Shown here: in pieces, positions 1 to 64,000 of the stretch | Layout: each line of letters starts with the position of its first letter | How positions within the stretch are numbered: the stretch's first letter is position 1 | From: Dehalococcoidia bacterium | Lineage (GTDB): Bacteria > Chloroflexota > Dehalococcoidia > Lucifugimonadales > UBA3495 | Direction of reading: 5' to 3' | DNA: 64,000 nt | Assembly (NCBI GenBank): GCA_965220265.1 | Contig: CBDCPM010000001.1 | Coordinates: forward strand, 30,803-94,802 | Notes under the pieces: model-generated | Told to the model about the DNA's origin: nothing | The model's database searches: none | Seen by the model: the letters and a program-made list of their open reading frames with translations, nothing else | Position numbers and translations under genes: made by a program

Positions 1-733
1 CCAATTCTCTGACAATGGCACGCACGGACAGTCCCCGGCTTTTGGCCTGATGTACCGCCTCCCACCGGGCCTGCTGGGTGGCAGTAGGTGTGCGGTGCAG
101 CTGGTGGCGAAGGGGTTTTCCCTTGGAGGCAGCGGCCTTGGTCTTGGTCCGCTTCTCCACCGAGGACTCCAGGTCTGCCAGGAGCTTCTGCTGGGTCTCA
201 TCCAGATGGCTGCCAGTTTGATCGTCAGCCGCCCCTGACTTCTCTGGGGTGGAGGAGCGGCCGGTGCCTTCTCCCCACAGGGCCGAGGCGGGCGGGTCCC
301 CCTCCTGAAATTCGACAGTCTCCCCCTGGTATTTGATCATCAGTTCCCCGTCGGCCCGCTCCAGCACCTCCACCTGCAGTCCGGCGTAGCTGGGGCGCTC
401 CGCGCCGGGCAGCAGTTGTAGCACCCTCCACTGGTAGTGGACCGTGTTGTCCCGGGCGACCTTGCGGGTGTGCTGGATACTGACCGTCTCGGTGAGGGAC
501 AAGTCGTCGGGCACCCGCCGGTAGGCCGTCTCCGGCTGCTCCGCCGTCACGGAGAAGCGGGCGTTGAAGCGGGGCAGGAACTCCTGCAGGACGGTGTTGG
601 CCTGGTCCATAGTGGCAGCGCCGGCCAGGCGGAGTTCAGTGACCAGCCGGTCCTGGAAGGTGGACACCATCCGCTCTGCACGGCCCTTGGCCTGTGGCGA
701 CAGGGCGAAGATCTGCTGGATGCCCAATCGTCC
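1..733 (-). pseudogene. Integrase-core (rve) IS transposase fragment (ISNCY/IS1202-like). The N-terminal part is missing and the frame runs off the window start.
   Basis: The minus-strand translation reads STGRLGIQQIFALSPQAKGRAERMVSTFQDRLVTELRLAGAATMDQANTVLQEFLPRFNARFSV...HTRKVARDNTVHYQWRVLQLLPG. The SPQAKGR.ER...QDRLV.ELRL block is typical of rve-type IS transposases. There is no start codon, and homology begins abruptly at about 733. The frame stays open to base 1, which is why it is absent from the ORF track. The tail contains an HTH-like GLSVRAIVRELG. Confidence 0.55.
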
Positions 734-820
734 CGTAGATGGGTGGTGGAACGCACCCTGGCCTGGTTGAGTCGCTGCCGACGGCTGAGCAAAGACTACT
801 ACTGCCGTCTACAGCGTTGA
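734..820 (+). pseudogene. C-terminal remnant (about 29 aa) of an IS5/IS4-type DDE transposase
   Basis: The end of ORF 437..820 reads RRWVVERTLAWLSRCRRLSKDYYCRLQR*. This matches the conserved VER.FaWL..fRRL...YE C-terminal signature of IS5-family transposases. The upstream part of that ORF is not transposase-like. The remnant abuts the rve fragment on the opposite strand. Confidence 0.5.
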
Positions 821-845
821 TCACAATGTGCTAGCCCGCAAGCTG

Positions 846-1982
846 TTAGCCCAAATTAGCGCGTCCCTCGTAAAAATCAGACCGCGCGTTGAGAATCAAC
901 TCGTCCATCCCGAGAAATAACCCCTGCGCTTCTACACTACGGCGGCTGAGCTCCAACAACACCGCTGTGTTGATGAAGGGTCCCGGTTTTCGTAATTCGA
1001 TCAGGTCCATATCAGGGGCAATGGTGTTGCTGGTAACGTTTTCCGTAAGTTCCAGCCACTGTCGGGAGATGCCTTCATCAGCGTGGTTGAAAGCGTAAGT
1101 CAGAGCACTAGCCCAGACGTCCGCAATCTGAACCCCGGGATACTTCCTCGAATCAACGAGCTGCACCGGCTCGGCCAAGTTGTAGATGAACGAGGGGTTG
1201 TTCTCTCTCCCAAACCACATATACGCCTTGTCCTCCCGGCCAAGGAAATTCTCGAAGTAGGCTAAATCCTCTGCTACGGGTTTAGACGCATCGCATCGCA
1301 CCTGCAGAGCCTCGAAATCCTCGGCCCAAGAAGCCAAGAGCCAGTGCACACATGTCGATGACAATTCCAATGACCAGCCCCTGGCGCTGTCCATCGTCTT
1401 TATCGATTTGACATCCCTTTTTATGCGGGCTTTGTTGCAAAGCGCGAATGTGGCTATATGAGCCAAGGGGTCACGTGCTTCAACCGCGAAGCCTTCGCTA
1501 AATAGGAAATGCTCCAGCAATCCATCATCGCTTTCCCTCATCATCCGCTGAAAGCCCTCCAACATCCGCTTTCCGCGCACGTCCCTTGACCTGTAGTGGG
1601 TGTAAAGAAGCACGGCTATGAACCTGTGGAAATCAATGGAATAGAAAAACGCGTTACGCTCTGCTAACGCCGGCTCAAATACATACTCGAAGAATTTGCA
1701 CGCCAAGGCATACTCCTTATTGACGGCCACTATCCTCGTTTGCCGGCTGGTTTCTTCCAAAAGCCAGGATATAGCGTCTCGCCCTTTGGAACGCCTGAGC
1801 AGGGAGTTCCCTTTCAGTTCCGAGGCCCTGATGTTAAATTCTGCGATTGCTTCACGATGCACCTCCAAGGCCCGGCTTTCATCGATAGCAACTGCTGCGT
1901 ATACGAACACTGGCTGCGCTGAGTCCAAAAGGTTGGCCCCAGTGTGGCCGGATTCATCTAGGCAAACGTATTGAGTTGGCAC
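846..1982 (-). CDS. DUF3800 domain protein
   Basis: 378-aa ORF. The N-terminus YVCLDESGHTGAN matches the DUF3800 hallmark (Y.DESG.tg). It has a GTG start preceded by GGAGAG. Local GC (about 50%) is clearly lower than its surroundings, and IS remnants flank it on both sides. Confidence 0.75.
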   Translation of the reverse strand: MPTQYVCLDESGHTGANLLDSAQPVFVYAAVAIDESRALEVHREAIAEFNIRASELKGNSLLRRSKGRDAISWLLEETSRQTRIVAVNKEYALACKFFEYVFEPALAERNAFFYSIDFHRFIAVLLYTHYRSRDVRGKRMLEGFQRMMRESDDGLLEHFLFSEGFAVEARDPLAHIATFALCNKARIKRDVKSIKTMDSARGWSLELSSTCVHWLLASWAEDFEALQVRCDASKPVAEDLAYFENFLGREDKAYMWFGRENNPSFIYNLAEPVQLVDSRKYPGVQIADVWASALTYAFNHADEGISRQWLELTENVTSNTIAPDMDLIELRKPGPFINTAVLLELSRRSVEAQGLFLGMDELILNARSDFYEGRANLG

Positions 1983-2099
1983 TGTGACTCTCCGGGATTT
2001 GGACCTGGCGATTGCCCTTCATGTTGGTTATGTGCGCCCAAGATCACCGACGTTAAATTATACCTTCCATGGTTCGCGCAAGGGTCATTATGTGAATCC

Positions 2100-2405
2100 G
2101 CCCACGCGGGGATTCTCCGGGATGCCCAAGGAACGCCGATCCCGCAGCCTTGCCGTTTCGCCGCCAACGCCGCCTGGCTGGCGATCCAGGTGATGGCACA
2201 TAACCTGGCCCGCTGGACCGCGCGCATCGGTCTGGGTGAGCAACTGGTAACCACCAAGACCCTCCGACGACGCTTCTTCTCCCTCGCCGGACGGCTCACC
2301 CGCTCGGCGCTCCGCCTCACTTTGCATCTTCCCCAGCGCTGGCCCTGGGACACCCAATTCAGTCGCGCCCTCGCTCGATTGCGAGCGCTGTCATCTCCTG
2401 CCTGA
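2100..2405 (+). pseudogene. IS1380-family transposase C-terminal remnant
   Basis: The tail of ORF 1971..2405 reads FAANAAWLAIQVMAHNLARWTARIGLGEQLVTTKTLRRRFFSLAGRLTRSALRLTLHLPQRWPWDTQFSRALARLRAL. This matches the conserved IS1380 transposase C-terminus (NaaWl..a.lAhNL.rW...l....pKTLRrrl...paRl..haRr..L.lp..WPW...f...l.rLral). No catalytic part lies upstream. Confidence 0.6.
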
Positions 2406-2651
2406 CGGCGCCGTCGGTGCCTGACCCATCCACCAGACTACCCAAACGCCTCGTAGACCCGAGCCGGGTCGGTTCCCAAGCGTTTCAGTTTCTGGCTGCA
2501 TACCGCCCTGATAATCTCGCCCAGCACCGCCACTGCGGGCCGTCAACGTCCTCTTTGCGTTGCTACCGCACTCTTCCACAGCCAAATCTATTGGGATCAA
2601 GCCCTCACCGTCTCTCTCCCTTGCCTCACATCGCTTGTCTGACCGGCATGG

Positions 2652-4526
2652 CTACATCCCTGCGGTGGATTCGGGGTTAGTAAACGCTGGGGCATTCGTC
2701 GGAGCAACGGGGGCCGCGCCAGCAGCTCTGGCCAGTTCGATCGCTGATACTATTCTTTCCGCCTCCGCACGCTCCTCGTATTCGCCGGAATAAAGCCACT
2801 CGCTCTCACCGGTTGCGTCAATGCCGGCGCGGTATTTAGTAGTTCTGGCCGTGCCCCATTCGACGATTTTGTGTCCTAACAAACCCGCCAACGTCGCCCC
2901 CAGGATAACGGCTCCGACAAAGAGCCAACCTCCCACTGTCGAAGGGTCGATCAAAGACGAGATTGTCTCCGCGAGATCATCCCACTTCTCCAAGAGATAC
3001 TCCCCCGGGCCCGTATTGAAAGGGAATGAAGGATTGCCCCCTGCGTAAGGGTCGGCGAACCTGCTCTCTGCTATGAAACCGAATTGATCTAGAACGGCAA
3101 AAAGAACCCCCCACAAGAAAATAATCGAAAGCACCGTAGCGCCCGCCACGGGCGGCCATTTTATAAGGTTGCCGACGACTTTCAAGAACTTATTCGAACC
3201 CGTTTCTGCCTCCACTTCAACTTCGACCACAGCCGCAGACTTGACTCTGTTCATCGTCACGGTTTTGCCGGGGAACCGCAAAAGGTTCGCGGAAACGAAA
3301 ACCCGGCCGGCATCGTAGAACACTTGCTCCGGCTCCGGGCTGATAAGCGTTGGCGCATTTGCCGAAGCAACTGGAGCCGCCCCCAGCTCGCTAGGCTCAC
3401 CGGAAGGACGTGCTGCGGGCCGCGGCGCTGAGCTTGCTGACTCGCGTTGGGTTTCCTCGGCAGCAACTTTGTCCACCGCTTCGTTCCGTCCGGTCAGGTT
3501 CCATCTTTTCGCAGACAAAAGGAAGTGATATGCTTGGTCCAAGTCCAGCCCCTGCTCCTCGGGGTTCTCGGTCGCGCCAAACCAGTTTGGGGCCGAAACG
3601 GCATCGTTCAACCACGGCCCGGCAGCATCCAGTGCGATTGCATACGCCAGCATCTGATCCGAACTAGCCACAGCATCCGCCGGGCCCAGACCCGCCAGGT
3701 ATTCCTTCAGCCCCAACCACTGGCCGATCTCATTCAAACCCGACTCAGTAGGTTTGAGTTTGCCTACATTGGTGGGATCAAAAATCAGAAAGTATACGAA
3801 CCCCAGGACGCCGCCGGCGATTGCGTTGATCCACCACTGGGAAATCCATAGCTCCAGCCACAACCCCACGCCAACTCCCAACAGGATCACCGCCAGTATT
3901 ACCGCCCACGCACCCTGTCCTTGGTGTTCCCGCATTACTCGTATCGGGTTATCGCTGAAAAGCCCCTGGTATTGCAGATATTCCCCCAGCCCATCACCCA
4001 CGGCTTCTTTCTGCTCCCCCAGCCGTTCACCCATTCGCTCTACCGTGATCGGCCCCGTGGGTAGCTGGTCGCACACCAGACGCTCCCAATCGAAGTTCGT
4101 CGGCTCCCGGGCAGTCAGCTGATAGGAATATTCACCTCTCCGCGTAGCCCTCCTGACCGGAGTGATTTCCAGCATGCCTCTTTGGCACATCTCGACTACC
4201 GACGTCAGTAAAGTGCGGTCGTTGACCTGCCGGCTCTCCAGCACGGAAACCGCCGCTGCAGACAGCCCACTGGGTGGTTGGGTTACCGGCTCGATCAACT
4301 TGGGATGCTTGGCTTCTCTCCACTTGAAATCCAGGATCCAGAGTGGGATGACCAGCAACAGCGCCAGGCCGGTACCGGGTACGCGGAAAACCCAGGCAGC
4401 TAACTGCTTCCAGCCCATCTCCCCAAAATCAGGGATGATGTATTCTGCGATAACCCCCGCGGGATCGAATACGAACACCAGCGCCATAGCAGCGAGAACC
4501 AGCATGATGACCAACAAGCGCCACAT
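2652..4526 (-). CDS. Polytopic membrane protein with a DUF2207 C-terminal-like region
   Basis: ORF 2652..4721. I prefer the internal ATG at 4526 (MWRLLVIMLVLAAMALV), which is preceded by GGGGAGGAcatt. It has multiple hydrophobic helices. The segment PPSGLSAAAVSVLESRQVNDRTLLTSVVEMCQRGMLEI plus downstream TM helices resembles the DUF2207 membrane-proximal module. A second TM-rich C-terminal half follows. Confidence 0.55.
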   Translation of the reverse strand: MWRLLVIMLVLAAMALVFVFDPAGVIAEYIIPDFGEMGWKQLAAWVFRVPGTGLALLLVIPLWILDFKWREAKHPKLIEPVTQPPSGLSAAAVSVLESRQVNDRTLLTSVVEMCQRGMLEITPVRRATRRGEYSYQLTAREPTNFDWERLVCDQLPTGPITVERMGERLGEQKEAVGDGLGEYLQYQGLFSDNPIRVMREHQGQGAWAVILAVILLGVGVGLWLELWISQWWINAIAGGVLGFVYFLIFDPTNVGKLKPTESGLNEIGQWLGLKEYLAGLGPADAVASSDQMLAYAIALDAAGPWLNDAVSAPNWFGATENPEEQGLDLDQAYHFLLSAKRWNLTGRNEAVDKVAAEETQRESASSAPRPAARPSGEPSELGAAPVASANAPTLISPEPEQVFYDAGRVFVSANLLRFPGKTVTMNRVKSAAVVEVEVEAETGSNKFLKVVGNLIKWPPVAGATVLSIIFLWGVLFAVLDQFGFIAESRFADPYAGGNPSFPFNTGPGEYLLEKWDDLAETISSLIDPSTVGGWLFVGAVILGATLAGLLGHKIVEWGTARTTKYRAGIDATGESEWLYSGEYEERAEAERIVSAIELARAAGAAPVAPTNAPAFTNPESTAGM

Positions 4527-4825
4527 AATGTCCTCCCCATCGCAATATGCGCTGCCGCGCCGATAGCCGTCCGCGATTTCAAACGTTCCCTCTCTAGTAC
4601 TGAGCGTTTGGCTAATTCTCTTGCTTGACCCTGGGTTACGTATCTGGGACTCTCGTAACCGTGTCGGCGGCGTTAGTCCCCGCAATGAGAAGATAAGTGG
4701 CAGCAGTAGCAGCCCGCGCAAGTGGGCAGTAGGAACTACCTTCGAGTGGGAATATCTGCTTCCCTGGTGGCGATCGGTACTTTCTCCGCTTTTGGGGGAG
4801 AGTGGTCTTACGTCCCGGACCCGTC

Positions 4826-5977
4826 CTACGCGTCGCTGGCGTGTGTCCTGACGGCGTTGAAGAGGGGCCGGGCGCGGGGCCTCAGCTTGGCTTTACCGTT
4901 ATGGTCAAAATAGTAAGCGTACTCTTCGTCAGTGCTTCCCCAGAACTTGATGCCTGAAGTGATGAGTCCCTCGTTGTACGCGACCTGAAGACCCTCGTAT
5001 GGTATTTCCACTATGGTCTGGGTGACCATTCCGGAGTTCAACATGACGACCCTCCGGTCGGTGGCCACCACGACGCCGTTGTGAACTTCAGGCGCGAAAC
5101 GCTGAGCCCCGCCCACCGGTTGGCCCAGAGCCGCACCGAAGGCAGTGCTCACGGCCGCTCTGGTCACAGCCTGCGCGATGGTATCGAATTCATCGGCTGG
5201 GCCCCATCGGCCCCCCATCCAATACTCGATGCTCTCGTCATCCTCCAGTATCTCGTGGAGCATCCGGCGCTCGCCGGGATAGACGTCAGTCTTCTCGCCG
5301 GAAAGGTTGCTCATCAGCACGGCTACGATGCGCTCCAGCAGGTTGGGCTCGTTTCGGCCCCACATGGTCGACCGTTCCCGCCACTGGGCGTCGATTCGCT
5401 CCGTTTTGCCCATTGCAGCGTATTGGACTGCCGGCGTCCGACCAAAATCTGGTGCCGCGTTCGTTGAGGCGGATGGTTCCTCGAAATTGGACCCCAGGGG
5501 TGGAGGAGGGTTGGCCTTCGTGTCCTGCACCTTTTCGGCGAACCGACGAGCCTGGCCGTCGCGGACCTCCGTGATCTTGTTGATGCCCCGGGCATCGTCG
5601 TTGCCCAACCAATTGCTCAGGCTCAAGCCTGCGATGGTCAAACCGTCCCCAGCGCCGTCGTAATCCACTGAGGTTATGGTTTCCAAGGGCATCTCAGTGA
5701 CCAAATGTGGTCCAAAGGATGCCCCCTTCAGCATCACCACCCGTTCCCTCGTTACGAGGGCTACTCCCTTGTTCCGCCGCATTCGGTCCATGCGGCCTGC
5801 ATCTTCCCGGAACACGGAGCCAGGGCCCCAAGTGCAGGAAACCAGCGCCTCGATCTCCTCGTCATCTTGCAGTAACTCGTGCAGCGACCGGAGCTCCGAG
5901 GAGTGGTCCTTTCCCCAACCCGGCTGCAGCGTCTGCCAGCGGGCATCGATCCTGCCTCGCTTATCCTGCATAGCCAT
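4826..5977 (-). CDS. Protein with two tandem bacterial PH-like (YokE-type) modules
   Basis: 383 aa with an internal duplication: RIDARWQTLQPGWGKD...LHELLQDDEEIEALVSCTWGP...GVALVTRERVVMLK...ETITSVDYD versus RIDAQWRERSTMWGRN...LHEILEDDESIEYWMGGRWGP...GVVVATDRRVVMLN...VEIPYEGL. The ATG is preceded by GGAGatagata. Confidence 0.55.
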   Translation of the reverse strand: MAMQDKRGRIDARWQTLQPGWGKDHSSELRSLHELLQDDEEIEALVSCTWGPGSVFREDAGRMDRMRRNKGVALVTRERVVMLKGASFGPHLVTEMPLETITSVDYDGAGDGLTIAGLSLSNWLGNDDARGINKITEVRDGQARRFAEKVQDTKANPPPPLGSNFEEPSASTNAAPDFGRTPAVQYAAMGKTERIDAQWRERSTMWGRNEPNLLERIVAVLMSNLSGEKTDVYPGERRMLHEILEDDESIEYWMGGRWGPADEFDTIAQAVTRAAVSTAFGAALGQPVGGAQRFAPEVHNGVVVATDRRVVMLNSGMVTQTIVEIPYEGLQVAYNEGLITSGIKFWGSTDEEYAYYFDHNGKAKLRPRARPLFNAVRTHASDA

Positions 5978-6207
5978 TATCTATCTCCGGGGTAGATTTC
6001 ATTGCGTACGGCATCAACGCCCGACGAGTCCAACAGCGGTCACCTGACACAGACCTCGAGCTTCTACTTCTGACCTACCAACGGTGAGGTGGACCGGGGA
6101 AACTGGATAAATGAAGGAATTGCGCTTTGCGTTCCCTGTAAACCTGCAGTATGCAGAACCTCGCTACGAATCGTGGTCGCAGTATAGCAGCGCGTGCTGT
6201 TTCGGAG

Positions 6208-6275
6208 AAAAAAGGGTGAAACCCTCGGCTGCCCAGCAGGTGCCCGCTGGTTGGAAGACTGGCGGGCACCTGCTG
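6208..6275 (-). terminator. Putative intrinsic terminator (two hairpins plus T6) read on the minus strand
   Basis: A perfect 14-bp stem, CAGCAGGTGCCCGC (6234-6247) with GCGGGCACCTGCTG (6262-6275). On the minus strand it is followed by GGGTttcACCC and TTTTTT (plus-strand A-run 6208-6213). No annotated gene ends nearby; it lies downstream of non-coding element A. Confidence 0.4.
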
Positions 6276-6949
6276 ACGCCCTATTTCTCATCCCTCTGCA
6301 GTGGTGAACCTACACTTTCGCCGGGATAATTGAGGGCCTGTCCCCCTTGCCTCATAGAGAAATGTTGCTGAACTTCGCTCGCACAAGGTCTCCTGGCGGA
6401 TCCAGCCACGAAATGGGAGATAACTTGCCACCGCCGTTGGGAAGACTCGCTGCAACCCATTGGCGGAACTGATTTGCCCGCGCCTTGCGCAGACGGCTCG
6501 GCCTTATTGATACCCACGTTGGATCGCTCAAAATGGTCATTATGTAAAACGACCACTGCCAGAATGCCGCATACCGGCCCAATGGGGATTTCGTCGTCTC
6601 GTTTTTCCGCCCTCGATGATTCAATGCGTCACGTCATGGCAGTGTTCCGTGGAATGGTGTAATGAACGTCAGCCTCTCTGACCTTCAGGCAGCCAAACTG
6701 TGAGGCCGATAACCTGGAAGTTAGGGACGGGCGCGGTCACTCGTGCCGTAGCTGTACCGGCTCCCCATTCTCAGTCTTCCGACGGCGGTGCGGATCGTAG
6801 CCGGCCAAAGGTGCGATAAGTGGCTCTTATCACCCGTTTAGGAGGGTCCGAAGCTTGGCTCGATTTACGTCCTTTTCCGCCACTCGCCGGCGGGCAAATG
6901 ACACGGGGCGGCTCCATCGCTCGACCCTTCGGGCATCGCCCTGGCTTTA

Positions 6950-7717
6950 CTACGCGTCGGAGGCACCCTCAACCGAGTCTGTGGCAGCCGCCTCACCTCT
7001 CTTCCGTATCATCAACCTGACCATATCGGCGAGAAAGTCCCTTTCCTCCTCGGTGAGCTCACTATCCATGGCTTTGGCTTTTCTGGCTCCCTGGTACCCC
7101 CCTTTACGGTCGGTGAGGTCGCCGACTCTCTGTAGATCGCGATACGGGATGCCGTACAACACGGCCACAGCATTTCTGCCCTTCTTTGGCGGAACTGTCT
7201 TCTCAAGACAGGTCAGGCAAAAATACGCCACCGCGGTCAGGGTTTGCGGATCCCGCGAATACACGTCGTACCGCTGTCGCATAGCGGCAAACAGCTTGTC
7301 ATCAAAGTCAACGGTAACTCCCAGGGGCGGATTTGGGTAATCGACCGGAGCGTGTATGGCGGAAGGACGTATCGATGCCAATGTTACCCACGATGGCACA
7401 TGCCGATCCCCGAACACGGGGTCGCGGTCCACGATCTCGGCCCGGATGAATTCCAAGCGTAATTTGCCGGCGCCGATGGTCAGGTCGGCCTGAAATTCCC
7501 ACTCCTCAATGTAATCGCGGACCGCCGCTCGCGCCGATGCCTCGTCCGCATAATGGCCATGGAGTTCCAAAGTGACCTCTCCGCCGTCCATTACCACGTC
7601 AACCCTCCCCCGCCGGTGCACGCTTCGCTGTGTCGATCTGTAATTCACATCATCGTTGCGGGCCACTCGGTAATGCAAAGCCATCACGTGGGGATTAACA
7701 GGTTCGCGGACGCTCAA
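6950..7717 (-). CDS. Hypothetical protein
   Basis: ORF 6950..7750. A TTG at 7717 sits 7 nt after a strong GGAGGAAGG; an alternative ATG lies at 7684. The composition is protein-like, and I recognised no family. Confidence 0.55.
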   Translation of the reverse strand: MSVREPVNPHVMALHYRVARNDDVNYRSTQRSVHRRGRVDVVMDGGEVTLELHGHYADEASARAAVRDYIEEWEFQADLTIGAGKLRLEFIRAEIVDRDPVFGDRHVPSWVTLASIRPSAIHAPVDYPNPPLGVTVDFDDKLFAAMRQRYDVYSRDPQTLTAVAYFCLTCLEKTVPPKKGRNAVAVLYGIPYRDLQRVGDLTDRKGGYQGARKAKAMDSELTEEERDFLADMVRLMIRKRGEAAATDSVEGASDA

Positions 7718-7912
7718 GTGCCTTCCTCCTATTGTCCGGAGAGTTCCCAACGTTTTCGTGCAGTTGCCTGGACCCTGGCCGAACCCCCACTCGGCTTGAC
7801 GCTAAATAGTCCGGCGGCGGATTGTGCCGTCCCTGTTTGGGAAGACAGCGATGACTTGCACTGAGCATCAGAACCTCACCGCCATTTTAAAACTACCCCG
7901 CCACACCCGGAG

Positions 7913-8824
7913 TCACGCCCGCCAGATGTCGAGGCGCTGCCAGTCCGCTAGGAAACCCGTGCGACCTTGAGGAATGCGTGGGTATCGATTCATCAGGGTT
8001 TTCAAGCCCTCTGCCCATCCCGCACCGCCCTGGATGACCCCGGTCAAATAGGCAACCATCACCAACGCGTTATAAAGCCCACCGTTATCAGCCCGATTGA
8101 AGAACCCGGGTGAATCCCTGAATCCACCCAGCCTCTTTGGTACTGCAATCCTGGTGATGAACTCCCTATCCCACAAGCGCTCGTGATGCGCGCAGATGTT
8201 TCTGATCGGCGCCAAGTGGCGCAGGACCGCCCGCAGTATCCGCTCGTCAATCCCGTAGGCGCCGGCAACCAGTCGTCGCACCGGGCGGCAGGTGTCTCCG
8301 TACCATCTGGAAAGCTGACCAAACGACATCACCTCGACAATCGCCCAGATCGGGCAATCCGCAAAATGGTAATGGTGCGTTCCTCTGCCATGCCGGTCAT
8401 AGGCTCGATGCAGGTCTGCCAAATTCTGATAGTACCGTGATGAGAACAGTTGTGAATTCAAGTGCGCAGACGGACCGTCGCCTGCGCCGCCGGCCAGATG
8501 GTGAGCCCATTGGGTACGTACGGATACCTCAATGTGGTTGAAAGCATCCAGGAGCAGAGTGCGCAATTCCCGATCGAATTCATACCGCTCGATCACGGCA
8601 TCGAAGGTAGCGCCAGTTCTGAAGGCGTGCCGGTCGCCGTTTACCGTCCGATCTTCGAAGGGATCCCAGTAGCCCCGCAATCGATAGAAATTGACGTGGC
8701 TGAGGAAATGGGTGGCCTTCTCCGGATGCGGAATCGCCATGCCGCGTTGCCACAACTGGTCCAGGCGATCCTGGATGGACGTACCGGGAGCAGGGGACGT
8801 CAAACTCGTCTCCCCAGTGGTCAT
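7913..8824 (-). CDS. Abi_2 family abortive-infection protein (AbiD/AbiF-like)
   Basis: 303 aa. It contains FLSHVNFYRLRGYWDPF and NICAHHERLWDREF, which are the characteristic Abi_2 motifs (YYRL.gY and H..RlWn). Confidence 0.8.
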   Translation of the reverse strand: MTTGETSLTSPAPGTSIQDRLDQLWQRGMAIPHPEKATHFLSHVNFYRLRGYWDPFEDRTVNGDRHAFRTGATFDAVIERYEFDRELRTLLLDAFNHIEVSVRTQWAHHLAGGAGDGPSAHLNSQLFSSRYYQNLADLHRAYDRHGRGTHHYHFADCPIWAIVEVMSFGQLSRWYGDTCRPVRRLVAGAYGIDERILRAVLRHLAPIRNICAHHERLWDREFITRIAVPKRLGGFRDSPGFFNRADNGGLYNALVMVAYLTGVIQGGAGWAEGLKTLMNRYPRIPQGRTGFLADWQRLDIWRA

Positions 8825-9065
8825 TTTATCGCCTATAGAATAGTAAACCCCCCTGGTGCGCCGTTCCGATGAGAGGCGTGAGGGGTATTGTCAGAACTAA
8901 GCTACTATGCCGATAGCAGGCTGTCAAATCCAATCCTGGTAACTGTTCAGAGTTGATGAGATCTGCGGGCTTTTTGGCCGTTCCCAGAGCCGTGGCCAAG
9001 TAGGCAATTCCGGTGCTGAGCCGATCAGATCCCCTCAAACGTGAACAATTACCAATCCTGGGCCA

Positions 9066-10517
9066 GTAACAGTTCAGACTTGGTGAGGTGAATTGGCCGG
9101 ATCCGGGTTTCCGAACGCTGGCGTGGGTGGCAGTCGTTATGTCATATAGAGGGAGTGGATACTGAGAGTGACCTGACCACCGCCGACCGCGATTTCCTCA
9201 TCGCCATCATCGCCCAACTGCAGGCCACCGTTCTGGAACAGCAGCGGGTGATTGAGCGGTTGGAGCGGCGGATTGCCGAACTGGAGGCCAGGCGAAGCCG
9301 GACGGCCCGCCGCGAATGCCCGGCCTCAAGGCGAAATCGGGTCGCCAGCCCCCAGCGCAGCAGCAGCCCAGAAAGCAGCGACGCCACGGCTTCGCCCGCC
9401 CGCGCATGACACCGACCCATCGGGTGGAGCACGTGGTGGAGAGCTGTCCCGATTGCGGGACGCACCTGACTGGCGGCTGGGTCCAGCGCACCCGGGAAGT
9501 CATCGAGTTGCCGGTGGTTCCGGTGCAAGTCACCGAGCATGTCTTCATCGCCAGGACCTGCCCAGTGTGTCGGCGGCGCCGAGTGCCCACCGCGCAACTG
9601 GACGGCGTGGCACTGGGGCGCCAACGCCTGGGCGTCAACCTGATCAGCCGCATCGCCACGCCACGGGAAGAAGGGCGCCTGCCGATCCGCAGCATCCAGT
9701 GGTATCTGCGCACCGTCCATCAGCTGCGCCTCAGCGTGGGGGCCATTGTGAGCGCCATTCACCAGACCGCGCAACAGGCCCAACCAGCAGTGGCCGCGAT
9801 GGTGGACCGCATCCGCGCCAGCCCAGTGGTCCACGCCGACGAAACCGGCTGGCGTCAGAATGGGAACAACGGTTACGTCTGGACTTTCAGCACTCCCACC
9901 GAGCGCTACTTCCTGCGGCGGGGTCGGGGCAAGGCGGTGGTGGACGAGGCGCTGGGCGAGGCATTCTCCGGAGTACTGGTCAGCGATTTCTACGCCGCCT
10001 ATCACCATTACGATGGCCCCAAGCAACGGTGCTGGGCGCACCTGCTGCGGGACATCCACGACCTGCGGGCCCTCTACCTCAAAGATGCCCCGCTGGCCCG
10101 CTGGGCGGCGGCAGTCCATCGACTCTACGAGGAAGCCAAAGCCTTCTCTCATCCTCAGGCCCAGCGACGGCGTGTCGCTCAACTGGCCTTGGAGCGGAAG
10201 CTGCTGGCCATCTGCCGCCCTTTCCTGTCTGAGCCGTCGGCTGTCCAGGGCAAACTGTGCCGGCGCATCGAGCGCCACATCAAGGAACTCTTCGTCTTCG
10301 TGGCCGAACCGGACGTGCCAGCGGACAACAACGCTGCCGAGCGCAGCCTGCGTCATCTGGTCATCAGCCGCAAGGTCAGCGGCGGCACCCGCTCGGAGCA
10401 GGGCACCGAGAGCAAGATGACGCTGGCATCCATCTTCGGCACCTGGCGCGCCCAAGGTTTAAATCCTCTCGCCGCCTGCCGTCAGCTGCTCACTTCCCCC
10501 CAAGTCTGAACTGTTAC
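9066..10517 (+). mobile_element. IS66-family insertion sequence (single-transposase type)
   Basis: Perfect 18-bp terminal inverted repeats: GTAACAGTTCAGACTTGG (9066-9083) and CCAAGTCTGAACTGTTAC (10500-10517). They start with GTAA, as is typical of IS66. The flanking 8-mers CTGGGCCA (9058-9065) and CTGCGCCA (10518-10525) match 7/8, consistent with the 8-bp target duplication of IS66. Confidence 0.85.
9316..10509 (+). CDS. IS66-family transposase (N-terminal coiled-coil region lies in another frame)
   Basis: 397 aa containing MPGLKAKSG, CPDCGTHL...CPVCRRR (zinc ribbon), VHADETGWRQNG and VSDFYAAYHHY...QRCWAHLLRDI, all IS66 Tnp hallmarks. The leucine-zipper N-terminus (LIAIIAQLQATVLEQQRVIERLERRIAELEAR) is encoded by ORF 9155.. 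in a different frame. Confidence 0.9.
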   Translation: MPGLKAKSGRQPPAQQQPRKQRRHGFARPRMTPTHRVEHVVESCPDCGTHLTGGWVQRTREVIELPVVPVQVTEHVFIARTCPVCRRRRVPTAQLDGVALGRQRLGVNLISRIATPREEGRLPIRSIQWYLRTVHQLRLSVGAIVSAIHQTAQQAQPAVAAMVDRIRASPVVHADETGWRQNGNNGYVWTFSTPTERYFLRRGRGKAVVDEALGEAFSGVLVSDFYAAYHHYDGPKQRCWAHLLRDIHDLRALYLKDAPLARWAAAVHRLYEEAKAFSHPQAQRRRVAQLALERKLLAICRPFLSEPSAVQGKLCRRIERHIKELFVFVAEPDVPADNNAAERSLRHLVISRKVSGGTRSEQGTESKMTLASIFGTWRAQGLNPLAACRQLLTSPQV

Positions 10518-10603
10518 CTGCGCCACGGTAGCAGTGGTGTAAACTACCGCACCAATCCTACAGTCGGACGAGATTCGGCCAGACCATTCCGCGCATAATC
10601 AGC

Positions 10604-11365
10604 ATGGGCGACAAATCGTCAATCGAGTGGACTGACGCAACCTGGAACCCCGTGACAGGTTGCACAAAGGTCACGCGCGGGTGTGACAACTGTTATGCCG
10701 AGCGGTTTGCCGAGCGGTTTCGCGGTACTCTCGGTCATCATTTCGAAAGCGGGTTCGACCTCACACTCCGGCCCGAGAGACTGTCCCAACCCCTCAGATG
10801 GAAGCGTCCGCGAAGGATCTTTGTGAATTCAATGAGCGACCTGTTTCACAAGGATATTCCCAATGACTTCATTGACCGTGTGTTCGACACGATGGAAGCG
10901 GCCGATCGGCACGTTTTTCAGGTACTGACAAAGCGGAGTTCCCTCATGGGAGATTACCTACGGCATCGATACGGATCGGAACTCACCCCACGCCATATCT
11001 GGTGTGGCGTTTCCGTAGAAGACGGCATGGCAACCGCCAGGGTACGACACCTTCAGAAAGCTCCAGTCTCGGTTCGTTTTCTTTCCGTAGAACCGCTGCT
11101 GGGTCCGGTGGGAGATATGGATATTGAAGGGATCTCCTGGGTCATCGTCGGCGGGGAGAGCGGTCCGAAAGCCCGCCCGATGGAGCTGCCCTGGGTCCTT
11201 GACATAAGGGACCTCTGTGCACGGGAAGGAGTTCCGTTTTTCTTCAAGCAGTGGGGCGGACGGACGCCCAAATCAGGCGGACGGCTACTCGAGGGAATAG
11301 AGCATAATGCCACGCCTAATTACCTCAATGCGGAGGAAGGAGATGCCCTTTGTATGGCACCCTAA
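10604..11365 (+). CDS. Phage Gp37/Gp68 family (DUF5131) three-Cys-motif protein
   Basis: 253 aa. The N-terminus SIEWTDATWNPVTGCTKVTRGCDNCYAE (C20-x6-C27-x2-C30) and the C-terminal FFFKQWGG are the conserved features of this family. Confidence 0.8.
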   Translation: MGDKSSIEWTDATWNPVTGCTKVTRGCDNCYAERFAERFRGTLGHHFESGFDLTLRPERLSQPLRWKRPRRIFVNSMSDLFHKDIPNDFIDRVFDTMEAADRHVFQVLTKRSSLMGDYLRHRYGSELTPRHIWCGVSVEDGMATARVRHLQKAPVSVRFLSVEPLLGPVGDMDIEGISWVIVGGESGPKARPMELPWVLDIRDLCAREGVPFFFKQWGGRTPKSGGRLLEGIEHNATPNYLNAEEGDALCMAP

Positions 11366-12593
11366 CTCCCCTCCTCCGGAGGTTGAGGAACACAGCAAGG
11401 CGAAGCTCAATGTTTTTCGCAGATACCTTTGTGCGTATTTAGACAAGATGGGCTTGAATCCAGCTCGGGATGAACTCAAACTCGATCTCGTCGATGGATT
11501 CGCTGGGGGCGGGATATTTCAGGATGGCGGCAACACCGCATCCGGCACACCCCTGATCATGCTTGAAGAGTGCAGGAGCGCCCAGGAGAGACTGAATCAA
11601 AACCGTACCAAACCCCTGCGCTTCGATTGCCAGTATCACTTTGTTGATGTGAACCCCGATCACACCCATCACCTTCGCCAGGTCCTGGCCGACCGTGACT
11701 ACGGAGTCGATGGAGATGAAATTGTTGTCCACGACAGCCGGTTTGAAGACGTAGCTGATGAAATCATTGCAGCGATTCTGCATCGGCAGCCGCGGGCTGG
11801 CCGCGCCATTTTTCTCTTGGATCAAACCGGGTTCTCCCAGGTGGAACTCGACTTGGTTAACCGCATTTTTGCAAAGCTGCCGAGAGCGGAGGTTATCCTG
11901 ACGTTCGCGGCGGACGCGCTGATTAATCATCTCGCAGAAAGGCCACAATTTATACGGGCAGTTGCCCCACTCGAGCTGACGGAATCCCAAATACACGACT
12001 TGATTGAGTTCAGGGACGGCGACGGTGGCAGGGCGTTGGCTCAGCGCGTGTTGCGCGACCATTTTCATGCTGCTACAGGCGCGACCTATGATACGCCCTT
12101 CTTCATCCGGCCCAAGCAGTCCCGCCGCGCCTTATGGTTCCTGCATCTTTCGAGGCACCCAACAGCACGGGACGTCATGATCCAATGCCATTGGAATAGC
12201 TTCAATACCTTCGTGCACTATGGCTCTGGCGGCTTCGACATGATGGGATGGGATGCGTTGAACACCGGCACACTGCCGCTTTTTCACTTTGAGGAACTCG
12301 ATGTGAATCAGATGCGGAATCAACTGCTCGACGACATGCCAGCGGAACTGCATGCTTTGGCAGCTGAAAACCCGGTCACTGTGGACGTGATGCACCATGC
12401 GCTCGCAAACAAAACCGCTGCTCGATTCTCGGACCTCGACGGGGTTGTTCTGGAGTTGGCTCACGCGAGGGAGTTTGACATCATAAATCCCGACGGCAAG
12501 CCACGTTCGCGCAAGCTGACGAGACTTGGGGCGACTGATCGGATTGCAGTGCCCCCAATGCGATTATTTCCCGGCTGGTCGCGAATGCCCTGA
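11343..12593 (+). CDS. tcmP: Three-Cys-motif partner protein TcmP
   Basis: The ATG at 11343 is preceded by GGAGGAAGGAG and overlaps the upstream stop by 23 nt. The N-terminal HSKAKLNVFRRYLCAYL plus its position immediately downstream of a Gp37/Gp68 gene fits the TcmP family definition. It has the glycine loop LDLVDGFAGGGIF. Confidence 0.65.
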   Translation: MPFVWHPNSPPPEVEEHSKAKLNVFRRYLCAYLDKMGLNPARDELKLDLVDGFAGGGIFQDGGNTASGTPLIMLEECRSAQERLNQNRTKPLRFDCQYHFVDVNPDHTHHLRQVLADRDYGVDGDEIVVHDSRFEDVADEIIAAILHRQPRAGRAIFLLDQTGFSQVELDLVNRIFAKLPRAEVILTFAADALINHLAERPQFIRAVAPLELTESQIHDLIEFRDGDGGRALAQRVLRDHFHAATGATYDTPFFIRPKQSRRALWFLHLSRHPTARDVMIQCHWNSFNTFVHYGSGGFDMMGWDALNTGTLPLFHFEELDVNQMRNQLLDDMPAELHALAAENPVTVDVMHHALANKTAARFSDLDGVVLELAHAREFDIINPDGKPRSRKLTRLGATDRIAVPPMRLFPGWSRMP

Positions 12594-13353
12594 ACCAGGG
12601 GCATTGAACTAAGGGAGCACAGCTGGGTCGGTGCGTGCGCTCAATGGAAGTGAGGATTGAGGACCGAGTGATAGACGACAATTAGTCCTGCCGGCCTGTT
12701 GCCTCCTGACGAATCGCGCCACGAGACGTGAGATAGCCGGCCACCGTCGTCGGAAATACCCACTACAACGCATCGGTGGACCTGATCTGTCCGTGCGCCG
12801 TTCCGGCACCCTCCGCTTTATTGATACCCGCGTTGGTTCGCCAAAGAGTCATTACGTAAATCGGTTCGTGCGGGGCGTGTCGCCACTGGCCCGATTGCGA
12901 TTTCCGCCGCCCTGATTTCCACGGGCCGGATTACGGAAATCGCTGCCACGTTGCCCGCCACTCGTCGCCAGGCCTCGCCACCGCACGGTCGTCGCGATGG
13001 AAATCGCAATCCGATCGTCCCCACCAGGATGCCATCTACACGGGACGCTATTGATACCCCTCGCCCCGGGAAAGGGGCCAGATTTGGTCACCGTATCCGG
13101 CCTGCCGGAGGGGAACAGCGCCTTCCGGCGCGGGGCGCGTCAATTTGTGGGCGAAAAAGCCCCCGCCGGATCTACCGGCGAGGGGTAAGGGGGTGACCGG
13201 CGCCGTTTGCCGCCCGGCGCCGTCACTGGTGATTACGCTGGCCCTACGGGAACGGATTGCCGCGCCAGGTGCCGGGCGCGGCCATGCATCAACGCTGGCT
13301 GGCCGGAAACCTACTCTGTTCAGAGTTGAGGGGGAAGTGAGCAGTTGCGCGAT

Positions 13354-14565
13354 TCACGCTTCCCCATGCTGCGACAGGTCTACGCCCCTCTCCTCATCCG
13401 GTTCACTGAGCCGGAGACCCATGGTGTGTTTCAACACCAGCAGGATTATGCTAGTCATGACGAATGACCAGGCAAACGCGGCCAGAATGCCGACCACCTG
13501 GTAAAAAATCTGCTCCAGCCGTGACACGTCGGCTTCCAGCGCGCCGAAACCGACGCCCACGAAGATGCCCGTAGCAACGGCGCCCCACATCCCGCCAACG
13601 CCGTGAATGCCGAACACGTCCAGGGAGTCGTCGACACGCAGCCGGTGCACCAGCTCAACGGCGGCAAAACAGATTGCGCCGGACACGCCCCCGATGATCA
13701 GGGCCGGCATTACGCCCACAAATCCCGCCGCCGGAGTGATGGCCACCAGGCCCGCCACCGCGCCGGCCGCCGCCCCACTGCCCGACTGTCGCTTGGTGAG
13801 TATCCACGAGACGACCGACCAGGACCCCATTCCCGCCGCCGCGGATGTGTTGGTGACGACGAAGGCATTGACGGCGGTCTCAGTGGAAAGATTAAAGCTG
13901 CTGCCCGCGTTGAATCCGAACCACCCGAACCACAGCAGACCCGCCCCCAACATGACCAACGGCACGTTGTGGGGCGTCACGGTTACCGATCCGAAACCGA
14001 TGCGCTGACCCACGATGAGTGCGGCCGCCAACGCCGCCGAGCCCGATGCGATGTGTACGACGGTTCCTCCGGCGAAGTCCAGGGCGAACCCCGCTTCGCT
14101 CATCCCCAGCACGCTGCCCAGATTGCCCAACCAGCCGCCGCCCCAGACCCAGTGGGCCAGCGGGGCGTACACGACGGTTACCCACACTCCGGCGAAGACG
14201 ACGTAGGTGGGAAACTTGAAACGCTCGGCGAACCCGCCCGAAATGAGGGCAACGGTGATGATGGCGAACATTCCCTGGAAAATCATGAATGACTGCTCGT
14301 GGAGACCCACCCCAACCATCCCGAACTTGGAGAGGTCTCCCACGAACCCCAGACCGCCCGCGCTGTTGCCGAACGCCAGGCTGTAGCCCCACAGCACCCA
14401 CAACACGCTCACCACGCTGATCGCAGTGATGGAGTGCATCATCGTCCCAATGACATTTTTATGGCGCACCAGCCCGCCGTAGAAGAGCGCCAGACCGGGC
14501 ACCATGATGAACACCTGACCGGCGGCAATCAGAAAGGACAGGACTTCAAGCTCGGAGAACTCCAT
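13354..14565 (-). CDS. amt: Ammonium transporter (Amt family)
   Basis: About 403 aa and highly hydrophobic. It contains FIMVPGLALFYGGLVRHKNV, DFAGGTVVHI, GWFGFNAGS and HGVGGMWG, which are canonical Amt/AmtB motifs. The ATG is at 14565; a GTG lies one codon upstream at 14568. Confidence 0.95.
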   Translation of the reverse strand: MEFSELEVLSFLIAAGQVFIMVPGLALFYGGLVRHKNVIGTMMHSITAISVVSVLWVLWGYSLAFGNSAGGLGFVGDLSKFGMVGVGLHEQSFMIFQGMFAIITVALISGGFAERFKFPTYVVFAGVWVTVVYAPLAHWVWGGGWLGNLGSVLGMSEAGFALDFAGGTVVHIASGSAALAAALIVGQRIGFGSVTVTPHNVPLVMLGAGLLWFGWFGFNAGSSFNLSTETAVNAFVVTNTSAAAGMGSWSVVSWILTKRQSGSGAAAGAVAGLVAITPAAGFVGVMPALIIGGVSGAICFAAVELVHRLRVDDSLDVFGIHGVGGMWGAVATGIFVGVGFGALEADVSRLEQIFYQVVGILAAFAWSFVMTSIILLVLKHTMGLRLSEPDEERGVDLSQHGEA

Positions 14566-14960
14566 CACTCATCTCTCCATCACTCGTTTCTCCATCCCCC
14601 AGGCGCCGGACAACTCAAAATCCAGGATCCCTCGGTAGCAATGTAGCCGGACTGCCGCGGGGACCTGGTGGTGCGCATTGCCAGTTTAGTGCAACAACTG
14701 CCCCCAATGGCACGGGACCGTCAGACGGGACTGAGGAAGTGCGTGCCCCGCCCACAGCGCCGACGACGAGACCGTACAGGACTCTCACCTGGCGATGGAC
14801 CATTGCCTCACTAAAGCCGTCGTTGTATAGCTGGCGCTCAATCAAACTTGGCATGGAAGGGATAAAGGCGATGCAATTTGGTCCTGGCGGCTTTTGATAC
14901 CGGATCGCGGCGCAGCCCAAGCGCCTTTCCCCACGCCGTTTCCGCAACTCTCGCCCACAC

Positions 14961-15200
14961 CTATTTGCAGTAGTGGGCGTAGTCGGACCTGATCTCCGCC
15001 ATGGTGAGTTCCCCCCGCTCCAGTTGCGCACGCACCCGCTCCTCCACCGCCGCGGCGCTCAGCACAACGGTGCCGCTGGCGCTGGACGCAGTCAGACTAT
15101 GCAGCGTGGTGTTGGCGTCCGCCATGCATCCGGCGTACATACGCGCCATCCTGTCGTCGGCGTCCACCCCGCGGACCAGCACGACCCGCAGGCAGACCAT
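14961..15200 (-). CDS. Small hypothetical protein (79 aa)
   Basis: Only the C-terminal part of ORF 14961..15536 looks protein-like (MVCLRVVLVRGVDADDRMARMY...ELTMAEIRSDYAHYCK). The ATG at 15200 follows GGAGGTGGAGG. Confidence 0.35.
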   Translation of the reverse strand: MVCLRVVLVRGVDADDRMARMYAGCMADANTTLHSLTASSASGTVVLSAAAVEERVRAQLERGELTMAEIRSDYAHYCK

Positions 15201-15265
15201 TGTCGCCTGCGCCTCCACCTCCAGTGCACGGTTGGCTCTCCCAGACACCCAACGACGGGAACCCG

Positions 15266-15760
15266 TCAGGGGAGCCCCGCCCCATCGACCGCCCGATCCG
15301 GCATCCCCGCCCCGAACCTGTGAGACGTCGCCACCGCGGCGAAGTCGGGATCGACGAAGTAGCTCTGCAGCGGGCTGTTGGCCGCCACCGGCCGGGGCAG
15401 CATAATCCCCCGTTCCCGCTGGAACCGCCGCAGCGCGTGGCTCATCCGCATCAGCACCGAGCGCAGCTCCGCCGCTGTCAGGTCGGCCCGTTGGCAAAGT
15501 GTACGCCGGTGTATGCCCGCAGTGCCGGCCCGCCACACGTGGAGCGCCGTACGCCTGGCCGCGGCGTCCAGGCTCGCCGTGAAGTCGGAGGCCAACTGCT
15601 CCGTCCAGCCGCCCGACGGTGGCGATGGGGAGCCTGCCGCCGGTTGCGGCGCGGAGATCTGCCGCCCATCTGGAATACGGACGGTTGCGCCGCCCAGGTG
15701 GCCCAGGAATCTGATCACCTCGTCAACATCGCCCACCACTTCCACTTGGATCCACACCAT
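15266..15760 (-). CDS. Hypothetical protein (about 164 aa)
   Basis: ORF 15266..15892. The ATG at 15760 (MVWIQVEVVGDVDEVIRF) follows GGAGCGAGCAGG. The C-terminal half (IHRRTLCQRADLTAAELRSVLMRMSHALRRFQRERG) looks like a helix-turn-helix. I recognised no family. Confidence 0.45.
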   Translation of the reverse strand: MVWIQVEVVGDVDEVIRFLGHLGGATVRIPDGRQISAPQPAAGSPSPPSGGWTEQLASDFTASLDAAARRTALHVWRAGTAGIHRRTLCQRADLTAAELRSVLMRMSHALRRFQRERGIMLPRPVAANSPLQSYFVDPDFAAVATSHRFGAGMPDRAVDGAGLP

Positions 15761-16088
15761 CCTGCTCGCTCCGCTCTGCCGGCCGGACGGCGGCGGATTG
15801 GCCACCGTCGATTTCGCGCCGTTGACTATAACCCACGCCGCCCGCGCTCGCCCATCGACATGGGTCGCAATGAGGCGATTTCGCCACTCCACCGGGTCGG
15901 CTGCGGCGCATGTAAACCGTCGTCAGCAGGACGGGTGTCGTTGTCGATCTTCCCTGCCGAGCACGGTTCGTCTGATCGGGGACAACCGTTCGTTGCCCAC
16001 GGCTTCAGCGTTGACGCGCGCCGTCATCCGACGGGCGGCAATCTGCGTGATGTCATATCATGGCCCCAGTCTCACCCGGGAGACGAGC

Positions 16089-17195
16089 ATGGGCAGTTGT
16101 CGATATTGCGGCCGCGGCGCCGGTTGGTTCCGCACCAGCCACCCTGGGTGCCGGGACGCCCACCGGAGCGGCCTCGCCCAGATGGTTGACCTGGCGGCCC
16201 GGGCCGCCGAACGTCCCGAGTTCACCCAGCGGCGCGTCATGCAACTCCTGGCGAGGCTGGCTCAGGAATGCTACGTGCCTGCTGAGGATCTTCCTGCGGT
16301 GCTGGCGGCCGGATGGCATCTCTCCCCCATGAACCGCACGGTGGACCACGTTCCCACCCGGGCGGAAACGGACCGGCTGCGGGAACTCCGGGAGGGCCAG
16401 TTTGCCGCGGCCGCGGCCCAGACCCACGAGGAACCGGCCTTGTTGAGCGCGGCGGTGGCTGCCGCGCTAGCGACGAGAAACCAGCCGCGGCGACTGGAGC
16501 GGGTATCGAGACTGTTGGAGCGCTCCGGCCTCACCGACGTTGCTGGCCACACGCTGCTGCTGAGAGCGTGGGAACGGGCGGCGCTGCGGCTGCTGGGCGA
16601 TGCGGGCATCGACCTGGACCGGGAGGCCGCCCTGCTGCGCTACGCTCGCCACTTCGACCTGGACGACGCCGAGCTGGACCGCTATGGAATGCTGCGCCAG
16701 TTCATCCAGGGAGCGGCCATCACGGCGTCGGCCGCCGGCCTGATACCCCACCGGATGACCTTTCCTGACGACGCCGCAGCATCCCTGGGTCTGGACGGAT
16801 CGGAGCAACCGGTATGGCTCTTTGACGACGCGGAGTATCGCCTGTCCCTTCCGCAACCGGATCGGAGCGCGACCATCACGGGCGCGGCCGCGGCGGGCGG
16901 GACCTTGCCTTACTACCCGCCGCGGCTGTTCGTGGGCCGCGCGGCGCCCAGCGAGGACCGGGAGACCGTCGCCACCGGCCGCATGGCGCTGACCAGCCAG
17001 GGCCTGCGTCTGCTTGGCTCGACGGCCGACGTCACGCTGTCCTACGGCGAGGTCCACCGCTGGGAACCCTACCGGGACGGTATCGGCGCCGTCGTGCGGC
17101 AGCCCAACCAGCCGGAGCGGCTGGCGGTCTTTCTCAACGGCGACGGCTGGTTCGCCTACAACCTCGCCCGCAACCTGGCGGCGCTGGCCCCATGA
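16089..17195 (+). CDS. Hypothetical protein with an N-terminal CxxC...C knuckle and a PH/GRAM-like C-terminus
   Basis: The 605-aa ORF 15378..17195 overlaps the opposite-strand gene in its first third. The ATG at 16089 (MGSCRYCGRGAGWFRTSHPGC) follows GGGAGacgagc. The C-terminus TSQGLRLLGSTADVTLSYGEVHRWEP...LAVFLNGDGW resembles bacterial PH-like modules. Confidence 0.55.
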   Translation: MGSCRYCGRGAGWFRTSHPGCRDAHRSGLAQMVDLAARAAERPEFTQRRVMQLLARLAQECYVPAEDLPAVLAAGWHLSPMNRTVDHVPTRAETDRLRELREGQFAAAAAQTHEEPALLSAAVAAALATRNQPRRLERVSRLLERSGLTDVAGHTLLLRAWERAALRLLGDAGIDLDREAALLRYARHFDLDDAELDRYGMLRQFIQGAAITASAAGLIPHRMTFPDDAAASLGLDGSEQPVWLFDDAEYRLSLPQPDRSATITGAAAAGGTLPYYPPRLFVGRAAPSEDRETVATGRMALTSQGLRLLGSTADVTLSYGEVHRWEPYRDGIGAVVRQPNQPERLAVFLNGDGWFAYNLARNLAALAP

Positions 17196-17651
17196 CGACA
17201 GATCGCCATTGGAACCTCCGCTACAGCGCCCGATCTCTGCGCGGCTTCGGACGGCTCGGCCCCGAGCCGGCCGGCCGGCCCGCAGAAACACCGCACCCCG
17301 CGAGGTTCCTGCGTCCCCGTCCCCCATGCGCAATCCCCGCCGCGATCGGTCTGCCAGGTCCCCAGGCAGGGGTCTCAGACCACGGACACCCGTCCGCAGA
17401 TCATGCCCATGGACGGTCGAAATACTGGGGGTGTCGCGCCCAGCCGCGTTGCAACCCGCCGCAGCGTCACTTCACAGCGTTTCGAAAGCGCCATCCGTCC
17501 ACTGCGGGCGGGCGGTAGTCCGTCCACCCCACCGCCCGCAGTGGTGAGACCAGTCTATCCGCTCCGCTCGCGCCGGCGTAAGGACCGGGTGTCACCAAAA
17601 TTGGCGCCACTGACTGCAGGGCCTCTCCGGGAGCCGCCACGGCGGGGTAAA

Positions 17652-17849
17652 ATGGCAGCAGCCATCCCCCAGGAGTTTGCGAGGATGACCACCCCGTCCG
17701 AAGCCGTCGAAATCTACTGCTTCAAGTGCAAGGCCAAGACCGCATCCCGCGACATCGAGGCCGTCACCATGAAGAACGGCCGACCCGCCACCCGCTCCAC
17801 CTGCACAGAGTGCGGCACCAGGAAGTTCCGCATCGGCGTCCTGCCCTGA
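17652..17849 (+). CDS. DUF5679-type small zinc-ribbon protein
   Basis: EIYCFKCKAKTASRDIEAVTMKNGRPATRSTCTECGTRKFRIG matches the C.kCk.k......tmKNGRpa..g.C..CGtk.fRI pattern of DUF5679. Candidate starts are 17652 (ATG) and 17685 (ATG after AGGAG). Confidence 0.65.
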   Translation: MAAAIPQEFARMTTPSEAVEIYCFKCKAKTASRDIEAVTMKNGRPATRSTCTECGTRKFRIGVLP

Positions 17850-17870
17850 CCGGTCTGGTCGATCTTCGCC

Positions 17871-19097
17871 ATGGCGCTGGACCTGGGCCTAACCACATAC
17901 CAGCTGCTGTCCGCGCTGGACGGCGTGGTCGACAACGCTCAGACCCGCACCCAGCGCCTGGACGAGGCCATCAACCGGGCGCTGACCGTGCCCTCAGGTG
18001 AAGCGGCCTTCCGCACCGCCGCGGTGGGCCGTCGTCCCTACATCTCCGCCCGCACCGGCCCCGAGGGCCTGCTGAACAGCATCGCCCCGCCGGACCTTCC
18101 CGCCGACTGGACCGCGGTCTCCGTGGACGGCTCTCACATCGACGTGGACCGCCACCTGCCCCTGCGCTGCCACCTCATCAACCTCGGCGGCTGCACCATC
18201 ACCTACGGCAGAGAGTTCGGCTGCCAGCTGTTCAGCGAGCCCGCCCTGGCCGTGGACGACGACGACCTGTACCTCCGTCCTCCCGACGGGACACGCGGCG
18301 AGGCCCTGATCGCCGGCCCCCTGCTCGGCGCGCTGCGCACGGTGCGGGAGGTGAAACGCCTGGCCGACGCCATTGAGAACTTGCCCGATGACCGACCCGC
18401 GCTGGCCCTGCTGGACGGCACCCTGGCCTTCTGGGACCTGCAGCGCGGACAGTATCCCCGCCACGTCGCCGACACCCTCATCGGCGACCGTCTGCAGCCC
18501 GCCCTGGCCCGTCTGCGGGCAGCGGCCACCGACCGGCGTCCGGTGGCCGTGGCCGCCTACACCTCCCGGCCCCGCACCACCGAGGCGTCCGGCGCCGTGC
18601 GCCTCATGCTCTGCGACCAGGGCGACGCCGACTGCAACCGCCTCTGCACCGCCCGCCATTCCCAGTCGGAAACCTGCGACGGGGCGGCGGACTTCGACGA
18701 CCGTGAGCTGTTCGATCTGTTGCTGGAGCCGGGTCACCGCTCGCCCCTCTATCGTTCCAGCCACCTGGCCGCCCGCTTCGCCCTGGGGCTGGCCACCGGA
18801 CAGGAGTGGAGCCACTTCTACTACCTGAACGGCGGCACGGAGATCGCCCGCGTCGAGGTGCCCGACTGGCTGGCCGGTGATCCCGAACTCCTGGCGCTCA
18901 GCCACGCCATGCTGGTGCGGCAGTGCCAGCTGGGCCTGGGCTACCCCGTGGCCATCTCCGAGGCCCACGAGCAGGCCGTCATCACCGGCCACGACCGGGA
19001 GGAGTTTCGCCGCATGGCCCTGATGCTGCTGGAACAGCGCGGCCTGCCCACCCCCGAGTCCGCCAAGGCTTTCTCCAAGCGCCGGCCCTGGGTCTGA
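17871..19097 (+). CDS. nurA: NurA-domain 5'-3' nuclease
   Basis: 408 aa. VSVDGSHID, LALLDGTLAFWDL and GYPVAISEAHEQAVITGHDREEF fit the NurA catalytic and C-terminal motifs (DGS, DG.l, YP..l..AH..A.i). Confidence 0.7.
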   Translation: MALDLGLTTYQLLSALDGVVDNAQTRTQRLDEAINRALTVPSGEAAFRTAAVGRRPYISARTGPEGLLNSIAPPDLPADWTAVSVDGSHIDVDRHLPLRCHLINLGGCTITYGREFGCQLFSEPALAVDDDDLYLRPPDGTRGEALIAGPLLGALRTVREVKRLADAIENLPDDRPALALLDGTLAFWDLQRGQYPRHVADTLIGDRLQPALARLRAAATDRRPVAVAAYTSRPRTTEASGAVRLMLCDQGDADCNRLCTARHSQSETCDGAADFDDRELFDLLLEPGHRSPLYRSSHLAARFALGLATGQEWSHFYYLNGGTEIARVEVPDWLAGDPELLALSHAMLVRQCQLGLGYPVAISEAHEQAVITGHDREEFRRMALMLLEQRGLPTPESAKAFSKRRPWV

Positions 19098-19241
19098 TCC
19101 CCTCCTCGTTATCCGCACCCAGCCTCACGTCGGCGTCGGCCGACGATAAACCGGCGCCAACACGCGTCGCCGCTGTTCCATCGCCCGCGCCGGATGAGCG
19201 CTGGCCACCGGCGATGTTCCGCACCGGCTGGCCGCCGCCGG

Positions 19242-19442
19242 CGCCGCCGAGTTATAGGTCCCGCTGAGCTGCTGCGCCACGGTGAGACAAACCACCCGAT
19301 GTCCGTCCGCGACCAGAGACCCGAACCGTTCCGTGAAGTCCCCGGGCGTGGGCTGCGACGTGCTGGGCAGTTGCGGCGACGACCGCAGCCGCGCGTAGAA
19401 CTGGGCGGGATTGATGTCGATGCCCTGGCGGTAGGTTTCAAA
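19242..19442 (-). pseudogene. DegV-family (fatty-acid-binding) gene fragment
   Basis: The minus-strand translation FETYRQGIDINPAQFYARLRSSPQLPSTSQPTPGDFTERFGSLVADGHRVVCLTVAQQLSGTYNSAA matches the DegV N-terminal core (y.DG.di.p.eFY..l....lP.TSQPspgdf...f..l...g..vi.i.lSs.LSGTynsA). A stop codon lies immediately upstream, so about 35 N-terminal residues are missing. The sequence stops resembling DegV after about 67 aa. Confidence 0.6.
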
Positions 19443-19640
19443 TTACACGGACAGAGTCGCTGGACAACAACAAATCTCGGTCAATGACGCTGCAAATTGA
19501 CCCGAGGGCGCCGAGGTGGAGTACGCCTACCGCGCCGGCTACGACAGCCGGGGCCGGGTGTCGGCGTTTCTGGGTACACGGTGCTTTCCTACGAACTGGC
19601 TGCGCTTGGTGGCCGCCGTGCCGTGCAGCGGCCGGTGAGT

Positions 19641-20439
19641 TCATCCCATCCGCTGCGCCCGGTCGAACTCCTGCGGTGTAACGATTGCCGGGAAGGCGTT
19701 GGGCACCCTAACCGCGGTCTCGGGATTCGCCATATCCCGCTTCGCTGCCACGGCGGTGCCGCAGTAGACCTCGTTGCCCAGGATGCGGCGTACGTGCCTA
19801 GTCTCCCACCGGCCGACCGTCGGCGGGTTGGCGCCGCTGGCGTTCAGTTCCGCCGCGATCTCGAACTCGGCGGCTCCTTCGAGGCGCAGGTCGAAGATCG
19901 TCCGGACCCTCTCCAAAGCCGGTGGGTCCAGTTCCAGCTTGTAGCGACGCAAGCCCTGGTCCCGGACGACGACCTTGCGGTAGCCGTAGGGTGCCTGGGC
20001 GAACACATAGAACCCCCGTTGGGCGGCTGCCCTCATGCCGCGTCGAACCCGTTCCGAGTGGTCGCTGCGCTGGTATTCCTCGATGCCCGAGACAATTGCC
20101 GCCATGTTGTTTTCAGTAGCCATAACTAGATCCACTCCATTGGCCGCCAGCCTCGCCTGAATGCTCGTTGAGCTCGTCCGCCCTCCGGGAGATGCGGCTC
20201 AGTTCGGACACCAGCACCTTCCCGAACGGAGGCTCGGCGGCGGCGGCATCCGCCATCATTCGGAGCAACCGGCCGCGTTCCCCGCGGAGGTCGACGTACC
20301 CCTCGACCACCAGCAGGTTGTTTCGCTCGGCGTAGCTTAGAGCCACGTCGAGCTGGTTCCTGATGGACGCCATGCCATCGTCGGGCGCGCTGGCGTAGAT
20401 TGCCGCTCGTTGGGTTACGGTGTCTTGGTTTGGTGCCAT
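19641..20439 (-). pseudogene. Serine recombinase (resolvase/large-serine-recombinase type), frameshifted and C-terminally truncated
   Basis: The N-terminal fragment (ATG 20439 after AGGAGG) reads RAAIYASAPDD...LLVVEGYVDLRGERGRLLRMMADAAAAEPPFGKVLVSELSRISRRADEL. The recombinase-domain fragment (19641..20135) reads ANGVDLVMATENNMAAIVSGIEEYQRSDHSERVRRGMRAAAQRGFYVFAQAPYGYR. The two are joined only by a frame change near 20160. It ends at RAQRMG with no zinc-ribbon or coiled-coil region. Confidence 0.75.
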
Positions 20440-20545
20440 CTTTGCCACCTCCTGACCGCACCCGGCCCCACGGGGCCGGGCCTGATTTTTGGCGCCATTG
20501 GGGTTCATGCCGTTCCCGGTCGTTTTGCTGGACAACCTCCCGTTG

Positions 20546-21088
20546 CTAAGGTCCGCTGACGGTGAGTTCCGTCCGGTTGGACAGCATCCGGCCGTCACCG
20601 GTGCAGACGGCGCCGGCGGCGGTGCAGTCCGTGGTGACGGCCAGGACGATGACCACGTCGACGTCCCCGGCGGGCCGGACGTGGATCCGCCACCGCACGT
20701 TGCCAGGCGGCTCAATGCGCGGCGACCGGGTGATCTTCCCGCCCGTCACCGTGAAGGCGTGGTCCCGCAGCGTCTCGTAGCTGAAGTCCGGGTGGGGTTC
20801 CTCGCTGAACCTCAGCTCGAAGGTGAACACCGTCTCCCCGTCGTGGGGCTGGGGCACATCCAGGACGCTGGCGGTCAGGGGCGGCTTGGTGTCGTTGCCA
20901 ACCGCCTGCCCGCTGAACGACCTGCCCGCGTTGCCAGCCCGGTCCCGTATGCGGGATGCCGACGCGTCCGGCGGCGGAGTATAGCTAACTGTCACCGTGT
21001 CCCCAAAGGCCACCGCCGAGGCTAGGGTCAGGGTCACCACGCTGCCCGACACTGATACCCGGTCCACTGCCCGCTCCACCTTCGCCAC
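20546..21088 (-). CDS. Ig-like (SwmB/SbsA-type) repeat ORF lacking a credible start; probably a detached C-terminal module of the upstream giant gene
   Basis: VSVSGSVVTLTLASAVAFGDTVTVSYTPPPDASASRIRDRAGNAG is a typical bacterial Ig-like repeat. Coding-like sequence (GLFYIVSTPGTTTFRVTV) continues upstream of the first possible start codon. It is in frame with the TAG stop of the 1973-aa gene. Confidence 0.45.
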   Translation of the reverse strand: MAKVERAVDRVSVSGSVVTLTLASAVAFGDTVTVSYTPPPDASASRIRDRAGNAGRSFSGQAVGNDTKPPLTASVLDVPQPHDGETVFTFELRFSEEPHPDFSYETLRDHAFTVTGGKITRSPRIEPPGNVRWRIHVRPAGDVDVVIVLAVTTDCTAAGAVCTGDGRMLSNRTELTVSGP

Positions 21089-21229
21089 CGTTACCCTGAA
21101 GGTGGTAGTCCCAGGCGTCGAGACGATGTAGAACAGTCCCTCGATCAGGCCCGCTGCGAGGCCCGTCGGCCTCCCGCCCGTCCCGCGCCGCGTTGCCCTG
21201 TCGGCCCCGCCCGCCGTCGTCGCCGGGCG

Positions 21230-24200
21230 CTACTCGAACAGGTCGGAATGAGCGAGGTAGGCGTAGATCGAGGTCGCAAAATTGGTAGCATAGCTGACCC
21301 AGAACCGCTCCGTGCCGTCGGACCAGATGCCCAGAGGCCCGTCGAAGAAGGCCGGGCTCCCGAAATCGCCCAGGTAGACGACGAGGCTGAGGTCCTTGGC
21401 CGGCCGGCGGGCCCCGCCCGCGAGGGCGTAGGCGTACGCGACGTCATCGGTATTGTCGATGACCCAGATCGTATTCCCGTCGGACCACAGGCCTATCGGC
21501 CGGTCGTTGCCCGGGGCCAAGTCGAACTCGCTGCTTTCGTCGCGACCGCCGAAGTCGTCCCCGGCAGCCAGGTGGTAGGCGTAGAGCTTTTTGGCCCTGC
21601 CGTCGGCGACCCAGATGGTGCTGTCGTTGCCCCAGATGTCGCGCGGGTTGTCGTTGCCGCCAGCCAGGTCGATGTTGCGGGTCTCGTCGTAGCTCGTCCC
21701 GTTGGTCCTGTCGTAGGCGTAGAGCTTGTCATCTTGGTAATCGGACACCCAGATGGTGCTGTCGTTGCCCCAGACGCCGATCGGATGTGCGTTTGCACTG
21801 GTCAACACTACGTCCCGCCCTATGTCGGCGCCGGTGCTGAGGCTGTGGGCTTCAAACGTGGGGGGTGTGCTGGCGTTATTCATCCGCCAGAGCGTTTCGC
21901 CGTCGGACCAGATGGTATACGTTCTGATGTTGCTGGCGGGAACGATGTCCCGGCCTTCGTCTCGCGTCAGCAGGTTGGCGACGCGGCGGGTCAAGACCCG
22001 GTCGCGGCGAAGCGTTCCGTCCTCGGTGTGGCAGCTCGCGTTGGCGTTGAGGCAGTAGACCCAGACCTGGGACTGGCCGTCGCTCACCCACATCCGCTCG
22101 CCGTCCGACCAGAGGCCGCGCACCTCGGCCGGGAGAGACGCCAAGCCGTCTGAGGCGACTTGCAGCAGGGGCAGGTCGCGCGCCGGGTCGCGCCGGCCGC
22201 CGGCGAGGTAGTACGCCAACACCTGGGGACGGCCCGCATCGGACCAGCCCGACACCCAGAGCGTGACGCCGTTGGACCAGATGTCCCAGGGGTCGCCCTC
22301 GATGCCGGTGATGTCGAGCTGGCTCATCCGGCGCCCGTCGGCCAGGTTGTAGGCGCGCAGTTCGCCGCTGACGCCTTCCACCACCCAGAGGGTCGTCCGG
22401 TCCGACCACAGGCCGCGCGCCACGTGGCTGGGGGGCAGCAGGATCGCGCGCCCGGGCGCCAGCTCCGCCGCGCCCGTCGCCTCCGCGCGGTTGCGGAAGG
22501 AGGAGAGCCGGTAGGCCTTGATCACCTGGGATTCGTCCGCCAGCCAGAGCAGCTCGCCGTCCGACCACACCCCGGTCGGACCGAACGGCCCCAGCCGCGC
22601 CCCTTCCCGGCTGAACTCCTCGGTGAAGCGGGGTTCTTGTTCATTTCCTACCACATCAGCCCGCTCCACCCCGTGCAGGATGTCCGAGAGCGGGCGTCGG
22701 GAGCCGGTCTCGAGGTCGTAGGCATAGAGCGCGCTTATCCCGTCGTGGCTTGATAACGTCCCTTGGGAATGCAGGTACGGCGGAAAGGCGGCGGGAAGGA
22801 TGTGCGGCGCGAAGGGAATGAAGTAGTGCCGCAAGTCCCCCGAATTCACAACGACGAGCTCGATGGTGCGGGGCCAATCCGAGAGGCCGTCCGCGACCCA
22901 CAGCGTGCTCCCGTCGGACCACAGCCCGTTCGGGTGGGAGTTGCCGTAGGCGTGATGCAGAGTGAGGTCTTCGGCAACCTGCTCGGACACCGAATGCCGT
23001 CGGCCCAGGTCAATCACCCCCAGCGACTGACCCGAGATCACCTGGAGGAACGGTGCGCCGTTGTAGGTGGTCAGGCTCACCAGGGGCTCCAGCACCCGGT
23101 CCCCCAACTTCGGCGGCGTCCAGCCGGGGGCGTTGTTCCGCAGGTCCAAGGTCTTCAGCCCGGTCAGCCCGTCGAAGTCGTCCGGCCGCAGGAAGGAAAT
23201 GTTCCGGCCCGACAGGTCCAGGGAGGTGATCTTCGCCAGCTCGGCCGGCAGCGCCGAGTAGCAGGCGTCGTCCGCCGGCGTGGCCGCCAGGATGGCCGTC
23301 CGCACCTGGCCGGTCCGCTGGCAGATGTAGGCGAACCCCGTGTACCATGCGCCGTTGTAGATGGTCAGGCTCGCCAGATGCCTCAGGATGCGGTCCCCCG
23401 ACTCCGGCAGTGTCCAGCCGGGGTCGTTGTCCCGCAGGTCCAGGTAGATCAGCGCGGCCAGGTTGTCGAACACGGTCTCCGGCAGGCCGCTCAGCGAGTT
23501 CCGTTCCAGGTACAGGTAGGTCAGCGCGGCCAGGTCGTCGAACACGTCTTCCGGCAGCGCCGTCAGCGAGTTCCGTTCCAGGAACAGGAAGGTAAGGCCC
23601 CTCAGCCCGTCGAGGTCCCCCGGCCGCAGGGCGGTAATGCCACGGTTCCGCAGGTTCAGGTTCGTGATGTGCTCCAGCTCGTAGATGTCCACCGCCGCGC
23701 AGCCGGCGGCGGTGACCTCGCCTCTCGCCAGGATGGCGTCCCGCACGGCCTGGGTGCGGGAGCAGATGTCCACCGTCCGCACGTACGGTTCGCCGTTATA
23801 GGTGGTCAGGCTCAGCAATGGCCCCAGGACCGGGTCCCCCGACATGGGCAGCGGCCAGTCGGGGTCGTTGCCCCGAAGGTCCAGCGTCTCCAGGCCAGTC
23901 AGCCCGGCGAAGTCGTCCGCCTGCAGGCCGGTGATGCCCCGGGTCGACAGGTCCAGGCTCTCGATCTGCGCCAAGGACACCTCCGGCACCTGGCCGCAGG
24001 GAACGGTGTAGGGCACCTGGCCCAGGATGGCCGTCTCCACGTCGTCGGTGCGGGAGCAGATGTCCGTCCTGGTGGGCTGGGCGTAATCCTCGTTGTTGTA
24101 GGTGGTCAGGCTCACCAACAGCAGCATGACCCGGTCCTCCGCCACGGGCAGCGTCAGGGAGGCGTTGTTCCGCAGGTTCAGGTTAGTGAGAGCGGCCAGG

Positions 24201-27151
24201 TTGTCGAACACGTTCTCCGGCAGCGTCGTCAGCTGGTTGGAGGAGAGGTCCAGGACGGTCAGGCTGGTCAGCGAGTCGAACTCGTCCTCCCGCAGCGCCG
24301 TCAGCGAGTTGGAGTACAGTCTCAGGGTGGTCAGGCTGGTCAGCGAGTCGAACACGTCCTTCGGCAGCGCCGACAGGTCGTTGGTGCTCAGCTTCAGCTC
24401 GGTCAGGCTGGTCAGGCCGTCGAACACGTCCGCCGGCAGCTCCGACAGTTCGTTGCTATGCAGGTACAGCGCCGTCAGGCCAGTCAGCCCGGCGAAGTCC
24501 CCCGACGCCAGGGCGGGGATGCTCAGGCTCGACAGGTCCAGGACCGTGATCTTCGCCAGCTCGGCGTCGTCCACCGCCGCGCAGTCGGTGGAGGTGACTG
24601 CGGAAGTCGCCAGGATGGTCGTCTCCACGTCGTCGGTGCGGTCGCAGATGCTCACCGTGGCCCTGACCGTCTGCTGCGCCTTCTTCGGGTCGGGGGTGTG
24701 CTCCGGCGTTGCGGCGTAGGCGTCGGGGGACTCCGGTCCCGGGCCCTGGGCATTGATGGCCTGCACCCGGTAGGCGTAGCGGGTCCCCGCCGCCACCGTG
24801 TCGTCGGTGTAGGAGGCGGCCGCCGAACCCGTGTCCTCGGCGATGACGGTGACCCCGGCCGGCCCCTGGCCGTCGCCGTAGGTGTCGCCGTCCCGGGAGC
24901 GGCGCAGCACCCGGTATCCGGTGATGGAATCGTCGCCGGGGTCGTCCCAGCTCAGCAGCACCTGGCTCTCGCTGGCGGCGGTGACCAGCCCGGTGGGCTG
25001 GGCCGGTGGCGCCGGTTCCTGCGGCGTCTCCGCGTTGACGTCGCCGGAGCGGGGGCTGCGCCCGTTGGCGTTGACAGCCTCGACCCGGTACACGTAGCGG
25101 GTGTGGGGGGTCACCGACGAGTCGGTGTAGGAGGTCGCCGCCGTGCCGGTGTCGTCCTCTATCGCCGCGAAGTCCGCCGCGCCCTGGCCGTCCCCGTACT
25201 CGTCGCCGTCACGGGAGCGGCGCAGCACCCGGTAGCCGGTGATGGAACTGTCCGACGGGTCGTCCCAGGCGAGGGTCACCGAGTCGTGGCTCACCGCGCC
25301 CACCGTCAGTCCGGTGGGCTGGGTCGGCGTGGACGAGTCCTCCGGTTCCTCCGGTTCCGCAGGAGCCTCCGGGGTCTCCACGTTGACGTAGCCGGAGCGG
25401 GGGCTGCGCCCGTTGGCGTTGACGGCCTCGACCCGGTACACGTAGCGGGTGTGGGGGGTCACCGACGAGTCGGTGTAGGAGGTCGCCGCCGTGCCGGTGT
25501 CGTCTTCTATCGCCGCGAAGTCCGCTGCGCCCTGGCCGTCCCCGTACTCGTCGCCGTCACGGGAGCGGCGCAGGACCCGGTAGCCGGTGATGGAACTGTC
25601 CGACGGGTCGTCCCAGCTCAGCAGCACCTGGCTCTCGCTGGCGGCGGTGACCAGCCCGGTGGGCTGGGCCGGTGGCGCCGGTTCCTGCGGCGTCTCCGCG
25701 TTGACGTCGCCGGAGCGGGGGCTGCGCCCGTTGGCGTTGACAGCCTCGACCCGGTACACGTAGCGGGTGGGGGGGGTCACCGACGAGTCGGTGTAGGAGG
25801 TCGCCGCCGTGCCGGTGTCGTCCTCTATCGCCGCGAAGTCCGCTGCGCCCTGGCCGTCCCCGTACTCGTCGCCGTCACGGGAGCGGCGCAGCACCCGGTA
25901 GCCGGTGATGGAACTGTCCGACGGGTCGTCCCAGGCGAGGGTCACCGAGTCGTGGCTCACCGCGCCCGCCGTCAGTCCGGTGGGCTGGGCCGGCGTGGAC
26001 GAGTCCTCCGGTTCCTCCGGTTCCGCAGGAGCCTCCGGGGTCTCCACGTTGACGTAGCCGGAGCGGGGGCTGCGCCCGTTGGCGTTGACGGCCTCGACCC
26101 GGTACACGTAGCGGGTGTGGGGGGTCACCGACGAGTCGGTGTAGGAGGTCGCCGCCGTGCCGGTGTCGTCCTCTATCGCCGCGAAGTCCGCTGCGCCCTG
26201 GCCGTCCCCGTACTCGTCGCCGTCCCGGGAGCGGCGCAGGACCCGGTAGCCGGTGATGGAACTGTCCGACGGGTCGTCCCAGCTCAGCAGCACCTGGCTC
26301 TCGCTGGCGGCGGTGACCAGCCCGGTGGGCTGGGCCGGTGGCGCCGGTTCCTGCGGCGTCTCCGCGTTGACGTCGCCGGAGCGGGGGCTGCGCCCGTTGG
26401 CGTTGACAGCCTCGACCCGGTACACGTAGCGGGTGGGGGGGGTCACCGACGAGTCGGTGTAGGAGGTCGCCGCCGTGCCGGTGTCGTCCTCTATCGCCGC
26501 GAAGTCCGCTGCGCCCTGGCCGTCCCCGTACTCGTCGCCGTCACGGGAGCGGCGCAGCACCCGGTAGCCGGTGATGGAACTGTCCGACGGGTCGTCCCAG
26601 GCGAGGGTCACCGAGTCGTGGCTCACCGCGCCCGCCGTCAGTCCGGTGGGCTGGGCCGGCGTGGACGAGTCCTCCGGTTCCTCCGGTTCCGCAGGAGCCT
26701 CCGGGGTCTCCACGTTGACGTAGCCGGAGCGGGGGCTGCGCCCGTTGGCGTTGACGGCCTCGACCCGGTACACGTAGCGGGTGTGGGGGGTCACCGACGA
26801 GTCGGTGTAGGAGGTCGCCGCCGTGCCGGTGTCGTCCTCTATCGCCGCGAAGTCCGCTGCGCCCTGGCCGTCCCCGTACTCGTCGCCGTCCCGGGAGCGG
26901 CGCAGGACCCGGTAGCCGGTGATGGAGCTGTCCGACGGGTCGTCCCAGGCGAGGGTCACGGAGTCGTGGCTCACCGCGTCCACCGTCAACCCGGTGGGCT
27001 GGGCCGGGGCGGAGCCCTCCTGACCCTGCACCGGCAGGACGCCGGACAGGACGGCTGCTAGGCTGAACGCGGCCAGGACTACCAGCAGTGTGACGACGAT
27101 GAGGGCGGCGCGTCTGCCCGGGGGTTTGAGCCGAAGGGTGATGCCCGTCAT
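21230..27151 (-). CDS. Giant secreted or anchored protein: signal/TM anchor, 7 FN3 domains, 4 LRR modules, about 10 propeller-like blades
   Basis: 1973 aa. The N-terminal hydrophobic anchor is AALIVVTLLVVLAAFSLAAVL. Seven FN3 units carry VTLAWDDPSDSSITGYRVLRR...YVYRVEAVNANGRS. Four LRR modules each open with IC.RT..V..AIL and carry L.L..N.L..LP..VFD.L..L. The C-terminal repeats are GLWSDG.T(L/I)WV.D...(L)YAY. Confidence 0.9.
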   Translation of the reverse strand: MTGITLRLKPPGRRAALIVVTLLVVLAAFSLAAVLSGVLPVQGQEGSAPAQPTGLTVDAVSHDSVTLAWDDPSDSSITGYRVLRRSRDGDEYGDGQGAADFAAIEDDTGTAATSYTDSSVTPHTRYVYRVEAVNANGRSPRSGYVNVETPEAPAEPEEPEDSSTPAQPTGLTAGAVSHDSVTLAWDDPSDSSITGYRVLRRSRDGDEYGDGQGAADFAAIEDDTGTAATSYTDSSVTPPTRYVYRVEAVNANGRSPRSGDVNAETPQEPAPPAQPTGLVTAASESQVLLSWDDPSDSSITGYRVLRRSRDGDEYGDGQGAADFAAIEDDTGTAATSYTDSSVTPHTRYVYRVEAVNANGRSPRSGYVNVETPEAPAEPEEPEDSSTPAQPTGLTAGAVSHDSVTLAWDDPSDSSITGYRVLRRSRDGDEYGDGQGAADFAAIEDDTGTAATSYTDSSVTPPTRYVYRVEAVNANGRSPRSGDVNAETPQEPAPPAQPTGLVTAASESQVLLSWDDPSDSSITGYRVLRRSRDGDEYGDGQGAADFAAIEDDTGTAATSYTDSSVTPHTRYVYRVEAVNANGRSPRSGYVNVETPEAPAEPEEPEDSSTPTQPTGLTVGAVSHDSVTLAWDDPSDSSITGYRVLRRSRDGDEYGDGQGAADFAAIEDDTGTAATSYTDSSVTPHTRYVYRVEAVNANGRSPRSGDVNAETPQEPAPPAQPTGLVTAASESQVLLSWDDPGDDSITGYRVLRRSRDGDTYGDGQGPAGVTVIAEDTGSAAASYTDDTVAAGTRYAYRVQAINAQGPGPESPDAYAATPEHTPDPKKAQQTVRATVSICDRTDDVETTILATSAVTSTDCAAVDDAELAKITVLDLSSLSIPALASGDFAGLTGLTALYLHSNELSELPADVFDGLTSLTELKLSTNDLSALPKDVFDSLTSLTTLRLYSNSLTALREDEFDSLTSLTVLDLSSNQLTTLPENVFDNLAALTNLNLRNNASLTLPVAEDRVMLLLVSLTTYNNEDYAQPTRTDICSRTDDVETAILGQVPYTVPCGQVPEVSLAQIESLDLSTRGITGLQADDFAGLTGLETLDLRGNDPDWPLPMSGDPVLGPLLSLTTYNGEPYVRTVDICSRTQAVRDAILARGEVTAAGCAAVDIYELEHITNLNLRNRGITALRPGDLDGLRGLTFLFLERNSLTALPEDVFDDLAALTYLYLERNSLSGLPETVFDNLAALIYLDLRDNDPGWTLPESGDRILRHLASLTIYNGAWYTGFAYICQRTGQVRTAILAATPADDACYSALPAELAKITSLDLSGRNISFLRPDDFDGLTGLKTLDLRNNAPGWTPPKLGDRVLEPLVSLTTYNGAPFLQVISGQSLGVIDLGRRHSVSEQVAEDLTLHHAYGNSHPNGLWSDGSTLWVADGLSDWPRTIELVVVNSGDLRHYFIPFAPHILPAAFPPYLHSQGTLSSHDGISALYAYDLETGSRRPLSDILHGVERADVVGNEQEPRFTEEFSREGARLGPFGPTGVWSDGELLWLADESQVIKAYRLSSFRNRAEATGAAELAPGRAILLPPSHVARGLWSDRTTLWVVEGVSGELRAYNLADGRRMSQLDITGIEGDPWDIWSNGVTLWVSGWSDAGRPQVLAYYLAGGRRDPARDLPLLQVASDGLASLPAEVRGLWSDGERMWVSDGQSQVWVYCLNANASCHTEDGTLRRDRVLTRRVANLLTRDEGRDIVPASNIRTYTIWSDGETLWRMNNASTPPTFEAHSLSTGADIGRDVVLTSANAHPIGVWGNDSTIWVSDYQDDKLYAYDRTNGTSYDETRNIDLAGGNDNPRDIWGNDSTIWVADGRAKKLYAYHLAAGDDFGGRDESSEFDLAPGNDRPIGLWSDGNTIWVIDNTDDVAYAYALAGGARRPAKDLSLVVYLGDFGSPAFFDGPLGIWSDGTERFWVSYATNFATSIYAYLAHSDLFE
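24950..27000. repeat. About three near-identical tandem copies of a 666-bp unit (two FN3 domains each) inside the giant gene
   Basis: The string GCTGGCGGCGGTGACCAGCCCGGTGGGCTGGG recurs at 24971, 25637 and 26303, an exact 666-nt spacing. Long flanking stretches are identical apart from scattered substitutions. Confidence 0.9.
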
Positions 27152-27680
27152 GGCGCATCACCCCGGAGGGGTCGTGATTCGACCGGATTGGCGTGGGATG
27201 GACCCGGAGGCTGCTGTGGGGCTAGCGGAGGGCCATATGAGAGGAAAAATCGGGGGGGATGACAGGGGTAGGTAAAGGCCGAGATTAGGTACAAAACCTC
27301 GGAATGTACGAGAGTTGAACACAGACCTCTCCAGCCTTGAGCGAGGGTGAAAGCCGCGTCTTCAGGTTTGTAAACCATAGTCCGCAACATCAACCGAAAT
27401 GAGGGTCATCAACATGACGCGAAAATACCTACCCCTGTCAGGGGGGGGGTGAACATTTGTGCTAGGCCCACGGGGGCAGGCGCGGGCGCCCGCGTCGTCG
27501 CGTCAGGCCCTGTCGTCTCCACTCCGTCTACCGGCCTACCGAATGGCAAGTGAATACCTCCCGCGGTGGGGCTGTTCGGGTCTGAATTAAACTCCCGCCA
27601 TGCCTCCCGTTTCTATGGCAAGGCCGTGGAATATCTCTGTAATTTACGTGTAATCCTATGCAGGGCGGCCCTCGAACAGC

Positions 27681-27686
27681 TATAAT
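27681..27686 (+). promoter_or_regulatory. Possible -10 box (TATAAT) for the kinase gene
   Basis: A perfect TATAAT lies 65 nt upstream of the ATG at 27752, which itself follows AAGGAGG. I found no convincing -35. Confidence 0.3.
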
Positions 27687-27751
27687 GAGCGGCGGCTGGG
27701 CCGAACGGTTTCCGGACCCGGTGCGCCCACGCCGTAAGGAGGCGGGAACCG

Positions 27752-29113
27752 ATGGACCAAGCCGACCGGAGGGAGATACGCGAGCTGCGGGAGCGCCTCT
27801 CCAAACTGAGCGAGGCCAGCCTGCGCATCAACGAGAGCCTCGACTTCGAGACGGTGTTGCAGGGGGTGCTGGACTCCGCCCGGTCGCTCACCGGAGCCCG
27901 CTACGGGGTGATCATCCTCCTCGACGATGCCGGGGGCATCCAGGACTTCCTGACCTCGGGGCTGACTGCCGAGGAGACCCGGCGGCTGTGGGAGGTGCCG
28001 GGGGGCCGGGGGCTCTTCGAGTACGTCGTCGGGACCGCCGGGCCGCTGCGGGTGCAGGACTTCCAGTCCCACATGAGGTCGCTGGGCCTGCCGGAGTTGA
28101 GCCTGCCCATGCCGGTGGGCGCCGTCTTCCCCTTCCTGGCCGCGCCGGTCCGCCACCGGGGCGAGGGCGTGGGCAACTTCTTCCTGGCCGAGAAGGAGGG
28201 GGGCGGCGAGTTCACCCCCGAGGACGAGGAGACCCTGGCGATGTTCGCCGCCCAGGCGGCGCTGGTCATCGCCAACGCCCGCCGCTACCGGGACGAGCAG
28301 CGGGCCAGGACCGACCTGGAGACCCTGATCAACACCGCTCCCGTGGGGGTGGTGGTCTTCGAAGGGAGGACCGGGGCGCCGGTTTCCTTCAACCGGGAGG
28401 CGGTGCGAATCCTCAACGGCCTGCGCACGCCGGAGCTGCCCCCGGAGCACCTGCTGGAGTTGCTGACCATCCGGCGGGCCGACGGGCGGGAGGTCTCCCT
28501 GGAGGAGCTGTCCATCGTCCAGGCGCTGAGCATCGGGGAGACGGTGCGGGCCGAGGAGATCGTCCTCCAGGTGCCCGACGGCCGCAGCGTCACCACCCTG
28601 CTCAACGCCACGCCCATCCGGTCGGAGGACGGGGAGGTCGAGTCCTACGTGGTGACCCTGCAGGACCTGACGCCCCTGGAGGAGCTGGAGCGGCGGCGCG
28701 CCGAGTTCCTGGGCATGGTCAGCCACGAGCTGCAGGCGCCCTTGGCCGCCATCAAGGGGTCGGCCGACACCCTGCTGGAGAATGCCCCGGACCTGGACCC
28801 GGCCGAGATGACCCAGTTCTTCCGCATCATCCGCGACCAGTCCGAGAGCATGCGCCATCTGATCGGCGACCTGGTGGACGTGGCGCGCATCGAGACCGGC
28901 ACCCTGCCGGTTTCCCCGGAGCCGGTGGAGGTCACCGTCCTGGTGGAGACGCGCGACATTCCCGGCGAGATCGTTCGCCGTGTCTGGAACGAGGGCCGGC
29001 GCGATTACGACACCCCGCATCGCTCCGGTCCGGAGACGCCGTCTGAGACGACCGGCGCGGGACCCGCTGGGGCGTTTACACTCCGCGCCAGCGCAGCAGG
29101 GCGTTACACCTGA
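27752..29113 (+). CDS. GAF-PAS-HisKA sensor histidine kinase lacking the HATPase_c domain (truncated or fused)
   Basis: 453 aa. The GAF region is ARYGVIILLDDAGG...GNFFLAEKEGGGEFTPEDEETLAMFAAQAALVIANARRY. A PAS-like segment follows, then the H-box FLGMVSHELQAPLAAIKG. After PEPVEVTVLVE the sequence turns into an unrelated tail (TRDIPGEIVRRVWNEGRRDY...) with no N, G1 or G2 boxes. Confidence 0.8.
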   Translation: MDQADRREIRELRERLSKLSEASLRINESLDFETVLQGVLDSARSLTGARYGVIILLDDAGGIQDFLTSGLTAEETRRLWEVPGGRGLFEYVVGTAGPLRVQDFQSHMRSLGLPELSLPMPVGAVFPFLAAPVRHRGEGVGNFFLAEKEGGGEFTPEDEETLAMFAAQAALVIANARRYRDEQRARTDLETLINTAPVGVVVFEGRTGAPVSFNREAVRILNGLRTPELPPEHLLELLTIRRADGREVSLEELSIVQALSIGETVRAEEIVLQVPDGRSVTTLLNATPIRSEDGEVESYVVTLQDLTPLEELERRRAEFLGMVSHELQAPLAAIKGSADTLLENAPDLDPAEMTQFFRIIRDQSESMRHLIGDLVDVARIETGTLPVSPEPVEVTVLVETRDIPGEIVRRVWNEGRRDYDTPHRSGPETPSETTGAGPAGAFTLRASAAGRYT

Positions 29114-29310
29114 CCAGATCCGGCGAGCCCGTCATCACCAAAGCGCTCCAGCGCAACCACGCACCCTCGTCGGCCCTGCCCATGGCGCCTACAATCTACC
29201 CGGCAACGTCATCAAACCCACCCCGGTTCCAGTACTCCCCAACGATGGCGTCCGGGTCACCCCAGTCAGCCCGACCCTCGGCAATGTCAGCTTCCCCCGC
29301 AATTCCACAA

Positions 29311-29775
29311 TCAGCCGGAACCAGCAGCCGAGCTGCCGCCATCGTCAGACACCCGGCTCGCCCGGGGCGCCCGGTTCAGCCCACGTTCCCCTACCGCAAT
29401 CGCCGCCTCCCGCAGTGCCCGGCCAGCCTCGACGGTCGCATCCGGATCCCCGGCGGCCCTGGCCCCATCCAGCCGGAACGCTGCCCACCACAGCGCCGAC
29501 AACGGATCCGGGTTGGCTCCCGCGACGCCGGCCCAGGGCTGTTGCTGGGGCTGCCAGTTGACGGCCGCCCGGTGTTCCCGGGCCGCCGCCGTCATCGTCT
29601 CCGCCGCAGCCAACAACTCCCGCAGCAGCGCTGCTTCACGGTCCGAAGGCGGACCGCCCTCGCCGGACCCGCGACGGGCCAGCGCCCGCTTGCCGTACCG
29701 TACCGCCGCCCGGGCCAATTGCGCCCGGGCGCGGGTTTGCGCTTTCCGCAGTTCAGGAATGCTGGCAGTGCTCAT
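29311..29775 (-). CDS. Hypothetical alanine/arginine-rich protein
   Basis: 154-aa ORF. The ATG at 29775 is preceded by GGAGGAAGtcg at ideal spacing. I recognised no family, and the high-GC composition makes coding status uncertain. Confidence 0.45.
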   Translation of the reverse strand: MSTASIPELRKAQTRARAQLARAAVRYGKRALARRGSGEGGPPSDREAALLRELLAAAETMTAAAREHRAAVNWQPQQQPWAGVAGANPDPLSALWWAAFRLDGARAAGDPDATVEAGRALREAAIAVGERGLNRAPRASRVSDDGGSSAAGSG

Positions 29776-30512
29776 CGACTTCCTCCGCGCTCCGTATTGC
29801 CTTCAAATCCGGTGATATTTTCGCCAGTCCATACGACCGCCGTCAACATCAACCGCCCCGGCACCGACTCCGCGACTGTCCTCCTGGAGATTGGGGTTGC
29901 TCAGCTCTGCACGGGGTAACGTCATTCGGCGCTCCGACCACGATCAGTGCTCCAATCACGATTTTTGCAAGGCGGAATACGTCCCCGCCGCCGAGCGCTC
30001 CGGCCCGGTCAGCCCCTCCCGCTGCCGCCCGCCTGAGCGACTCTTCGGCGATGACCGCGGTGGCAGCCCCGCCGTTGGAGCAGGCGTCCCGCTGTGCGAC
30101 AATTGCCCCGGCGGGCCGGTTGTCGCCCGTGAACGGGATGGGCGATTTCAACGCAGACCTTCCGCCGTGGAGGACCCGATGGTGGAACGACGGAAACCCA
30201 TCGTAACCGAGCTGGCCCTGGCCGACGCCCTGGACCAGCTGGTCAACCTGATCGAGGAGCTCAGGGCCGACGTCAGCCTCCGCGTGGAGATCACCACTGA
30301 CGAGACCGACCTGGTGAAGCTGGTCTTCTCCCGCACTCCCGACGTGGGATTTCCCCTGCAGCGGGAGGTACGCGACATTCCCGCCCAGATCGTTCGCCGT
30401 GTCTGGAACGAGGGTCTGCGCGACTACGAGATCGTGTAGCTCTGCAGGGACCCGTTCTACAGCGACTGAAACTACCTGGCGTAAGCCAACGCCAAGCTGA
30501 CATTCACGGCTT

Positions 30513-31214
30513 TCAGGCCGACAGTCCACTCCCTTCCCGGTGGTGCTGATCCAGCCGCCTACCAGTGATCCCCGCCAGCCGCTCGTCCACCATCATCCCC
30601 TCAGTCACGTTGTGAGCCCGCAGCTCCGCCATCTTCATCCTGAAACCGTGGCTCCCCCTAGTCGCCTTCGCACGGTTGCAGTATGGACACAACAACTGTA
30701 GGTTGCGGACCTCATCCTCACCGTCGTCGCTCAGCGCCACTATGTGGTCCGCCTCGAACCGCATGTGATGCGGTTGATGAAACCCGCACCCCGGGCACAC
30801 GCCACGCTGCACCGCGTAGAGGCCCATCCGAACCTCTTCGGGAACATTCCGCCGGTCGGACCCGCCACGGCGCGGTCGAGGCGGCCTTTTCTCGTACACC
30901 TCCGCCGATTCCACGTATTCCTCCAGCAGCGCCACATCCATGGGGCGGTCGGGCTCCCGGTACAGGTAGCGCCCCCGACTAACCCGGGTGATCAGCTGGG
31001 GCGACGGTTTGCTATGCCCTTGGGAGGTGCAGCCCGCCAAGTCGCTGAGTTCTCGATTGACCAAGTTGCGATCCCGCTTCGCCCCGGGGTCGAAGTCGGC
31101 TATCCCTGAGATCGCCACCAGCTCGTAGATCTCCTCGGTGGAAAGGACACGCCCCTGGTTTGCCGCCATAACCTGCACGATGTGGGGTCGCAGGTTGCTC
31201 GCTGATTTAGTCAA
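30513..31214 (-). CDS. HNH endonuclease with an N-terminal winged-helix-like region
   Basis: CPGCGFHQPHHMRFEADHIVALSDDGEDEVRNLQLLCPYCNRAK is a canonical HNH (C..C...H...DHi....G......NLq.lC..CN) motif. I prefer the TTG at 31214, 7 nt after GGAGG; the ORF track starts at 31244. Confidence 0.8.
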   Translation of the reverse strand: MTKSASNLRPHIVQVMAANQGRVLSTEEIYELVAISGIADFDPGAKRDRNLVNRELSDLAGCTSQGHSKPSPQLITRVSRGRYLYREPDRPMDVALLEEYVESAEVYEKRPPRPRRGGSDRRNVPEEVRMGLYAVQRGVCPGCGFHQPHHMRFEADHIVALSDDGEDEVRNLQLLCPYCNRAKATRGSHGFRMKMAELRAHNVTEGMMVDERLAGITGRRLDQHHREGSGLSA

Positions 31215-31463
31215 CTGCCAACCTCCGCTGCGGTAACCGTGCAACGCTTCAAAACTGATCTTCCAGGCCGATTATTCCATGTCACCCATACACCATACTA
31301 CTGCATCACCGTTGCAAGATTGTACTGTATTACCTCTTTACTTCATCACCATTGCACCGTTGCACCAAACAATTTGCCATCCCAGGTCCCCTCTTTTTGC
31401 TGGAGCCCCCTCTGTCCCTGGTCAACTACATTTGCCGACTTGTCGTCCACTATTTTTGCCGGT

Positions 31464-31856
31464 TCACCTCGTCGGCCGCGCTACTCTCGCCCCTTGCTGG
31501 CCGGCGTCGGTGCGGTAGCTGCGGACGTAAAACCGCAGGATGACAGAGCGGTGCACGACCCGGTCAATCGCCGCGGCGGTGGCCATGGAGTTGGCAAAGA
31601 TGCGCTCCCACTCTGAGAAAACCAGGTTGGACGTGATGCCCAGCGACCTCCGCTCGTAGCGTTCGGCGATGAGAGTGAAGATGACCTCGGACTCTTCGGT
31701 TCCCTGGGGCAGGTAGCCCAGGTCGTCCACGAGCAGGAAGTCGAAGTTGTCCAGCTTGCACAGCGGGCGAGGCACGCCCAGGTCGCGCTTGGCAGCCAAG
31801 AGCTCCTGCACCAAGCGGTAGTCCGGTGCGAAGAGGACCGAGTGGTCGGTCTCCAC
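31464..31856 (-). pseudogene. istB: IS21-family IstB helper ATPase, C-terminal two-thirds only
   Basis: FDFLLVDDLGYLPQGTEESEVIFTLIAERYERRSLGITSNLVFSEWERIFANSMATAAAIDRVVHRSVIL matches IstB from Walker B onward. The Walker A region and istA are absent. Confidence 0.8.
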
Positions 31857-32343
31857 CAGAATTGGAATTATGGATCACCGGTAGACCATTGCACCGTTGC
31901 ATCAATGCACCATAGCACCTGTCGGAGATCCAAGATCCGGAGGAAAGAGAATTTCTCCCGTGTACCGCCGCTGAATCCGCATTCGCAGGCTGGTAAGGAC
32001 ATAGAACACGGCGACGATCCGCGATCCCCCAGCTGGTTTTCCGGACCCGGGGAACCTGTCCCGGGAACTGCTCGCATCTCCGGGGCTGCTTGACGTTCCG
32101 ATACCACTGTTGCAGACATTGGCGGGACGCCAAAACACTTGGGAGCATCCGCCAGACCTGGAGAGGGCGACGTCCGGGTAATTACGTCGGAATCCGGGTG
32201 TGTTTCCGGGGTAAACAACTTCTCGCAGCTGCTACGACCTTGGCAGCTGCAACGTCCGTCAGAGCCCACAACAACGTCTCGGGCCAGCTTCACCAAGTCG
32301 ATTCGCATGGTACGATGGCCGAGTAACGTCAGCCTGACGCCCC

Positions 32344-32452
32344 GTGTTTTGGTGTCCCGTTTAACGTGTTTTGGTGTCCCGTTTAACGTGTTTTGGTGTC
32401 CCGTTTTCGTGTTTTGGTGTCCCGTTTAACGTGTTTTGGTGTCCCGTTTTAG
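32344..32452 (+). repeat. Iteron array: five contiguous direct repeats of GTGTTTTGGTGTCCCGTTTAAC (21-22 bp)
   Basis: The copies lie at 32344-32365, 32366-32387, 32388-32408, 32409-32430 and 32431-32452. They differ only in the last 2-3 nt. There are no spacers, so this is not a CRISPR array. The array lies upstream of the primase/RepA-like genes. Confidence 0.85.
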
Positions 32453-32480
32453 CAGCTTTACATATTGCGATTACCCTCAT

Positions 32481-32523
32481 CCCTACTACCCTACACTCCC
32501 TACTGCCCTACCGGGGAGTAGGG
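32481..32523 (+). repeat. Four phased CCCTAC repeats plus one inverted GTAGGG
   Basis: CCCTAC occurs at 32481, 32489, 32498 and 32506 (8-9 nt phasing). GTAGGG occurs at 32518-32523, directly after the iterons. Confidence 0.6.
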
Positions 32524-32527
32524 AGTG

Positions 32528-32572
32528 GGTCGGGCGGACGCTCTTGGGGAGCGCCGCCCGACCTGGGGTTTT
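32528..32572 (+). terminator. Strong GC hairpin followed by a T-run (terminator-like or origin structural element)
   Basis: GGTCGGGCGGACGCTC (32528-32543) pairs with GAGCGCCGCCCGACC (32549-32563) with one bulge. TGGGGTTTT follows. Confidence 0.45.
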
Positions 32573-32676
32573 CCTACATCGCCGAGCGCCGGAACGCCGG
32601 CTATTGCCGGTGATTTCGCCCATCGACACAGCGGTGCGAAGCTTGCCGAATTCCAAGATTAGATCGCCCCGAAGTG

Positions 32677-32705
32677 TTGACAAGAACCTGAACCCGGCAA
32701 TAAGT
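32677..32705 (+). promoter_or_regulatory. Sigma70-like promoter for the replicon operon
   Basis: TTGACA (32677-32682), a 17-nt spacer, then ATAAGT (32700-32705). It lies about 55 nt upstream of the first gene of the module. Confidence 0.45.
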
Positions 32706-32761
32706 TACCCATGTTCTGGTAATACATTACCGGGAATATTGCCATTATGAGGGGAGATCAA

Positions 32762-33136
32762 ATGCCGACCATCGACGATCGACTGTCCGACACGGCGATA
32801 CGTTTGGGTCGCTACGAAGGCCCTGGAGGGTTCAGTGTTTGGCGCGACGATTCACCCGACGGGATCATGTTGATCGGCATTATCTGGGAAAAGTCGACCA
32901 AGGATGGCATGAAACGAGAATCATGGGATGCCTACGGATCCGTCCACTGGCCCGCAGCGCGTATGGCCACCGGCTATGACTTGGCGTCGGCGCGTTTGCA
33001 GGCACTGGAGATGCTTGCTCGGAACGGCGTCCTGAGCACCGACGCCGACGCAAACCTCTCCGGGTGGCTCGAGTCGGGCGAGGATATGCCTGTCATGGCT
33101 TCTGCCAGGACCTTCCTGCCAGAACTGGCAATCTAG
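32762..33136 (+). CDS. Hypothetical protein (124 aa)
   Basis: ORF 32747..33136. The second ATG (32762) follows GGGGAGatcaa. I recognised no family. Confidence 0.5.
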   Translation: MPTIDDRLSDTAIRLGRYEGPGGFSVWRDDSPDGIMLIGIIWEKSTKDGMKRESWDAYGSVHWPAARMATGYDLASARLQALEMLARNGVLSTDADANLSGWLESGEDMPVMASARTFLPELAI

Positions 33137-33215
33137 GTAATCGTAGAAAAAAGTTGGGATATGGCCGGCGCGCGTCGCCATTTCACAGTGCAGAGAGAGC
33201 AAAGTCAGGAGCGCT

Positions 33216-33368
33216 ATGGCACGGGACAAGCGAATGACCGTCATGGTCGAACCGGAGTTCTTGGACGAGGTGAAAGAGGCGGCCAGAAAGCGGCGGATGA
33301 AGATGTCCGAATGGGTCCGCTGGGTGGTCGAGAACGAACTCAGGCTCGAGAAGGACCGGGAGTCATGA
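33216..33368 (+). CDS. Ribbon-helix-helix (CopG-like) small DNA-binding protein, 50 aa
   Basis: It is below the ORF-track size cut-off. ATG 33216 follows AGGAgcgct. The translation is MARDKRMTVMVEPEFLDEVKEAARKRRMKMSEWVRWVVENELRLEKDRES, a beta-strand then two helices as in RHH proteins. Its stop overlaps the next start (ATGA at 33365-33368). Confidence 0.6.
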   Translation: MARDKRMTVMVEPEFLDEVKEAARKRRMKMSEWVRWVVENELRLEKDRES

Positions 33369-34528
33369 CAACGGCCAGCTCCGTTGACTGGCCAGGCCTG
33401 GTACAGGCTGTCGCCACGTCGCTGGTGGGCGAACCGACCCACAAGACCGCCACCGAGTGGCGTTTCCGGCGCCGCGGTTCGCTGGCCATCAACGTGGCCG
33501 GAGAGCACGCCGGCCAGTGGTACGACTTCGAGGCTGGTGTTGGCGGCGGCGGCGTGGATCTGGTGACTCATCTCATGGGCTGTGATCGGTCGGCCGCAGT
33601 GGCTTGGCTGCAGGACCAACGCCTGCTGCCCGACACTCCGTGCCGCGTCGCAGTAGGCTGTCCCGTGCCGCCTCCCAAACCTGTCGCAAATCGTGCTGAT
33701 CCCCCCGATCACGCTGACCGCGTCGCGTGGGCGCGGACCACCTGGCGGATGGGTGAGCCGGTACCGAGAGATCGTGCTCATCCCGTGCGACAGTGGTTGG
33801 TCAGGCGCCACCTTTGGCACCCAGAACTGCCGGTACCCGATGGGCTGCGGTGGCTGCCAGCCGCCGCCGAGAGGCGCCGCCACAGTGGGGCCGGGAGCAT
33901 CGTCGCCCTTGCCGCCGAGCCATTGGAATGGGCACTTTCCTGGCCCCAGTTGCCGCCGGCGCGAGGTGTCCAACTCATCGCGGTTGCCCCTGATGGCGCG
34001 GCCGCGGAGCTGGAGACCAGGTCCGGCTGGCTGGGCAAGCAGAGCCGCGGGATGTTGACCGATTGCGTTGCCGTGTTTGGCAACCCCCTCTGGGCCGAGG
34101 TCACCGCGCCGGCGCGCATCGCCGAGGGTATCGCCGATACTCTGGCGCTGGCCAGCCGCTACGAAGGCCCCGCATTGGGTACCTTGGGCACGGGTTCGAT
34201 GCGTTCCGACAACTTGGCTTCATGGTTGGCCAGCGCGCCTTCGGGCTCCGTCATCCACTGCGATGACGATCCTGGCGGACAGCGGGCCGCCGCCGATTTG
34301 CGACGGGCTATCAGGGCTGCGGGCGGACGTTGCACCGCGGTCCTGCCTGCTGTTGATGGCGCCAAGGATCCGGCAGCCGCGGCAGCCAGCTTCCCACCCC
34401 TGCCGTCCCTTCCTCCGGAATGGCGCGATTACGCGGTGACGTTGCGGGACTGCAATCCAACCTGGGCAGTGTGGGAGGTTTACCGGCAGGCCGGTGTGGC
34501 TTTCTTCGTTCCAGAGGATGGCGGGTGA
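33365..34528 (+). CDS. Primase-like protein with a C-terminal Toprim domain
   Basis: WRFRRRGSLAINVAGEHAGQWYDFEAGVGGGGVDLVTHLMGCDRSAAVAWL resembles the N-terminal module of plasmid and phage primases. The Toprim signatures are IAEGIADTLAL (Glu) and VIHCDDDPGGQRAA (DxD). ORF 33161.. is trimmed to the ATG coupled to the RHH gene. Confidence 0.7.
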   Translation: MTTASSVDWPGLVQAVATSLVGEPTHKTATEWRFRRRGSLAINVAGEHAGQWYDFEAGVGGGGVDLVTHLMGCDRSAAVAWLQDQRLLPDTPCRVAVGCPVPPPKPVANRADPPDHADRVAWARTTWRMGEPVPRDRAHPVRQWLVRRHLWHPELPVPDGLRWLPAAAERRRHSGAGSIVALAAEPLEWALSWPQLPPARGVQLIAVAPDGAAAELETRSGWLGKQSRGMLTDCVAVFGNPLWAEVTAPARIAEGIADTLALASRYEGPALGTLGTGSMRSDNLASWLASAPSGSVIHCDDDPGGQRAAADLRRAIRAAGGRCTAVLPAVDGAKDPAAAAASFPPLPSLPPEWRDYAVTLRDCNPTWAVWEVYRQAGVAFFVPEDGG

Positions 34529-34530
34529 GT

Positions 34531-35664
34531 ATGACGTCGCTCGATGGCATACTCGCCGGCGAGGAGCTCGGTGCCACCGGGCAGGACCACCTGTCCGAAC
34601 TTAGGGCGTGGCTCAGAGCCAACCCCGAGGATCAACTGGTTCGCGATGAGCTGCGTCGGTTGGCCAGCGAGCTGGATACCATCGGCGAGATCGCCAACCA
34701 GCGCGAGGTACGGGCGATCACCGATATCACCGGCAACTTACCCCGTTCCCTGCTCTCGGTCGCGGGCGGCAATGGGGCCATCTTGACCGAAGGCAGCGTG
34801 GCGCTGTTGGCCGGTGCCGGAGGTGTCGGCAAGTCGGCCCTGATGGTCTCCTTGGCCCTGGGCGTCGCCCGGCTGGGCGACGGCGTCCGCGGTGCGGTGG
34901 TCGAGGGAATATTCGACGGTGTCGGCGGTCCGGTGATACTGGTCACCTACGAGGACGTTCCCGAGGTGACCGCCTGGCGAATGCGTAATCTGGTGGCCGA
35001 GGTGATGGGGCGGGAGACCGAGGAAGCGCGCCAGGAGGTCTTTGGTCGAATCTACGTGATCGATCTGTTGGGCCGCCCGCTGTTCGGCCCTATGTCCACC
35101 CCCGGCCGTTCGGCGTCTTACAATGCTCCCCCCGGTCCGCTTACTGGTTGGTCCGATCTGTGGTTGGCGGCCGCCAGGATAAGGCCGGGTCTCATCATCG
35201 TTGACCCGGCACTGTCCGCTTTCTCGGGGGAGAGCAACGCGGCGGCGCCCGTTCGGGAGTTTCTGGGGGCGCTATCCCTCCGGGCCAAGACCCTTGGTAC
35301 CGGCGTTCTCCTCACCGCTCACTCCAACAAGGCAGCCCGTGGTGGCATGCAGGACCCCTATGACCCCGGCCAGGTGGGTGGCAGCGCGGCCTGGGTGGAC
35401 GGCGCCAGGGGCGTTCTGGCCATGACCCGCCCTCAGACGGAGGATGACGATGAGAACGCCGGAGGCAGCGAGTTGCAACTAGCGGTTGCCAAGAGCAACT
35501 ACGGCCCCTCCCTGGTCACCGTGGGCCTGAATTCAATACGTGCCGCCGGGGGCGCCATCGTCGGCTTCAGGGCCGAAGGCACTTGGACCGGGCCGGGTCT
35601 GAATTATGCTCAGCAGCAATCCGCTCAAGGGTCGAGCAAGAAATATGCTTCCATCGCGGATTGA
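34531..35664 (+). CDS. RepA-like RecA-fold ATPase (AAA_25 type)
   Basis: Walker A is LLAGAGGVGKSALMVSLALG and Walker B is GLIIVDPALSAF. The LLTAHSNKAAR motif is also present. The ATG at 34531 lies 2 nt after the primase stop. Confidence 0.8.
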   Translation: MTSLDGILAGEELGATGQDHLSELRAWLRANPEDQLVRDELRRLASELDTIGEIANQREVRAITDITGNLPRSLLSVAGGNGAILTEGSVALLAGAGGVGKSALMVSLALGVARLGDGVRGAVVEGIFDGVGGPVILVTYEDVPEVTAWRMRNLVAEVMGRETEEARQEVFGRIYVIDLLGRPLFGPMSTPGRSASYNAPPGPLTGWSDLWLAAARIRPGLIIVDPALSAFSGESNAAAPVREFLGALSLRAKTLGTGVLLTAHSNKAARGGMQDPYDPGQVGGSAAWVDGARGVLAMTRPQTEDDDENAGGSELQLAVAKSNYGPSLVTVGLNSIRAAGGAIVGFRAEGTWTGPGLNYAQQQSAQGSSKKYASIAD

Positions 35665-37216
35665 TACAGAGATAACCTCAGTCTACGAGGTCTACCACGC
35701 CCAAGAGGGAAACTCGCCTGAGTCGGTACTTGGTGCGCCCTCCAAGGACGACGTGGCCCAGACCCGCGAGATCCTGATCAACGAAATGGGCGGGCCGGAG
35801 CCCCAGGAGCTGGTTGCCTGGCTGATGGCTGGTGAGTGCCCCATGGATGCTCTACAGGAGTGTGCCGGCTGGATGGAGCGCATGTGGACGGAACAGGGGC
35901 TGCCCGTTGACGACCACATGATAGTCTCGGCGGCGGGCATGGCCAGGCTGGTCAGATTCAAACTGCCGGCCCTGAAGGCTCAGTGGGAGGAACTGGAGGG
36001 CAAGGATGTCCGGTTCCCGCTGGCGCCGGTGGTAAAGGCGTGGCAGGAACGTCCCCAACTGGTGGAGCCGGAACGTCGTTCCAGAGGAATCATCCCGGCC
36101 ACCTTCGCCCGGCGCAATCACCGGCTGCCCTTCCTGAGCAATCCCCAGCCGCCGGCCCTTCCCGGTTATGTCGAATCCGACATTACCCAAGCCCATCTGC
36201 CCGGCCTGATTCCTGACCGGCCTCCCTTGCCGGCGCTGCTCTCCCTGTACGACCGAGCGGCGGCCCCTCTGCGTCGTGGTCGGGGGGCGGCTCTGTCGCT
36301 GCGCCTGTTTATCGAGTCGCTCCTCTCCCTGCCTGTGGCGGCCCGCGACGGACGATTGCACGAGCTGCGCTTCACCATACGGGAGGTTGCCGGGGAATGG
36401 CTGGGGTGGAACCTCAAGGATTACCGTCCCACTGGTGCCCAGAAGGGCATGGCGCTCCGGCGCGCGGTCAACGAGGTCCGCGGTATGTTCGTTGATATGC
36501 CGCGGGGCGGCCTCTACTACCCAATATCGCCCCTGGCCATCTCGGGCCTTAAGCTGGAGGACCAGTTAGCCTTGATCGTGTGTCTCCCGTCAGGCTCGGA
36601 CGTCGGCCCCCCCGTGGACCGCACGATACTGCGGCAGTTAGGCAAAGTCTCCGGTCCGGCCTACCGGGCCTACCTGGCTCTTTGTTGCGAATGGGACCGG
36701 GTGGGTGGCCACAACGGTAGGCTCATCCGTCCCACACGTCCCGGCGTGATGCGATCGTCCGGCGGCCACGTTGTGGACAACCAGGGCAACGTGCTGCTGG
36801 GCAAAGGAGATCGGCCGGTGAACTCGCCCTACCATACCAACGCCGTACGAACCGGCCGCAGCGAGGCGAACCCTGCGCGTTTCAAGTACCGCGAGTATTC
36901 ATCGGGCGATCTCATCGGGATCTGCTATCCAACTGACGTTCTGACCCGCGATTCCGACCTCAGAAAGTACAAGCACCGGGCCCGCAAGGCCATTATCGAC
37001 ATCGCGGCCATGGGCGGTTGCACCATCGAGCGTCTCGGAAGCAATCCTCGCAACGACGGCCTGCCCTGGCGGGTGATGCCGCCAGATCCGTACTGGCCGC
37101 CGGACAGCTATCCGACGGTCGAGTCTGGCAACTCCGATTATCAACAGTTGCCGGCCGACATTCTCCTCACCGTGGGTCAGGGAGTGGCCCCAGTAGGGGC
37201 AGACATTTTTGAGTAG
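35645..37216 (+). CDS. Large hypothetical protein, putative replication initiator or accessory protein
   Basis: About 523 aa with an uncertain start (ATG at 35606 or 35645, overlapping the upstream gene end). I recognised no motifs. The functional guess rests only on its position between RepA-like ATPase and an inverted iteron copy. Confidence 0.45.
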   Translation: MLPSRIDTEITSVYEVYHAQEGNSPESVLGAPSKDDVAQTREILINEMGGPEPQELVAWLMAGECPMDALQECAGWMERMWTEQGLPVDDHMIVSAAGMARLVRFKLPALKAQWEELEGKDVRFPLAPVVKAWQERPQLVEPERRSRGIIPATFARRNHRLPFLSNPQPPALPGYVESDITQAHLPGLIPDRPPLPALLSLYDRAAAPLRRGRGAALSLRLFIESLLSLPVAARDGRLHELRFTIREVAGEWLGWNLKDYRPTGAQKGMALRRAVNEVRGMFVDMPRGGLYYPISPLAISGLKLEDQLALIVCLPSGSDVGPPVDRTILRQLGKVSGPAYRAYLALCCEWDRVGGHNGRLIRPTRPGVMRSSGGHVVDNQGNVLLGKGDRPVNSPYHTNAVRTGRSEANPARFKYREYSSGDLIGICYPTDVLTRDSDLRKYKHRARKAIIDIAAMGGCTIERLGSNPRNDGLPWRVMPPDPYWPPDSYPTVESGNSDYQQLPADILLTVGQGVAPVGADIFE

Positions 37217-37226
37217 GAAAAGCCCT

Positions 37227-37247
37227 GAAAACGGGACACCAAAACAC
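37227..37247 (-). repeat. Single inverted iteron copy
   Basis: GAAAACGGGACACCAAAACAC is the reverse complement of GTGTTTTGGTGTCCCGTTTTC (the repeat-3 variant of the array). It lies 11 nt after the stop at 37216. A degenerate inverted copy (16 of 18 nt shared with the iteron core) lies at 32121-32138. Confidence 0.8.
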
Positions 37248-37300
37248 ACGGCTCCGTTCGGCCCCTGCGCGGTGTCTGGCTCCGGCTGCGAGGGAGAATT

Positions 37301-37648
37301 GTGTTGACCAATTACGAACGACTGCTCTTGAAGGCGTATCAGAAGAAATACGGTCCTCAAGAGTCGTTGTTCAGGTTTTCCAAAAGCCATTGGCCCGACT
37401 GTGCATACGCGGCCAATGTAACGGCGCCGATCATGATGCCTGATTCCACGCCGCACCCGCTCATATCATGCAATGGGTGCCTTTTTCGCAAGCAGTACAT
37501 GATCGCGGTCAGATGCAACCCGAACCGACCGGACTGGTTATCCCGGGATAACGACTGTGAACTTTGTGCCTACGGGTGGGACTGCCAAACCTGGTTTCGT
37601 GTCAGCGGCGCCGGCGAAGCGGTGGAGGTCGTCTTACGGACGGTGTGA
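37301..37648 (+). CDS. Cys-rich hypothetical protein (115 aa)
   Basis: A GTG start 4 nt after GAGGGAG. It contains CNGC...C...C..C...C cysteine clusters. I recognised no family. Confidence 0.45.
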   Translation: MLTNYERLLLKAYQKKYGPQESLFRFSKSHWPDCAYAANVTAPIMMPDSTPHPLISCNGCLFRKQYMIAVRCNPNRPDWLSRDNDCELCAYGWDCQTWFRVSGAGEAVEVVLRTV

Positions 37649-38389
37649 CCGGAAGGCTGATCACCCCGTCACGTGGGGCGATACAGGATTAGTGCCGTTT
37701 CTGTCCAAAGAGCAAAACAGCCTGCGTTTTCCCACCAAATCTGACCTGTTGAGATTTCGTAATGGCATCCCGCCCAGCGTGATCATCATTGACCATGCCA
37801 CCGTTCCTCAAATCGCACGGGAAGTCAGAACGGAAGAGTTTCCTGTCGAGGCGCCGGAAGAACGCGCCGAGCGCTGGCGCAACGCTGACCGTGCCGAGAG
37901 GAAACGTATGTTGGCTGAATGGCGATGACTTTGTTGTTGGACGCGTCGCGAGATGATCACCGGATCAGCCTTCCGCACGCGCACCGTGAGACGGATTACA
38001 AAAGAGCTGACCTGCGTCGCCGACTATTGGCGATTGTGCCCGGTGAGCATCCATCAGGTGGTGCCGAGGGAAAAATTAGAACACGCCCGAAAATCACCGT
38101 TTTGGGCTGGTTTGCGCCGCAATCGCCGGGGCTCAGCCTTGGAGAGGCCGAGAAGCAGCCGCAAAGGTACTGTGGGATCTGTCGATGCGAATGCCCTCTG
38201 GCCTTTTTAGAACAGGATCTCGACCCCAGTTTCCTGCCATGCTGGCGGGGGCTGACCTAGCCGAGCATTCGTCGGCAAACAACCTGAAAATTGCACCTGC
38301 CATTAATGACAACAGCGGTGTGATGTTGTTATGGTGCATAGGTGACGCGGTGCATAGGTAAGATGGTGTGATGCAGGAGGTCAGCAGCT

Positions 38390-39052
38390 ATGCCGGTGAT
38401 CGCCATAGTCAATCAGAAGGGGGGCGTCGGCAAAACATGCTTGGCTACCAACTTGGCTTCTGCTTTAGGTAACGGAGAACCAACGCTTCTTCTGGATTGC
38501 GATCCCCAGGGCAGCGCGTCGGGTTGGATCGCCCTGGCTCCCCAGGAACGGCTGCAACTCACGGTCCGGGCCGTAGAGGAAGGAACTTTGGTCCGCCAGG
38601 TGAGAGCAGCCGTCGATGAATATCAATGGGTTGTCATCGACTGTCCCCCGGGCATCACCCGTGTCAATGCGGACGCCATTCGCGCGTCTGACATCGTACT
38701 CATACCCTGCAAGCCCCGTGTTTGGGACGTGTGGGCCTGCGAAGATATCGTTGAGGCGGTGAAGCACCGGCAGGCCGGGAATCGGGGACGGCCCAAAGCT
38801 GCGTTCGTCATTAGCATGGGGCGACCCCGCACACGCTTTACCCAGCAGATCAGCACAGCGCTGGCGGAACTGGGGTTGCCCATCTTGCAGGGGCGCACTA
38901 CGGAAAGAGAGGCCTATGCTGTGGCGGCCGGCGAGGGAAAGTCAGTGCTCGAAGGCCGGGACCGGGTGGCCATGGCTGAGATTAACGCTATTTGCGACGA
39001 AGTACAGGAGATGTGTGATGGCATTCGCGCGAAGACCCGAATCGCCCGATAA
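38390..39052 (+). CDS. parA: ParA/Soj-family partition ATPase
   Basis: MPVIAIVNQKGGVGKTCLATNLASAL...LLLDCDPQGS is the deviant Walker A of ParA. The ATG follows GGAGG. Confidence 0.9.
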   Translation: MPVIAIVNQKGGVGKTCLATNLASALGNGEPTLLLDCDPQGSASGWIALAPQERLQLTVRAVEEGTLVRQVRAAVDEYQWVVIDCPPGITRVNADAIRASDIVLIPCKPRVWDVWACEDIVEAVKHRQAGNRGRPKAAFVISMGRPRTRFTQQISTALAELGLPILQGRTTEREAYAVAAGEGKSVLEGRDRVAMAEINAICDEVQEMCDGIRAKTRIAR

Positions 39053-39233
39053 CCAGGAACGGAGAGAGGCCTTCCGGGAGCAGGCGGGCGCGCCGAACGT
39101 TACCGTGCTGCACTGCCGCATCCCTTCTGAACTGCACCGGCGGTTACGGCATCTGGTGGTTGACGAGGATTCCAGCGTGACGGCTATGGTCATCGAGATG
39201 CTGGAGGAAGGCCTCCAGCGACGCGGCCGCTAG
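39018..39233 (+). CDS. Small RHH-type partner of ParA (ParG-like centromere-binding protein candidate)
   Basis: 71 aa from the ATG at 39018, overlapping the parA end. VTVLHCRIPSELHRRLRHLVVDEDSSVTAMVIEMLEEGLQRRG has the RHH beta-alpha-alpha pattern. Confidence 0.55.
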   Translation: MAFARRPESPDNQERREAFREQAGAPNVTVLHCRIPSELHRRLRHLVVDEDSSVTAMVIEMLEEGLQRRGR

Positions 39234-39452
39234 CGCATTATGGCAGCACGGGGTGCTCTGATAATCGGGTGCTTTGGTTATTTGGTGCAACAATCAAATG
39301 GTGAGATGGTAATCTCACACGCCTCCGTGCGGCCTCCCCTGCCGATGCTCTCGTATAGCGGCGATGTGTCGAAGGCGGCAGAGATCCGCTGACTACGGGT
39401 GTTCTACTTGAGCGGCTGACGTCGATGGCAACATTATTGGGGCCCATTGAAA

Positions 39453-40514
39453 ATGGCCAACGAACACACGCTGTTGAGTTTCATCGCCAGGCGGTACATC
39501 GCCGCCCGGGAGGACGCCGCCACCGATGCGCTCGGGTTCATACTGAACCGGTCGGAGGCGGCTAGAAATAGGCTTACGGACATCTTGCGTGAGCAAGTGC
39601 CCAACATTGTGCCGGTTGCTACGGTCAAAAACCAATTCTCCGACGCTGATGGAGGCATCCCTGATGTGGCGTGTTTCGACGCGGCCGGCCAAGTCCAAGC
39701 TCTCATAGAGGCCAAATTTTCGGCGCCTTTGACACATCATCAACCGAACACCTATTGGCAACGTCTGCCGCCCGACGTGCCAACGGCCCTCGTTTTCCTG
39801 GCTCCATCTGACCGATTGGATCATCTGCTCGGCGATTTGACCGAACGTCTCAAAGCAGTCGGCTTCCGGATGGGCGATCAGCACGGCGCAACTAACCTCA
39901 TCACGGTTCGGGATACGGCGAGCCTGCGTCACCTGATACTGATCAGTTGGGATGAGTTGCTGGACCGGTTAGCACAACCGGCGAGATCGGGTGAGGATTC
40001 GCAAACCCAGTTTGAAATCGAACAACTCCGAGGCCTCGTCAGACGTGAATACGATGAAACCGATCTCCGTAGGGACCGGGTTTTGCAGGATCTCATCCGG
40101 GAGGCTCTCAATCGGGCAGCGCGACGCGGGTGGGCCAACACCGAGAACTTGAGCAGCGGTGGACATAGTGAGTTCGCTGGCAGATATTTGCTGCTTGCTG
40201 GAACCTACGCCTTCCTCGGCGTGAACCGCAAAGCTTGGCGAGCGACAGATCGCCCCTTGTGGCTGATATTCAACAGGTACGGCGGCAGCCGTGAACGCGT
40301 CCCGACCGAAGAGGTCCGCGTGAAACTGGGTGGTCGGGGCAATTCGGAATGGCCTCTGTATCGGGCTGACGACTACTGTGTGCCTCTGGAGATGCCGCCG
40401 CCGGGTGCCGCCGCCGAGGCAAGGATCGCCTCCGTGGTTGCTCAACTCGAAGAAATTGCCCAATTGATCGATCCCCGCGGACCAACTTATCCTGTCCTGA
40501 CGGGTGCCCAATGA
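39453..40514 (+). CDS. PD-(D/E)xK nuclease-fold protein, family not recognised
   Basis: GGIPDVACFDAAGQVQALIEAKFSAPL gives a classic D...(D/E)xK arrangement (PD-x19-EAK) after an N-terminal helical region. The C-terminal 180 aa are unassigned. Confidence 0.5.
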   Translation: MANEHTLLSFIARRYIAAREDAATDALGFILNRSEAARNRLTDILREQVPNIVPVATVKNQFSDADGGIPDVACFDAAGQVQALIEAKFSAPLTHHQPNTYWQRLPPDVPTALVFLAPSDRLDHLLGDLTERLKAVGFRMGDQHGATNLITVRDTASLRHLILISWDELLDRLAQPARSGEDSQTQFEIEQLRGLVRREYDETDLRRDRVLQDLIREALNRAARRGWANTENLSSGGHSEFAGRYLLLAGTYAFLGVNRKAWRATDRPLWLIFNRYGGSRERVPTEEVRVKLGGRGNSEWPLYRADDYCVPLEMPPPGAAAEARIASVVAQLEEIAQLIDPRGPTYPVLTGAQ

Positions 40515-40772
40515 TCTGACCCACTTGGGATCTCGCAGGCCATCGCACCGAACGACCTGTCATCCAACGTTCTAACACCGCCCACATCTGGATGAACTGA
40601 TGTGCCGCTGGTCACGGTTGCTTTGGCCAGCCATGCTAAGCGTTGCAGAAGAGGTGCCGCCTGGAGCGAGAATATCGGCCCCTCATAAAAGTCTGATAAG
40701 GGCGATTTATCGGATATTTATGGACAGTCGGGACAAGCCAAGCCGGCCGCGAGTCCCGCAGAGGCAGACGTC

Positions 40773-41186
40773 ATGATCACGTTGGTGAGTTGGAACATCG
40801 CCATGAGGCTCCAGGCGGTGGATGAGCTACTGGCCATGGACGCCGACGTGGCCCTCCTGCAAGAGGTGGGTCCAGGGGCCCTGGAGCGCTTGGCCGTCGC
40901 TGGTGGCGACGTCGCGGTCAGTCCCCAGGACCCCTGGGAGCCCTGGCCGAGGGACCACTTCGACCGCTGGCCCATGGTGGTGAAGCTGTCGGATCGGGTG
41001 GAGGTGGAGTGGTTCAGGCAGATCCTGCCCAGTACCCCCAGTGAAGGTGACGACGAAATCGCCGTCAGCAACGTCGGTGTCGAAAACGGCCGCCAGGTGC
41101 TTACCCTGGCGGCCGTTGTTAGCGTTTCCGGACCAAAAGGCACTCAGTGCCTTTGGAAGAGTTTCAGGGCCCCTCAGCGGCTCTGA
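40773..41186 (+). pseudogene. Endonuclease/exonuclease/phosphatase (EEP) family gene, N-terminal half only
   Basis: MITLVSWNIAMRLQAVDELLAMDADVALLQEVGPG matches the EEP N-terminal motif (SWNi......l.......DvvlLQEv). The ORF stops at 137 aa, before any GDFN or SDH catalytic motifs. No clean continuation exists in other frames. Confidence 0.45.
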
Positions 41187-41979
41187 CGTAGAGTGTTTCC
41201 TGGGGAAACACCCTGGAACCGGCGATTTCCGCGACGTCCGCGGCCAGTGCGGTTCCAGGGTGATGTTGGTCAACTACGACGGCAACTCCACCAGCCGGTA
41301 TGGCGTCGAAGCCTGGTCCGATTTTCGCTTTCGCCGCCGCGGCGCCAGGGCGTGCAGGTCCGATGAGGTGAAAACAGAGCCTCTGCGGGTCTCTACGCCC
41401 GACCAATTCGCCGGGAAACGGCTCCATTGGGTCGATTGAGCTCCGGTTCTAATTTTGTGGCGCTCCAGGAGCAAGGCCGATGCAACGCTGGCGGTGCGCC
41501 TCGTGGCCGATGACAGCCGAATGCTGGGTGCGCCACCACATGAGCGGGAAACATCAGGGCACCCCCCGAAAACGGCCGAATCGCCCGATTTTGGGAAAAT
41601 CGTCGTTCTGAGAGCCGCGGAGAGGTCCTGAAACCGGTCCAGGCGACATAGCCCCCTTGCCGCGGGAAAAGGATCCTCCGATTTAGAACACGGCCCTTGC
41701 CGGCATCCGCTGGGCACCCTGTTGACCGCGGAGATGGTGTTGGAAGAGGAGGATCTGCCGACGACAGTTGCTGAAGGTGCGCGGACGTCGCACTTCCCCA
41801 CCTCAATCCGTGCCGGCTGCCGCCGAGCCTCCGCATCAAAAACCGGCGTCAGACCGTGTTGGTGGTGGGTAGTGGAAAATGGCCGACTGCCCCGGCGTAG
41901 GCGGAGCAAACGCCAGTCCCGTCAATATCCGACATGAAGACCCCGCGCCGCCCGAGCGCAGCGCCAAGGAGCAGAACCA

Positions 41980-42597
41980 ATGCAACCTGAATATCTTTCC
42001 TCCTCCCACAACGGGAATGCCGCTAACGACCGGGCCACCGCTGCCCTGCTGGTTGGCGGCGGCGTCGACGGCGTGTCCGCCTTCGTCCTGCGCCACTGGC
42101 GTCCCGGGACCGACCCGCCGGAGCCGGTGTTCGTCACCTGGCTGCTGAAAATCGGTTGTTTCTGCCTGACGGTGAGATACGGTCGGTTCTCCTTGAAGCG
42201 CGGAGAGTGGTGCATCGACACCGGGTCGGGCCCCAGGATCACGCCGTCGCCGCTGGAGCAGGCTCAGGTGGAGGCGCTGTTGATCAGGGAGATCCTGCAG
42301 GAGCGGCTGAACCGTCCGCTGTCCGTTGCGTCGGCCCTGGCCCTCTTCGATATGGACCCCGACCGGCGCATCGAGCGCCTGGCGCGACGAAGCCGCGTTC
42401 CGCTGCTGTGGGACCTGGAAGGCTACACCGGGCGATTGGCCGATGCCGCGGCAAGAGCCGGGCTCCGCCAGCCACTGGAAAGATGGCAGGCCCTGGAGGA
42501 GATATCCGCCCTCATCGAGGGCGCCGCTCCCGTTGGCGCCGGCCCATTCCGTGACGACATCAAAAGCAGCGCATCAAAGGAGCGCCACCAACCATGA
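41980..42597 (+). CDS. NERD-like paralogue 1 (nuclease motif degenerate)
   Basis: 205 aa, with the ATG after AGGAGcagaacca. It is colinear with the next gene product: GCFCLTVRYGRFSLKRGEWCIDTGSGPRITPSPLEQAQVEA...ALFDMDPDRRIERLARRSRVPLLW. Confidence 0.5.
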   Translation: MQPEYLSSSHNGNAANDRATAALLVGGGVDGVSAFVLRHWRPGTDPPEPVFVTWLLKIGCFCLTVRYGRFSLKRGEWCIDTGSGPRITPSPLEQAQVEALLIREILQERLNRPLSVASALALFDMDPDRRIERLARRSRVPLLWDLEGYTGRLADAAARAGLRQPLERWQALEEISALIEGAAPVGAGPFRDDIKSSASKERHQP

Positions 42598-43334
42598 GAA
42601 TGTATCCGAGAGAGTTTCCGGCCGGCCGTCGCAAGAAGCCGAAGCGGCAGGCGGAAAGACGCGTCTACGAAGCCCTGGCTGGAAGCGACCGCCAGGGCTT
42701 TATCTATTACGAGTGGCGCCAGGGATATGAGCACATCGAGCTGGACTTCGCCGTGTGGGTCAAGGGCCTGGGGCGCTTCGCCCTGCAACTGAAAGGCGGT
42801 CAGTATCTCATCGTCGACGGTGAGTGGCACTTGAAGACCAGGGCCGGCGTCCAGCCGATCGCCGCCTCCCCGTTGGACGAGGCCTGGCTGGCCATGCTGG
42901 ACCTGCACGACGACATCAAGGAACTGGCGGAGACCACTTACAACCCCTTCGTGATCCCGGTGCTGGTGTTCCCCGACATGGAGCCCGACGAGGCCATCGA
43001 GAAGCTGGCGCGCCGGAAGGGGGTTTACCTGGTCTGGCGCACCGAGGACCTCATGGCGGACCTGATCGCCATCGTCCGAAGCCGGGGAGTGACCGACGCG
43101 TTGACGATGGACCGCATTGCCCGCGAGGTGGCGGCCGTCACGGACGGCCTGATCCAGCTGGATGTGCCGGCAGGAGAGAAGACTCGTGCCGAAATCGAGA
43201 GGCCAAGCACCCTGTCCCTGTCGGTGGGCGGTCGCAACGTCCTGCGAGTCAGCGCCGGGGAGATGCACCTGCGGGTTCGGACCATCATCGGCATTGGGAC
43301 GCCGCAAAAGGGGAGCGCCGGACGCCGGCGTTGA
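42594..43334 (+). CDS. NERD-domain protein (paralogue 2, nuclease motif retained)
   Basis: 246 aa. AERRVYEALAG...YEHIELDFAVWVKGLGRFALQLKGGQY fits the NERD pattern (E..v...L.....E.DfvV....g...ieVKgg). Its start overlaps the paralogue-1 stop (ATGA at 42594-42597). Confidence 0.65.
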   Translation: MRMYPREFPAGRRKKPKRQAERRVYEALAGSDRQGFIYYEWRQGYEHIELDFAVWVKGLGRFALQLKGGQYLIVDGEWHLKTRAGVQPIAASPLDEAWLAMLDLHDDIKELAETTYNPFVIPVLVFPDMEPDEAIEKLARRKGVYLVWRTEDLMADLIAIVRSRGVTDALTMDRIAREVAAVTDGLIQLDVPAGEKTRAEIERPSTLSLSVGGRNVLRVSAGEMHLRVRTIIGIGTPQKGSAGRRR

Positions 43335-43359
43335 GGGCTGTGTCCCCGTGGTCGATCAA

Positions 43360-43407
43360 GCAGAGAGCGCCGGTGGGGACCCGTTCCACCGGCGCTCTCT
43401 GCTTTGG
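43360..43407 (+). terminator. Intrinsic terminator or attenuator hairpin
   Basis: A perfect 17-bp stem, GCAGAGAGCGCCGGTGG (43360-43376) with CCACCGGCGCTCTCTGC (43386-43402). The loop is 9 nt, and TTTGG follows. Confidence 0.6.
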
Positions 43408-43481
43408 CATCGCGGCGAGCCCGCCACTTTTCACATCCCCAATTCCAATCCAATCGATAGATCAATCAGGAGAACAGCAAC

Positions 43482-45257
43482 ATGAACCACGACACCGCGG
43501 GCGTTGGGCCCGCCATTCTTGACCGGCACCCGGGGCTGGACGAGGGCCAGCGGGAGCTCATCGGGCGCTTGGAAGGCCCGACTTTGGGCATCGCCGGTCC
43601 CGGCTCGGGCAAGACCCTGGCGGTGGCGCTCCGGGGCGCCAACATCCTGCTGCAGGGCAAGGCCAGGCCCGAGGAGCTGGTGCTGTGCACCTACTCGCGG
43701 GCTGCGGCACGGGAGCTTCGCCAGCGTTTCATCAGGCTGACCAGCGCCGCCGGCTGCACAGGAGACCTGACCAAGGTGCGCATCGGCACCATCCACGGCC
43801 TGTGTGGCCGGATCCTGCGCTCCCACGCTCACCGCGCCGGTCTCCGGTCTGACTTCAAGGTGCTCAACGAGGACGAGCAGTGGCATCTCCTGATGCAGCA
43901 CTACGACGATGTATTCGGTTCCGACCTGCACGTTCTGGAGGGGGAGGGCTGGCGCTGGAAAGAGCCGCATCTGGTGATCCGGCACGGCTGCAAATATTTC
44001 GAGCGGATCTGCGACGAGCTCATCGCCCCTGATGAACTGATCGATTCCGGCGACCCATTCCACGCCGCCCTGGGCCGGTGCTATCTCCGCTACCGGGACC
44101 TGCTCCTCGATGAGGGGCGGGCGGACTTCGATCACCTGCAGCGGTGGGCCGCGGAGCTCCTGGAGGACGACCGCATCGCGGACCCCATCGCAGACGGCAC
44201 CAGGTATCTGATCTGCGACGAGTACCAGGACACGAGCGCCGTCCAGGAGCGCCTGCTGCTGCGGCTGTCCCGCAGCCACGGCAACATCTGCGTGGTGGGG
44301 GATGACGACCAGGCAATCTACCGTTTCCGCGGCGCCAGCGTGAGGAGCCTCCTGGAGTTTCCCGACCGCTTCGCCAACTGCCACACCGTGGAGCTGGGCG
44401 TCAACTACCGCAGCCATCCGGACATCGTGCGCTTTTACGACGGGTGGATGGCCACCGCCGCCGACTGGTCCAGTCCCGATGCGGGCGGTCGGCCCTTCCG
44501 CTACCCCAAGTCCATCACGCCCCACGACACCGGCGCGCATCGGGAGTATCCGGCGGTCATAGCCGTGGAGGGCCGGAGCGCCGGGAACGAGCGGAGACAG
44601 CTGGTGGAGTTGGTGGAGTTCCTGAAGGGCCGCGGGGTCATCGCCCGGTACGACCAGGTGGCGTTGCTGCTGCACTCGGTGCAAGGAGCCTCGGCCGTCG
44701 GCTACCTGGACGCCCTGGAAGGCGCGGGGATAGCGGTGAACCGCGCGCCTTCCGGAACCGGGAGACGCCGACGCGCCGGTTCCCGCCGGGGTCTCACCGT
44801 CACCACCATCCACCAGGCCAAGGGCCGGGAATGGGACGTGGTGATCGTGGGCTCACTGAACTTCGACAACCCCGACGTGGATCCGGTGGGCCGGGAGCTC
44901 GCGCCCTACGTGCGGAGGCCCGCCTTCGAGCCGGCCGACCGCATCGCGGAGTTCGACCACGCCCGCCAGCACTACGTGGCCTTCTCCCGGCCGCGGAGTC
45001 TGCTGGTGCTGACTGCCAGCGGCCGTGTGCATCCTCGTTTTGAAGACGCCTGGGAGCGCCTGCCCCGCTGGGACCGGATGGACCGCCGGGCGCTGGCCCG
45101 CCAGCGGTTTCGGCCGCCGGAGTCATCCGTTGATGAGGAGCGTGCCCAGAGACCGGTGCGGGTCATCCCATACCTGAGGCGGCTGGATGTGTGGCTTGGA
45201 CGCGCTGCTGCTGCAACCGGTGCGATGCCGCAGAGGCGGAAAGACCGCCGCTCGTAG
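43482..45257 (+). CDS. UvrD/Rep-type SF1 helicase (short form, 591 aa)
   Basis: Motif I is IAGPGSGKTLA. It also contains ICDEYQDTS, VVGDDDQAIYRFRGA, VNYRSHPDIV and TIHQAKGREWDVVIV. The ATG follows AGGAGaacagcaac. Confidence 0.9.
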   Translation: MNHDTAGVGPAILDRHPGLDEGQRELIGRLEGPTLGIAGPGSGKTLAVALRGANILLQGKARPEELVLCTYSRAAARELRQRFIRLTSAAGCTGDLTKVRIGTIHGLCGRILRSHAHRAGLRSDFKVLNEDEQWHLLMQHYDDVFGSDLHVLEGEGWRWKEPHLVIRHGCKYFERICDELIAPDELIDSGDPFHAALGRCYLRYRDLLLDEGRADFDHLQRWAAELLEDDRIADPIADGTRYLICDEYQDTSAVQERLLLRLSRSHGNICVVGDDDQAIYRFRGASVRSLLEFPDRFANCHTVELGVNYRSHPDIVRFYDGWMATAADWSSPDAGGRPFRYPKSITPHDTGAHREYPAVIAVEGRSAGNERRQLVELVEFLKGRGVIARYDQVALLLHSVQGASAVGYLDALEGAGIAVNRAPSGTGRRRRAGSRRGLTVTTIHQAKGREWDVVIVGSLNFDNPDVDPVGRELAPYVRRPAFEPADRIAEFDHARQHYVAFSRPRSLLVLTASGRVHPRFEDAWERLPRWDRMDRRALARQRFRPPESSVDEERAQRPVRVIPYLRRLDVWLGRAAAATGAMPQRRKDRRS

Positions 45258-45332
45258 TCCTGACGGCCAATGACGACCTGGACGGCGACGAGAACGTCGC
45301 CGCGACCCTGCTGCAAGGAGGTGAACAACATC

Positions 45333-45455
45333 ATGCACACTGAGAACGGCGTCACTGCTAGGGCGAGGGCTCCGCCTGTCCGATATGCGTGGTGCGCCGC
45401 ATGGACCCGTCGGCACACCGGCGGTCCGGTTGCATCCCCAACCTCACCTGGGTAG
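45333..45455 (+). CDS. Candidate 40-codon small ORF or leader peptide
   Basis: The ATG at 45333 lies 8 nt after AAGGAGGTGA, a near-perfect SD, in an otherwise gene-free gap. The peptide is MHTENGVTARARAPPVRYAWCAAWTRRHTGGPVASPTSPG. A terminator-like hairpin follows. The composition is not clearly protein-like. Confidence 0.3.
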   Translation: MHTENGVTARARAPPVRYAWCAAWTRRHTGGPVASPTSPG

Positions 45456-45502
45456 AGCCATGCCCAGAAACAATCCACCGCGCTCGTATGTTCCACTGAC
45501 GT

Positions 45503-45540
45503 GGGCCGGCCTGGGACACATCCCGGGTCGGCCCGTTTTC
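45503..45540 (+). terminator. Intrinsic terminator or attenuator hairpin
   Basis: GGGCCGGCCTGGG (45503-45515) pairs with CCCGGGTCGGCCC (45522-45534) over 13 bp, including two G-U wobbles. The loop is ACACAT, and GTTTTC follows. Confidence 0.5.
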
Positions 45541-45596
45541 ATGTCTGAGCCACCGGCGCGATCGACAACACCAAATCTCAAAAGAGGTAACAACAG

Positions 45597-46301
45597 ATGA
45601 AAGTCGTAAACAACGACGACGACAACAACCGACCCCTGACCCTGGCCGAGATGGAGGCCTGCCAGCAGTTCGAGGCAAGCAACCGGGAGGGCCAGGCCCT
45701 GTTCCACCCCCAGGTGGCCGCCGGCCAGCCCGTCCCGAACTGCGTCGCCCTCTTCGAGGAGGTCGGCCGCTTCGCCGTAACCATCCCGAAAGGCCGGTGC
45801 TCCGTAGAGGACGGGCAGTGGTTCCGCCACGATGCCGACGGCGCTGTGGCGGCGGTCGACAACCCCCTGGAGGGCGCCTGGCAGGCCGCCAAGGCGGTCC
45901 GCGCCGAGATCAAGCGCGAGCTGGACCTCAACACCTACGTCATCGCGGTGTTGTGGTTCCCCGACATGGAGGAGGACGAGGACATCCTGGAAGAAGCCGA
46001 AGGGCGCAGCGTACACCTGATCTTCGGCGAGGTTGACCTGGTCCAGCGGCTGGTCAGTCTACCCAAGGACGATGAGCTGCAGACGCACCTCAGCCGCCGG
46101 TACATCAAGCAGGAGGTGGCGGCGTTGAGTCGCCCCTCTGCCGAGGTGTCGCCGGAACCGGCCGAGGACTCCTCACCCGCAGTGAGGGGGCGGGTCGGCG
46201 CGTTGGTCCTGGAGCGGGTGGAAACCGTAAACGTCTACATCACCATCGTGTATGGCGATATGGGAGACGATCCCCCGCTGATCACCGTGCGGAGCCAGTA
46301 G
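45597..46301 (+). CDS. NERD-like paralogue 3 (nuclease motif degenerate)
   Basis: 234 aa, with the ATG after AGAGGtaacaacag. GRFAVTIPKGRCSVEDGQWFRHDADGAVAAVDNPLEGAWQAAKAV...YVIAVLWFPDMEEDEDILEEAEGRSVHLIF is colinear with paralogues 1 and 2. Confidence 0.55.
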   Translation: MKVVNNDDDNNRPLTLAEMEACQQFEASNREGQALFHPQVAAGQPVPNCVALFEEVGRFAVTIPKGRCSVEDGQWFRHDADGAVAAVDNPLEGAWQAAKAVRAEIKRELDLNTYVIAVLWFPDMEEDEDILEEAEGRSVHLIFGEVDLVQRLVSLPKDDELQTHLSRRYIKQEVAALSRPSAEVSPEPAEDSSPAVRGRVGALVLERVETVNVYITIVYGDMGDDPPLITVRSQ

Positions 46302-46392
46302 GCTCAAAGGGGCGCCCGGGCGTTGCTTTCCGCTTTGCCCGGGCGCGTGCGGCGCATCATTCGCTGCTTACGTGCTAGGATGTAACTACGTA

Positions 46393-46414
46393 TTTGCAAT
46401 TACTATTTTGCAAT
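46393..46414 (+). promoter_or_regulatory. Direct-repeat operator overlapping a -10-like box upstream of brnT
   Basis: TTTGCAAT occurs at 46393-46400 and 46407-46414, followed by GATAAT. A 10-bp perfect GC hairpin (GCGCCCGGGC...GCCCGGGCGC) lies just upstream, at roughly 46311-46345. Confidence 0.4.
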
Positions 46415-46433
46415 GATAATAAGGCAGGCCTCG

Positions 46434-46736
46434 GTGCAGTGGACTTGGGACCCGGAAAAGAACGATGAGAACCGGCGCAAACATCACATCTCATTTGAGA
46501 TGGCCAGGCTGGTGTTCGACGACCCGCTGTATGTGTCGGTTGAGGATCCCTACGAAGACGAACCCAGATCGCGCACCTTCGGCATGGTTGAAGAGGTGCT
46601 CATCTTAGTGATTCACACCTGGCCGGAAATAGGCTTGGACGAGCGTAAATATCCGGGACGGATCATCAGCGCTCGGAGGGCCACCGTCCGTGAGAAGGGG
46701 GAATATGAAGAAAGGAGACGCTGGTCTGACCGATGA
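46434..46736 (+). CDS. brnT: BrnT (DUF497) ribonuclease toxin
   Basis: VQWTWDPEKNDENRRKHHISFEMARLVFDDP...GRIISARRATVREKGEYEE matches BrnT (f.WD..K...N..KHgvsFeeA..vF.D...riISaR.At..E...Y). I prefer the GTG at 46434 after AAGGCAGG over the ATG at 46413, which sits inside the promoter. Confidence 0.85.
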   Translation: MQWTWDPEKNDENRRKHHISFEMARLVFDDPLYVSVEDPYEDEPRSRTFGMVEEVLILVIHTWPEIGLDERKYPGRIISARRATVREKGEYEERRRWSDR

Positions 46737-47115
46737 GCAACGCGCCGAGCTGGCGGCGTTGGCCGAGCTTCCGGAAGACCAGATTGACACGACGGATATC
46801 CCCGAGGTTTTGGACTGGACCCACGCCCGCCGCGCTGACCTTTACCGGCCGATCAAACAGCAGGTCACCCTGCGGTTGGATGCGGATATTCTGGCCTGGT
46901 TCAAGGAACGCGCTCCGGGCGGTCGTGGCTATCAGACCGATATCAACAGAGCCTTGAGAGAGCACATCAGTCGTTCTAGTGGAACCGACGCATCCACGTG
47001 CTTGCCCGGCAACAACGATGTATTGGCAGCTCTCAAGGATGGTGAGATCACAGTTTCGCAGGCCGGTCGGAAAATCCGGGAGTCTCGTGCTGAGGCGCGG
47101 GATAATGACGTCTGA
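46705..47115 (+). CDS. brnA: BrnA antitoxin
   Basis: DIPEVLDWTHARRADLYRPIKQQVTLRLDADILAWFKERAPGGRGYQTDINRALREHI is the BrnA signature. The ATG at 46705 follows AGGGGGaat and overlaps the brnT end. Confidence 0.8.
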   Translation: MKKGDAGLTDEQRAELAALAELPEDQIDTTDIPEVLDWTHARRADLYRPIKQQVTLRLDADILAWFKERAPGGRGYQTDINRALREHISRSSGTDASTCLPGNNDVLAALKDGEITVSQAGRKIRESRAEARDNDV

Positions 47116-47504
47116 GGATCAGAGGTTCGCTCGAGTCTGGTGGGCGATGGCATCCTCAACCTCGCCACTCCATGTGGGGCGACGTTCCGCCAGGCGATTT
47201 CCTGGGTGGGCCCAAAGGGCCGTTCCAGCTCGTGCAGGGGCACTATCCCGGTTCATGCGCTATCAGCTCAATGAATTCGTAAACCAGCGATTTCCCGTCG
47301 TGCAGGGCGCTGGTGGACAGCAGCCCGCCCGCGGCGGATGACTCCTCGCATCTCCATCTGGGGAACTTCCCGGTACGCCATCGCAACACTGTCAGTTTCG
47401 AAGTGCAGCAATGGTCGCCCATCTGGCTCCCAAGGTGGTCAAATATCCTGAGAATCTTCGCGGTTCCCCCGGTCAAAGTCGGCAAAAAATGGCTTTTAGG
47501 CCCC

Positions 47505-47717
47505 TTACCAAGGCCATGGCCTCATCAATCCCCATTCGGTGACTCTGCCGGCATTGTCCCGCCAGGCCGGTGTGACATAGATGCCCACCAACCACCGTTG
47601 GATTGCGTATCGGATGCGGGTGGGAGCCACGGCCAACTCTTCCGCCAACTGGGGCACCGACCGTGGGCCATGGCTCAGGCAGCGCCCGATTTGATGGCAC
47701 AGGTGGTCATACCCCAT
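47505..47717 (-). CDS. Small HTH protein coupled to the recombinase (possible excision or regulatory factor)
   Basis: 70 aa. GPRSVPQLAEELAVAPTRIRYAIQRW looks like a helix-turn-helix. Its ATG overlaps the recombinase stop (TGATG at 47715-47719). Confidence 0.4.
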   Translation of the reverse strand: MGYDHLCHQIGRCLSHGPRSVPQLAEELAVAPTRIRYAIQRWLVGIYVTPAWRDNAGRVTEWGLMRPWPW

Positions 47718-48742
47718 CAGGCCTTCTTCTTCCGCTTGCGGGAATACAACTGGGCGACGACGCTGCGGCCGGCGAACTGTGCCCCGACGTAACGGGCCAC
47801 CGTCTGGGATGACTTCCAGCGGCCCACGGCCTGGAGCTGGGGCATGGTGGCGCCGGCTTCCGCCAGGTCGACGGCCATGCCGACCCGGCAGCTGTGGCCG
47901 CTGTAGCCTTCCCCCAGACCGGCGGCCACCGCGGCGGCGGCGATGCGTTCGCTGATGGTGGCCGGCTTCAGGTCGAACACCTTCTCTTCGCCCTCGTCCT
48001 TTTCCTCCCCGGGCAGCAGCTGTTGCCTGGGTCGGATCCGGTCCACCGCCTTCATGGTGGGCGGTCCCAGGTAGAGCACCACGCCCTCGCCCTCCTGGTC
48101 GGTCTTGGACCAGGGTATGGTCAACCGGCCGGACCCGTCCGGCTCGGTGACGATGTGTTTCCAGAGGATTTCGGCGGCCTCGGAGCGGCGCAGCAGGGCG
48201 TCGCGCATCACCGAGATCAGGGCGATGTCCACCAGGCCGCGGCGTCGGGCGTTGCGGGAATGCTCCATTCCGCGCTCGGTCTTTCGTGGGTTGCGGGCGG
48301 TTTCCCGGATCTTCTCGAGGTCTTCACCGGTGAGGGGTTTGGCGCGTTTTTCGCGTTGGCCCGCTTCCTTGGCGCGGTTGACGAACCCCTTGATGACCAT
48401 GGCCACCCTATCTTTGCAGGGGCTGTCGTATTTCGCGGACCGGTGCTCGGCGGCGATGCTGGAGGCGTAGCCTCTGAGGGTGTTGGGTTTCTTGCCGACT
48501 AAACCCTGTGTGAAGATGAACACGGCCACGGTTTCCGGATCGGCCGGCAGGGATTGAAATCCCCTTGCCTGGCACCACTCTTCGAAGGTGTTCCATTGCT
48601 GGCCCTGCTGATAGCGGGTGGTTTTAGCCCGGCTTTCCTCGGCCACCTCGCTGACCAGTTTCTCCATCAGCTCCCGCACGTCCGGTAGGTTGGCGGGGGA
48701 TGGGGGAGCCTGGGGCTCTGGGGACAGTACGGGTGTGGTCAT
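47717..48742 (-). CDS. Tyrosine site-specific recombinase (Cre/phage-integrase family)
   Basis: 341 aa. It has an N-terminal SAM-like core-binding region (TTRYQQGQQWNTFEEWCQARGF), then LLRRSEAAEILWKHI, GYSGHSCRVGMAVDLAEAG (HxxR) and GRWKSSQTVARYVG (catalytic Tyr). Confidence 0.9.
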   Translation of the reverse strand: MTTPVLSPEPQAPPSPANLPDVRELMEKLVSEVAEESRAKTTRYQQGQQWNTFEEWCQARGFQSLPADPETVAVFIFTQGLVGKKPNTLRGYASSIAAEHRSAKYDSPCKDRVAMVIKGFVNRAKEAGQREKRAKPLTGEDLEKIRETARNPRKTERGMEHSRNARRRGLVDIALISVMRDALLRRSEAAEILWKHIVTEPDGSGRLTIPWSKTDQEGEGVVLYLGPPTMKAVDRIRPRQQLLPGEEKDEGEEKVFDLKPATISERIAAAAVAAGLGEGYSGHSCRVGMAVDLAEAGATMPQLQAVGRWKSSQTVARYVGAQFAGRSVVAQLYSRKRKKKA

Positions 48743-48929
48743 TTTGTTTTCCTTCGGGATTAATAACTAAAACTTACATTATGATTCTTGACTATACATA
48801 ATCTTTCTGATAAAATCAAGATTAGTATAAAACTAAGTATGATCAGCAGTTAAAAACTAATAAATTTAGTGTTTCCTGGTGCAGGGCTGCCGCTGGACCC
48901 CATTGTCCCAGGTTCGCCATTGTCCCAGG
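48743..48929. promoter_or_regulatory. AT-rich (about 25% GC) divergent control region with repeated motifs
   Basis: It contains TTGACT-N17-TAAAAT. Three AAAACTAA-like repeats are present. AATCTT and AAGATT form an inverted pair. CCATTGTCCCAGG occurs twice (48900-48912 and 48917-48929). The region lies between the recombinase and the MTase-like gene. Confidence 0.5.
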
Positions 48930-49014
48930 ACACCGCATGATTTGGCTCAAACGTTCCCCACTTTCAGGGGCGCCTGGGATAACGCAATGTCCCGCCATGG
49001 GGTATAATGGGATA

Positions 49015-49980
49015 ATGCCGCTACCACGAAACCTCACCGACGACCAGGTGCGCTACGTCCGCACCTCGCTGAAATCCTCGGTCCAACTGGCCGACGAGCT
49101 GCCGGTGGACCGGAAGGCGATCGACCGGATCAGGCACCGGCAAACCTACAAGGATGTCCCCGATGCGCCGCCCACCGCCGATCCTCCCGCCGCCCTGCGT
49201 CGCAACGACTACGTGTTGGGCGACGCCCTCGAGCTGATGGCTGATCTGCCCGACGGATATGCGGAGACCGTGGTTGCCATGCCGCCCTTGTTCCGGCCGC
49301 CGCACGCGAGCCAGTCCCAGGTACGGCAGGCCAGGTCAAGCCATGTCGATCGCCAGAAGTCGATCATCCGGGAGGGCCGGCGCGTCGCCGGGCCCAACGG
49401 GGTGCTGCTCTACGTGCATCGTTACGACCTGACGGCTGACCTGCTGGACGTCGGTCCCGGCGGAATTCCGGAGTTCTCCCCGGAGCAGGTCATCGTCTGG
49501 GATACCTTGGCCAAAGAGGACCCGCCCTCTGCTTCCACGCGCCGGATCCCGGGGCAGCATCGCGCCATCTATGTCTTCGCCGGGGACCGCTGGCGCCTCC
49601 CGCTGGATATCAGGGACCAGGTCGGAGATTGGGGAGACCTGTGGCCCTTCAGAGCGCAACTCCGGGACGGTGACTTGCGGGAATTCCCTGAGGAACTGGC
49701 CGATCGCCTCATCGCCATGGGTCGCGGGCGGGTGCTGGACCCCTTCGCCGAGCTGGGCGCCATTGGACTGGCGGCGGCCAGGAAGAACCGGGAGTGGACC
49801 CTCTTCGGCAAGAGCGCGGTGGACCAGCACACGTTTCGTCGAAACCTGCAGGCGTTCTACCAGGAACGCGCTTTTCCAACAAAGACGGTGGTGCAATCCG
49901 TGCGTCCGCCTCCGCAGAGCAGGTCCACCGGCAAGGGGCGATCGCGGCCACCTGGGCCGGACCAGCGGATCTTGCTCTGA
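49015..49980 (+). CDS. N4/N6 DNA-methyltransferase-like protein with degenerate catalytic and SAM motifs and an N-terminal HTH
   Basis: The layout matches N6_N4_Mtase: LGDALELMADLPDGYAETVVAMPPLF (in place of D/SPPY/F) and EFPEELADRLIAMGRGRVLDPFAELGAIGLAAARKNREW (in place of DPF.GSGTT). TATAAT at 49003-49008 ends 6 nt before the ATG at 49015, so the mRNA may be leaderless. Alternative starts are 48937 and 48997. Confidence 0.6.
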   Translation: MPLPRNLTDDQVRYVRTSLKSSVQLADELPVDRKAIDRIRHRQTYKDVPDAPPTADPPAALRRNDYVLGDALELMADLPDGYAETVVAMPPLFRPPHASQSQVRQARSSHVDRQKSIIREGRRVAGPNGVLLYVHRYDLTADLLDVGPGGIPEFSPEQVIVWDTLAKEDPPSASTRRIPGQHRAIYVFAGDRWRLPLDIRDQVGDWGDLWPFRAQLRDGDLREFPEELADRLIAMGRGRVLDPFAELGAIGLAAARKNREWTLFGKSAVDQHTFRRNLQAFYQERAFPTKTVVQSVRPPPQSRSTGKGRSRPPGPDQRILL

Positions 49981-50110
49981 TGCCCCGCCTTCCGTGCAGT
50001 TGTCCTTCCGGCACGGCCGGAAGCCGGATCTTGGTAACCCTCCCCCATGGGATCTTGAGGCTTTTGACGCAGTAGGTACTAACTAACTATGATGGTTTCG
50101 GGAGGCCATC

Positions 50111-50515
50111 ATGATGATTGACCGAGAACAGAGATATCGGGACATGGCGATGCGGGGCAAGTACCGGAGACTGTACGCCCACCTCTGCGGCCTGGGCTCC
50201 CGGGAGTGGAACGCTTCCTTCACCGAGGTGGAGGCGGTGCTGGGCTTCCAGCTTCCTGTCTCGGCCCGTATGCACCGGCCCTGGTGGGCCAACCAGAGCC
50301 GAGGGAACGGGCACAGCCACGCCCTGGCCTGGACCACGGCCGGATGGGAGACCGCCCAGGTCGACATGGAAGCCGAGACGCTGCTGTTCCGGCGTAGGGA
50401 GCCCGAGCCCATTGGAAACCTTGATCTCGACGAGTTATGGCCCGTCCACTCTGCCGGCGCGTGGCCGTCAGACCTCAGCCTCCGCCGGGAGGACGTCTAC
50501 CACGAGAGGATTTAA
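50111..50515 (+). CDS. Putative antitoxin of VapC: conserved LP.SAR...WWAN module plus a short VapB-like tail
   Basis: 134 aa, with the ATG after GGAGGccatc. YRRLYAHLCGL...FTEVEAVLGFQLPVSARMHRPWWANQ...HALAWTTAGWE is a widespread module of unknown function. The tail ends LSLRREDVYHERI, and vapC starts 8 nt downstream. Confidence 0.55.
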   Translation: MMIDREQRYRDMAMRGKYRRLYAHLCGLGSREWNASFTEVEAVLGFQLPVSARMHRPWWANQSRGNGHSHALAWTTAGWETAQVDMEAETLLFRRREPEPIGNLDLDELWPVHSAGAWPSDLSLRREDVYHERI

Positions 50516-50523
50516 CTCGGGGG

Positions 50524-50946
50524 ATGTTCGTCGATACCAACATCCTGGTGAACGCCCGCATCCGCGAGGCGCCGCACCACGAAATCGCCAGGGAAGGTTT
50601 GGAAAGCGCCCTTCGCGGTCCCGAACCGCTGTGCATCAGCCGCCAGGTCATGCGCGAGTATCTGGCGGTCGTCACCCGTCCCCAGGCCTGGCCGGTGCCC
50701 ATCACCCGCGGGGAGGCCCTCGACGACATCGGGCGCCTGAGCAGAGCTTTCGAAGTGCTTGAGGATGGCCCGCGGGTGACTGACATGCTGGTGGCCCTGT
50801 GCCGGGACGTCCAGGTGGGAGGCAGGCAGGTCCACGACGCCAACATCGTGGCCACCATGCTGGCCCACGGCGAGCGCCGGCTGCTCACCTTCAACACCGC
50901 GGACTTCCGGCGCTACGGCGGCCGACTTGAACTGGTAACCGGCTGA
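50524..50946 (+). CDS. vapC: PIN-domain toxin VapC
   Basis: MFVDTNILVNA...QVHDANIVATMLAHGERRLLTFNTADFRRY carries the canonical PIN acidic residues and layout. Confidence 0.9.
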   Translation: MFVDTNILVNARIREAPHHEIAREGLESALRGPEPLCISRQVMREYLAVVTRPQAWPVPITRGEALDDIGRLSRAFEVLEDGPRVTDMLVALCRDVQVGGRQVHDANIVATMLAHGERRLLTFNTADFRRYGGRLELVTG

Positions 50947-51121
50947 CTCCCGCCCGGTTCCGTGTCCGGGTCCGCCGACCACGGCAGCCGGCTTGCCGCG
51001 CTGCCGAATTCAGTTTTGTGTTCCCCACGCTCGTATCGAGCGGCTGCAGCCGGCGCTTCCGGCAACCCGGCGTGCGCTGCCCCCTGGCATAATCACATCC
51101 GATGACCATGGAGGTCATGCC

Positions 51122-51595
51122 ATGAAATGGAAAGATCTCATCGACCTGGCGCGGGAGATGGCGACAACTCCGCCGTCTGACCGTCTCCACCAGGCCAAAC
51201 TTCGTCTCGCGGTCGCCACCGTCTATTACGCCATGTACCACGCCCTGGCCCGCAGCAACGCGGACCTGCTGATCGGTCCGTCCGAAACGGAGGGCAGCGC
51301 GCCGGAGTGGAACCGCGTCCACATGGCCCTGGGCGGGGACTCGGCGCATGAGCTGCTGCAGGCCGACTTCTCCCGCCATCCCGAGGCGATCCGGCGGTTC
51401 GTCGATGAGTTCCTCGCCGCGCATGATCAGCGGCTGCTGGCCGAGGAGGACCCGGCGGCCACCTTCACCACCGACCAGGCCCGGGACTGGGTTGATCGAG
51501 CCGAGACGGCCATCGCCGAGTTCCTTACCATAGGGCCCGAACAACGCCGAGCCTTTGCCCTTGAGTTGCTGCCGGTCCAACCATTGGAGAAATAG
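51122..51595 (+). CDS. HEPN-like all-helical protein
   Basis: 157 aa from the ATG at 51122, after GGAGGtcatgcc. AVATVYYAMYHALARSNADLL resembles the HEPN helix (sRaYYA.fHa..all). The usual R..aDY motif is not intact (QRLLAEED). Confidence 0.45.
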   Translation: MKWKDLIDLAREMATTPPSDRLHQAKLRLAVATVYYAMYHALARSNADLLIGPSETEGSAPEWNRVHMALGGDSAHELLQADFSRHPEAIRRFVDEFLAAHDQRLLAEEDPAATFTTDQARDWVDRAETAIAEFLTIGPEQRRAFALELLPVQPLEK

Positions 51596-51616
51596 TTCCC
51601 ATCGGCAGGGCTGTGG

Positions 51617-54256
51617 TCATACGGTGAGGTCCACCGGCGCCCACCCATCGCCGCGGTAGCGCCAGGCATGGCGTGGTCCCTGGCCGAGGATGACCACAGC
51701 CCCGCAGCCGGAGCCCAGTATCCGCTGGGCCACGTCCATGGGGAACTCGCTCACCGGCTTGACCTCCGCGTAGGCTTCGAGGTCGCTCAGCACTATCCGG
51801 AAATCGGGGATCCAGCCGCTGAACCGCGCCGGCTCGTACTCCCAGGAGATGCCCTGCCGGTCGAAGTACGCCGCCCACCGGGCCTCCAGCTGACTGCGGA
51901 AGGTGACGCCGCCGTACTCGGTGATGACGGGAGTCTGCTCGGCACCCAGGGTGTGGGGAGCTACGTCGGTGGCCCACCGGTGCAGCGCGGCGGCGGTGCC
52001 CTCCCTCAGCAATCGGTCCCTTTCAGAACGCTGTCCCGGCTGGCGGGTGATCTCGAGGAGCGCCTGGGTGTAGCGGCCTAGGTTGTCGGCCACGGCCTTT
52101 GACAGTCCCAACCCGCCGCCCACCTTGTCCCAGATGACGATGGCGCGGCGCACCTCGCTGCTGCGGCCGTCGCGCACCACCTGGACGTTCTGGTGCGTGG
52201 TGCGGACGTCGGCGGGGTGGACCGACTCCCGGCTGCACATGACGGTCCGCAGGGCTCGGGCCACGTCGCGCCTGGTGCTGGCGTCGTCGAACCAGTCCTC
52301 CCAGATGATGATCAGCGTCGCGGTGGTGCGCAGGTTGGTCACCACCTCGGGGATGCCCTCAACGTCGTAGTGAACGTCTCGCCACTCGACGTCGCCCCCC
52401 TCCCGGATGGAGCAACCGACGATCCGTTCCCAGGTCACCGCCTGGGCGTGGGTGCCGTACTCCAGGTGGCCCAGGTCTGACACCCGGGGCTCCTGCAACG
52501 TGACCGTGGCGCCGCTGCGCGTGATGGGCCTGGTCTCCCGGGGCGGAGCGTGGCGCGCCGTGATCACCGTCTCGCCGCCCGACTCCCGCCAGGCCAGGAT
52601 GGAGTAGCTCTGCTTGGCGTGGAAGTAGGTGGCCAGCGGATAGGCGTCTCGCGCCGCCTCCCGGCGGGTCACCTCGCTGGTCAATAGTTCGGTTTCGCCG
52701 CCCGGCATCAGTTGCACGATGCGCGCTCGCCCGTCGGCAGCGTCCCGGATATCGTTGCGGTGAGGTTGCTGCGGGTCCCCAGTCTGGAACTCCGGCGCGT
52801 AGTGGTCACCGCGGGCGATCTCACGCAGCGTCTGGGGCAGCTGCTCCGGCCAGGCGTCGGTGGGCGACGGGATGGCGCGCTCCATCCCGTTGAGATCGGT
52901 TTCCTTGGCCAGGCAGCGGCCGTGGGTGTTCCTGATGTTGGGATTGGACGGATACAGCCGGGCCGGCTCCACCGGCTGGCCCCAGTAGGTCTCGAGGCTG
53001 TCCTCGTGGAACTGGAAGGCGTGGCGCGGCGCCACGATGATGAACCGGCCTGGACCGGTGCGTCCCACCCGTCCGGCCCGCTGTTTCACCTGCCCCACCG
53101 AGTGGGGCAGCCCCAGGTTGAAGCCCACCTGCAGGTCGGGGATGTCCATGCCCATCTCCATGGCGCTGGTGCTGGCGATGCCGCGAATGTCGCCGATCCT
53201 GAGCGCCTCCTCGATGCGCTCCCGGCGCATCAGGCCGGAGCGGTAGGCCATGGCGTCCCGGGACTCCACGATGATGGCGTCCTCGGTGATGCTGCGGGCG
53301 GCCTCGATACCGGCGGCGGCGCGCTCCGCCAGTTGCCGGTCGTCGATGAAGGCGATGTACGACCGGTCGGGGTCCTCGCTGATCACCTCCCGCACCGCCG
53401 CCTGCAGGTCCCGCCAGCCCTCGTCGTGGGGCTCACGGCCGACGACGTGCTGCACGGTGAGCTCGGCGCGGGGGCTGCCGTCGTACCGGTCGTCCACCAC
53501 CTGGAAGGGGAGGCCCGTGAGCGTTTCGAGGTGCTGGGCCGGGTTGTGGATGGTGGCGCTGGCCGCGATGATACGCAGGGGCTCGAACTGCGCCATCAGT
53601 TCCCGGCGCTTCTGCTGCAGGCGGTGCAGCAGGTAGAGGCAGTGGGTGCCCAGCGCGCCGTCGTAGGTGTGGGCCTCGTCCAGGATGAGAAACGCCAGGT
53701 TGGAAATGAAGCGCCTGACGTTGTACTGGGTGTTCTGCACTTCTCTCAGGTCGTGGCGCAGTGGCCGTCTGCCGTAGAGGGGCTCGGAGTAGGCCATCAG
53801 CCACTGCTGGATCACGTCGGGGGTCATCAATGCCAGGCGGGTACGCTGCAGGATCTGCCGCCGCTCGGTGAGGTCGCGCACGTCGCCGTCGATGCGGTTG
53901 ATGGCGTCGGGATCCAGGCCGGCGGCCTCCGCCATGCCCTGCCAGCGAATGACCTGGTCCCGGGCCAGGGCCTTGATGGGGTAGACGGCGATGGCCGTGG
54001 CGTTGGGGTGGTTTGCAAGGTGATCCAGGGTGGGCGCCTGGAAAACCAGGGACTTGCCGCTGGCGGTGCCGGTGCTGATCACCAGGTTGTGCTCCTGGCC
54101 CACGAGCTCCAAACCCATGGCCTGGTGCAGGTACAGCTGGCCATCGCCCGTCTGGGCCTGCACCGCGGGCCAGACGGGGCTGGCGGTCAGCCAGGCAGGG
54201 GCATCGCCGTGGCGGGCCTCCTGGCCGGGGATGGTGATCTCGTCGTGAATCTCCAC
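51617..54256 (-). CDS. DEAD/DEAH-box SF2 helicase (YprA/Lhr-like core) fused to a C-terminal PD-(D/E)xK nuclease module
   Basis: 879 aa. The helicase motifs are STGTASGKSL (I), FLILDEAHTY (II), AASATI (III) and VKQRAGRVGRTG (VI). The last about 100 aa, FRSQLEARWAAYFDRQGISWEYEPARFSGWIPDFRIVLSDLEAYAEVKP, match the small F.S.lEa....l......ye......Y.PDF......EVK endonuclease fold. A GTG start lies 6 nt after the RelE stop. Confidence 0.8.
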   Translation of the reverse strand: MEIHDEITIPGQEARHGDAPAWLTASPVWPAVQAQTGDGQLYLHQAMGLELVGQEHNLVISTGTASGKSLVFQAPTLDHLANHPNATAIAVYPIKALARDQVIRWQGMAEAAGLDPDAINRIDGDVRDLTERRQILQRTRLALMTPDVIQQWLMAYSEPLYGRRPLRHDLREVQNTQYNVRRFISNLAFLILDEAHTYDGALGTHCLYLLHRLQQKRRELMAQFEPLRIIAASATIHNPAQHLETLTGLPFQVVDDRYDGSPRAELTVQHVVGREPHDEGWRDLQAAVREVISEDPDRSYIAFIDDRQLAERAAAGIEAARSITEDAIIVESRDAMAYRSGLMRRERIEEALRIGDIRGIASTSAMEMGMDIPDLQVGFNLGLPHSVGQVKQRAGRVGRTGPGRFIIVAPRHAFQFHEDSLETYWGQPVEPARLYPSNPNIRNTHGRCLAKETDLNGMERAIPSPTDAWPEQLPQTLREIARGDHYAPEFQTGDPQQPHRNDIRDAADGRARIVQLMPGGETELLTSEVTRREAARDAYPLATYFHAKQSYSILAWRESGGETVITARHAPPRETRPITRSGATVTLQEPRVSDLGHLEYGTHAQAVTWERIVGCSIREGGDVEWRDVHYDVEGIPEVVTNLRTTATLIIIWEDWFDDASTRRDVARALRTVMCSRESVHPADVRTTHQNVQVVRDGRSSEVRRAIVIWDKVGGGLGLSKAVADNLGRYTQALLEITRQPGQRSERDRLLREGTAAALHRWATDVAPHTLGAEQTPVITEYGGVTFRSQLEARWAAYFDRQGISWEYEPARFSGWIPDFRIVLSDLEAYAEVKPVSEFPMDVAQRILGSGCGAVVILGQGPRHAWRYRGDGWAPVDLTV

Positions 54257-54262
54257 GGTGTA

Positions 54263-54523
54263 CTACCTGCGACGGTACGATTCGCGTCGGTGAGCGACGC
54301 GCACCACCAGGATGATCAGCTCGTCGTCCAGCAGTTCGTACAGGATGCGGTGGTCGCCCACCCGCTGGCGGCGCAACCCCCGCAACCCGCCCTTCAGCGG
54401 GCTGCCGGCCAGCGGGTGTTCCCCCAGTGCGTCGATGGCCGCGATGACCCGCTCCCTGGCCTCTCGGGGCAGTTGCGCCAACTCCCGTTGGGCGCTGCCC
54501 CTAATCCGGATCGAGTAGCTCAC
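54263..54523 (-). CDS. RelE/ParE-family toxin
   Basis: 86 aa. LRRQRVGDHRILYELLDDELIILVVRVAHRRESY is the RelE/ParE C-terminal signature. Confidence 0.85.
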   Translation of the reverse strand: MSYSIRIRGSAQRELAQLPREARERVIAAIDALGEHPLAGSPLKGGLRGLRRQRVGDHRILYELLDDELIILVVRVAHRRESYRRR

Positions 54524-54722
54524 GCCTGACCTCGTCCCAGTCCAGGACCGGATCGGAGGGATCCCGCAGCCGCTCCAGGGCCACGGTCAGGTCGTCGAAG
54601 TCCTCCAGGTAGCTCTCCAGGGCCTGCCGGATCACCTCGGCGCGACTGCGGTTGAGAGCCGCTGCCGCCGTGTCCAAGGCCTCGGCCACTTCATCGGGCA
54701 CTCGGGCGGTGATCTGTGCCAT
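54501..54722 (-). CDS. RHH-type antitoxin
   Basis: The ATG at 54722 follows GAGG. MAQITARVPDEVAEALDTAAAALNRSRAEVIRQALESYL is a ribbon-helix-helix. It overlaps the toxin start by 23 nt. Confidence 0.8.
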   Translation of the reverse strand: MAQITARVPDEVAEALDTAAAALNRSRAEVIRQALESYLEDFDDLTVALERLRDPSDPVLDWDEVRRELLDPD

Positions 54723-54812
54723 TGCTGGAAACCTCGAGTAGGCGTGATTACCGTTGATGTCACTGACATTGTACGCAATCACGATAGCCGAAGCCACCAG
54801 GCGTCGTCAACG

Positions 54813-55127
54813 TCACTCAAACTCCGTGGGCTTCGTTGATGCGGCGCAGCACATCGGTCCACAGGCCTTCAGATCACCGGCGCGAGTGTCAAAGGCGTGG
54901 CCGGCCGGGATCCGTTCGCCGCACCAGCCGCAGATCCGCTGGAGCAGGGCAGCGCGCAACGCCTCCGGAAACGACGCCGGATCCAGCGCAGACCGGTGGT
55001 TGCGGCAGTACCAGTCGGCCAGGTCGTCGGCGATGGCCGGAATCGACTGCTCCACTATGTCCAGAGTGAGACCATCCTGCCATTCGGCGAAACGGCGCAT
55101 CCGGTCATCGGTCATTGCATTCTCCAT
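54813..55127 (-). CDS. Hypothetical protein with a Cys-rich C-terminus
   Basis: 104-aa ORF. The C-terminus reads CGWCGERIP...CGPMCC. I recognised no family. Confidence 0.45.
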   Translation of the reverse strand: MENAMTDDRMRRFAEWQDGLTLDIVEQSIPAIADDLADWYCRNHRSALDPASFPEALRAALLQRICGWCGERIPAGHAFDTRAGDLKACGPMCCAASTKPTEFE

Positions 55128-55158
55128 GCTCTTTCCGTGAGCGCGGCCTCGCGCGGAC

Positions 55159-55578
55159 CTACACTGATGGAAACTTCCGGGGAAGCGGGCGACTGATCGC
55201 CGGCACTCCGGTGTAGACGAGGACGTCTATCTGTCCCTCGACACTGGGTCTGGGCAATGTTACGTTCGCTTTGAGAATGGGCTTTCGCTTGCTGCAATAT
55301 CCAGCGAACAGGATCATCTCTGGCGGGGCCGGGTCTAGGTACAGCACTGCCACGGTGCGCTGGTCGTTCTCCCTAGGCCTGAGTTTGGCAAGCAGTTCCG
55401 GCAGGGTGTCGGCGATCATGAGCCGCTGGTCGGAGTTCATGCCGGCCCATTGGTGAGGGTGCTGGAGCGTCAGGCTTTCGCATTCTTCCCGCAGGCAGGT
55501 CGAGATGGCTTCGTACTCGATCATCAGGGCTGATATGCGTCCCGCTTCCGCGGGTGTTACGGGCGCTGGTTGGCTCAT
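55159..55578 (-). CDS. Hypothetical protein (139 aa), possibly a degenerate retropepsin-like fold
   Basis: The ATG at 55578 follows GGAGGtgtg. The C-terminal GQIDVLVYTGVPA resembles the DTGA motif of clan AA proteases, but with Y in place of D. Confidence 0.45.
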   Translation of the reverse strand: MSQPAPVTPAEAGRISALMIEYEAISTCLREECESLTLQHPHQWAGMNSDQRLMIADTLPELLAKLRPRENDQRTVAVLYLDPAPPEMILFAGYCSKRKPILKANVTLPRPSVEGQIDVLVYTGVPAISRPLPRKFPSV

Positions 55579-56260
55579 CACACCTCCGCAACGCCCCTGG
55601 TACGCTGATTCTCCGTTTAGCCAAGCTCCACCACCCCGTTGGTGGTGCGCCGTCCACCGGCGGGGTGGCACTTGACTCCTTTGCCCCTTCGGTCGCGGGG
55701 AACAGCGCTATGAGTCGTTCTTCCTGGGGCCTCCGATGTCTGTCGCTGTGAAGAGGAAGCTGGCCGTGAAACTGTACTCCAATGGCGCGTGCCAGCCAAG
55801 GATGTGGGGGGACTCCGCCATGGAGATTGCCAGGTTCGGTCCGACCAGAATCCTTCCGAACTCCGCCGTCGCCCATTGTACCGCCATTGGCAATGGTCAC
55901 CACGTTACCCGACGTAATGGAGGTTGTGCGAATCAACCGAGTATCATAGATAAGAGCCTCCAACCGACTACCGTGCTTCGACTTCGCTGAGTCGATCTCG
56001 CCACCAGCGGTTTCCGGGTGGACCTACCGTTCACATGGTTCCTGAATAACTTCACCAAATTAGCTGGAGCCTGTCAGCCGAATGTGTCCGCAAAACGAGT
56101 TGTCTGGCCTTGTTAGCCGTTAGATCCACCACGGACTTCTCAGGTCACATTCCGGTCGACGAACCAAGACGCTTTTCGCTGCGGTGGCCAAACGCCCGTG
56201 TCACTCGGAGGTAGGAGCGGCTTCAGAAACCAATCTCCCAGATAAGGAGAACAGCAACCT

Positions 56261-57049
56261 ATGCCAAAGTTTGAGTTTATCGGCGTGGACGGGTGTCCTT
56301 GCGGTTGGTTCAGCGTCGGGTTCAGCAGAAGTGGCAAGTACGATTTTAAAACGTTCCCCACATTTAGATGCCTTCTGGACCATTACTGCGCAGCCACTTC
56401 GATCCTGGTGGACATTCCCATCGGACTTCCAACCGGCTCCGAGGGACGGATCTGCGACAAGGAGGTTAGGAAGAAATTGGGCAAGCGCGGAAGCAGTGTT
56501 TTCCCGGCACCGACCAGGAGAACGGTAGAGCACGTTGCCCAGCATCCGGACGATTACAAGGGCGCCAAATCAGCTGCGATGGGGAGTTCCGGTAAATCCA
56601 TCAGCAAGCAGACATTTGCAATTTCGCACAAGATTGCTGACGTGGATGACGCACTGCTCAATTACGGCGGAGGGAGGGTATTCAACGTCCGGGAAATTCA
56701 TCCAGAAGTTCTCTTCTGGGCATTCAACAACAGGAATGCTATGACATTCAGGAAAAAGGAGAGAGGAGGGAAGGGGATAGACGAACGCATCCGTGTCCTT
56801 GAACAGGTAGAGCCACGAACAAGAGCGATTTACGATAAAGCATGCGCGAAGTTTTTGAGGAAGGACGTAGCGAGGGACGATATTCTCGATGCTCTTGCTG
56901 CAGCAGTAACCGCCCGAATGGGTTCGGAGCAGATCCAGAAGTTTCCGATGGGGCTTGAAGAGTCGCCGACAGATGGCAGGGAGCTGTCGATGGAGATGGT
57001 TTTCTGGATTCCCAATCGCGAAAATGCGGCGATAACAGACGATAATTGA
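56261..57049 (+). CDS. DUF429 domain protein (predicted RNase H-like nuclease)
   Basis: FIGVDGCPCGWF, RICDKEVRKKLGKRGSSVFPAP, EIHPEVLFW and DDILDALAAAVTA match the DUF429 conserved blocks. Confidence 0.75.
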   Translation: MPKFEFIGVDGCPCGWFSVGFSRSGKYDFKTFPTFRCLLDHYCAATSILVDIPIGLPTGSEGRICDKEVRKKLGKRGSSVFPAPTRRTVEHVAQHPDDYKGAKSAAMGSSGKSISKQTFAISHKIADVDDALLNYGGGRVFNVREIHPEVLFWAFNNRNAMTFRKKERGGKGIDERIRVLEQVEPRTRAIYDKACAKFLRKDVARDDILDALAAAVTARMGSEQIQKFPMGLEESPTDGRELSMEMVFWIPNRENAAITDDN

Positions 57050-57053
57050 GGCC

Positions 57054-58559
57054 TTAGGGTCGGTGTCCACGCCCGCCATGCACATTATGAATAAGGTTGG
57101 ACGCGAAGTCCTTCGTATCTCCCTTCATCACAACTCCCCGGATTGGGACTGATTTTTTGGTCGGCGCGGAAAGGTTTTCAGCGTGCACCACGCATTCGAC
57201 CATTCCCTTCACGTGGTCGTCTGTAAAGTTGACGCAGAGTTCGACATCAAAATATTCTTCCCCAGTGCCATGCCGCCACTGTTCGCATTCCAAGCTGAAT
57301 GACTTAACCGGTTCGTCCGGACGTGTGGGCTTGTAGTAAAAAGCGTTTGGGTCCCGCCTTCGGTCCTGTTCTCCCCCCAACCAATCCGGATATAACGCAG
57401 ACTCGGGTAACATGAGGCGGTCCATGAGCCCGGGAAGCGGGTTGAAAGCCGAGACCCAGCGGCCTTGGGGTGGCTCCGGAGGAAACGGAAGTTCTAAACT
57501 CGTTCCGTTTGCTATATCGAGTTTGTCATCCATCTCATGCCACGGCGGCGACACCTCGAAGTTGCCTCTTGCGACGATATCAACCAGCGTGTCTTTGCCG
57601 GGGCGCGTCCCGCGGTTCTCCACGAGAAAACGAAACGCCGGACGACCCGAACTTTGTTGCAAGGCGAGGTGCAGGTTGGACAATATGCTCTGGCACTCGT
57701 CGATCCACCTCGGGTAATCCCGGTCGCGGTATCTGGCGATCTCATCCCCTGACGCGGGGACGAACACATCCGCCGCCCTTGCCTGCATCATGATGCGTTC
57801 CAAGGGCGATACCGCAGTGGAGTTTCCCCGTGTCGTTCGTTCATTCGGACCGAAGTACTTGCTTATCGGGCATCTGGACTTCAGAGCTTGGATCAGTTCC
57901 GAGATGTCGGCCTCGGTCAGGGGCTCGAAGACCTGGCACTCGAATTCCAGCTTTTCAACCTCCTGCCCCTGGTTGGTCACGCACCGAATCAGAAAATCGG
58001 GCTCAACTTTCCTCAGACGGTTGACCTCTTCCCGTAAGCGAGCGTTTTCGCGTTCCGCTGGATTGTTCTCGGGTGGAAGGATCCAATCCTCGGGTATGGG
58101 CTCAAAGGGCAGGCCCAGGCCCCTTGCCGTCATCATGGGACCGCCGTCGTGGGTCAGAAGGCGCACGTCCGCGCCAGAATGCTCACGACTGTATTTGTGG
58201 CAGCAACCGACAATCTCATCGTCCGGCTTGCCGTAATCGAGACGGTCCTCCAGTTCTAGGCTGGGCCTGCTCAGCGCTTCCAGATGCAGTTCGACCCGTG
58301 GACCGCTTTCTCGGATCAGCTCGTGGCCGTCTTTGCCGGTGGCGATGTTCCGGAACACCTGATACGTCTTCCGGGCGCGTTGGCTCACCCGGTCGTTGCC
58401 CCGATTCTTCTGGTTATCGATCTCTCTTTGAACCGGGCGGCACACCAGCAGATGCACCTCGTCGAAGTCGTGCCATTGAGTCCAATCGATTTGCTCCAGA
58501 GGGAGACATTGAATGAACAGGTTGGTATCGGGAAAAAGATATAGAACCCTGGCCGGCAT
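57054..58559 (-). CDS. PIN-like domain protein with a large uncharacterised C-terminal region (501 aa)
   Basis: The N-terminal LYLFPDTNLFIQC...REIDNQK...DDEIVGCC...VRLLTHDGGPMMTARGLG fits a PIN-like fold (DTN, D, D). It is followed by a coiled-coil (ERENARLREEVNRLRK) and 300 aa of unknown function. GC is lower here, about 52%. Confidence 0.65.
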   Translation of the reverse strand: MPARVLYLFPDTNLFIQCLPLEQIDWTQWHDFDEVHLLVCRPVQREIDNQKNRGNDRVSQRARKTYQVFRNIATGKDGHELIRESGPRVELHLEALSRPSLELEDRLDYGKPDDEIVGCCHKYSREHSGADVRLLTHDGGPMMTARGLGLPFEPIPEDWILPPENNPAERENARLREEVNRLRKVEPDFLIRCVTNQGQEVEKLEFECQVFEPLTEADISELIQALKSRCPISKYFGPNERTTRGNSTAVSPLERIMMQARAADVFVPASGDEIARYRDRDYPRWIDECQSILSNLHLALQQSSGRPAFRFLVENRGTRPGKDTLVDIVARGNFEVSPPWHEMDDKLDIANGTSLELPFPPEPPQGRWVSAFNPLPGLMDRLMLPESALYPDWLGGEQDRRRDPNAFYYKPTRPDEPVKSFSLECEQWRHGTGEEYFDVELCVNFTDDHVKGMVECVVHAENLSAPTKKSVPIRGVVMKGDTKDFASNLIHNVHGGRGHRP

Positions 58560-58731
58560 CTTCTCTCCTCAATTTCGGGCACGTCGAGATCGGAGACCAC
58601 GGCTACTACGCTGGAGGATCGTTCCCGAGCTCTGGTCAGCCGGTCACACCGCATCCGAGCAGTTCGTCGCATCACCTACCGGCGCAGATCATGGACCGCC
58701 TATGACTGTCCCTGCATGGCTCTGTTCAATC

Positions 58732-59169
58732 TCAGCTGTAGCGCGTTTCCACGTCTAGTATGTAGGCGAACATCCAGTCCCTGGTCCACAACCGCTGGGG
58801 CACCGGCTTAGAATCGTAGGCGTCTTTTGATACCCCGATCCATAATACGGTGTCATCTTCGTACCGCTCGACCCTTGCCGTCGGTATTTCCTTTTGTATC
58901 TGATCTTGGGCTTGCCACAGGGTCTCGTAGATGGGGCGATGCAACTGTTTATCATCGAACCGCAGCCCCACCGAGTCCTGGCCATCCTCGTCCAGGACCA
59001 GCATATGAACGATGCCTTCGTATCCGGTATGGAAGGCTCGCCAGCGTCCGCTGAAACCGTGCTGCTGCGGGTTAATAGCGTCGATGCCACGGTCCCTCAG
59101 TCGCTCCGTCAGCGGGAGGTAAAACTGACTGTAGGCCTCTTGGCCGAAATCCCCAGCGGTATCCGTCAC
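58732..59169 (-). CDS. DUF4268-like protein
   Basis: 145 aa. The overall pattern (F...L...L...., W.AF, V.L.F......n..iYe.L......I..E.......W, W...L) resembles DUF4268. This is recalled from memory only. Confidence 0.4.
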   Translation of the reverse strand: MTDTAGDFGQEAYSQFYLPLTERLRDRGIDAINPQQHGFSGRWRAFHTGYEGIVHMLVLDEDGQDSVGLRFDDKQLHRPIYETLWQAQDQIQKEIPTARVERYEDDTVLWIGVSKDAYDSKPVPQRLWTRDWMFAYILDVETRYS

Positions 59170-59228
59170 ACCGTTGCCCCCGTTTGTAGATTGCCAACCG
59201 CACCAAAGCTTCGGCTGTGGTATTAGTA

Positions 59229-59266
59229 TTGTATGCTATTGAGTATAATTACTCAATAGCATACAA
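59229..59266. promoter_or_regulatory. Perfect 17-bp-arm palindrome overlapping a TATAAT box (operator/promoter)
   Basis: The arms are TTGTATGCTATTGAGTA and TACTCAATAGCATACAA, separated by the 4-nt spacer TAAT. TATAAT lies at 59244-59249, and the ATG of the ATPase gene is at 59274. Confidence 0.65.
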
Positions 59267-59273
59267 TGAGTCC

Positions 59274-60530
59274 ATGCCTGTCTTTCAACGTTCCCACGTC
59301 ACGGCCCTTTCCCATCGCTTGGAGGAGGCTCCAAGCCGGATCATTGCGGTATTCGGCCCCCGGCAGACCGGCAAGACCACCATCGTACGCCAGGCACTCG
59401 GGCAGATACCGCAGCGGAGCCTTTACTTGGCAGTGGATGAACCCGATTCTCCCGCCTTCGTCTTTGAGGCCAATCCGGTCGGCAGGAATACCATCCTGGC
59501 ACCCCAGGTGCGAAATACCGAGTGGCTGGTCCGGAACTGGGAGGTGGCCAGGTCCCAGGCGGAGCGCTCCGAGGCGGGTTTCGTGTTGGTCCTGGACGAA
59601 ATCCAGAAGGTTCCCGACTGGTCCGAAACCGTCAAGGGCCTGTGGGATGCCGACCGCGCCCGGGAATGCCCCCTTCACGTCGTCATCCTGGGGTCCGCCC
59701 CTCTGCTCCTGCAATCCGGTCTGAGCGAGAGCCTGGCCGGACGCTTCGAGTCGCTCCGGGTCGCCCACTGGTCGTTTCCGGAGATGTCCCGCGCCTTTGA
59801 TTTCACCCTGGACGAATACCTTTACTTTGGCGGATACCCGGGCGCTGCGCCGTTGGTGCGTGATCAGGACCGGTGGCGCGACTACGTGCTGCAGGGCCTG
59901 ATCCAGCCCAACATCGAGCGGGACATCCTGGCCATGACCCGGGTGGACAAGCCGGCGCTACTGAGGCGGCTGTTCGAGTTGGGGGCCGAGTATTCCGGTC
60001 AGATTCTGTCCTACAACAAGATGCTGGGCCAGCTCACGGACGCCGGCAACACCACCACCCTGGCCCGGTATCTGGACCTGCTGGCCAGCGCCGGCCTGCT
60101 CGCCGGCCTGCCCAATCATTCCAACCAGGCTCACCGCCGCCGGGGATCCAGCCCCAAGCTCAACGTCCTGAACACCGCCCTGATGACCGCCGGGTCCGGG
60201 TACTCTTTCGACGAGGCACGCGCGGATCGCACCTTCTGGGGCCGGGTGGTGGAAAGCGCGGTGGGCGCGCACCTCTATAACACAGAGGCGTCGGACATCG
60301 CCCTGGAGTACTGGCGGAAGAATCAGCACGAGGTTGACTTCGTGCTGCAACGGGGTCGCCGGGTGGTGGCCATCGAGGTCAAGAGCGGCCCGCAGCGACG
60401 GGACGCCTCCGGCATGGCGGAGTTCGACAAGCAGTTCAGCCCCGTCCGCTCCCTGGTGGTGGGAGCGGACGGAATCCCTCTCAACGAGTTCCTGAGCGAG
60501 CCCGCGGAGCATTGGTTCGAGGCAGCATGA
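59274..60530 (+). CDS. AAA_14/DUF4143-type ATPase with a PD-(D/E)xK-like C-terminus
   Basis: Walker A is IIAVFGPRQTGKTTIV and Walker B is VLVLDEIQKV. ARYLDLLASAGLL is the DUF4143 block. The C-terminal HEVDFVLQRGRRVVAIEVKSG is a D...E.K motif. Confidence 0.85.
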   Translation: MPVFQRSHVTALSHRLEEAPSRIIAVFGPRQTGKTTIVRQALGQIPQRSLYLAVDEPDSPAFVFEANPVGRNTILAPQVRNTEWLVRNWEVARSQAERSEAGFVLVLDEIQKVPDWSETVKGLWDADRARECPLHVVILGSAPLLLQSGLSESLAGRFESLRVAHWSFPEMSRAFDFTLDEYLYFGGYPGAAPLVRDQDRWRDYVLQGLIQPNIERDILAMTRVDKPALLRRLFELGAEYSGQILSYNKMLGQLTDAGNTTTLARYLDLLASAGLLAGLPNHSNQAHRRRGSSPKLNVLNTALMTAGSGYSFDEARADRTFWGRVVESAVGAHLYNTEASDIALEYWRKNQHEVDFVLQRGRRVVAIEVKSGPQRRDASGMAEFDKQFSPVRSLVVGADGIPLNEFLSEPAEHWFEAA

Positions 60531-63500
60531 GCGTCATCGTCCAGCGCACCTGCACCGAGGTTTTGTCACACACGGAAGCCCAGCGCCGCGAACCGATCAC
60601 TGGGTCGCTCGAGCTGTTCCGCTCTGCCCCGGCGTATGTCCTGCTGGGCGACCCGGGCTCGGGCAAGAGCACGACGTTCACCACCGAGGCCGACTTCCTT
60701 GGCGCCGAAGGCATCTTGAAGTCCGCCCGTGATTTTCTGGCATCTGATGTCCACTGCCACCCCGAGTGGCGGGGCAAGACCCTGTTCATCGACGCATTGG
60801 ACGAGATGCGGGTCGGTTCCGGCGACCGCCGCGAAGCCCTGGACAGCATCAGGCGTTCCCTGGACGCCCTGGGCCGACCGCCTTTTCGCATCTCATGCCG
60901 GGAGGCGGATTGGCTGGGCGACAACGACCGGGAGCGGCTGGCCATGGTGTCCCCGGACGCCAGTGTGAGGGTTCTCCGGCTCGATCCCCTCACCGACCGG
61001 GATGTCGCGCAGATCCTGGAAGCGCATCCTGACGTTGGCAGCGCTCAGGGGTTCGTGTCGGAGGCGCGGGAGCGAGGAGTTGACACCCTGCTCAGCAATC
61101 CACTGACCCTGAATATGCTGGCAGCGGCCGTCAGTGGGAACGGCATCTGGCCCCAGGGTAGGCTGGAGACCTTCGAAATGGCCTGTTTCCAGATGGCCAG
61201 GGAACGCAATCGGGAACATTCTATAAGCGATCCGCCGCCTCCTGCTGAGCGACTGCTGGACGACGCCGGTCAGCTGTGCGCCGATCAGTTGCTTTCCGGC
61301 GCTGCCGGGTGGTCGCTGGTCTACGATGACACGGATACCGACTTCATCAACGTGAGCGACCTGGAGCATTCAGAGTCCGCGGCCGCGAAGCGTGCTCTGT
61401 CCTCCAGGCTCTTCACCGGATTGGGCGCTGACGGCAGTCGCGTTGCGCCGGTGCACCGACAAATCGCCGAGTTTCTCGCCGCCCGTTATCTGGCTCATCT
61501 AATCGAAGATAGACTTCCGGCCAATCGGGTCGTTCAACTGATCGCCGCGGGAGATGGGGCGGTGGTAACGGTATTTCGGGGACTGTCGGCCTGGCTGGCG
61601 GCGCTCTGCCCGGCGGCGCGCCATGATCTGATCGGCCGCGATCCCGTGGGCGTCGGGTTGTATGGCGACCTCCACGGTTTCTCCGTGGATGACAAGCGGA
61701 CGTTGCTGGCGTCTCTGAACCGTGAAGTGGCCGACTACGGCATCAATGCCGCCGCCTTTGCGCCGCTGGCCACTCCCGACATGGAGTCCGCCATCAGAGA
61801 TCTTCTGCATGATCCACGCCGGGATCGAGATCACCAGGCGGCAACGGACCTCATTCTACGCGCCCTGCGCCCTGGCGCGCCGTTGGCCGGTCTCGCGGCC
61901 GTGTTGCTCGAGGTCATCTATGACGATACCCGGTGGCCCCGCGTGACCAAAGCAGCGCTCGATGCGTTCATCCATACCACAACGGAGAGTGATGAAGGAA
62001 CAACTCGCTTGCGGCGGATACTGCTCGATACCAGCAATGGGACGATTGGCGATCCGGATAACGAACTGCTGGCGTCCCTGCTGGCCGCCCTCTATCCTGG
62101 GGAGGTACCTCCGTCGGAGATCTGGCGATATCTCACCGCGAAGGGCAATGCGGATCTCATCGGAGCCTATTTCGTGTTCTGGGAACGCCGGCTCCTGGAG
62201 CAGTCGTCCGACCGGGATATCGCGGAGCTCCTCGATCGCCTGAACGAACTGATGCCCGATCTGCGTGCGACGTTCCGGAGGTATTACCTGGACCGTCTGC
62301 CGACCAGACTCCTGGCGAGGGCCCTGGAAAGCTTGGGCGATGAACAGGAACCAGTTCGACTCTACAATTGGCTGAGCGCCGGCACCTACCCGTTTTGGGA
62401 CCCTCCCAGGTTGCCGGATAAATCCGTCGCCCAGATACGCGGCTGGCTGGAGCAGCGGCCTGATGTCTACAAAGCTCTGTTGCTGGAGGGTCTGGACCGT
62501 TGTCCGGACGGTGGCGGGTTCGACACTCATGCCGGCGAGGTCTGGAACCTCCAGCATGGCTGCGATCCTCCAGATGACTTCGGTCTGTGGTGCCTGGAAA
62601 CCGCCGTTGCGTGGGCGGACGTTCACCGCCGCGCCGCGGATCACCTGCTTTGGTATGCCGTCCACTTCTGTGGTCAGGAAGCCGGAGGCCTGGGGCTAAC
62701 CCGGTCGATTTTATGGGAACGCACCCGTGGTCACGAGGGGCTTGAACGCCGTCTGGCGGAACTCCTGCGACCGCCGCCGGCCGCACCACCCATTCCGGAG
62801 CGCAACGTTGATACCGGCCAGGCCGATGCTGATCGTGGGCGCCGGCAGTGGGTTGGGCGCGTTCGGCCTCACGCCGATGCCCTGCGCGAAAACAGAGCCA
62901 ATCCGAAGCTGCTGTTCGACTTGGCCATGGTTCATTTCGGCGGCTTCCCGCCGCCCGTGGTTGGTGTGGGTCCAGAACAGGGCCTCGCGGGAGTTCTGAG
63001 AGATGACGAACTCGTGGAGGCTACGATGGCTGGGCTCCGAGGGACGGTCAGTCGAAGCGATGTCCCCGGGGTTGCGGAGATCGTTCGGCTGTTTACCGAG
63101 TCCCAAGTGCACCCGTTGAGCCTGCCGTTTCTGGCTGGAATGGACGAAATGGGCCGGGACGATCCCGAAGGAGTGGAACGATTGGGCCCACTCCAGATGC
63201 GCCAGGCCCTGGCCTTCAACTACTGTACTCCTAATGGCCCCGACGGCGACCCGCCGTGGTATCTGAGATGGCTGGACTCGCGTCCTGAACTCGTGGCGGA
63301 TGTGCTGGTGCAGTGCGCGGTCCCAGCCATTCGCGGTGGCAAAGAGCATGTTCCCGAGCTGTATCAACTCGTCCACCATGGGAGCTACGCCCGGGTCGCC
63401 GCACACGCCAGCCCACGTCTCCTGGCGTCATTTCCGCTCCGCTGCAGTCTGCGCCAACTCGAGACGTTGGATGGATTGCTGTGGGCCGCCCTGCAGCACG

Positions 63501-64000
63501 CCGACCGGACGGCCCTGCAAGAGTTGATGGAAGAGAAACTTTCCCGGAAGAGCTTGAACCTGGCCCACCGAATCCGTTGGCTGGCGGTCGGCACGATCAT
63601 GGTGCCGGGGACCTATCTCGAACCCCTGGAAAGATTGGTCAGGGGCAGGGATGATCGGATCAGGAAGATGGCGGCTTTCTTCGCCCCCGACGAGAGCCTC
63701 CCTTTCCTGGTCGAGAGCCTGGACGCTCGAACCCTGCAGACCCTCATCGGTTTGATGGGCCGAACCTTCGAACCCATCGAGTCACGCGGTTGGGTCACCG
63801 CCGAGATGCGCGCCGCGGAGCAGGTCGACCGGTTGATACACCGGCTGGGGTCCCTGACCGGCGATGACGCGGCGCTGGCGTTGGACGCGCTGGTCGATGA
63901 TGAGGCGCTGTCAAAGTGGCGCGTTTTTTTGGCACGGGTCAGAGACCGGCAGCGAGTCATCCACCGGGATGCCTCATACCATCATCCGAATCTGGAGCAG
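60527..64000 (+). CDS. NACHT-type STAND NTPase with a long helical C-terminal region; partial, 3' end outside the window
   Basis: The frame is open from the ATG at 60527 to base 64000 (1158 codons). It is absent from the ORF track because no stop is reached. Walker A is YVLLGDPGSGKSTT (aa 37-50) and Walker B is TLFIDALDEM. LSNPLTLNML is a NACHT-typical motif. More than 800 aa of helical-repeat-like sequence follow. The ATG overlaps the upstream stop (ATGA at 60527-60530). Confidence 0.8.
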   Translation, partial: MSVIVQRTCTEVLSHTEAQRREPITGSLELFRSAPAYVLLGDPGSGKSTTFTTEADFLGAEGILKSARDFLASDVHCHPEWRGKTLFIDALDEMRVGSGDRREALDSIRRSLDALGRPPFRISCREADWLGDNDRERLAMVSPDASVRVLRLDPLTDRDVAQILEAHPDVGSAQGFVSEARERGVDTLLSNPLTLNMLAAAVSGNGIWPQGRLETFEMACFQMARERNREHSISDPPPPAERLLDDAGQLCADQLLSGAAGWSLVYDDTDTDFINVSDLEHSESAAAKRALSSRLFTGLGADGSRVAPVHRQIAEFLAARYLAHLIEDRLPANRVVQLIAAGDGAVVTVFRGLSAWLAALCPAARHDLIGRDPVGVGLYGDLHGFSVDDKRTLLASLNREVADYGINAAAFAPLATPDMESAIRDLLHDPRRDRDHQAATDLILRALRPGAPLAGLAAVLLEVIYDDTRWPRVTKAALDAFIHTTTESDEGTTRLRRILLDTSNGTIGDPDNELLASLLAALYPGEVPPSEIWRYLTAKGNADLIGAYFVFWERRLLEQSSDRDIAELLDRLNELMPDLRATFRRYYLDRLPTRLLARALESLGDEQEPVRLYNWLSAGTYPFWDPPRLPDKSVAQIRGWLEQRPDVYKALLLEGLDRCPDGGGFDTHAGEVWNLQHGCDPPDDFGLWCLETAVAWADVHRRAADHLLWYAVHFCGQEAGGLGLTRSILWERTRGHEGLERRLAELLRPPPAAPPIPERNVDTGQADADRGRRQWVGRVRPHADALRENRANPKLLFDLAMVHFGGFPPPVVGVGPEQGLAGVLRDDELVEATMAGLRGTVSRSDVPGVAEIVRLFTESQVHPLSLPFLAGMDEMGRDDPEGVERLGPLQMRQALAFNYCTPNGPDGDPPWYLRWLDSRPELVADVLVQCAVPAIRGGKEHVPELYQLVHHGSYARVAAHASPRLLASFPLRCSLRQLETLDGLLWAALQHADRTALQELMEEKLSRKSLNLAHRIRWLAVGTIMVPGTYLEPLERLVRGRDDRIRKMAAFFAPDESLPFLVESLDARTLQTLIGLMGRTFEPIESRGWVTAEMRAAEQVDRLIHRLGSLTGDDAALALDALVDDEALSKWRVFLARVRDRQRVIHRDASYHHPNLEQ

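Follow-up and report, generated by a model that had tools for sequence, protein, structure and literature searches.

Antiphage STAND NTPases of the canonical Avs1–5/bNACHT type consist of an N-terminal effector, a central STAND NTPase, and a C-terminal sensor (PMC12803255). A 2026 preprint groups Erebus (EruA), a system that received its name from van den Berg et al. (2024, Cell Host Microbe; cited through PMC12803255), with Hypnos and bNACHT64 as Avs10. According to that preprint, phage major capsid protein is the trigger for the tested Avs10 proteins, and cell death was lost in every tested Avs family when the effector was mutated or deleted (PMC12803255). PDC-S01 is presented as a single-gene candidate without experimental validation in which an ATPase and a PD-(D/E)xK domain are joined (PMC12988326), and DUF4143 is itself listed as a PD-(D/E)XK family (PMC3424549). 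Here, we describe two overlapping genes, A and B, at the end of a 64,000-nucleotide stretch of DNA (the window, that is, the whole stretch that was analyzed). Gene A resembles PDC-S01 and gene B resembles Erebus.

Domain content of genes A and B

Gene A (59274–60530, forward strand) encodes a 418-residue AAA+ ATPase. Pfam recognizes AAA_14 (E = 1e-22) and DUF4143 (E = 2e-28) in it, both over the gathering score, in agreement with a preliminary description of the locus made from the sequence. The protein matches the PADLOC model PDLC04791 (candidate PDC-S01) end to end (E = 1.4e-165), sharing with PDC-S01 the combination of AAA_14 and DUF4143 (COG1373). In 30 homologues, G28–K34 of the Walker A motif GPRQTGKTT (residues 28–36; 59355–59381, forward strand) and the Walker B acidic pair D108 and E109 (59595–59600, forward strand) are invariant, and the structure model shows an AAA+ fold at high confidence, its structural neighbors being ORC, RFC, and Vps4. 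The motif EVDFVL...AIEVKSG, initially likened to PD-(D/E)xK, proved to be well conserved. It is part of a core, E327...E353-V-D355...E368-V-K370 (60252–60383, forward strand), in which E327, D355, E368, and K370 are invariant or nearly so in the same homologues, with a predicted order of helix 329–337, strands 342–349, 352–360, and 363–369, helix 379–388, and strand 392–396. The C terminus also gave sub-threshold matches to YraN/UPF0102, NERD, and RE_EcoO109I. Since the middle, DUF4143 region was modeled at a pLDDT of ~30, a winged-helix DNA-binding domain in gene A is assumed. P-loop ATPases fused to a nuclease domain are familiar from the OLD/GajA (Gabija) type, in which the fusion probably links DNA cleavage to the nucleotide state; gene A has the same general layout, but its folds differ, with an AAA+ ATPase and a PD-(D/E)xK core in place of an ABC-type ATPase and a Toprim nuclease, and no homology was detected.

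The first 1158 of the 1353 codons of gene B lie in the window (60527–64000, forward strand), whereas the last 195, which hold the nuclease-like domain, lie beyond it. The full-length product (P0001, 1353 residues) is 100% identical over the window part. This part matches NCBIfam NF058535 ("NACHT domain-containing antiphage protein EruA") at E = 3e-198 over model positions 5–1133 of 1318, and P0001 is colinear with the model end to end (positions 5–1318 of 1318), at a score of 912.8 bits that falls below the equivalog cut-off of 1000 bits. A plasmid-borne EruA-family gene from Bradyrhizobium, in contrast, passes at 1189.6 bits, and gene B shows ~30% identity to plasmid-borne EruA-family genes. 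The motifs noticed at first sight are all present: Walker A GDPGSGKST (residues 41–49; 60647–60673), Walker B LFIDALDE (residues 86–93; 60782–60805; L86–E93 invariant, with the consensus LFIDGLDE, a NACHT-type DGxDE), and NPLTL (residues 191–195; 61097–61111; N191, P192, and L195 invariant), all on the forward strand. The NACHT assignment found no backing in Pfam, whose NACHT model (PF05729) has no match in gene B even at E ≤ 10, and a gene B profile search found no NLR in the PDB; the label comes from NF058535 and the DG/AxDE-type Walker B. Judged by sequence, gene B belongs to the known Erebus/Avs10 family of defense proteins, with which it shares an NTPase beginning at about residue 30–40, a Walker B of the DGxDE type, an extended middle region made of helices, a C-terminal E...D...ExK domain, and a defense-island context. 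Gene B also has NACHT-type motifs in common with Hypnos (HyoA, NF058534), and P0001 residues 878–1345 align with positions 948–1428 of that model (~470 C-terminal residues). We rejected its assignment as HyoA, since the match is partial and its 155 bits fall short of the required 1200.

The preliminary description had taken the last 800 or more residues of gene B to be helical sensor repeats throughout and the protein to be effector-less, neither of which agrees with the full-length sequence. The final 195 residues contain a family-wide α/β domain with an E...D...ExK (PD-(D/E)xK-type) signature, in which E1215, D1249, and K1265 never vary and the conservation of E1263 is 90% or more (E1263-x-K1265). 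EruA-like proteins that are unpaired or encoded on plasmids have these residues without variation. The AlphaFold model of the domain (pLDDT 78.9) has an α-β-β-β-α-β core, with the motif residues on helix 1, at the start of strand 2, and on strand 3. Its best Foldseek matches are nearly all PD-(D/E)xK nucleases (SfsA, Can2, McrC, PaqCI, Mus81, and EndoMS), and those in a viral structure library include ERCC4, RecU, Mrr, and a PD-(D/E)XK nuclease. Since no structural match, including those in the viral library, reaches E ≤ 0.001, and since Pfam and the PDB hold no sequence match, it is the motif, the topology, and these weak fold neighbors that point to a nuclease fold. A domain of this type is at the C-terminal end in 150 of the 150 library representatives listed, out of 2902 that match. 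The layout of gene B—N-terminal NTPase, long helical sensor, and C-terminal PD-(D/E)xK-like domain—is unusual. The STAND NTPase and the large helical sensor are shared with Avs1–5/bNACHT, as presumably is a progression from sensing to oligomerization to effector activation, whereas the domain order is inverted, with the effector-like domain at the C terminus and no N-terminal effector.

Coupling and distribution of the gene pair

The stop codon of gene A and the start codon of gene B overlap as ATGA (60527–60530, forward strand), an arrangement for translational coupling that had been described from the outset; of 79 distinct junctions, 41 have a Shine-Dalgarno-like GAGG ahead of gene B. In 80 genome loci, which span many phyla and well over ten bacterial lineages, gene A directly precedes an EruA-like gene 76 times. 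Many of the loci stem from metagenomes that are related to one another and apparently for the most part sponge-associated, some are duplicates, and the counts are not independent events. Gene A likewise abuts an EruA-like gene in loci L001–L003. An NTGA overlap is found in 98 of 110 paired loci (84 ATGA, 9 GTGA, and 5 TTGA), the identities of A and B among pairs are highly correlated (Pearson r = 0.92), and the Walker A, Walker B, and nuclease-motif residues are retained in both genes. The adjacency and the overlaps support the notion of a conserved unit of two genes coupled in translation, as was suspected from this single locus, and show that the pairing recurs widely. It appears to be undescribed in the literature searched.

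When sampling was done from the gene A side, 29 of the 55 loci with enough downstream DNA were paired, including all those whose gene A homologue has an identity of 57% or more, and gene A was alone in 26. Stand-alone relatives of gene A are located among housekeeping genes, and those at ~50% identity are true solo genes, like PDC-S01, which is defined as a single-gene candidate; gene A here, in contrast, heads an operon with a constant second gene. Conversely, genes of the B type occur without gene A in L034, L044, L056, and L074 and on plasmids, and six proteobacterial plasmid loci of the EruA family have neither a DUF4143 (PDC-S01) partner nor a conserved neighbor. Unlike Erebus, gene B has no promoter region of its own and is coupled to an upstream PDC-S01 ATPase-nuclease gene, and such an obligate upstream partner also distinguishes it from Avs1–5/bNACHT. 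The neighborhood is a shuffled defense and mobile-element island, with flanking genes that vary between loci at every locus examined. The solo occurrence of each gene elsewhere is also compatible with no functional dependence.

The palindrome upstream of gene A

Upstream of gene A is a palindrome (59228–59267, assigned to neither strand), which the preliminary description rightly called perfect but measured as 17 + 17 nt. Its 100% complementary arms are 18 + 18 nt long in the window (59228–59245 and 59250–59267) and flank a 4-nt spacer, TAAT. The inner half-sites are ATTGAGTA / TACTCAAT, the outer ones ATTGTATGC / GCATACAAT, and the core ATTGAGTA-N4-TACTCAAT occurs once in the window versus 0.02 times expected. 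Most related loci have a palindromic element at a constant distance from the ATG, with half-sites at −35 and −24 in at least 58 of 80 loci. Dyad symmetry is pronounced, with 77.6% of cells paired versus 35–43% in slid controls, and was matched by 0 of 500 shuffles, which ignore sequence kinship. Changes are two-sided, columns 8/33 being GC in 20 sequences and TA in 19 and columns 3/38 being TA in 18 and AT in 16. The density of half-sites is 21–36 per kb over the 80 nt that precede gene A versus 0.3–0.8 per kb elsewhere, an enrichment of ~50-fold that is limited to this region. These findings support the palindrome being a conserved, operator-like control element. Since stand-alone gene A relatives carry identical half-sites upstream, in arrays of up to four alternating half-sites ~11–12 nt apart, the operator belongs to the gene A subfamily and not to the A–B pair. 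The operator control originally envisaged for the pair is therefore upheld as a conserved element but not as a property of the pair. The part of the PDC-S01 literature cited here (PMC12988326) makes no mention of this conserved palindromic promoter-operator.

A promoter scan of the window returned TTGAGT, 17 nt, and TACAAT. The −35-like TTGAGT (59239–59244, forward strand) is within the left inner arm, at −35 to −30 from the ATG of gene A, and the −10-like TACAAT (59262–59267, forward strand) is the right outer arm, at −12 to −7. In 84 non-identical upstream regions, the TTG columns at −35 to −33 rank with those of highest information, the hexamer being TTGAGT in 34 and TTGACT in 6, and T−12, A−11, and T−7 are the best-conserved columns after the ATG; columns T35, A36, and T40 of the palindrome alignment are nearly invariant. 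A Shine-Dalgarno-like motif is found in just 9 of the 84 regions. The order TTGAGT–17 nt–TAnnnT–6–7 nt–ATG without a Shine-Dalgarno motif fits an operator-embedded promoter producing a leaderless mRNA, its hexamer-to-ATG geometry placing the putative transcription start at or beside the ATG. The TATAAT at the palindrome center (59244–59249, forward strand), 24 nt before the gene A ATG at 59274, does overlap the palindrome as originally stated. It is probably not the −10 hexamer used, since homologues conserve the −10-like TAnnnT at −12 to −7 and have TAGTTT, TATTTT, AATTTT, and similar A/T-rich hexamers at the center. No terminator is predicted at the palindrome, where there is no T-run.

Function of the pair and competing explanations

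We consider it probable that the locus is a two-gene antiphage operon, in which an Erebus-like gene B stands behind an autoregulated PDC-S01-type gene A. Such an operon would have been assembled from two parts, each able to exist alone. By analogy with Avs10, the gene B sensor would bind a conserved phage protein, its NTPase would then drive oligomerization, and its C-terminal nuclease-like domain would act as a killing or DNA-degrading effector. Gene A would have brought its own regulatory DNA, the palindromic TTGAGTAA/TTACTCAA half-sites covering the promoter, and in one lineage an EruA-like gene would have been set directly behind it with an ATGA overlap, a placement by which B would be produced solely alongside A and in amounts that follow those of A. 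Gene A most likely serves in autoregulation, its product binding its own operator via the DUF4143 region and, when bound, gating expression of the toxic sensor B. It may also act as a second ATP-dependent nuclease or as a physical partner of B.

It is unlikely that A and B are independent PDC-S01 and Erebus-like genes, a stable product of defense-island shuffling that is only co-transcribed. The solo loci of both genes (26 of 55 for A; L034, L044, L056, L074, and plasmids for B), the complete NTPase and nuclease motifs in each, and the shuffled surroundings would all be explained. Chance neighbors in defense islands normally reshuffle far faster, however, and here the flanks differ at every examined locus whereas the gene order and the 4-nt overlap are kept from 95% down to ~55% A identity, in many phyla and with r = 0.92. 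We see a small chance that the palindrome is not a protein operator but works through its nucleic-acid structure, either extruded in the DNA as a cruciform or hairpin or folded into a hairpin within the RNA of a longer transcript; it might, for instance, be a substrate or self-marker for the gene A nuclease. Arms that are perfect over 18 nt and variable positions that change jointly on both arms (columns 8/33 and 3/38) are what a structure would produce, but the most conserved columns are asymmetric and match a −35 (TTG) and a −10 (TA...T) at canonical distances from the ATG, the half-site arrays of the solo relatives are typical of cooperative protein binding and not of one hairpin, and neither a T-run nor a predicted terminator is present. 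If the mRNA is leaderless, moreover, the palindrome is not transcribed from the gene A promoter.

The preliminary proposal, that gene A is the effector recruited in trans by an activated, effector-less STAND sensor, we now regard as very improbable. A P-loop starting at residue 41 leaves gene B with no N-terminal effector, gene A has a conserved PD-(D/E)xK core, and the coupling of A and B is strictly conserved, with co-divergence of the two genes, all of which speaks for the proposal. Yet full-length gene B ends in a conserved E...D...ExK domain, which is also present in EruA-family proteins without gene A, and gene A occurs solo among housekeeping genes. Moreover, Avs10-family proteins were tested as STAND proteins in E. 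coli, where mutating or deleting the effector abolished cell death (PMC12803255). Because gene B has its own C-terminal domain, common to partner-less EruA genes of a known family, an effector in trans is not needed.

Taken together, these findings favor the two-gene antiphage operon, in which a known type of antiviral sensor has, in one widespread lineage, been permanently joined to a second ATPase-nuclease gene, and in which the paired sensor gene would be read from the conserved palindromic promoter-operator of gene A.

Gene B and its C-terminal domain

Gene B, which starts at 60527 on the + strand and extends beyond 64000, leaves the window after 1158 codons. Its complete form is found in public assemblies as a 1353-aa protein (P0001) that is 100% identical to the gene B product, and four close relatives (L001–L004) were used to extend the comparison beyond the window. 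The part of gene B within the window matches NF058535, the NCBIfam model "NACHT domain-containing antiphage protein EruA," with E = 3e-198 over model positions 5–1133 of 1318, and residues 15–1345 of P0001 align colinearly with positions 5–1318 of 1318, a full-length match with E = 5e-274 and 912.8 bits. Because this score lies just below the curated equivalog cut-off of NF058535 (1000 bits), the gene B product is, as judged from its sequence, an Erebus/Avs10 family member at the subfamily level and no certified equivalog. With the same model, the plasmid-borne Bradyrhizobium protein scores 1189.6 bits, above the cut-off, and the Vibrio and Pantoea proteins score 777 and 772 bits. The name Erebus was reportedly introduced by van den Berg et al. 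in 2024. Erebus, Hypnos, and bNACHT64 are brought together as "Avs10" in a 2026 preprint, in which representatives of the group are antiphage and are triggered by the phage major capsid protein and in which cell death was lost upon effector mutation or deletion in every Avs family tested (PMC12803255). Gene B belongs with Erebus/Avs10 by its full-length colinear match and shared C-terminal domain; its score is below the equivalog cut-off, and its NACHT domain goes undetected by Pfam.

Among the Pfam, PADLOC, and NCBIfam model sets, only the last recognized gene B, with no family matched in the other two. The Pfam NACHT model (PF05729) gave nothing even at E ≤ 10, a scan in which the best match was NPHP3_N, covering the P-loop only (E = 0.014). 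A PDB profile search with the NTPase returned no NLR, PDB sequence searches with gene B, its C-terminal domain, and its NTPase profile returned nothing useful, and a search for an annotated E. coli EruA gave no match. The motifs that the preliminary description had read in gene B are all present on the + strand: a conserved Walker A (GDPGSGKST, residues 41–49) that fits GxxGxGK[ST], a conserved Walker B (LFIDALDE, residues 86–93; consensus LFIDGLDE) that fits hhhhD[GA]xDE, and NPLTL at residues 191–195. The two Walker forms are the motif signature of the NACHT clade, a DGxDE Walker B is an established NACHT mark (Koonin and Aravind 2000, cited in PMC12803255), and the NCBIfam curators name the EruA family NACHT-containing. 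The NACHT label is therefore backed by the Walker motifs and the EruA match but not by Pfam or by the NLRs in the PDB.

No effector precedes the NTPase, since Walker A is already reached at residues 41–49, and gene B had for this reason been called "effector-less." In canonical tripartite Avs/NLR proteins the effector is N-terminal, whereas gene B has an effector-like domain at its C terminus. The last 195 residues of P0001, which lie beyond the window end and form part of the only domain of the protein that is neither NTPase nor helical, hold E1215, D1249, and E1263-x-K1265. Across 13 homologs (49–79% identity) three of these four residues never vary and the fourth is kept in at least 90%, and neither plasmid-borne EruA-family proteins nor unpaired relatives show any change at these positions. 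The full-length sequence thus refutes the effector-less reading of gene B. In the AlphaFold2 structure predicted for the final 215 residues (mean pLDDT 78.9, pTM 0.77), the first E lies on a helix, D at the start of a strand, and ExK on a strand, and the modeled order α-β-β-β-α-β is the classical PD-(D/E)xK arrangement. Although Foldseek returned nothing at E ≤ 0.001, the best fold neighbors in the PDB (SfsA, Can2, McrC, PaqCI, Mus81/XPF, EndoMS, and EcoRV) are almost all PD-(D/E)xK-superfamily nucleases, and the named viral neighbors are of a similar kind. The domain was found in 2902 proteins within a library of 1.84 billion representatives, and in all 150 listed carriers it occupies the very C terminus; complete carriers are ~1340–1410 aa long, and shorter ones look like fragments. 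Because of the conserved E...D...ExK residues, the modeled topology, and the constant C-terminal position, we take gene B to encode a STAND protein whose layout is inverted: the NTPase is N-terminal, the sensor lies in the middle, and a nuclease-like domain, the presumed effector, is C-terminal. The nuclease fold is well motivated by sequence and model but not proven.

Gene A and the A–B operon

Gene A (59274–60530, + strand) has 418 codons and starts with an ATG at 59274, six bases past the palindrome. The AAA_14 and DUF4143 domains ascribed to it earlier are borne out by Pfam matches above both gathering scores. It matches the PADLOC model PDLC04791 (candidate system PDC-S01) end to end (E = 1.4e-165) and is, by this measure, a member of the PDC-S01/DUF4143 family. 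PMC12988326 describes PDC-S01 as abundant, unvalidated, and composed of an ATPase joined to a PD-(D/E)xK domain, and ranks it (as AAA_14-DUF4143) as the fourth most common candidate defense across prokaryotes; DUF4143 is also included in a catalog of the PD-(D/E)XK superfamily (PMC3424549). The C terminus of gene A carries a PD-(D/E)xK signature (E327, D355, and E368-x-K370) conserved in 30 homologs, its secondary structure follows the right order for such a domain (α-β-β-β-α-β), and it shows subthreshold matches to YraN/UPF0102, NERD, and the restriction enzyme family RE_EcoO109I. The nuclease-like C terminus proposed for gene A thus stands on catalytic residues and on the order of strands and helices but not on a confident fold model. 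The AAA+ domain is well modeled, with ORC, RFC, and Vps4 as fold neighbors, and the DUF4143 middle region (three helices, 227–272) has a pLDDT of ~30, the AlphaFold alignment being too shallow there. A search of HTH families with gene A gave no match, and no relatives of gene A were found among viral contigs. Since a profile–profile comparison of the gene B C-terminal domain with gene A revealed no relationship, the two nuclease-like domains are not detectable duplicates.

As the preliminary description had noted, the stop of gene A overlaps the start of gene B as ATGA, at 60527, and such NTGA junctions occur in 98 of 110 paired loci (84 ATGA, 9 GTGA, and 5 TTGA); an SD-like GAGG precedes gene B at 41 of 79 junctions. 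The DUF4143–NACHT pair recurs widely. A genome scan from the gene B side, using one genome per species, yielded 80 loci with gene B homologs at 40–81% identity, which span, among others, Dehalococcoidia, Latescibacterota, several Acidobacteriota orders, Gammaproteobacteria, Rhodothermales, Opitutales, Spirochaetia, Acidimicrobiia, Nitrospirales, Gemmatimonadota, Entotheonella, and Dadabacteria. In 76 of the 80, a gene A homolog (54–94% identity) ends exactly at the gene B start, and of 55 loci sampled from the gene A side that reach far enough downstream, 29 are paired, counts that exceed the number of independent events because many loci seemingly come from related, largely sponge-associated communities and some are duplicates. 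Three further metagenomic loci are paired likewise, with all flanking genes different. Every gene A homolog at 57% identity or more among the 55 sampled is paired, and relatives at ~49–56% identity are solo, between housekeeping genes (e.g., RNase PH, Usp, and aldo-keto reductase). Gene B occurs without gene A at four genome loci, and six plasmid-borne EruA-like genes in Proteobacteria, among them the Bradyrhizobium gene that exceeds the cut-off, have neither a DUF4143 neighbor nor any conserved neighbor. In the 110 paired loci, the identities of A and B to the window proteins correlate with r = 0.92, and the pair is thus inherited as a unit; gene A is consistently more conserved than gene B, as expected if the gene B sensor is under diversifying selection. 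The A–B pairing is therefore real, old, and specific to one lineage.

Two candidate partner genes were rejected. The "ATP-binding protein" upstream of a Burkholderia EruA-like gene is a Schlafen AlbA_2/HATPase_c_4 protein, not a DUF4143 partner. A third core gene downstream of gene B was suggested by a convergent 61–65-aa ORF (MPxCVAC...YVKSLYRIxGQDYCRHHIIRAAV) ~50 nt beyond it, but this is conserved only in the closest Dehalococcoidia loci (12111–12308 in L001, 9364–9561 in L002, and 12114–12299 in L003, all on the − strand; also L004, L005, L006, and L089) and is repeated elsewhere in L005, which has three copies. Its matching position here lies beyond the window, and it is perhaps a small gene or element that recurs. 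Two ORFs beside plasmid-borne EruA-family genes, one of 144 aa ending 16 nt upstream (Bradyrhizobium; L085, 4476–4910, +) and one of 102 aa overlapping the 3' end (Ralstonia; L170, 7056–7364, +), are not conserved between the loci examined.

PDC-S01 is by definition a single-gene system, whereas gene A is the first gene of an operon with an EruA-like gene, here and in more than 100 related loci. A literature search for DUF4143 and NACHT together found a single, unrelated paper, within a scope that excludes the paper defining Erebus and hence the gene content of the validated Pseudomonas Erebus. The fixed, translationally coupled A–B operon appears to be new.

Defense-island modules are reshuffled around the constant A–B unit. 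The stretch 51617–54797 (−) encodes an 879-aa DEAD/Helicase_C protein with PADLOC matches to SngC, BrxHI, and DruE and, next to it, includes a pair of small genes (54263–54523 and 54501–54797) whose counterparts in L001 match ParE_toxin and RHH_1, respectively; in L001 a similar trio (885-aa DEAD helicase, ParE_toxin, and RHH_1) is found on the other side of the A–B pair. A DUF429 protein (56261–57049, +) and a 501-aa PIN_4 protein (57054–58559, −) could be another defense or toxin module, and both families, DUF429 as a fragment, also adjoin the pair in L002. With an AAA_25 ATPase (34420–35664), a UvrD-type helicase (43482–45257), and a tyrosine integrase (47717–48742) in the same window, the operon looks like part of an integrated mobile and defense island. 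Eukaryote-like repeat proteins are typical of sponge symbionts. The 1973-aa protein of this kind at 21230–27151 (−), with seven fibronectin type III domains and leucine-rich repeats, and the many related loci in MAGs named after sponge symbionts (Poriferisocius, Porisulfidus, Entotheonella, and Latescibacterota) suggest that the source is a sponge-associated Dehalococcoidia/Chloroflexota bacterium.

The palindrome upstream of gene A

The palindrome, described previously as 17+17 bp, is indeed a perfect inverted repeat, but its arms are longer, with 18+18 nt around the spacer TAAT (59228–59267). Its core, ATTGAGTA-N4-TACTCAAT, occurs once in 64 kb versus 0.02 times expected from shuffles. An element of this type lies upstream of gene A in most loci (consensus aATTACgctATTGAGTAattTTACTCAaTAGcGTAATtt), and in nearly every paired locus 26–27 nt separate its center from the ATG. 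When 69 distinct 40-mers were aligned without gaps, 77.6% of symmetric positions were complementary, versus 35–43% with the partner slid by 1–3 columns, and 0 of 500 shuffles, a control that ignores relatedness, reached this value. Where positions vary, the two arms change in step: columns 8/33, for instance, read GC in 20 sequences but TA in 19. The density of half-sites is 21–36 per kb over the 80 nt that precede gene A, versus 0.3–0.8 per kb within genes, downstream, or further upstream. We rejected the possibilities that the palindrome forms the terminal inverted repeats or ends of a mobile element, because half-sites are enriched only upstream of gene A and not downstream, and that it is an intrinsic terminator, because it has no T-run and no terminator is predicted here. 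The same half-sites also precede gene A relatives that stand alone, often in arrays of four (TTTACTCAA, 3–4 nt, TTGAGTAAA, 2–3 nt, TTACTCAA, 4 nt, TTGAGTAAA), and the element therefore travels with gene A, not gene B. In the 80 nt upstream of these solo genes (L115–L168) there are up to four alternating TTACTCAA/TTGAGTAA half-sites ~11–12 nt apart, and, unlike in the paired clade, the distance from dyad center to ATG is variable (11–49 nt).

The most conserved columns form an asymmetric set, namely TTG (−35 to −33), T (−12), A (−11), and T (−7), where numbering is relative to the A of the ATG. They fall within TTGAGT or TTGACT at −35 (TTGAGT at −35 to −30 in the window) and TAnnnT at −12 to −7, with 17 nt between, a spacing that would be canonical for sigma-70 if the ATG is the transcription start. 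An SD-like motif is found upstream of gene A in only 9 of 84 regions, and the start codon is almost universally ATG, its first column reaching 1.9 of 2 bits. We infer that the gene A mRNA is leaderless and that its promoter is wholly covered by a putative dyad-symmetric operator. The TATAAT box noted earlier sits at the dyad center, and homologs do not keep it as a −10 box. The dyad-symmetric sites overlap the putative promoter and accompany gene A with or without gene B, and the conserved candidate operator and probable leaderless promoter of this PDC-S01 subfamily appear to be new as well. Because it is symmetric, the palindrome offers a second promoter-like site on the minus strand, where a divergent 145-aa ORF (58732–59169, −) has a weak, below-threshold DUF4268 match (E = 0.004) and is not conserved in other loci.

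Possible roles of the two genes

Since the module crosses phyla together with its operator, the protein that binds the palindrome is most economically encoded by the module itself, and since solo gene A relatives keep the operator, the gene A product would be the obvious candidate. Building on the architecture, the linkage, and the cis-element shown above, we propose a scheme in which the trigger, both kinds of binding by A (to the operator or to B), the catalytic activities, and the start of transcription are all predicted. Gene A would be an autonomous ATPase–nuclease gene that represses its own leaderless promoter, and in this lineage gene B would have been captured behind it, so that A controls a toxic sensor whose abundance stays low and in a constant ratio to that of A. 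The helical region of gene B would sense a conserved phage protein, the capsid protein by analogy with the family, after which the protein would oligomerize via its NTPase and activate its own C-terminal nuclease-like domain, leading to abortive infection or DNA degradation. The gene A product may also be a second nuclease or a physical partner of the gene B product.

The preliminary description, whose observations hold in part, had instead suggested that gene A may be the effector that serves gene B in trans. Its two-gene unit and operator control are supported, but an effector in trans is unlikely because gene B and its partner-less relatives hold their own conserved C-terminal E...D...ExK domain. 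It is possible that A and B are two independent defense genes that are merely cotranscribed, but this is difficult to reconcile with an A–B junction that is conserved in many phyla amid flanks that are all reshuffled. The palindrome might instead act as a structure (hairpin or cruciform), which would fit the two-sided changes in its arms but is disfavored by the promoter-like asymmetric conservation and by the arrays of half-sites. Beyond the proposed capture of gene B behind a self-repressing gene A, a more far-reaching version, which we regard as rather doubtful, would make PDC-S01 a self-regulating gatekeeper and partner: bound to its own palindromic operator, the gene A product would keep the operon nearly silent, release the operator upon infection, for example through a change of nucleotide state or binding of foreign DNA, and then form a two-nuclease complex with the Erebus-like protein.

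Erebus/Avs10 is a recently characterized capsid-sensing NLR-like family, and another STAND defense gene will not surprise specialists. The locus does carry a caution, in that NLR-like proteins with short N termini may have their effector at the C terminus and a truncated window can make them look effector-less. Its value is as a testable entry to a very common, uncharacterized candidate defense family, since the A–B lineage across many phyla is a natural genetic handle on the function of DUF4143 ATPases and the locus offers a defined 40-bp candidate operator and a probable leaderless promoter. If PDC-S01 does act as a gatekeeper, this would be a bacterial NLR licensed in both expression and activity by a second, DNA-sensing ATPase, and it would provide the first mechanism for the very common PDC-S01/DUF4143 family.
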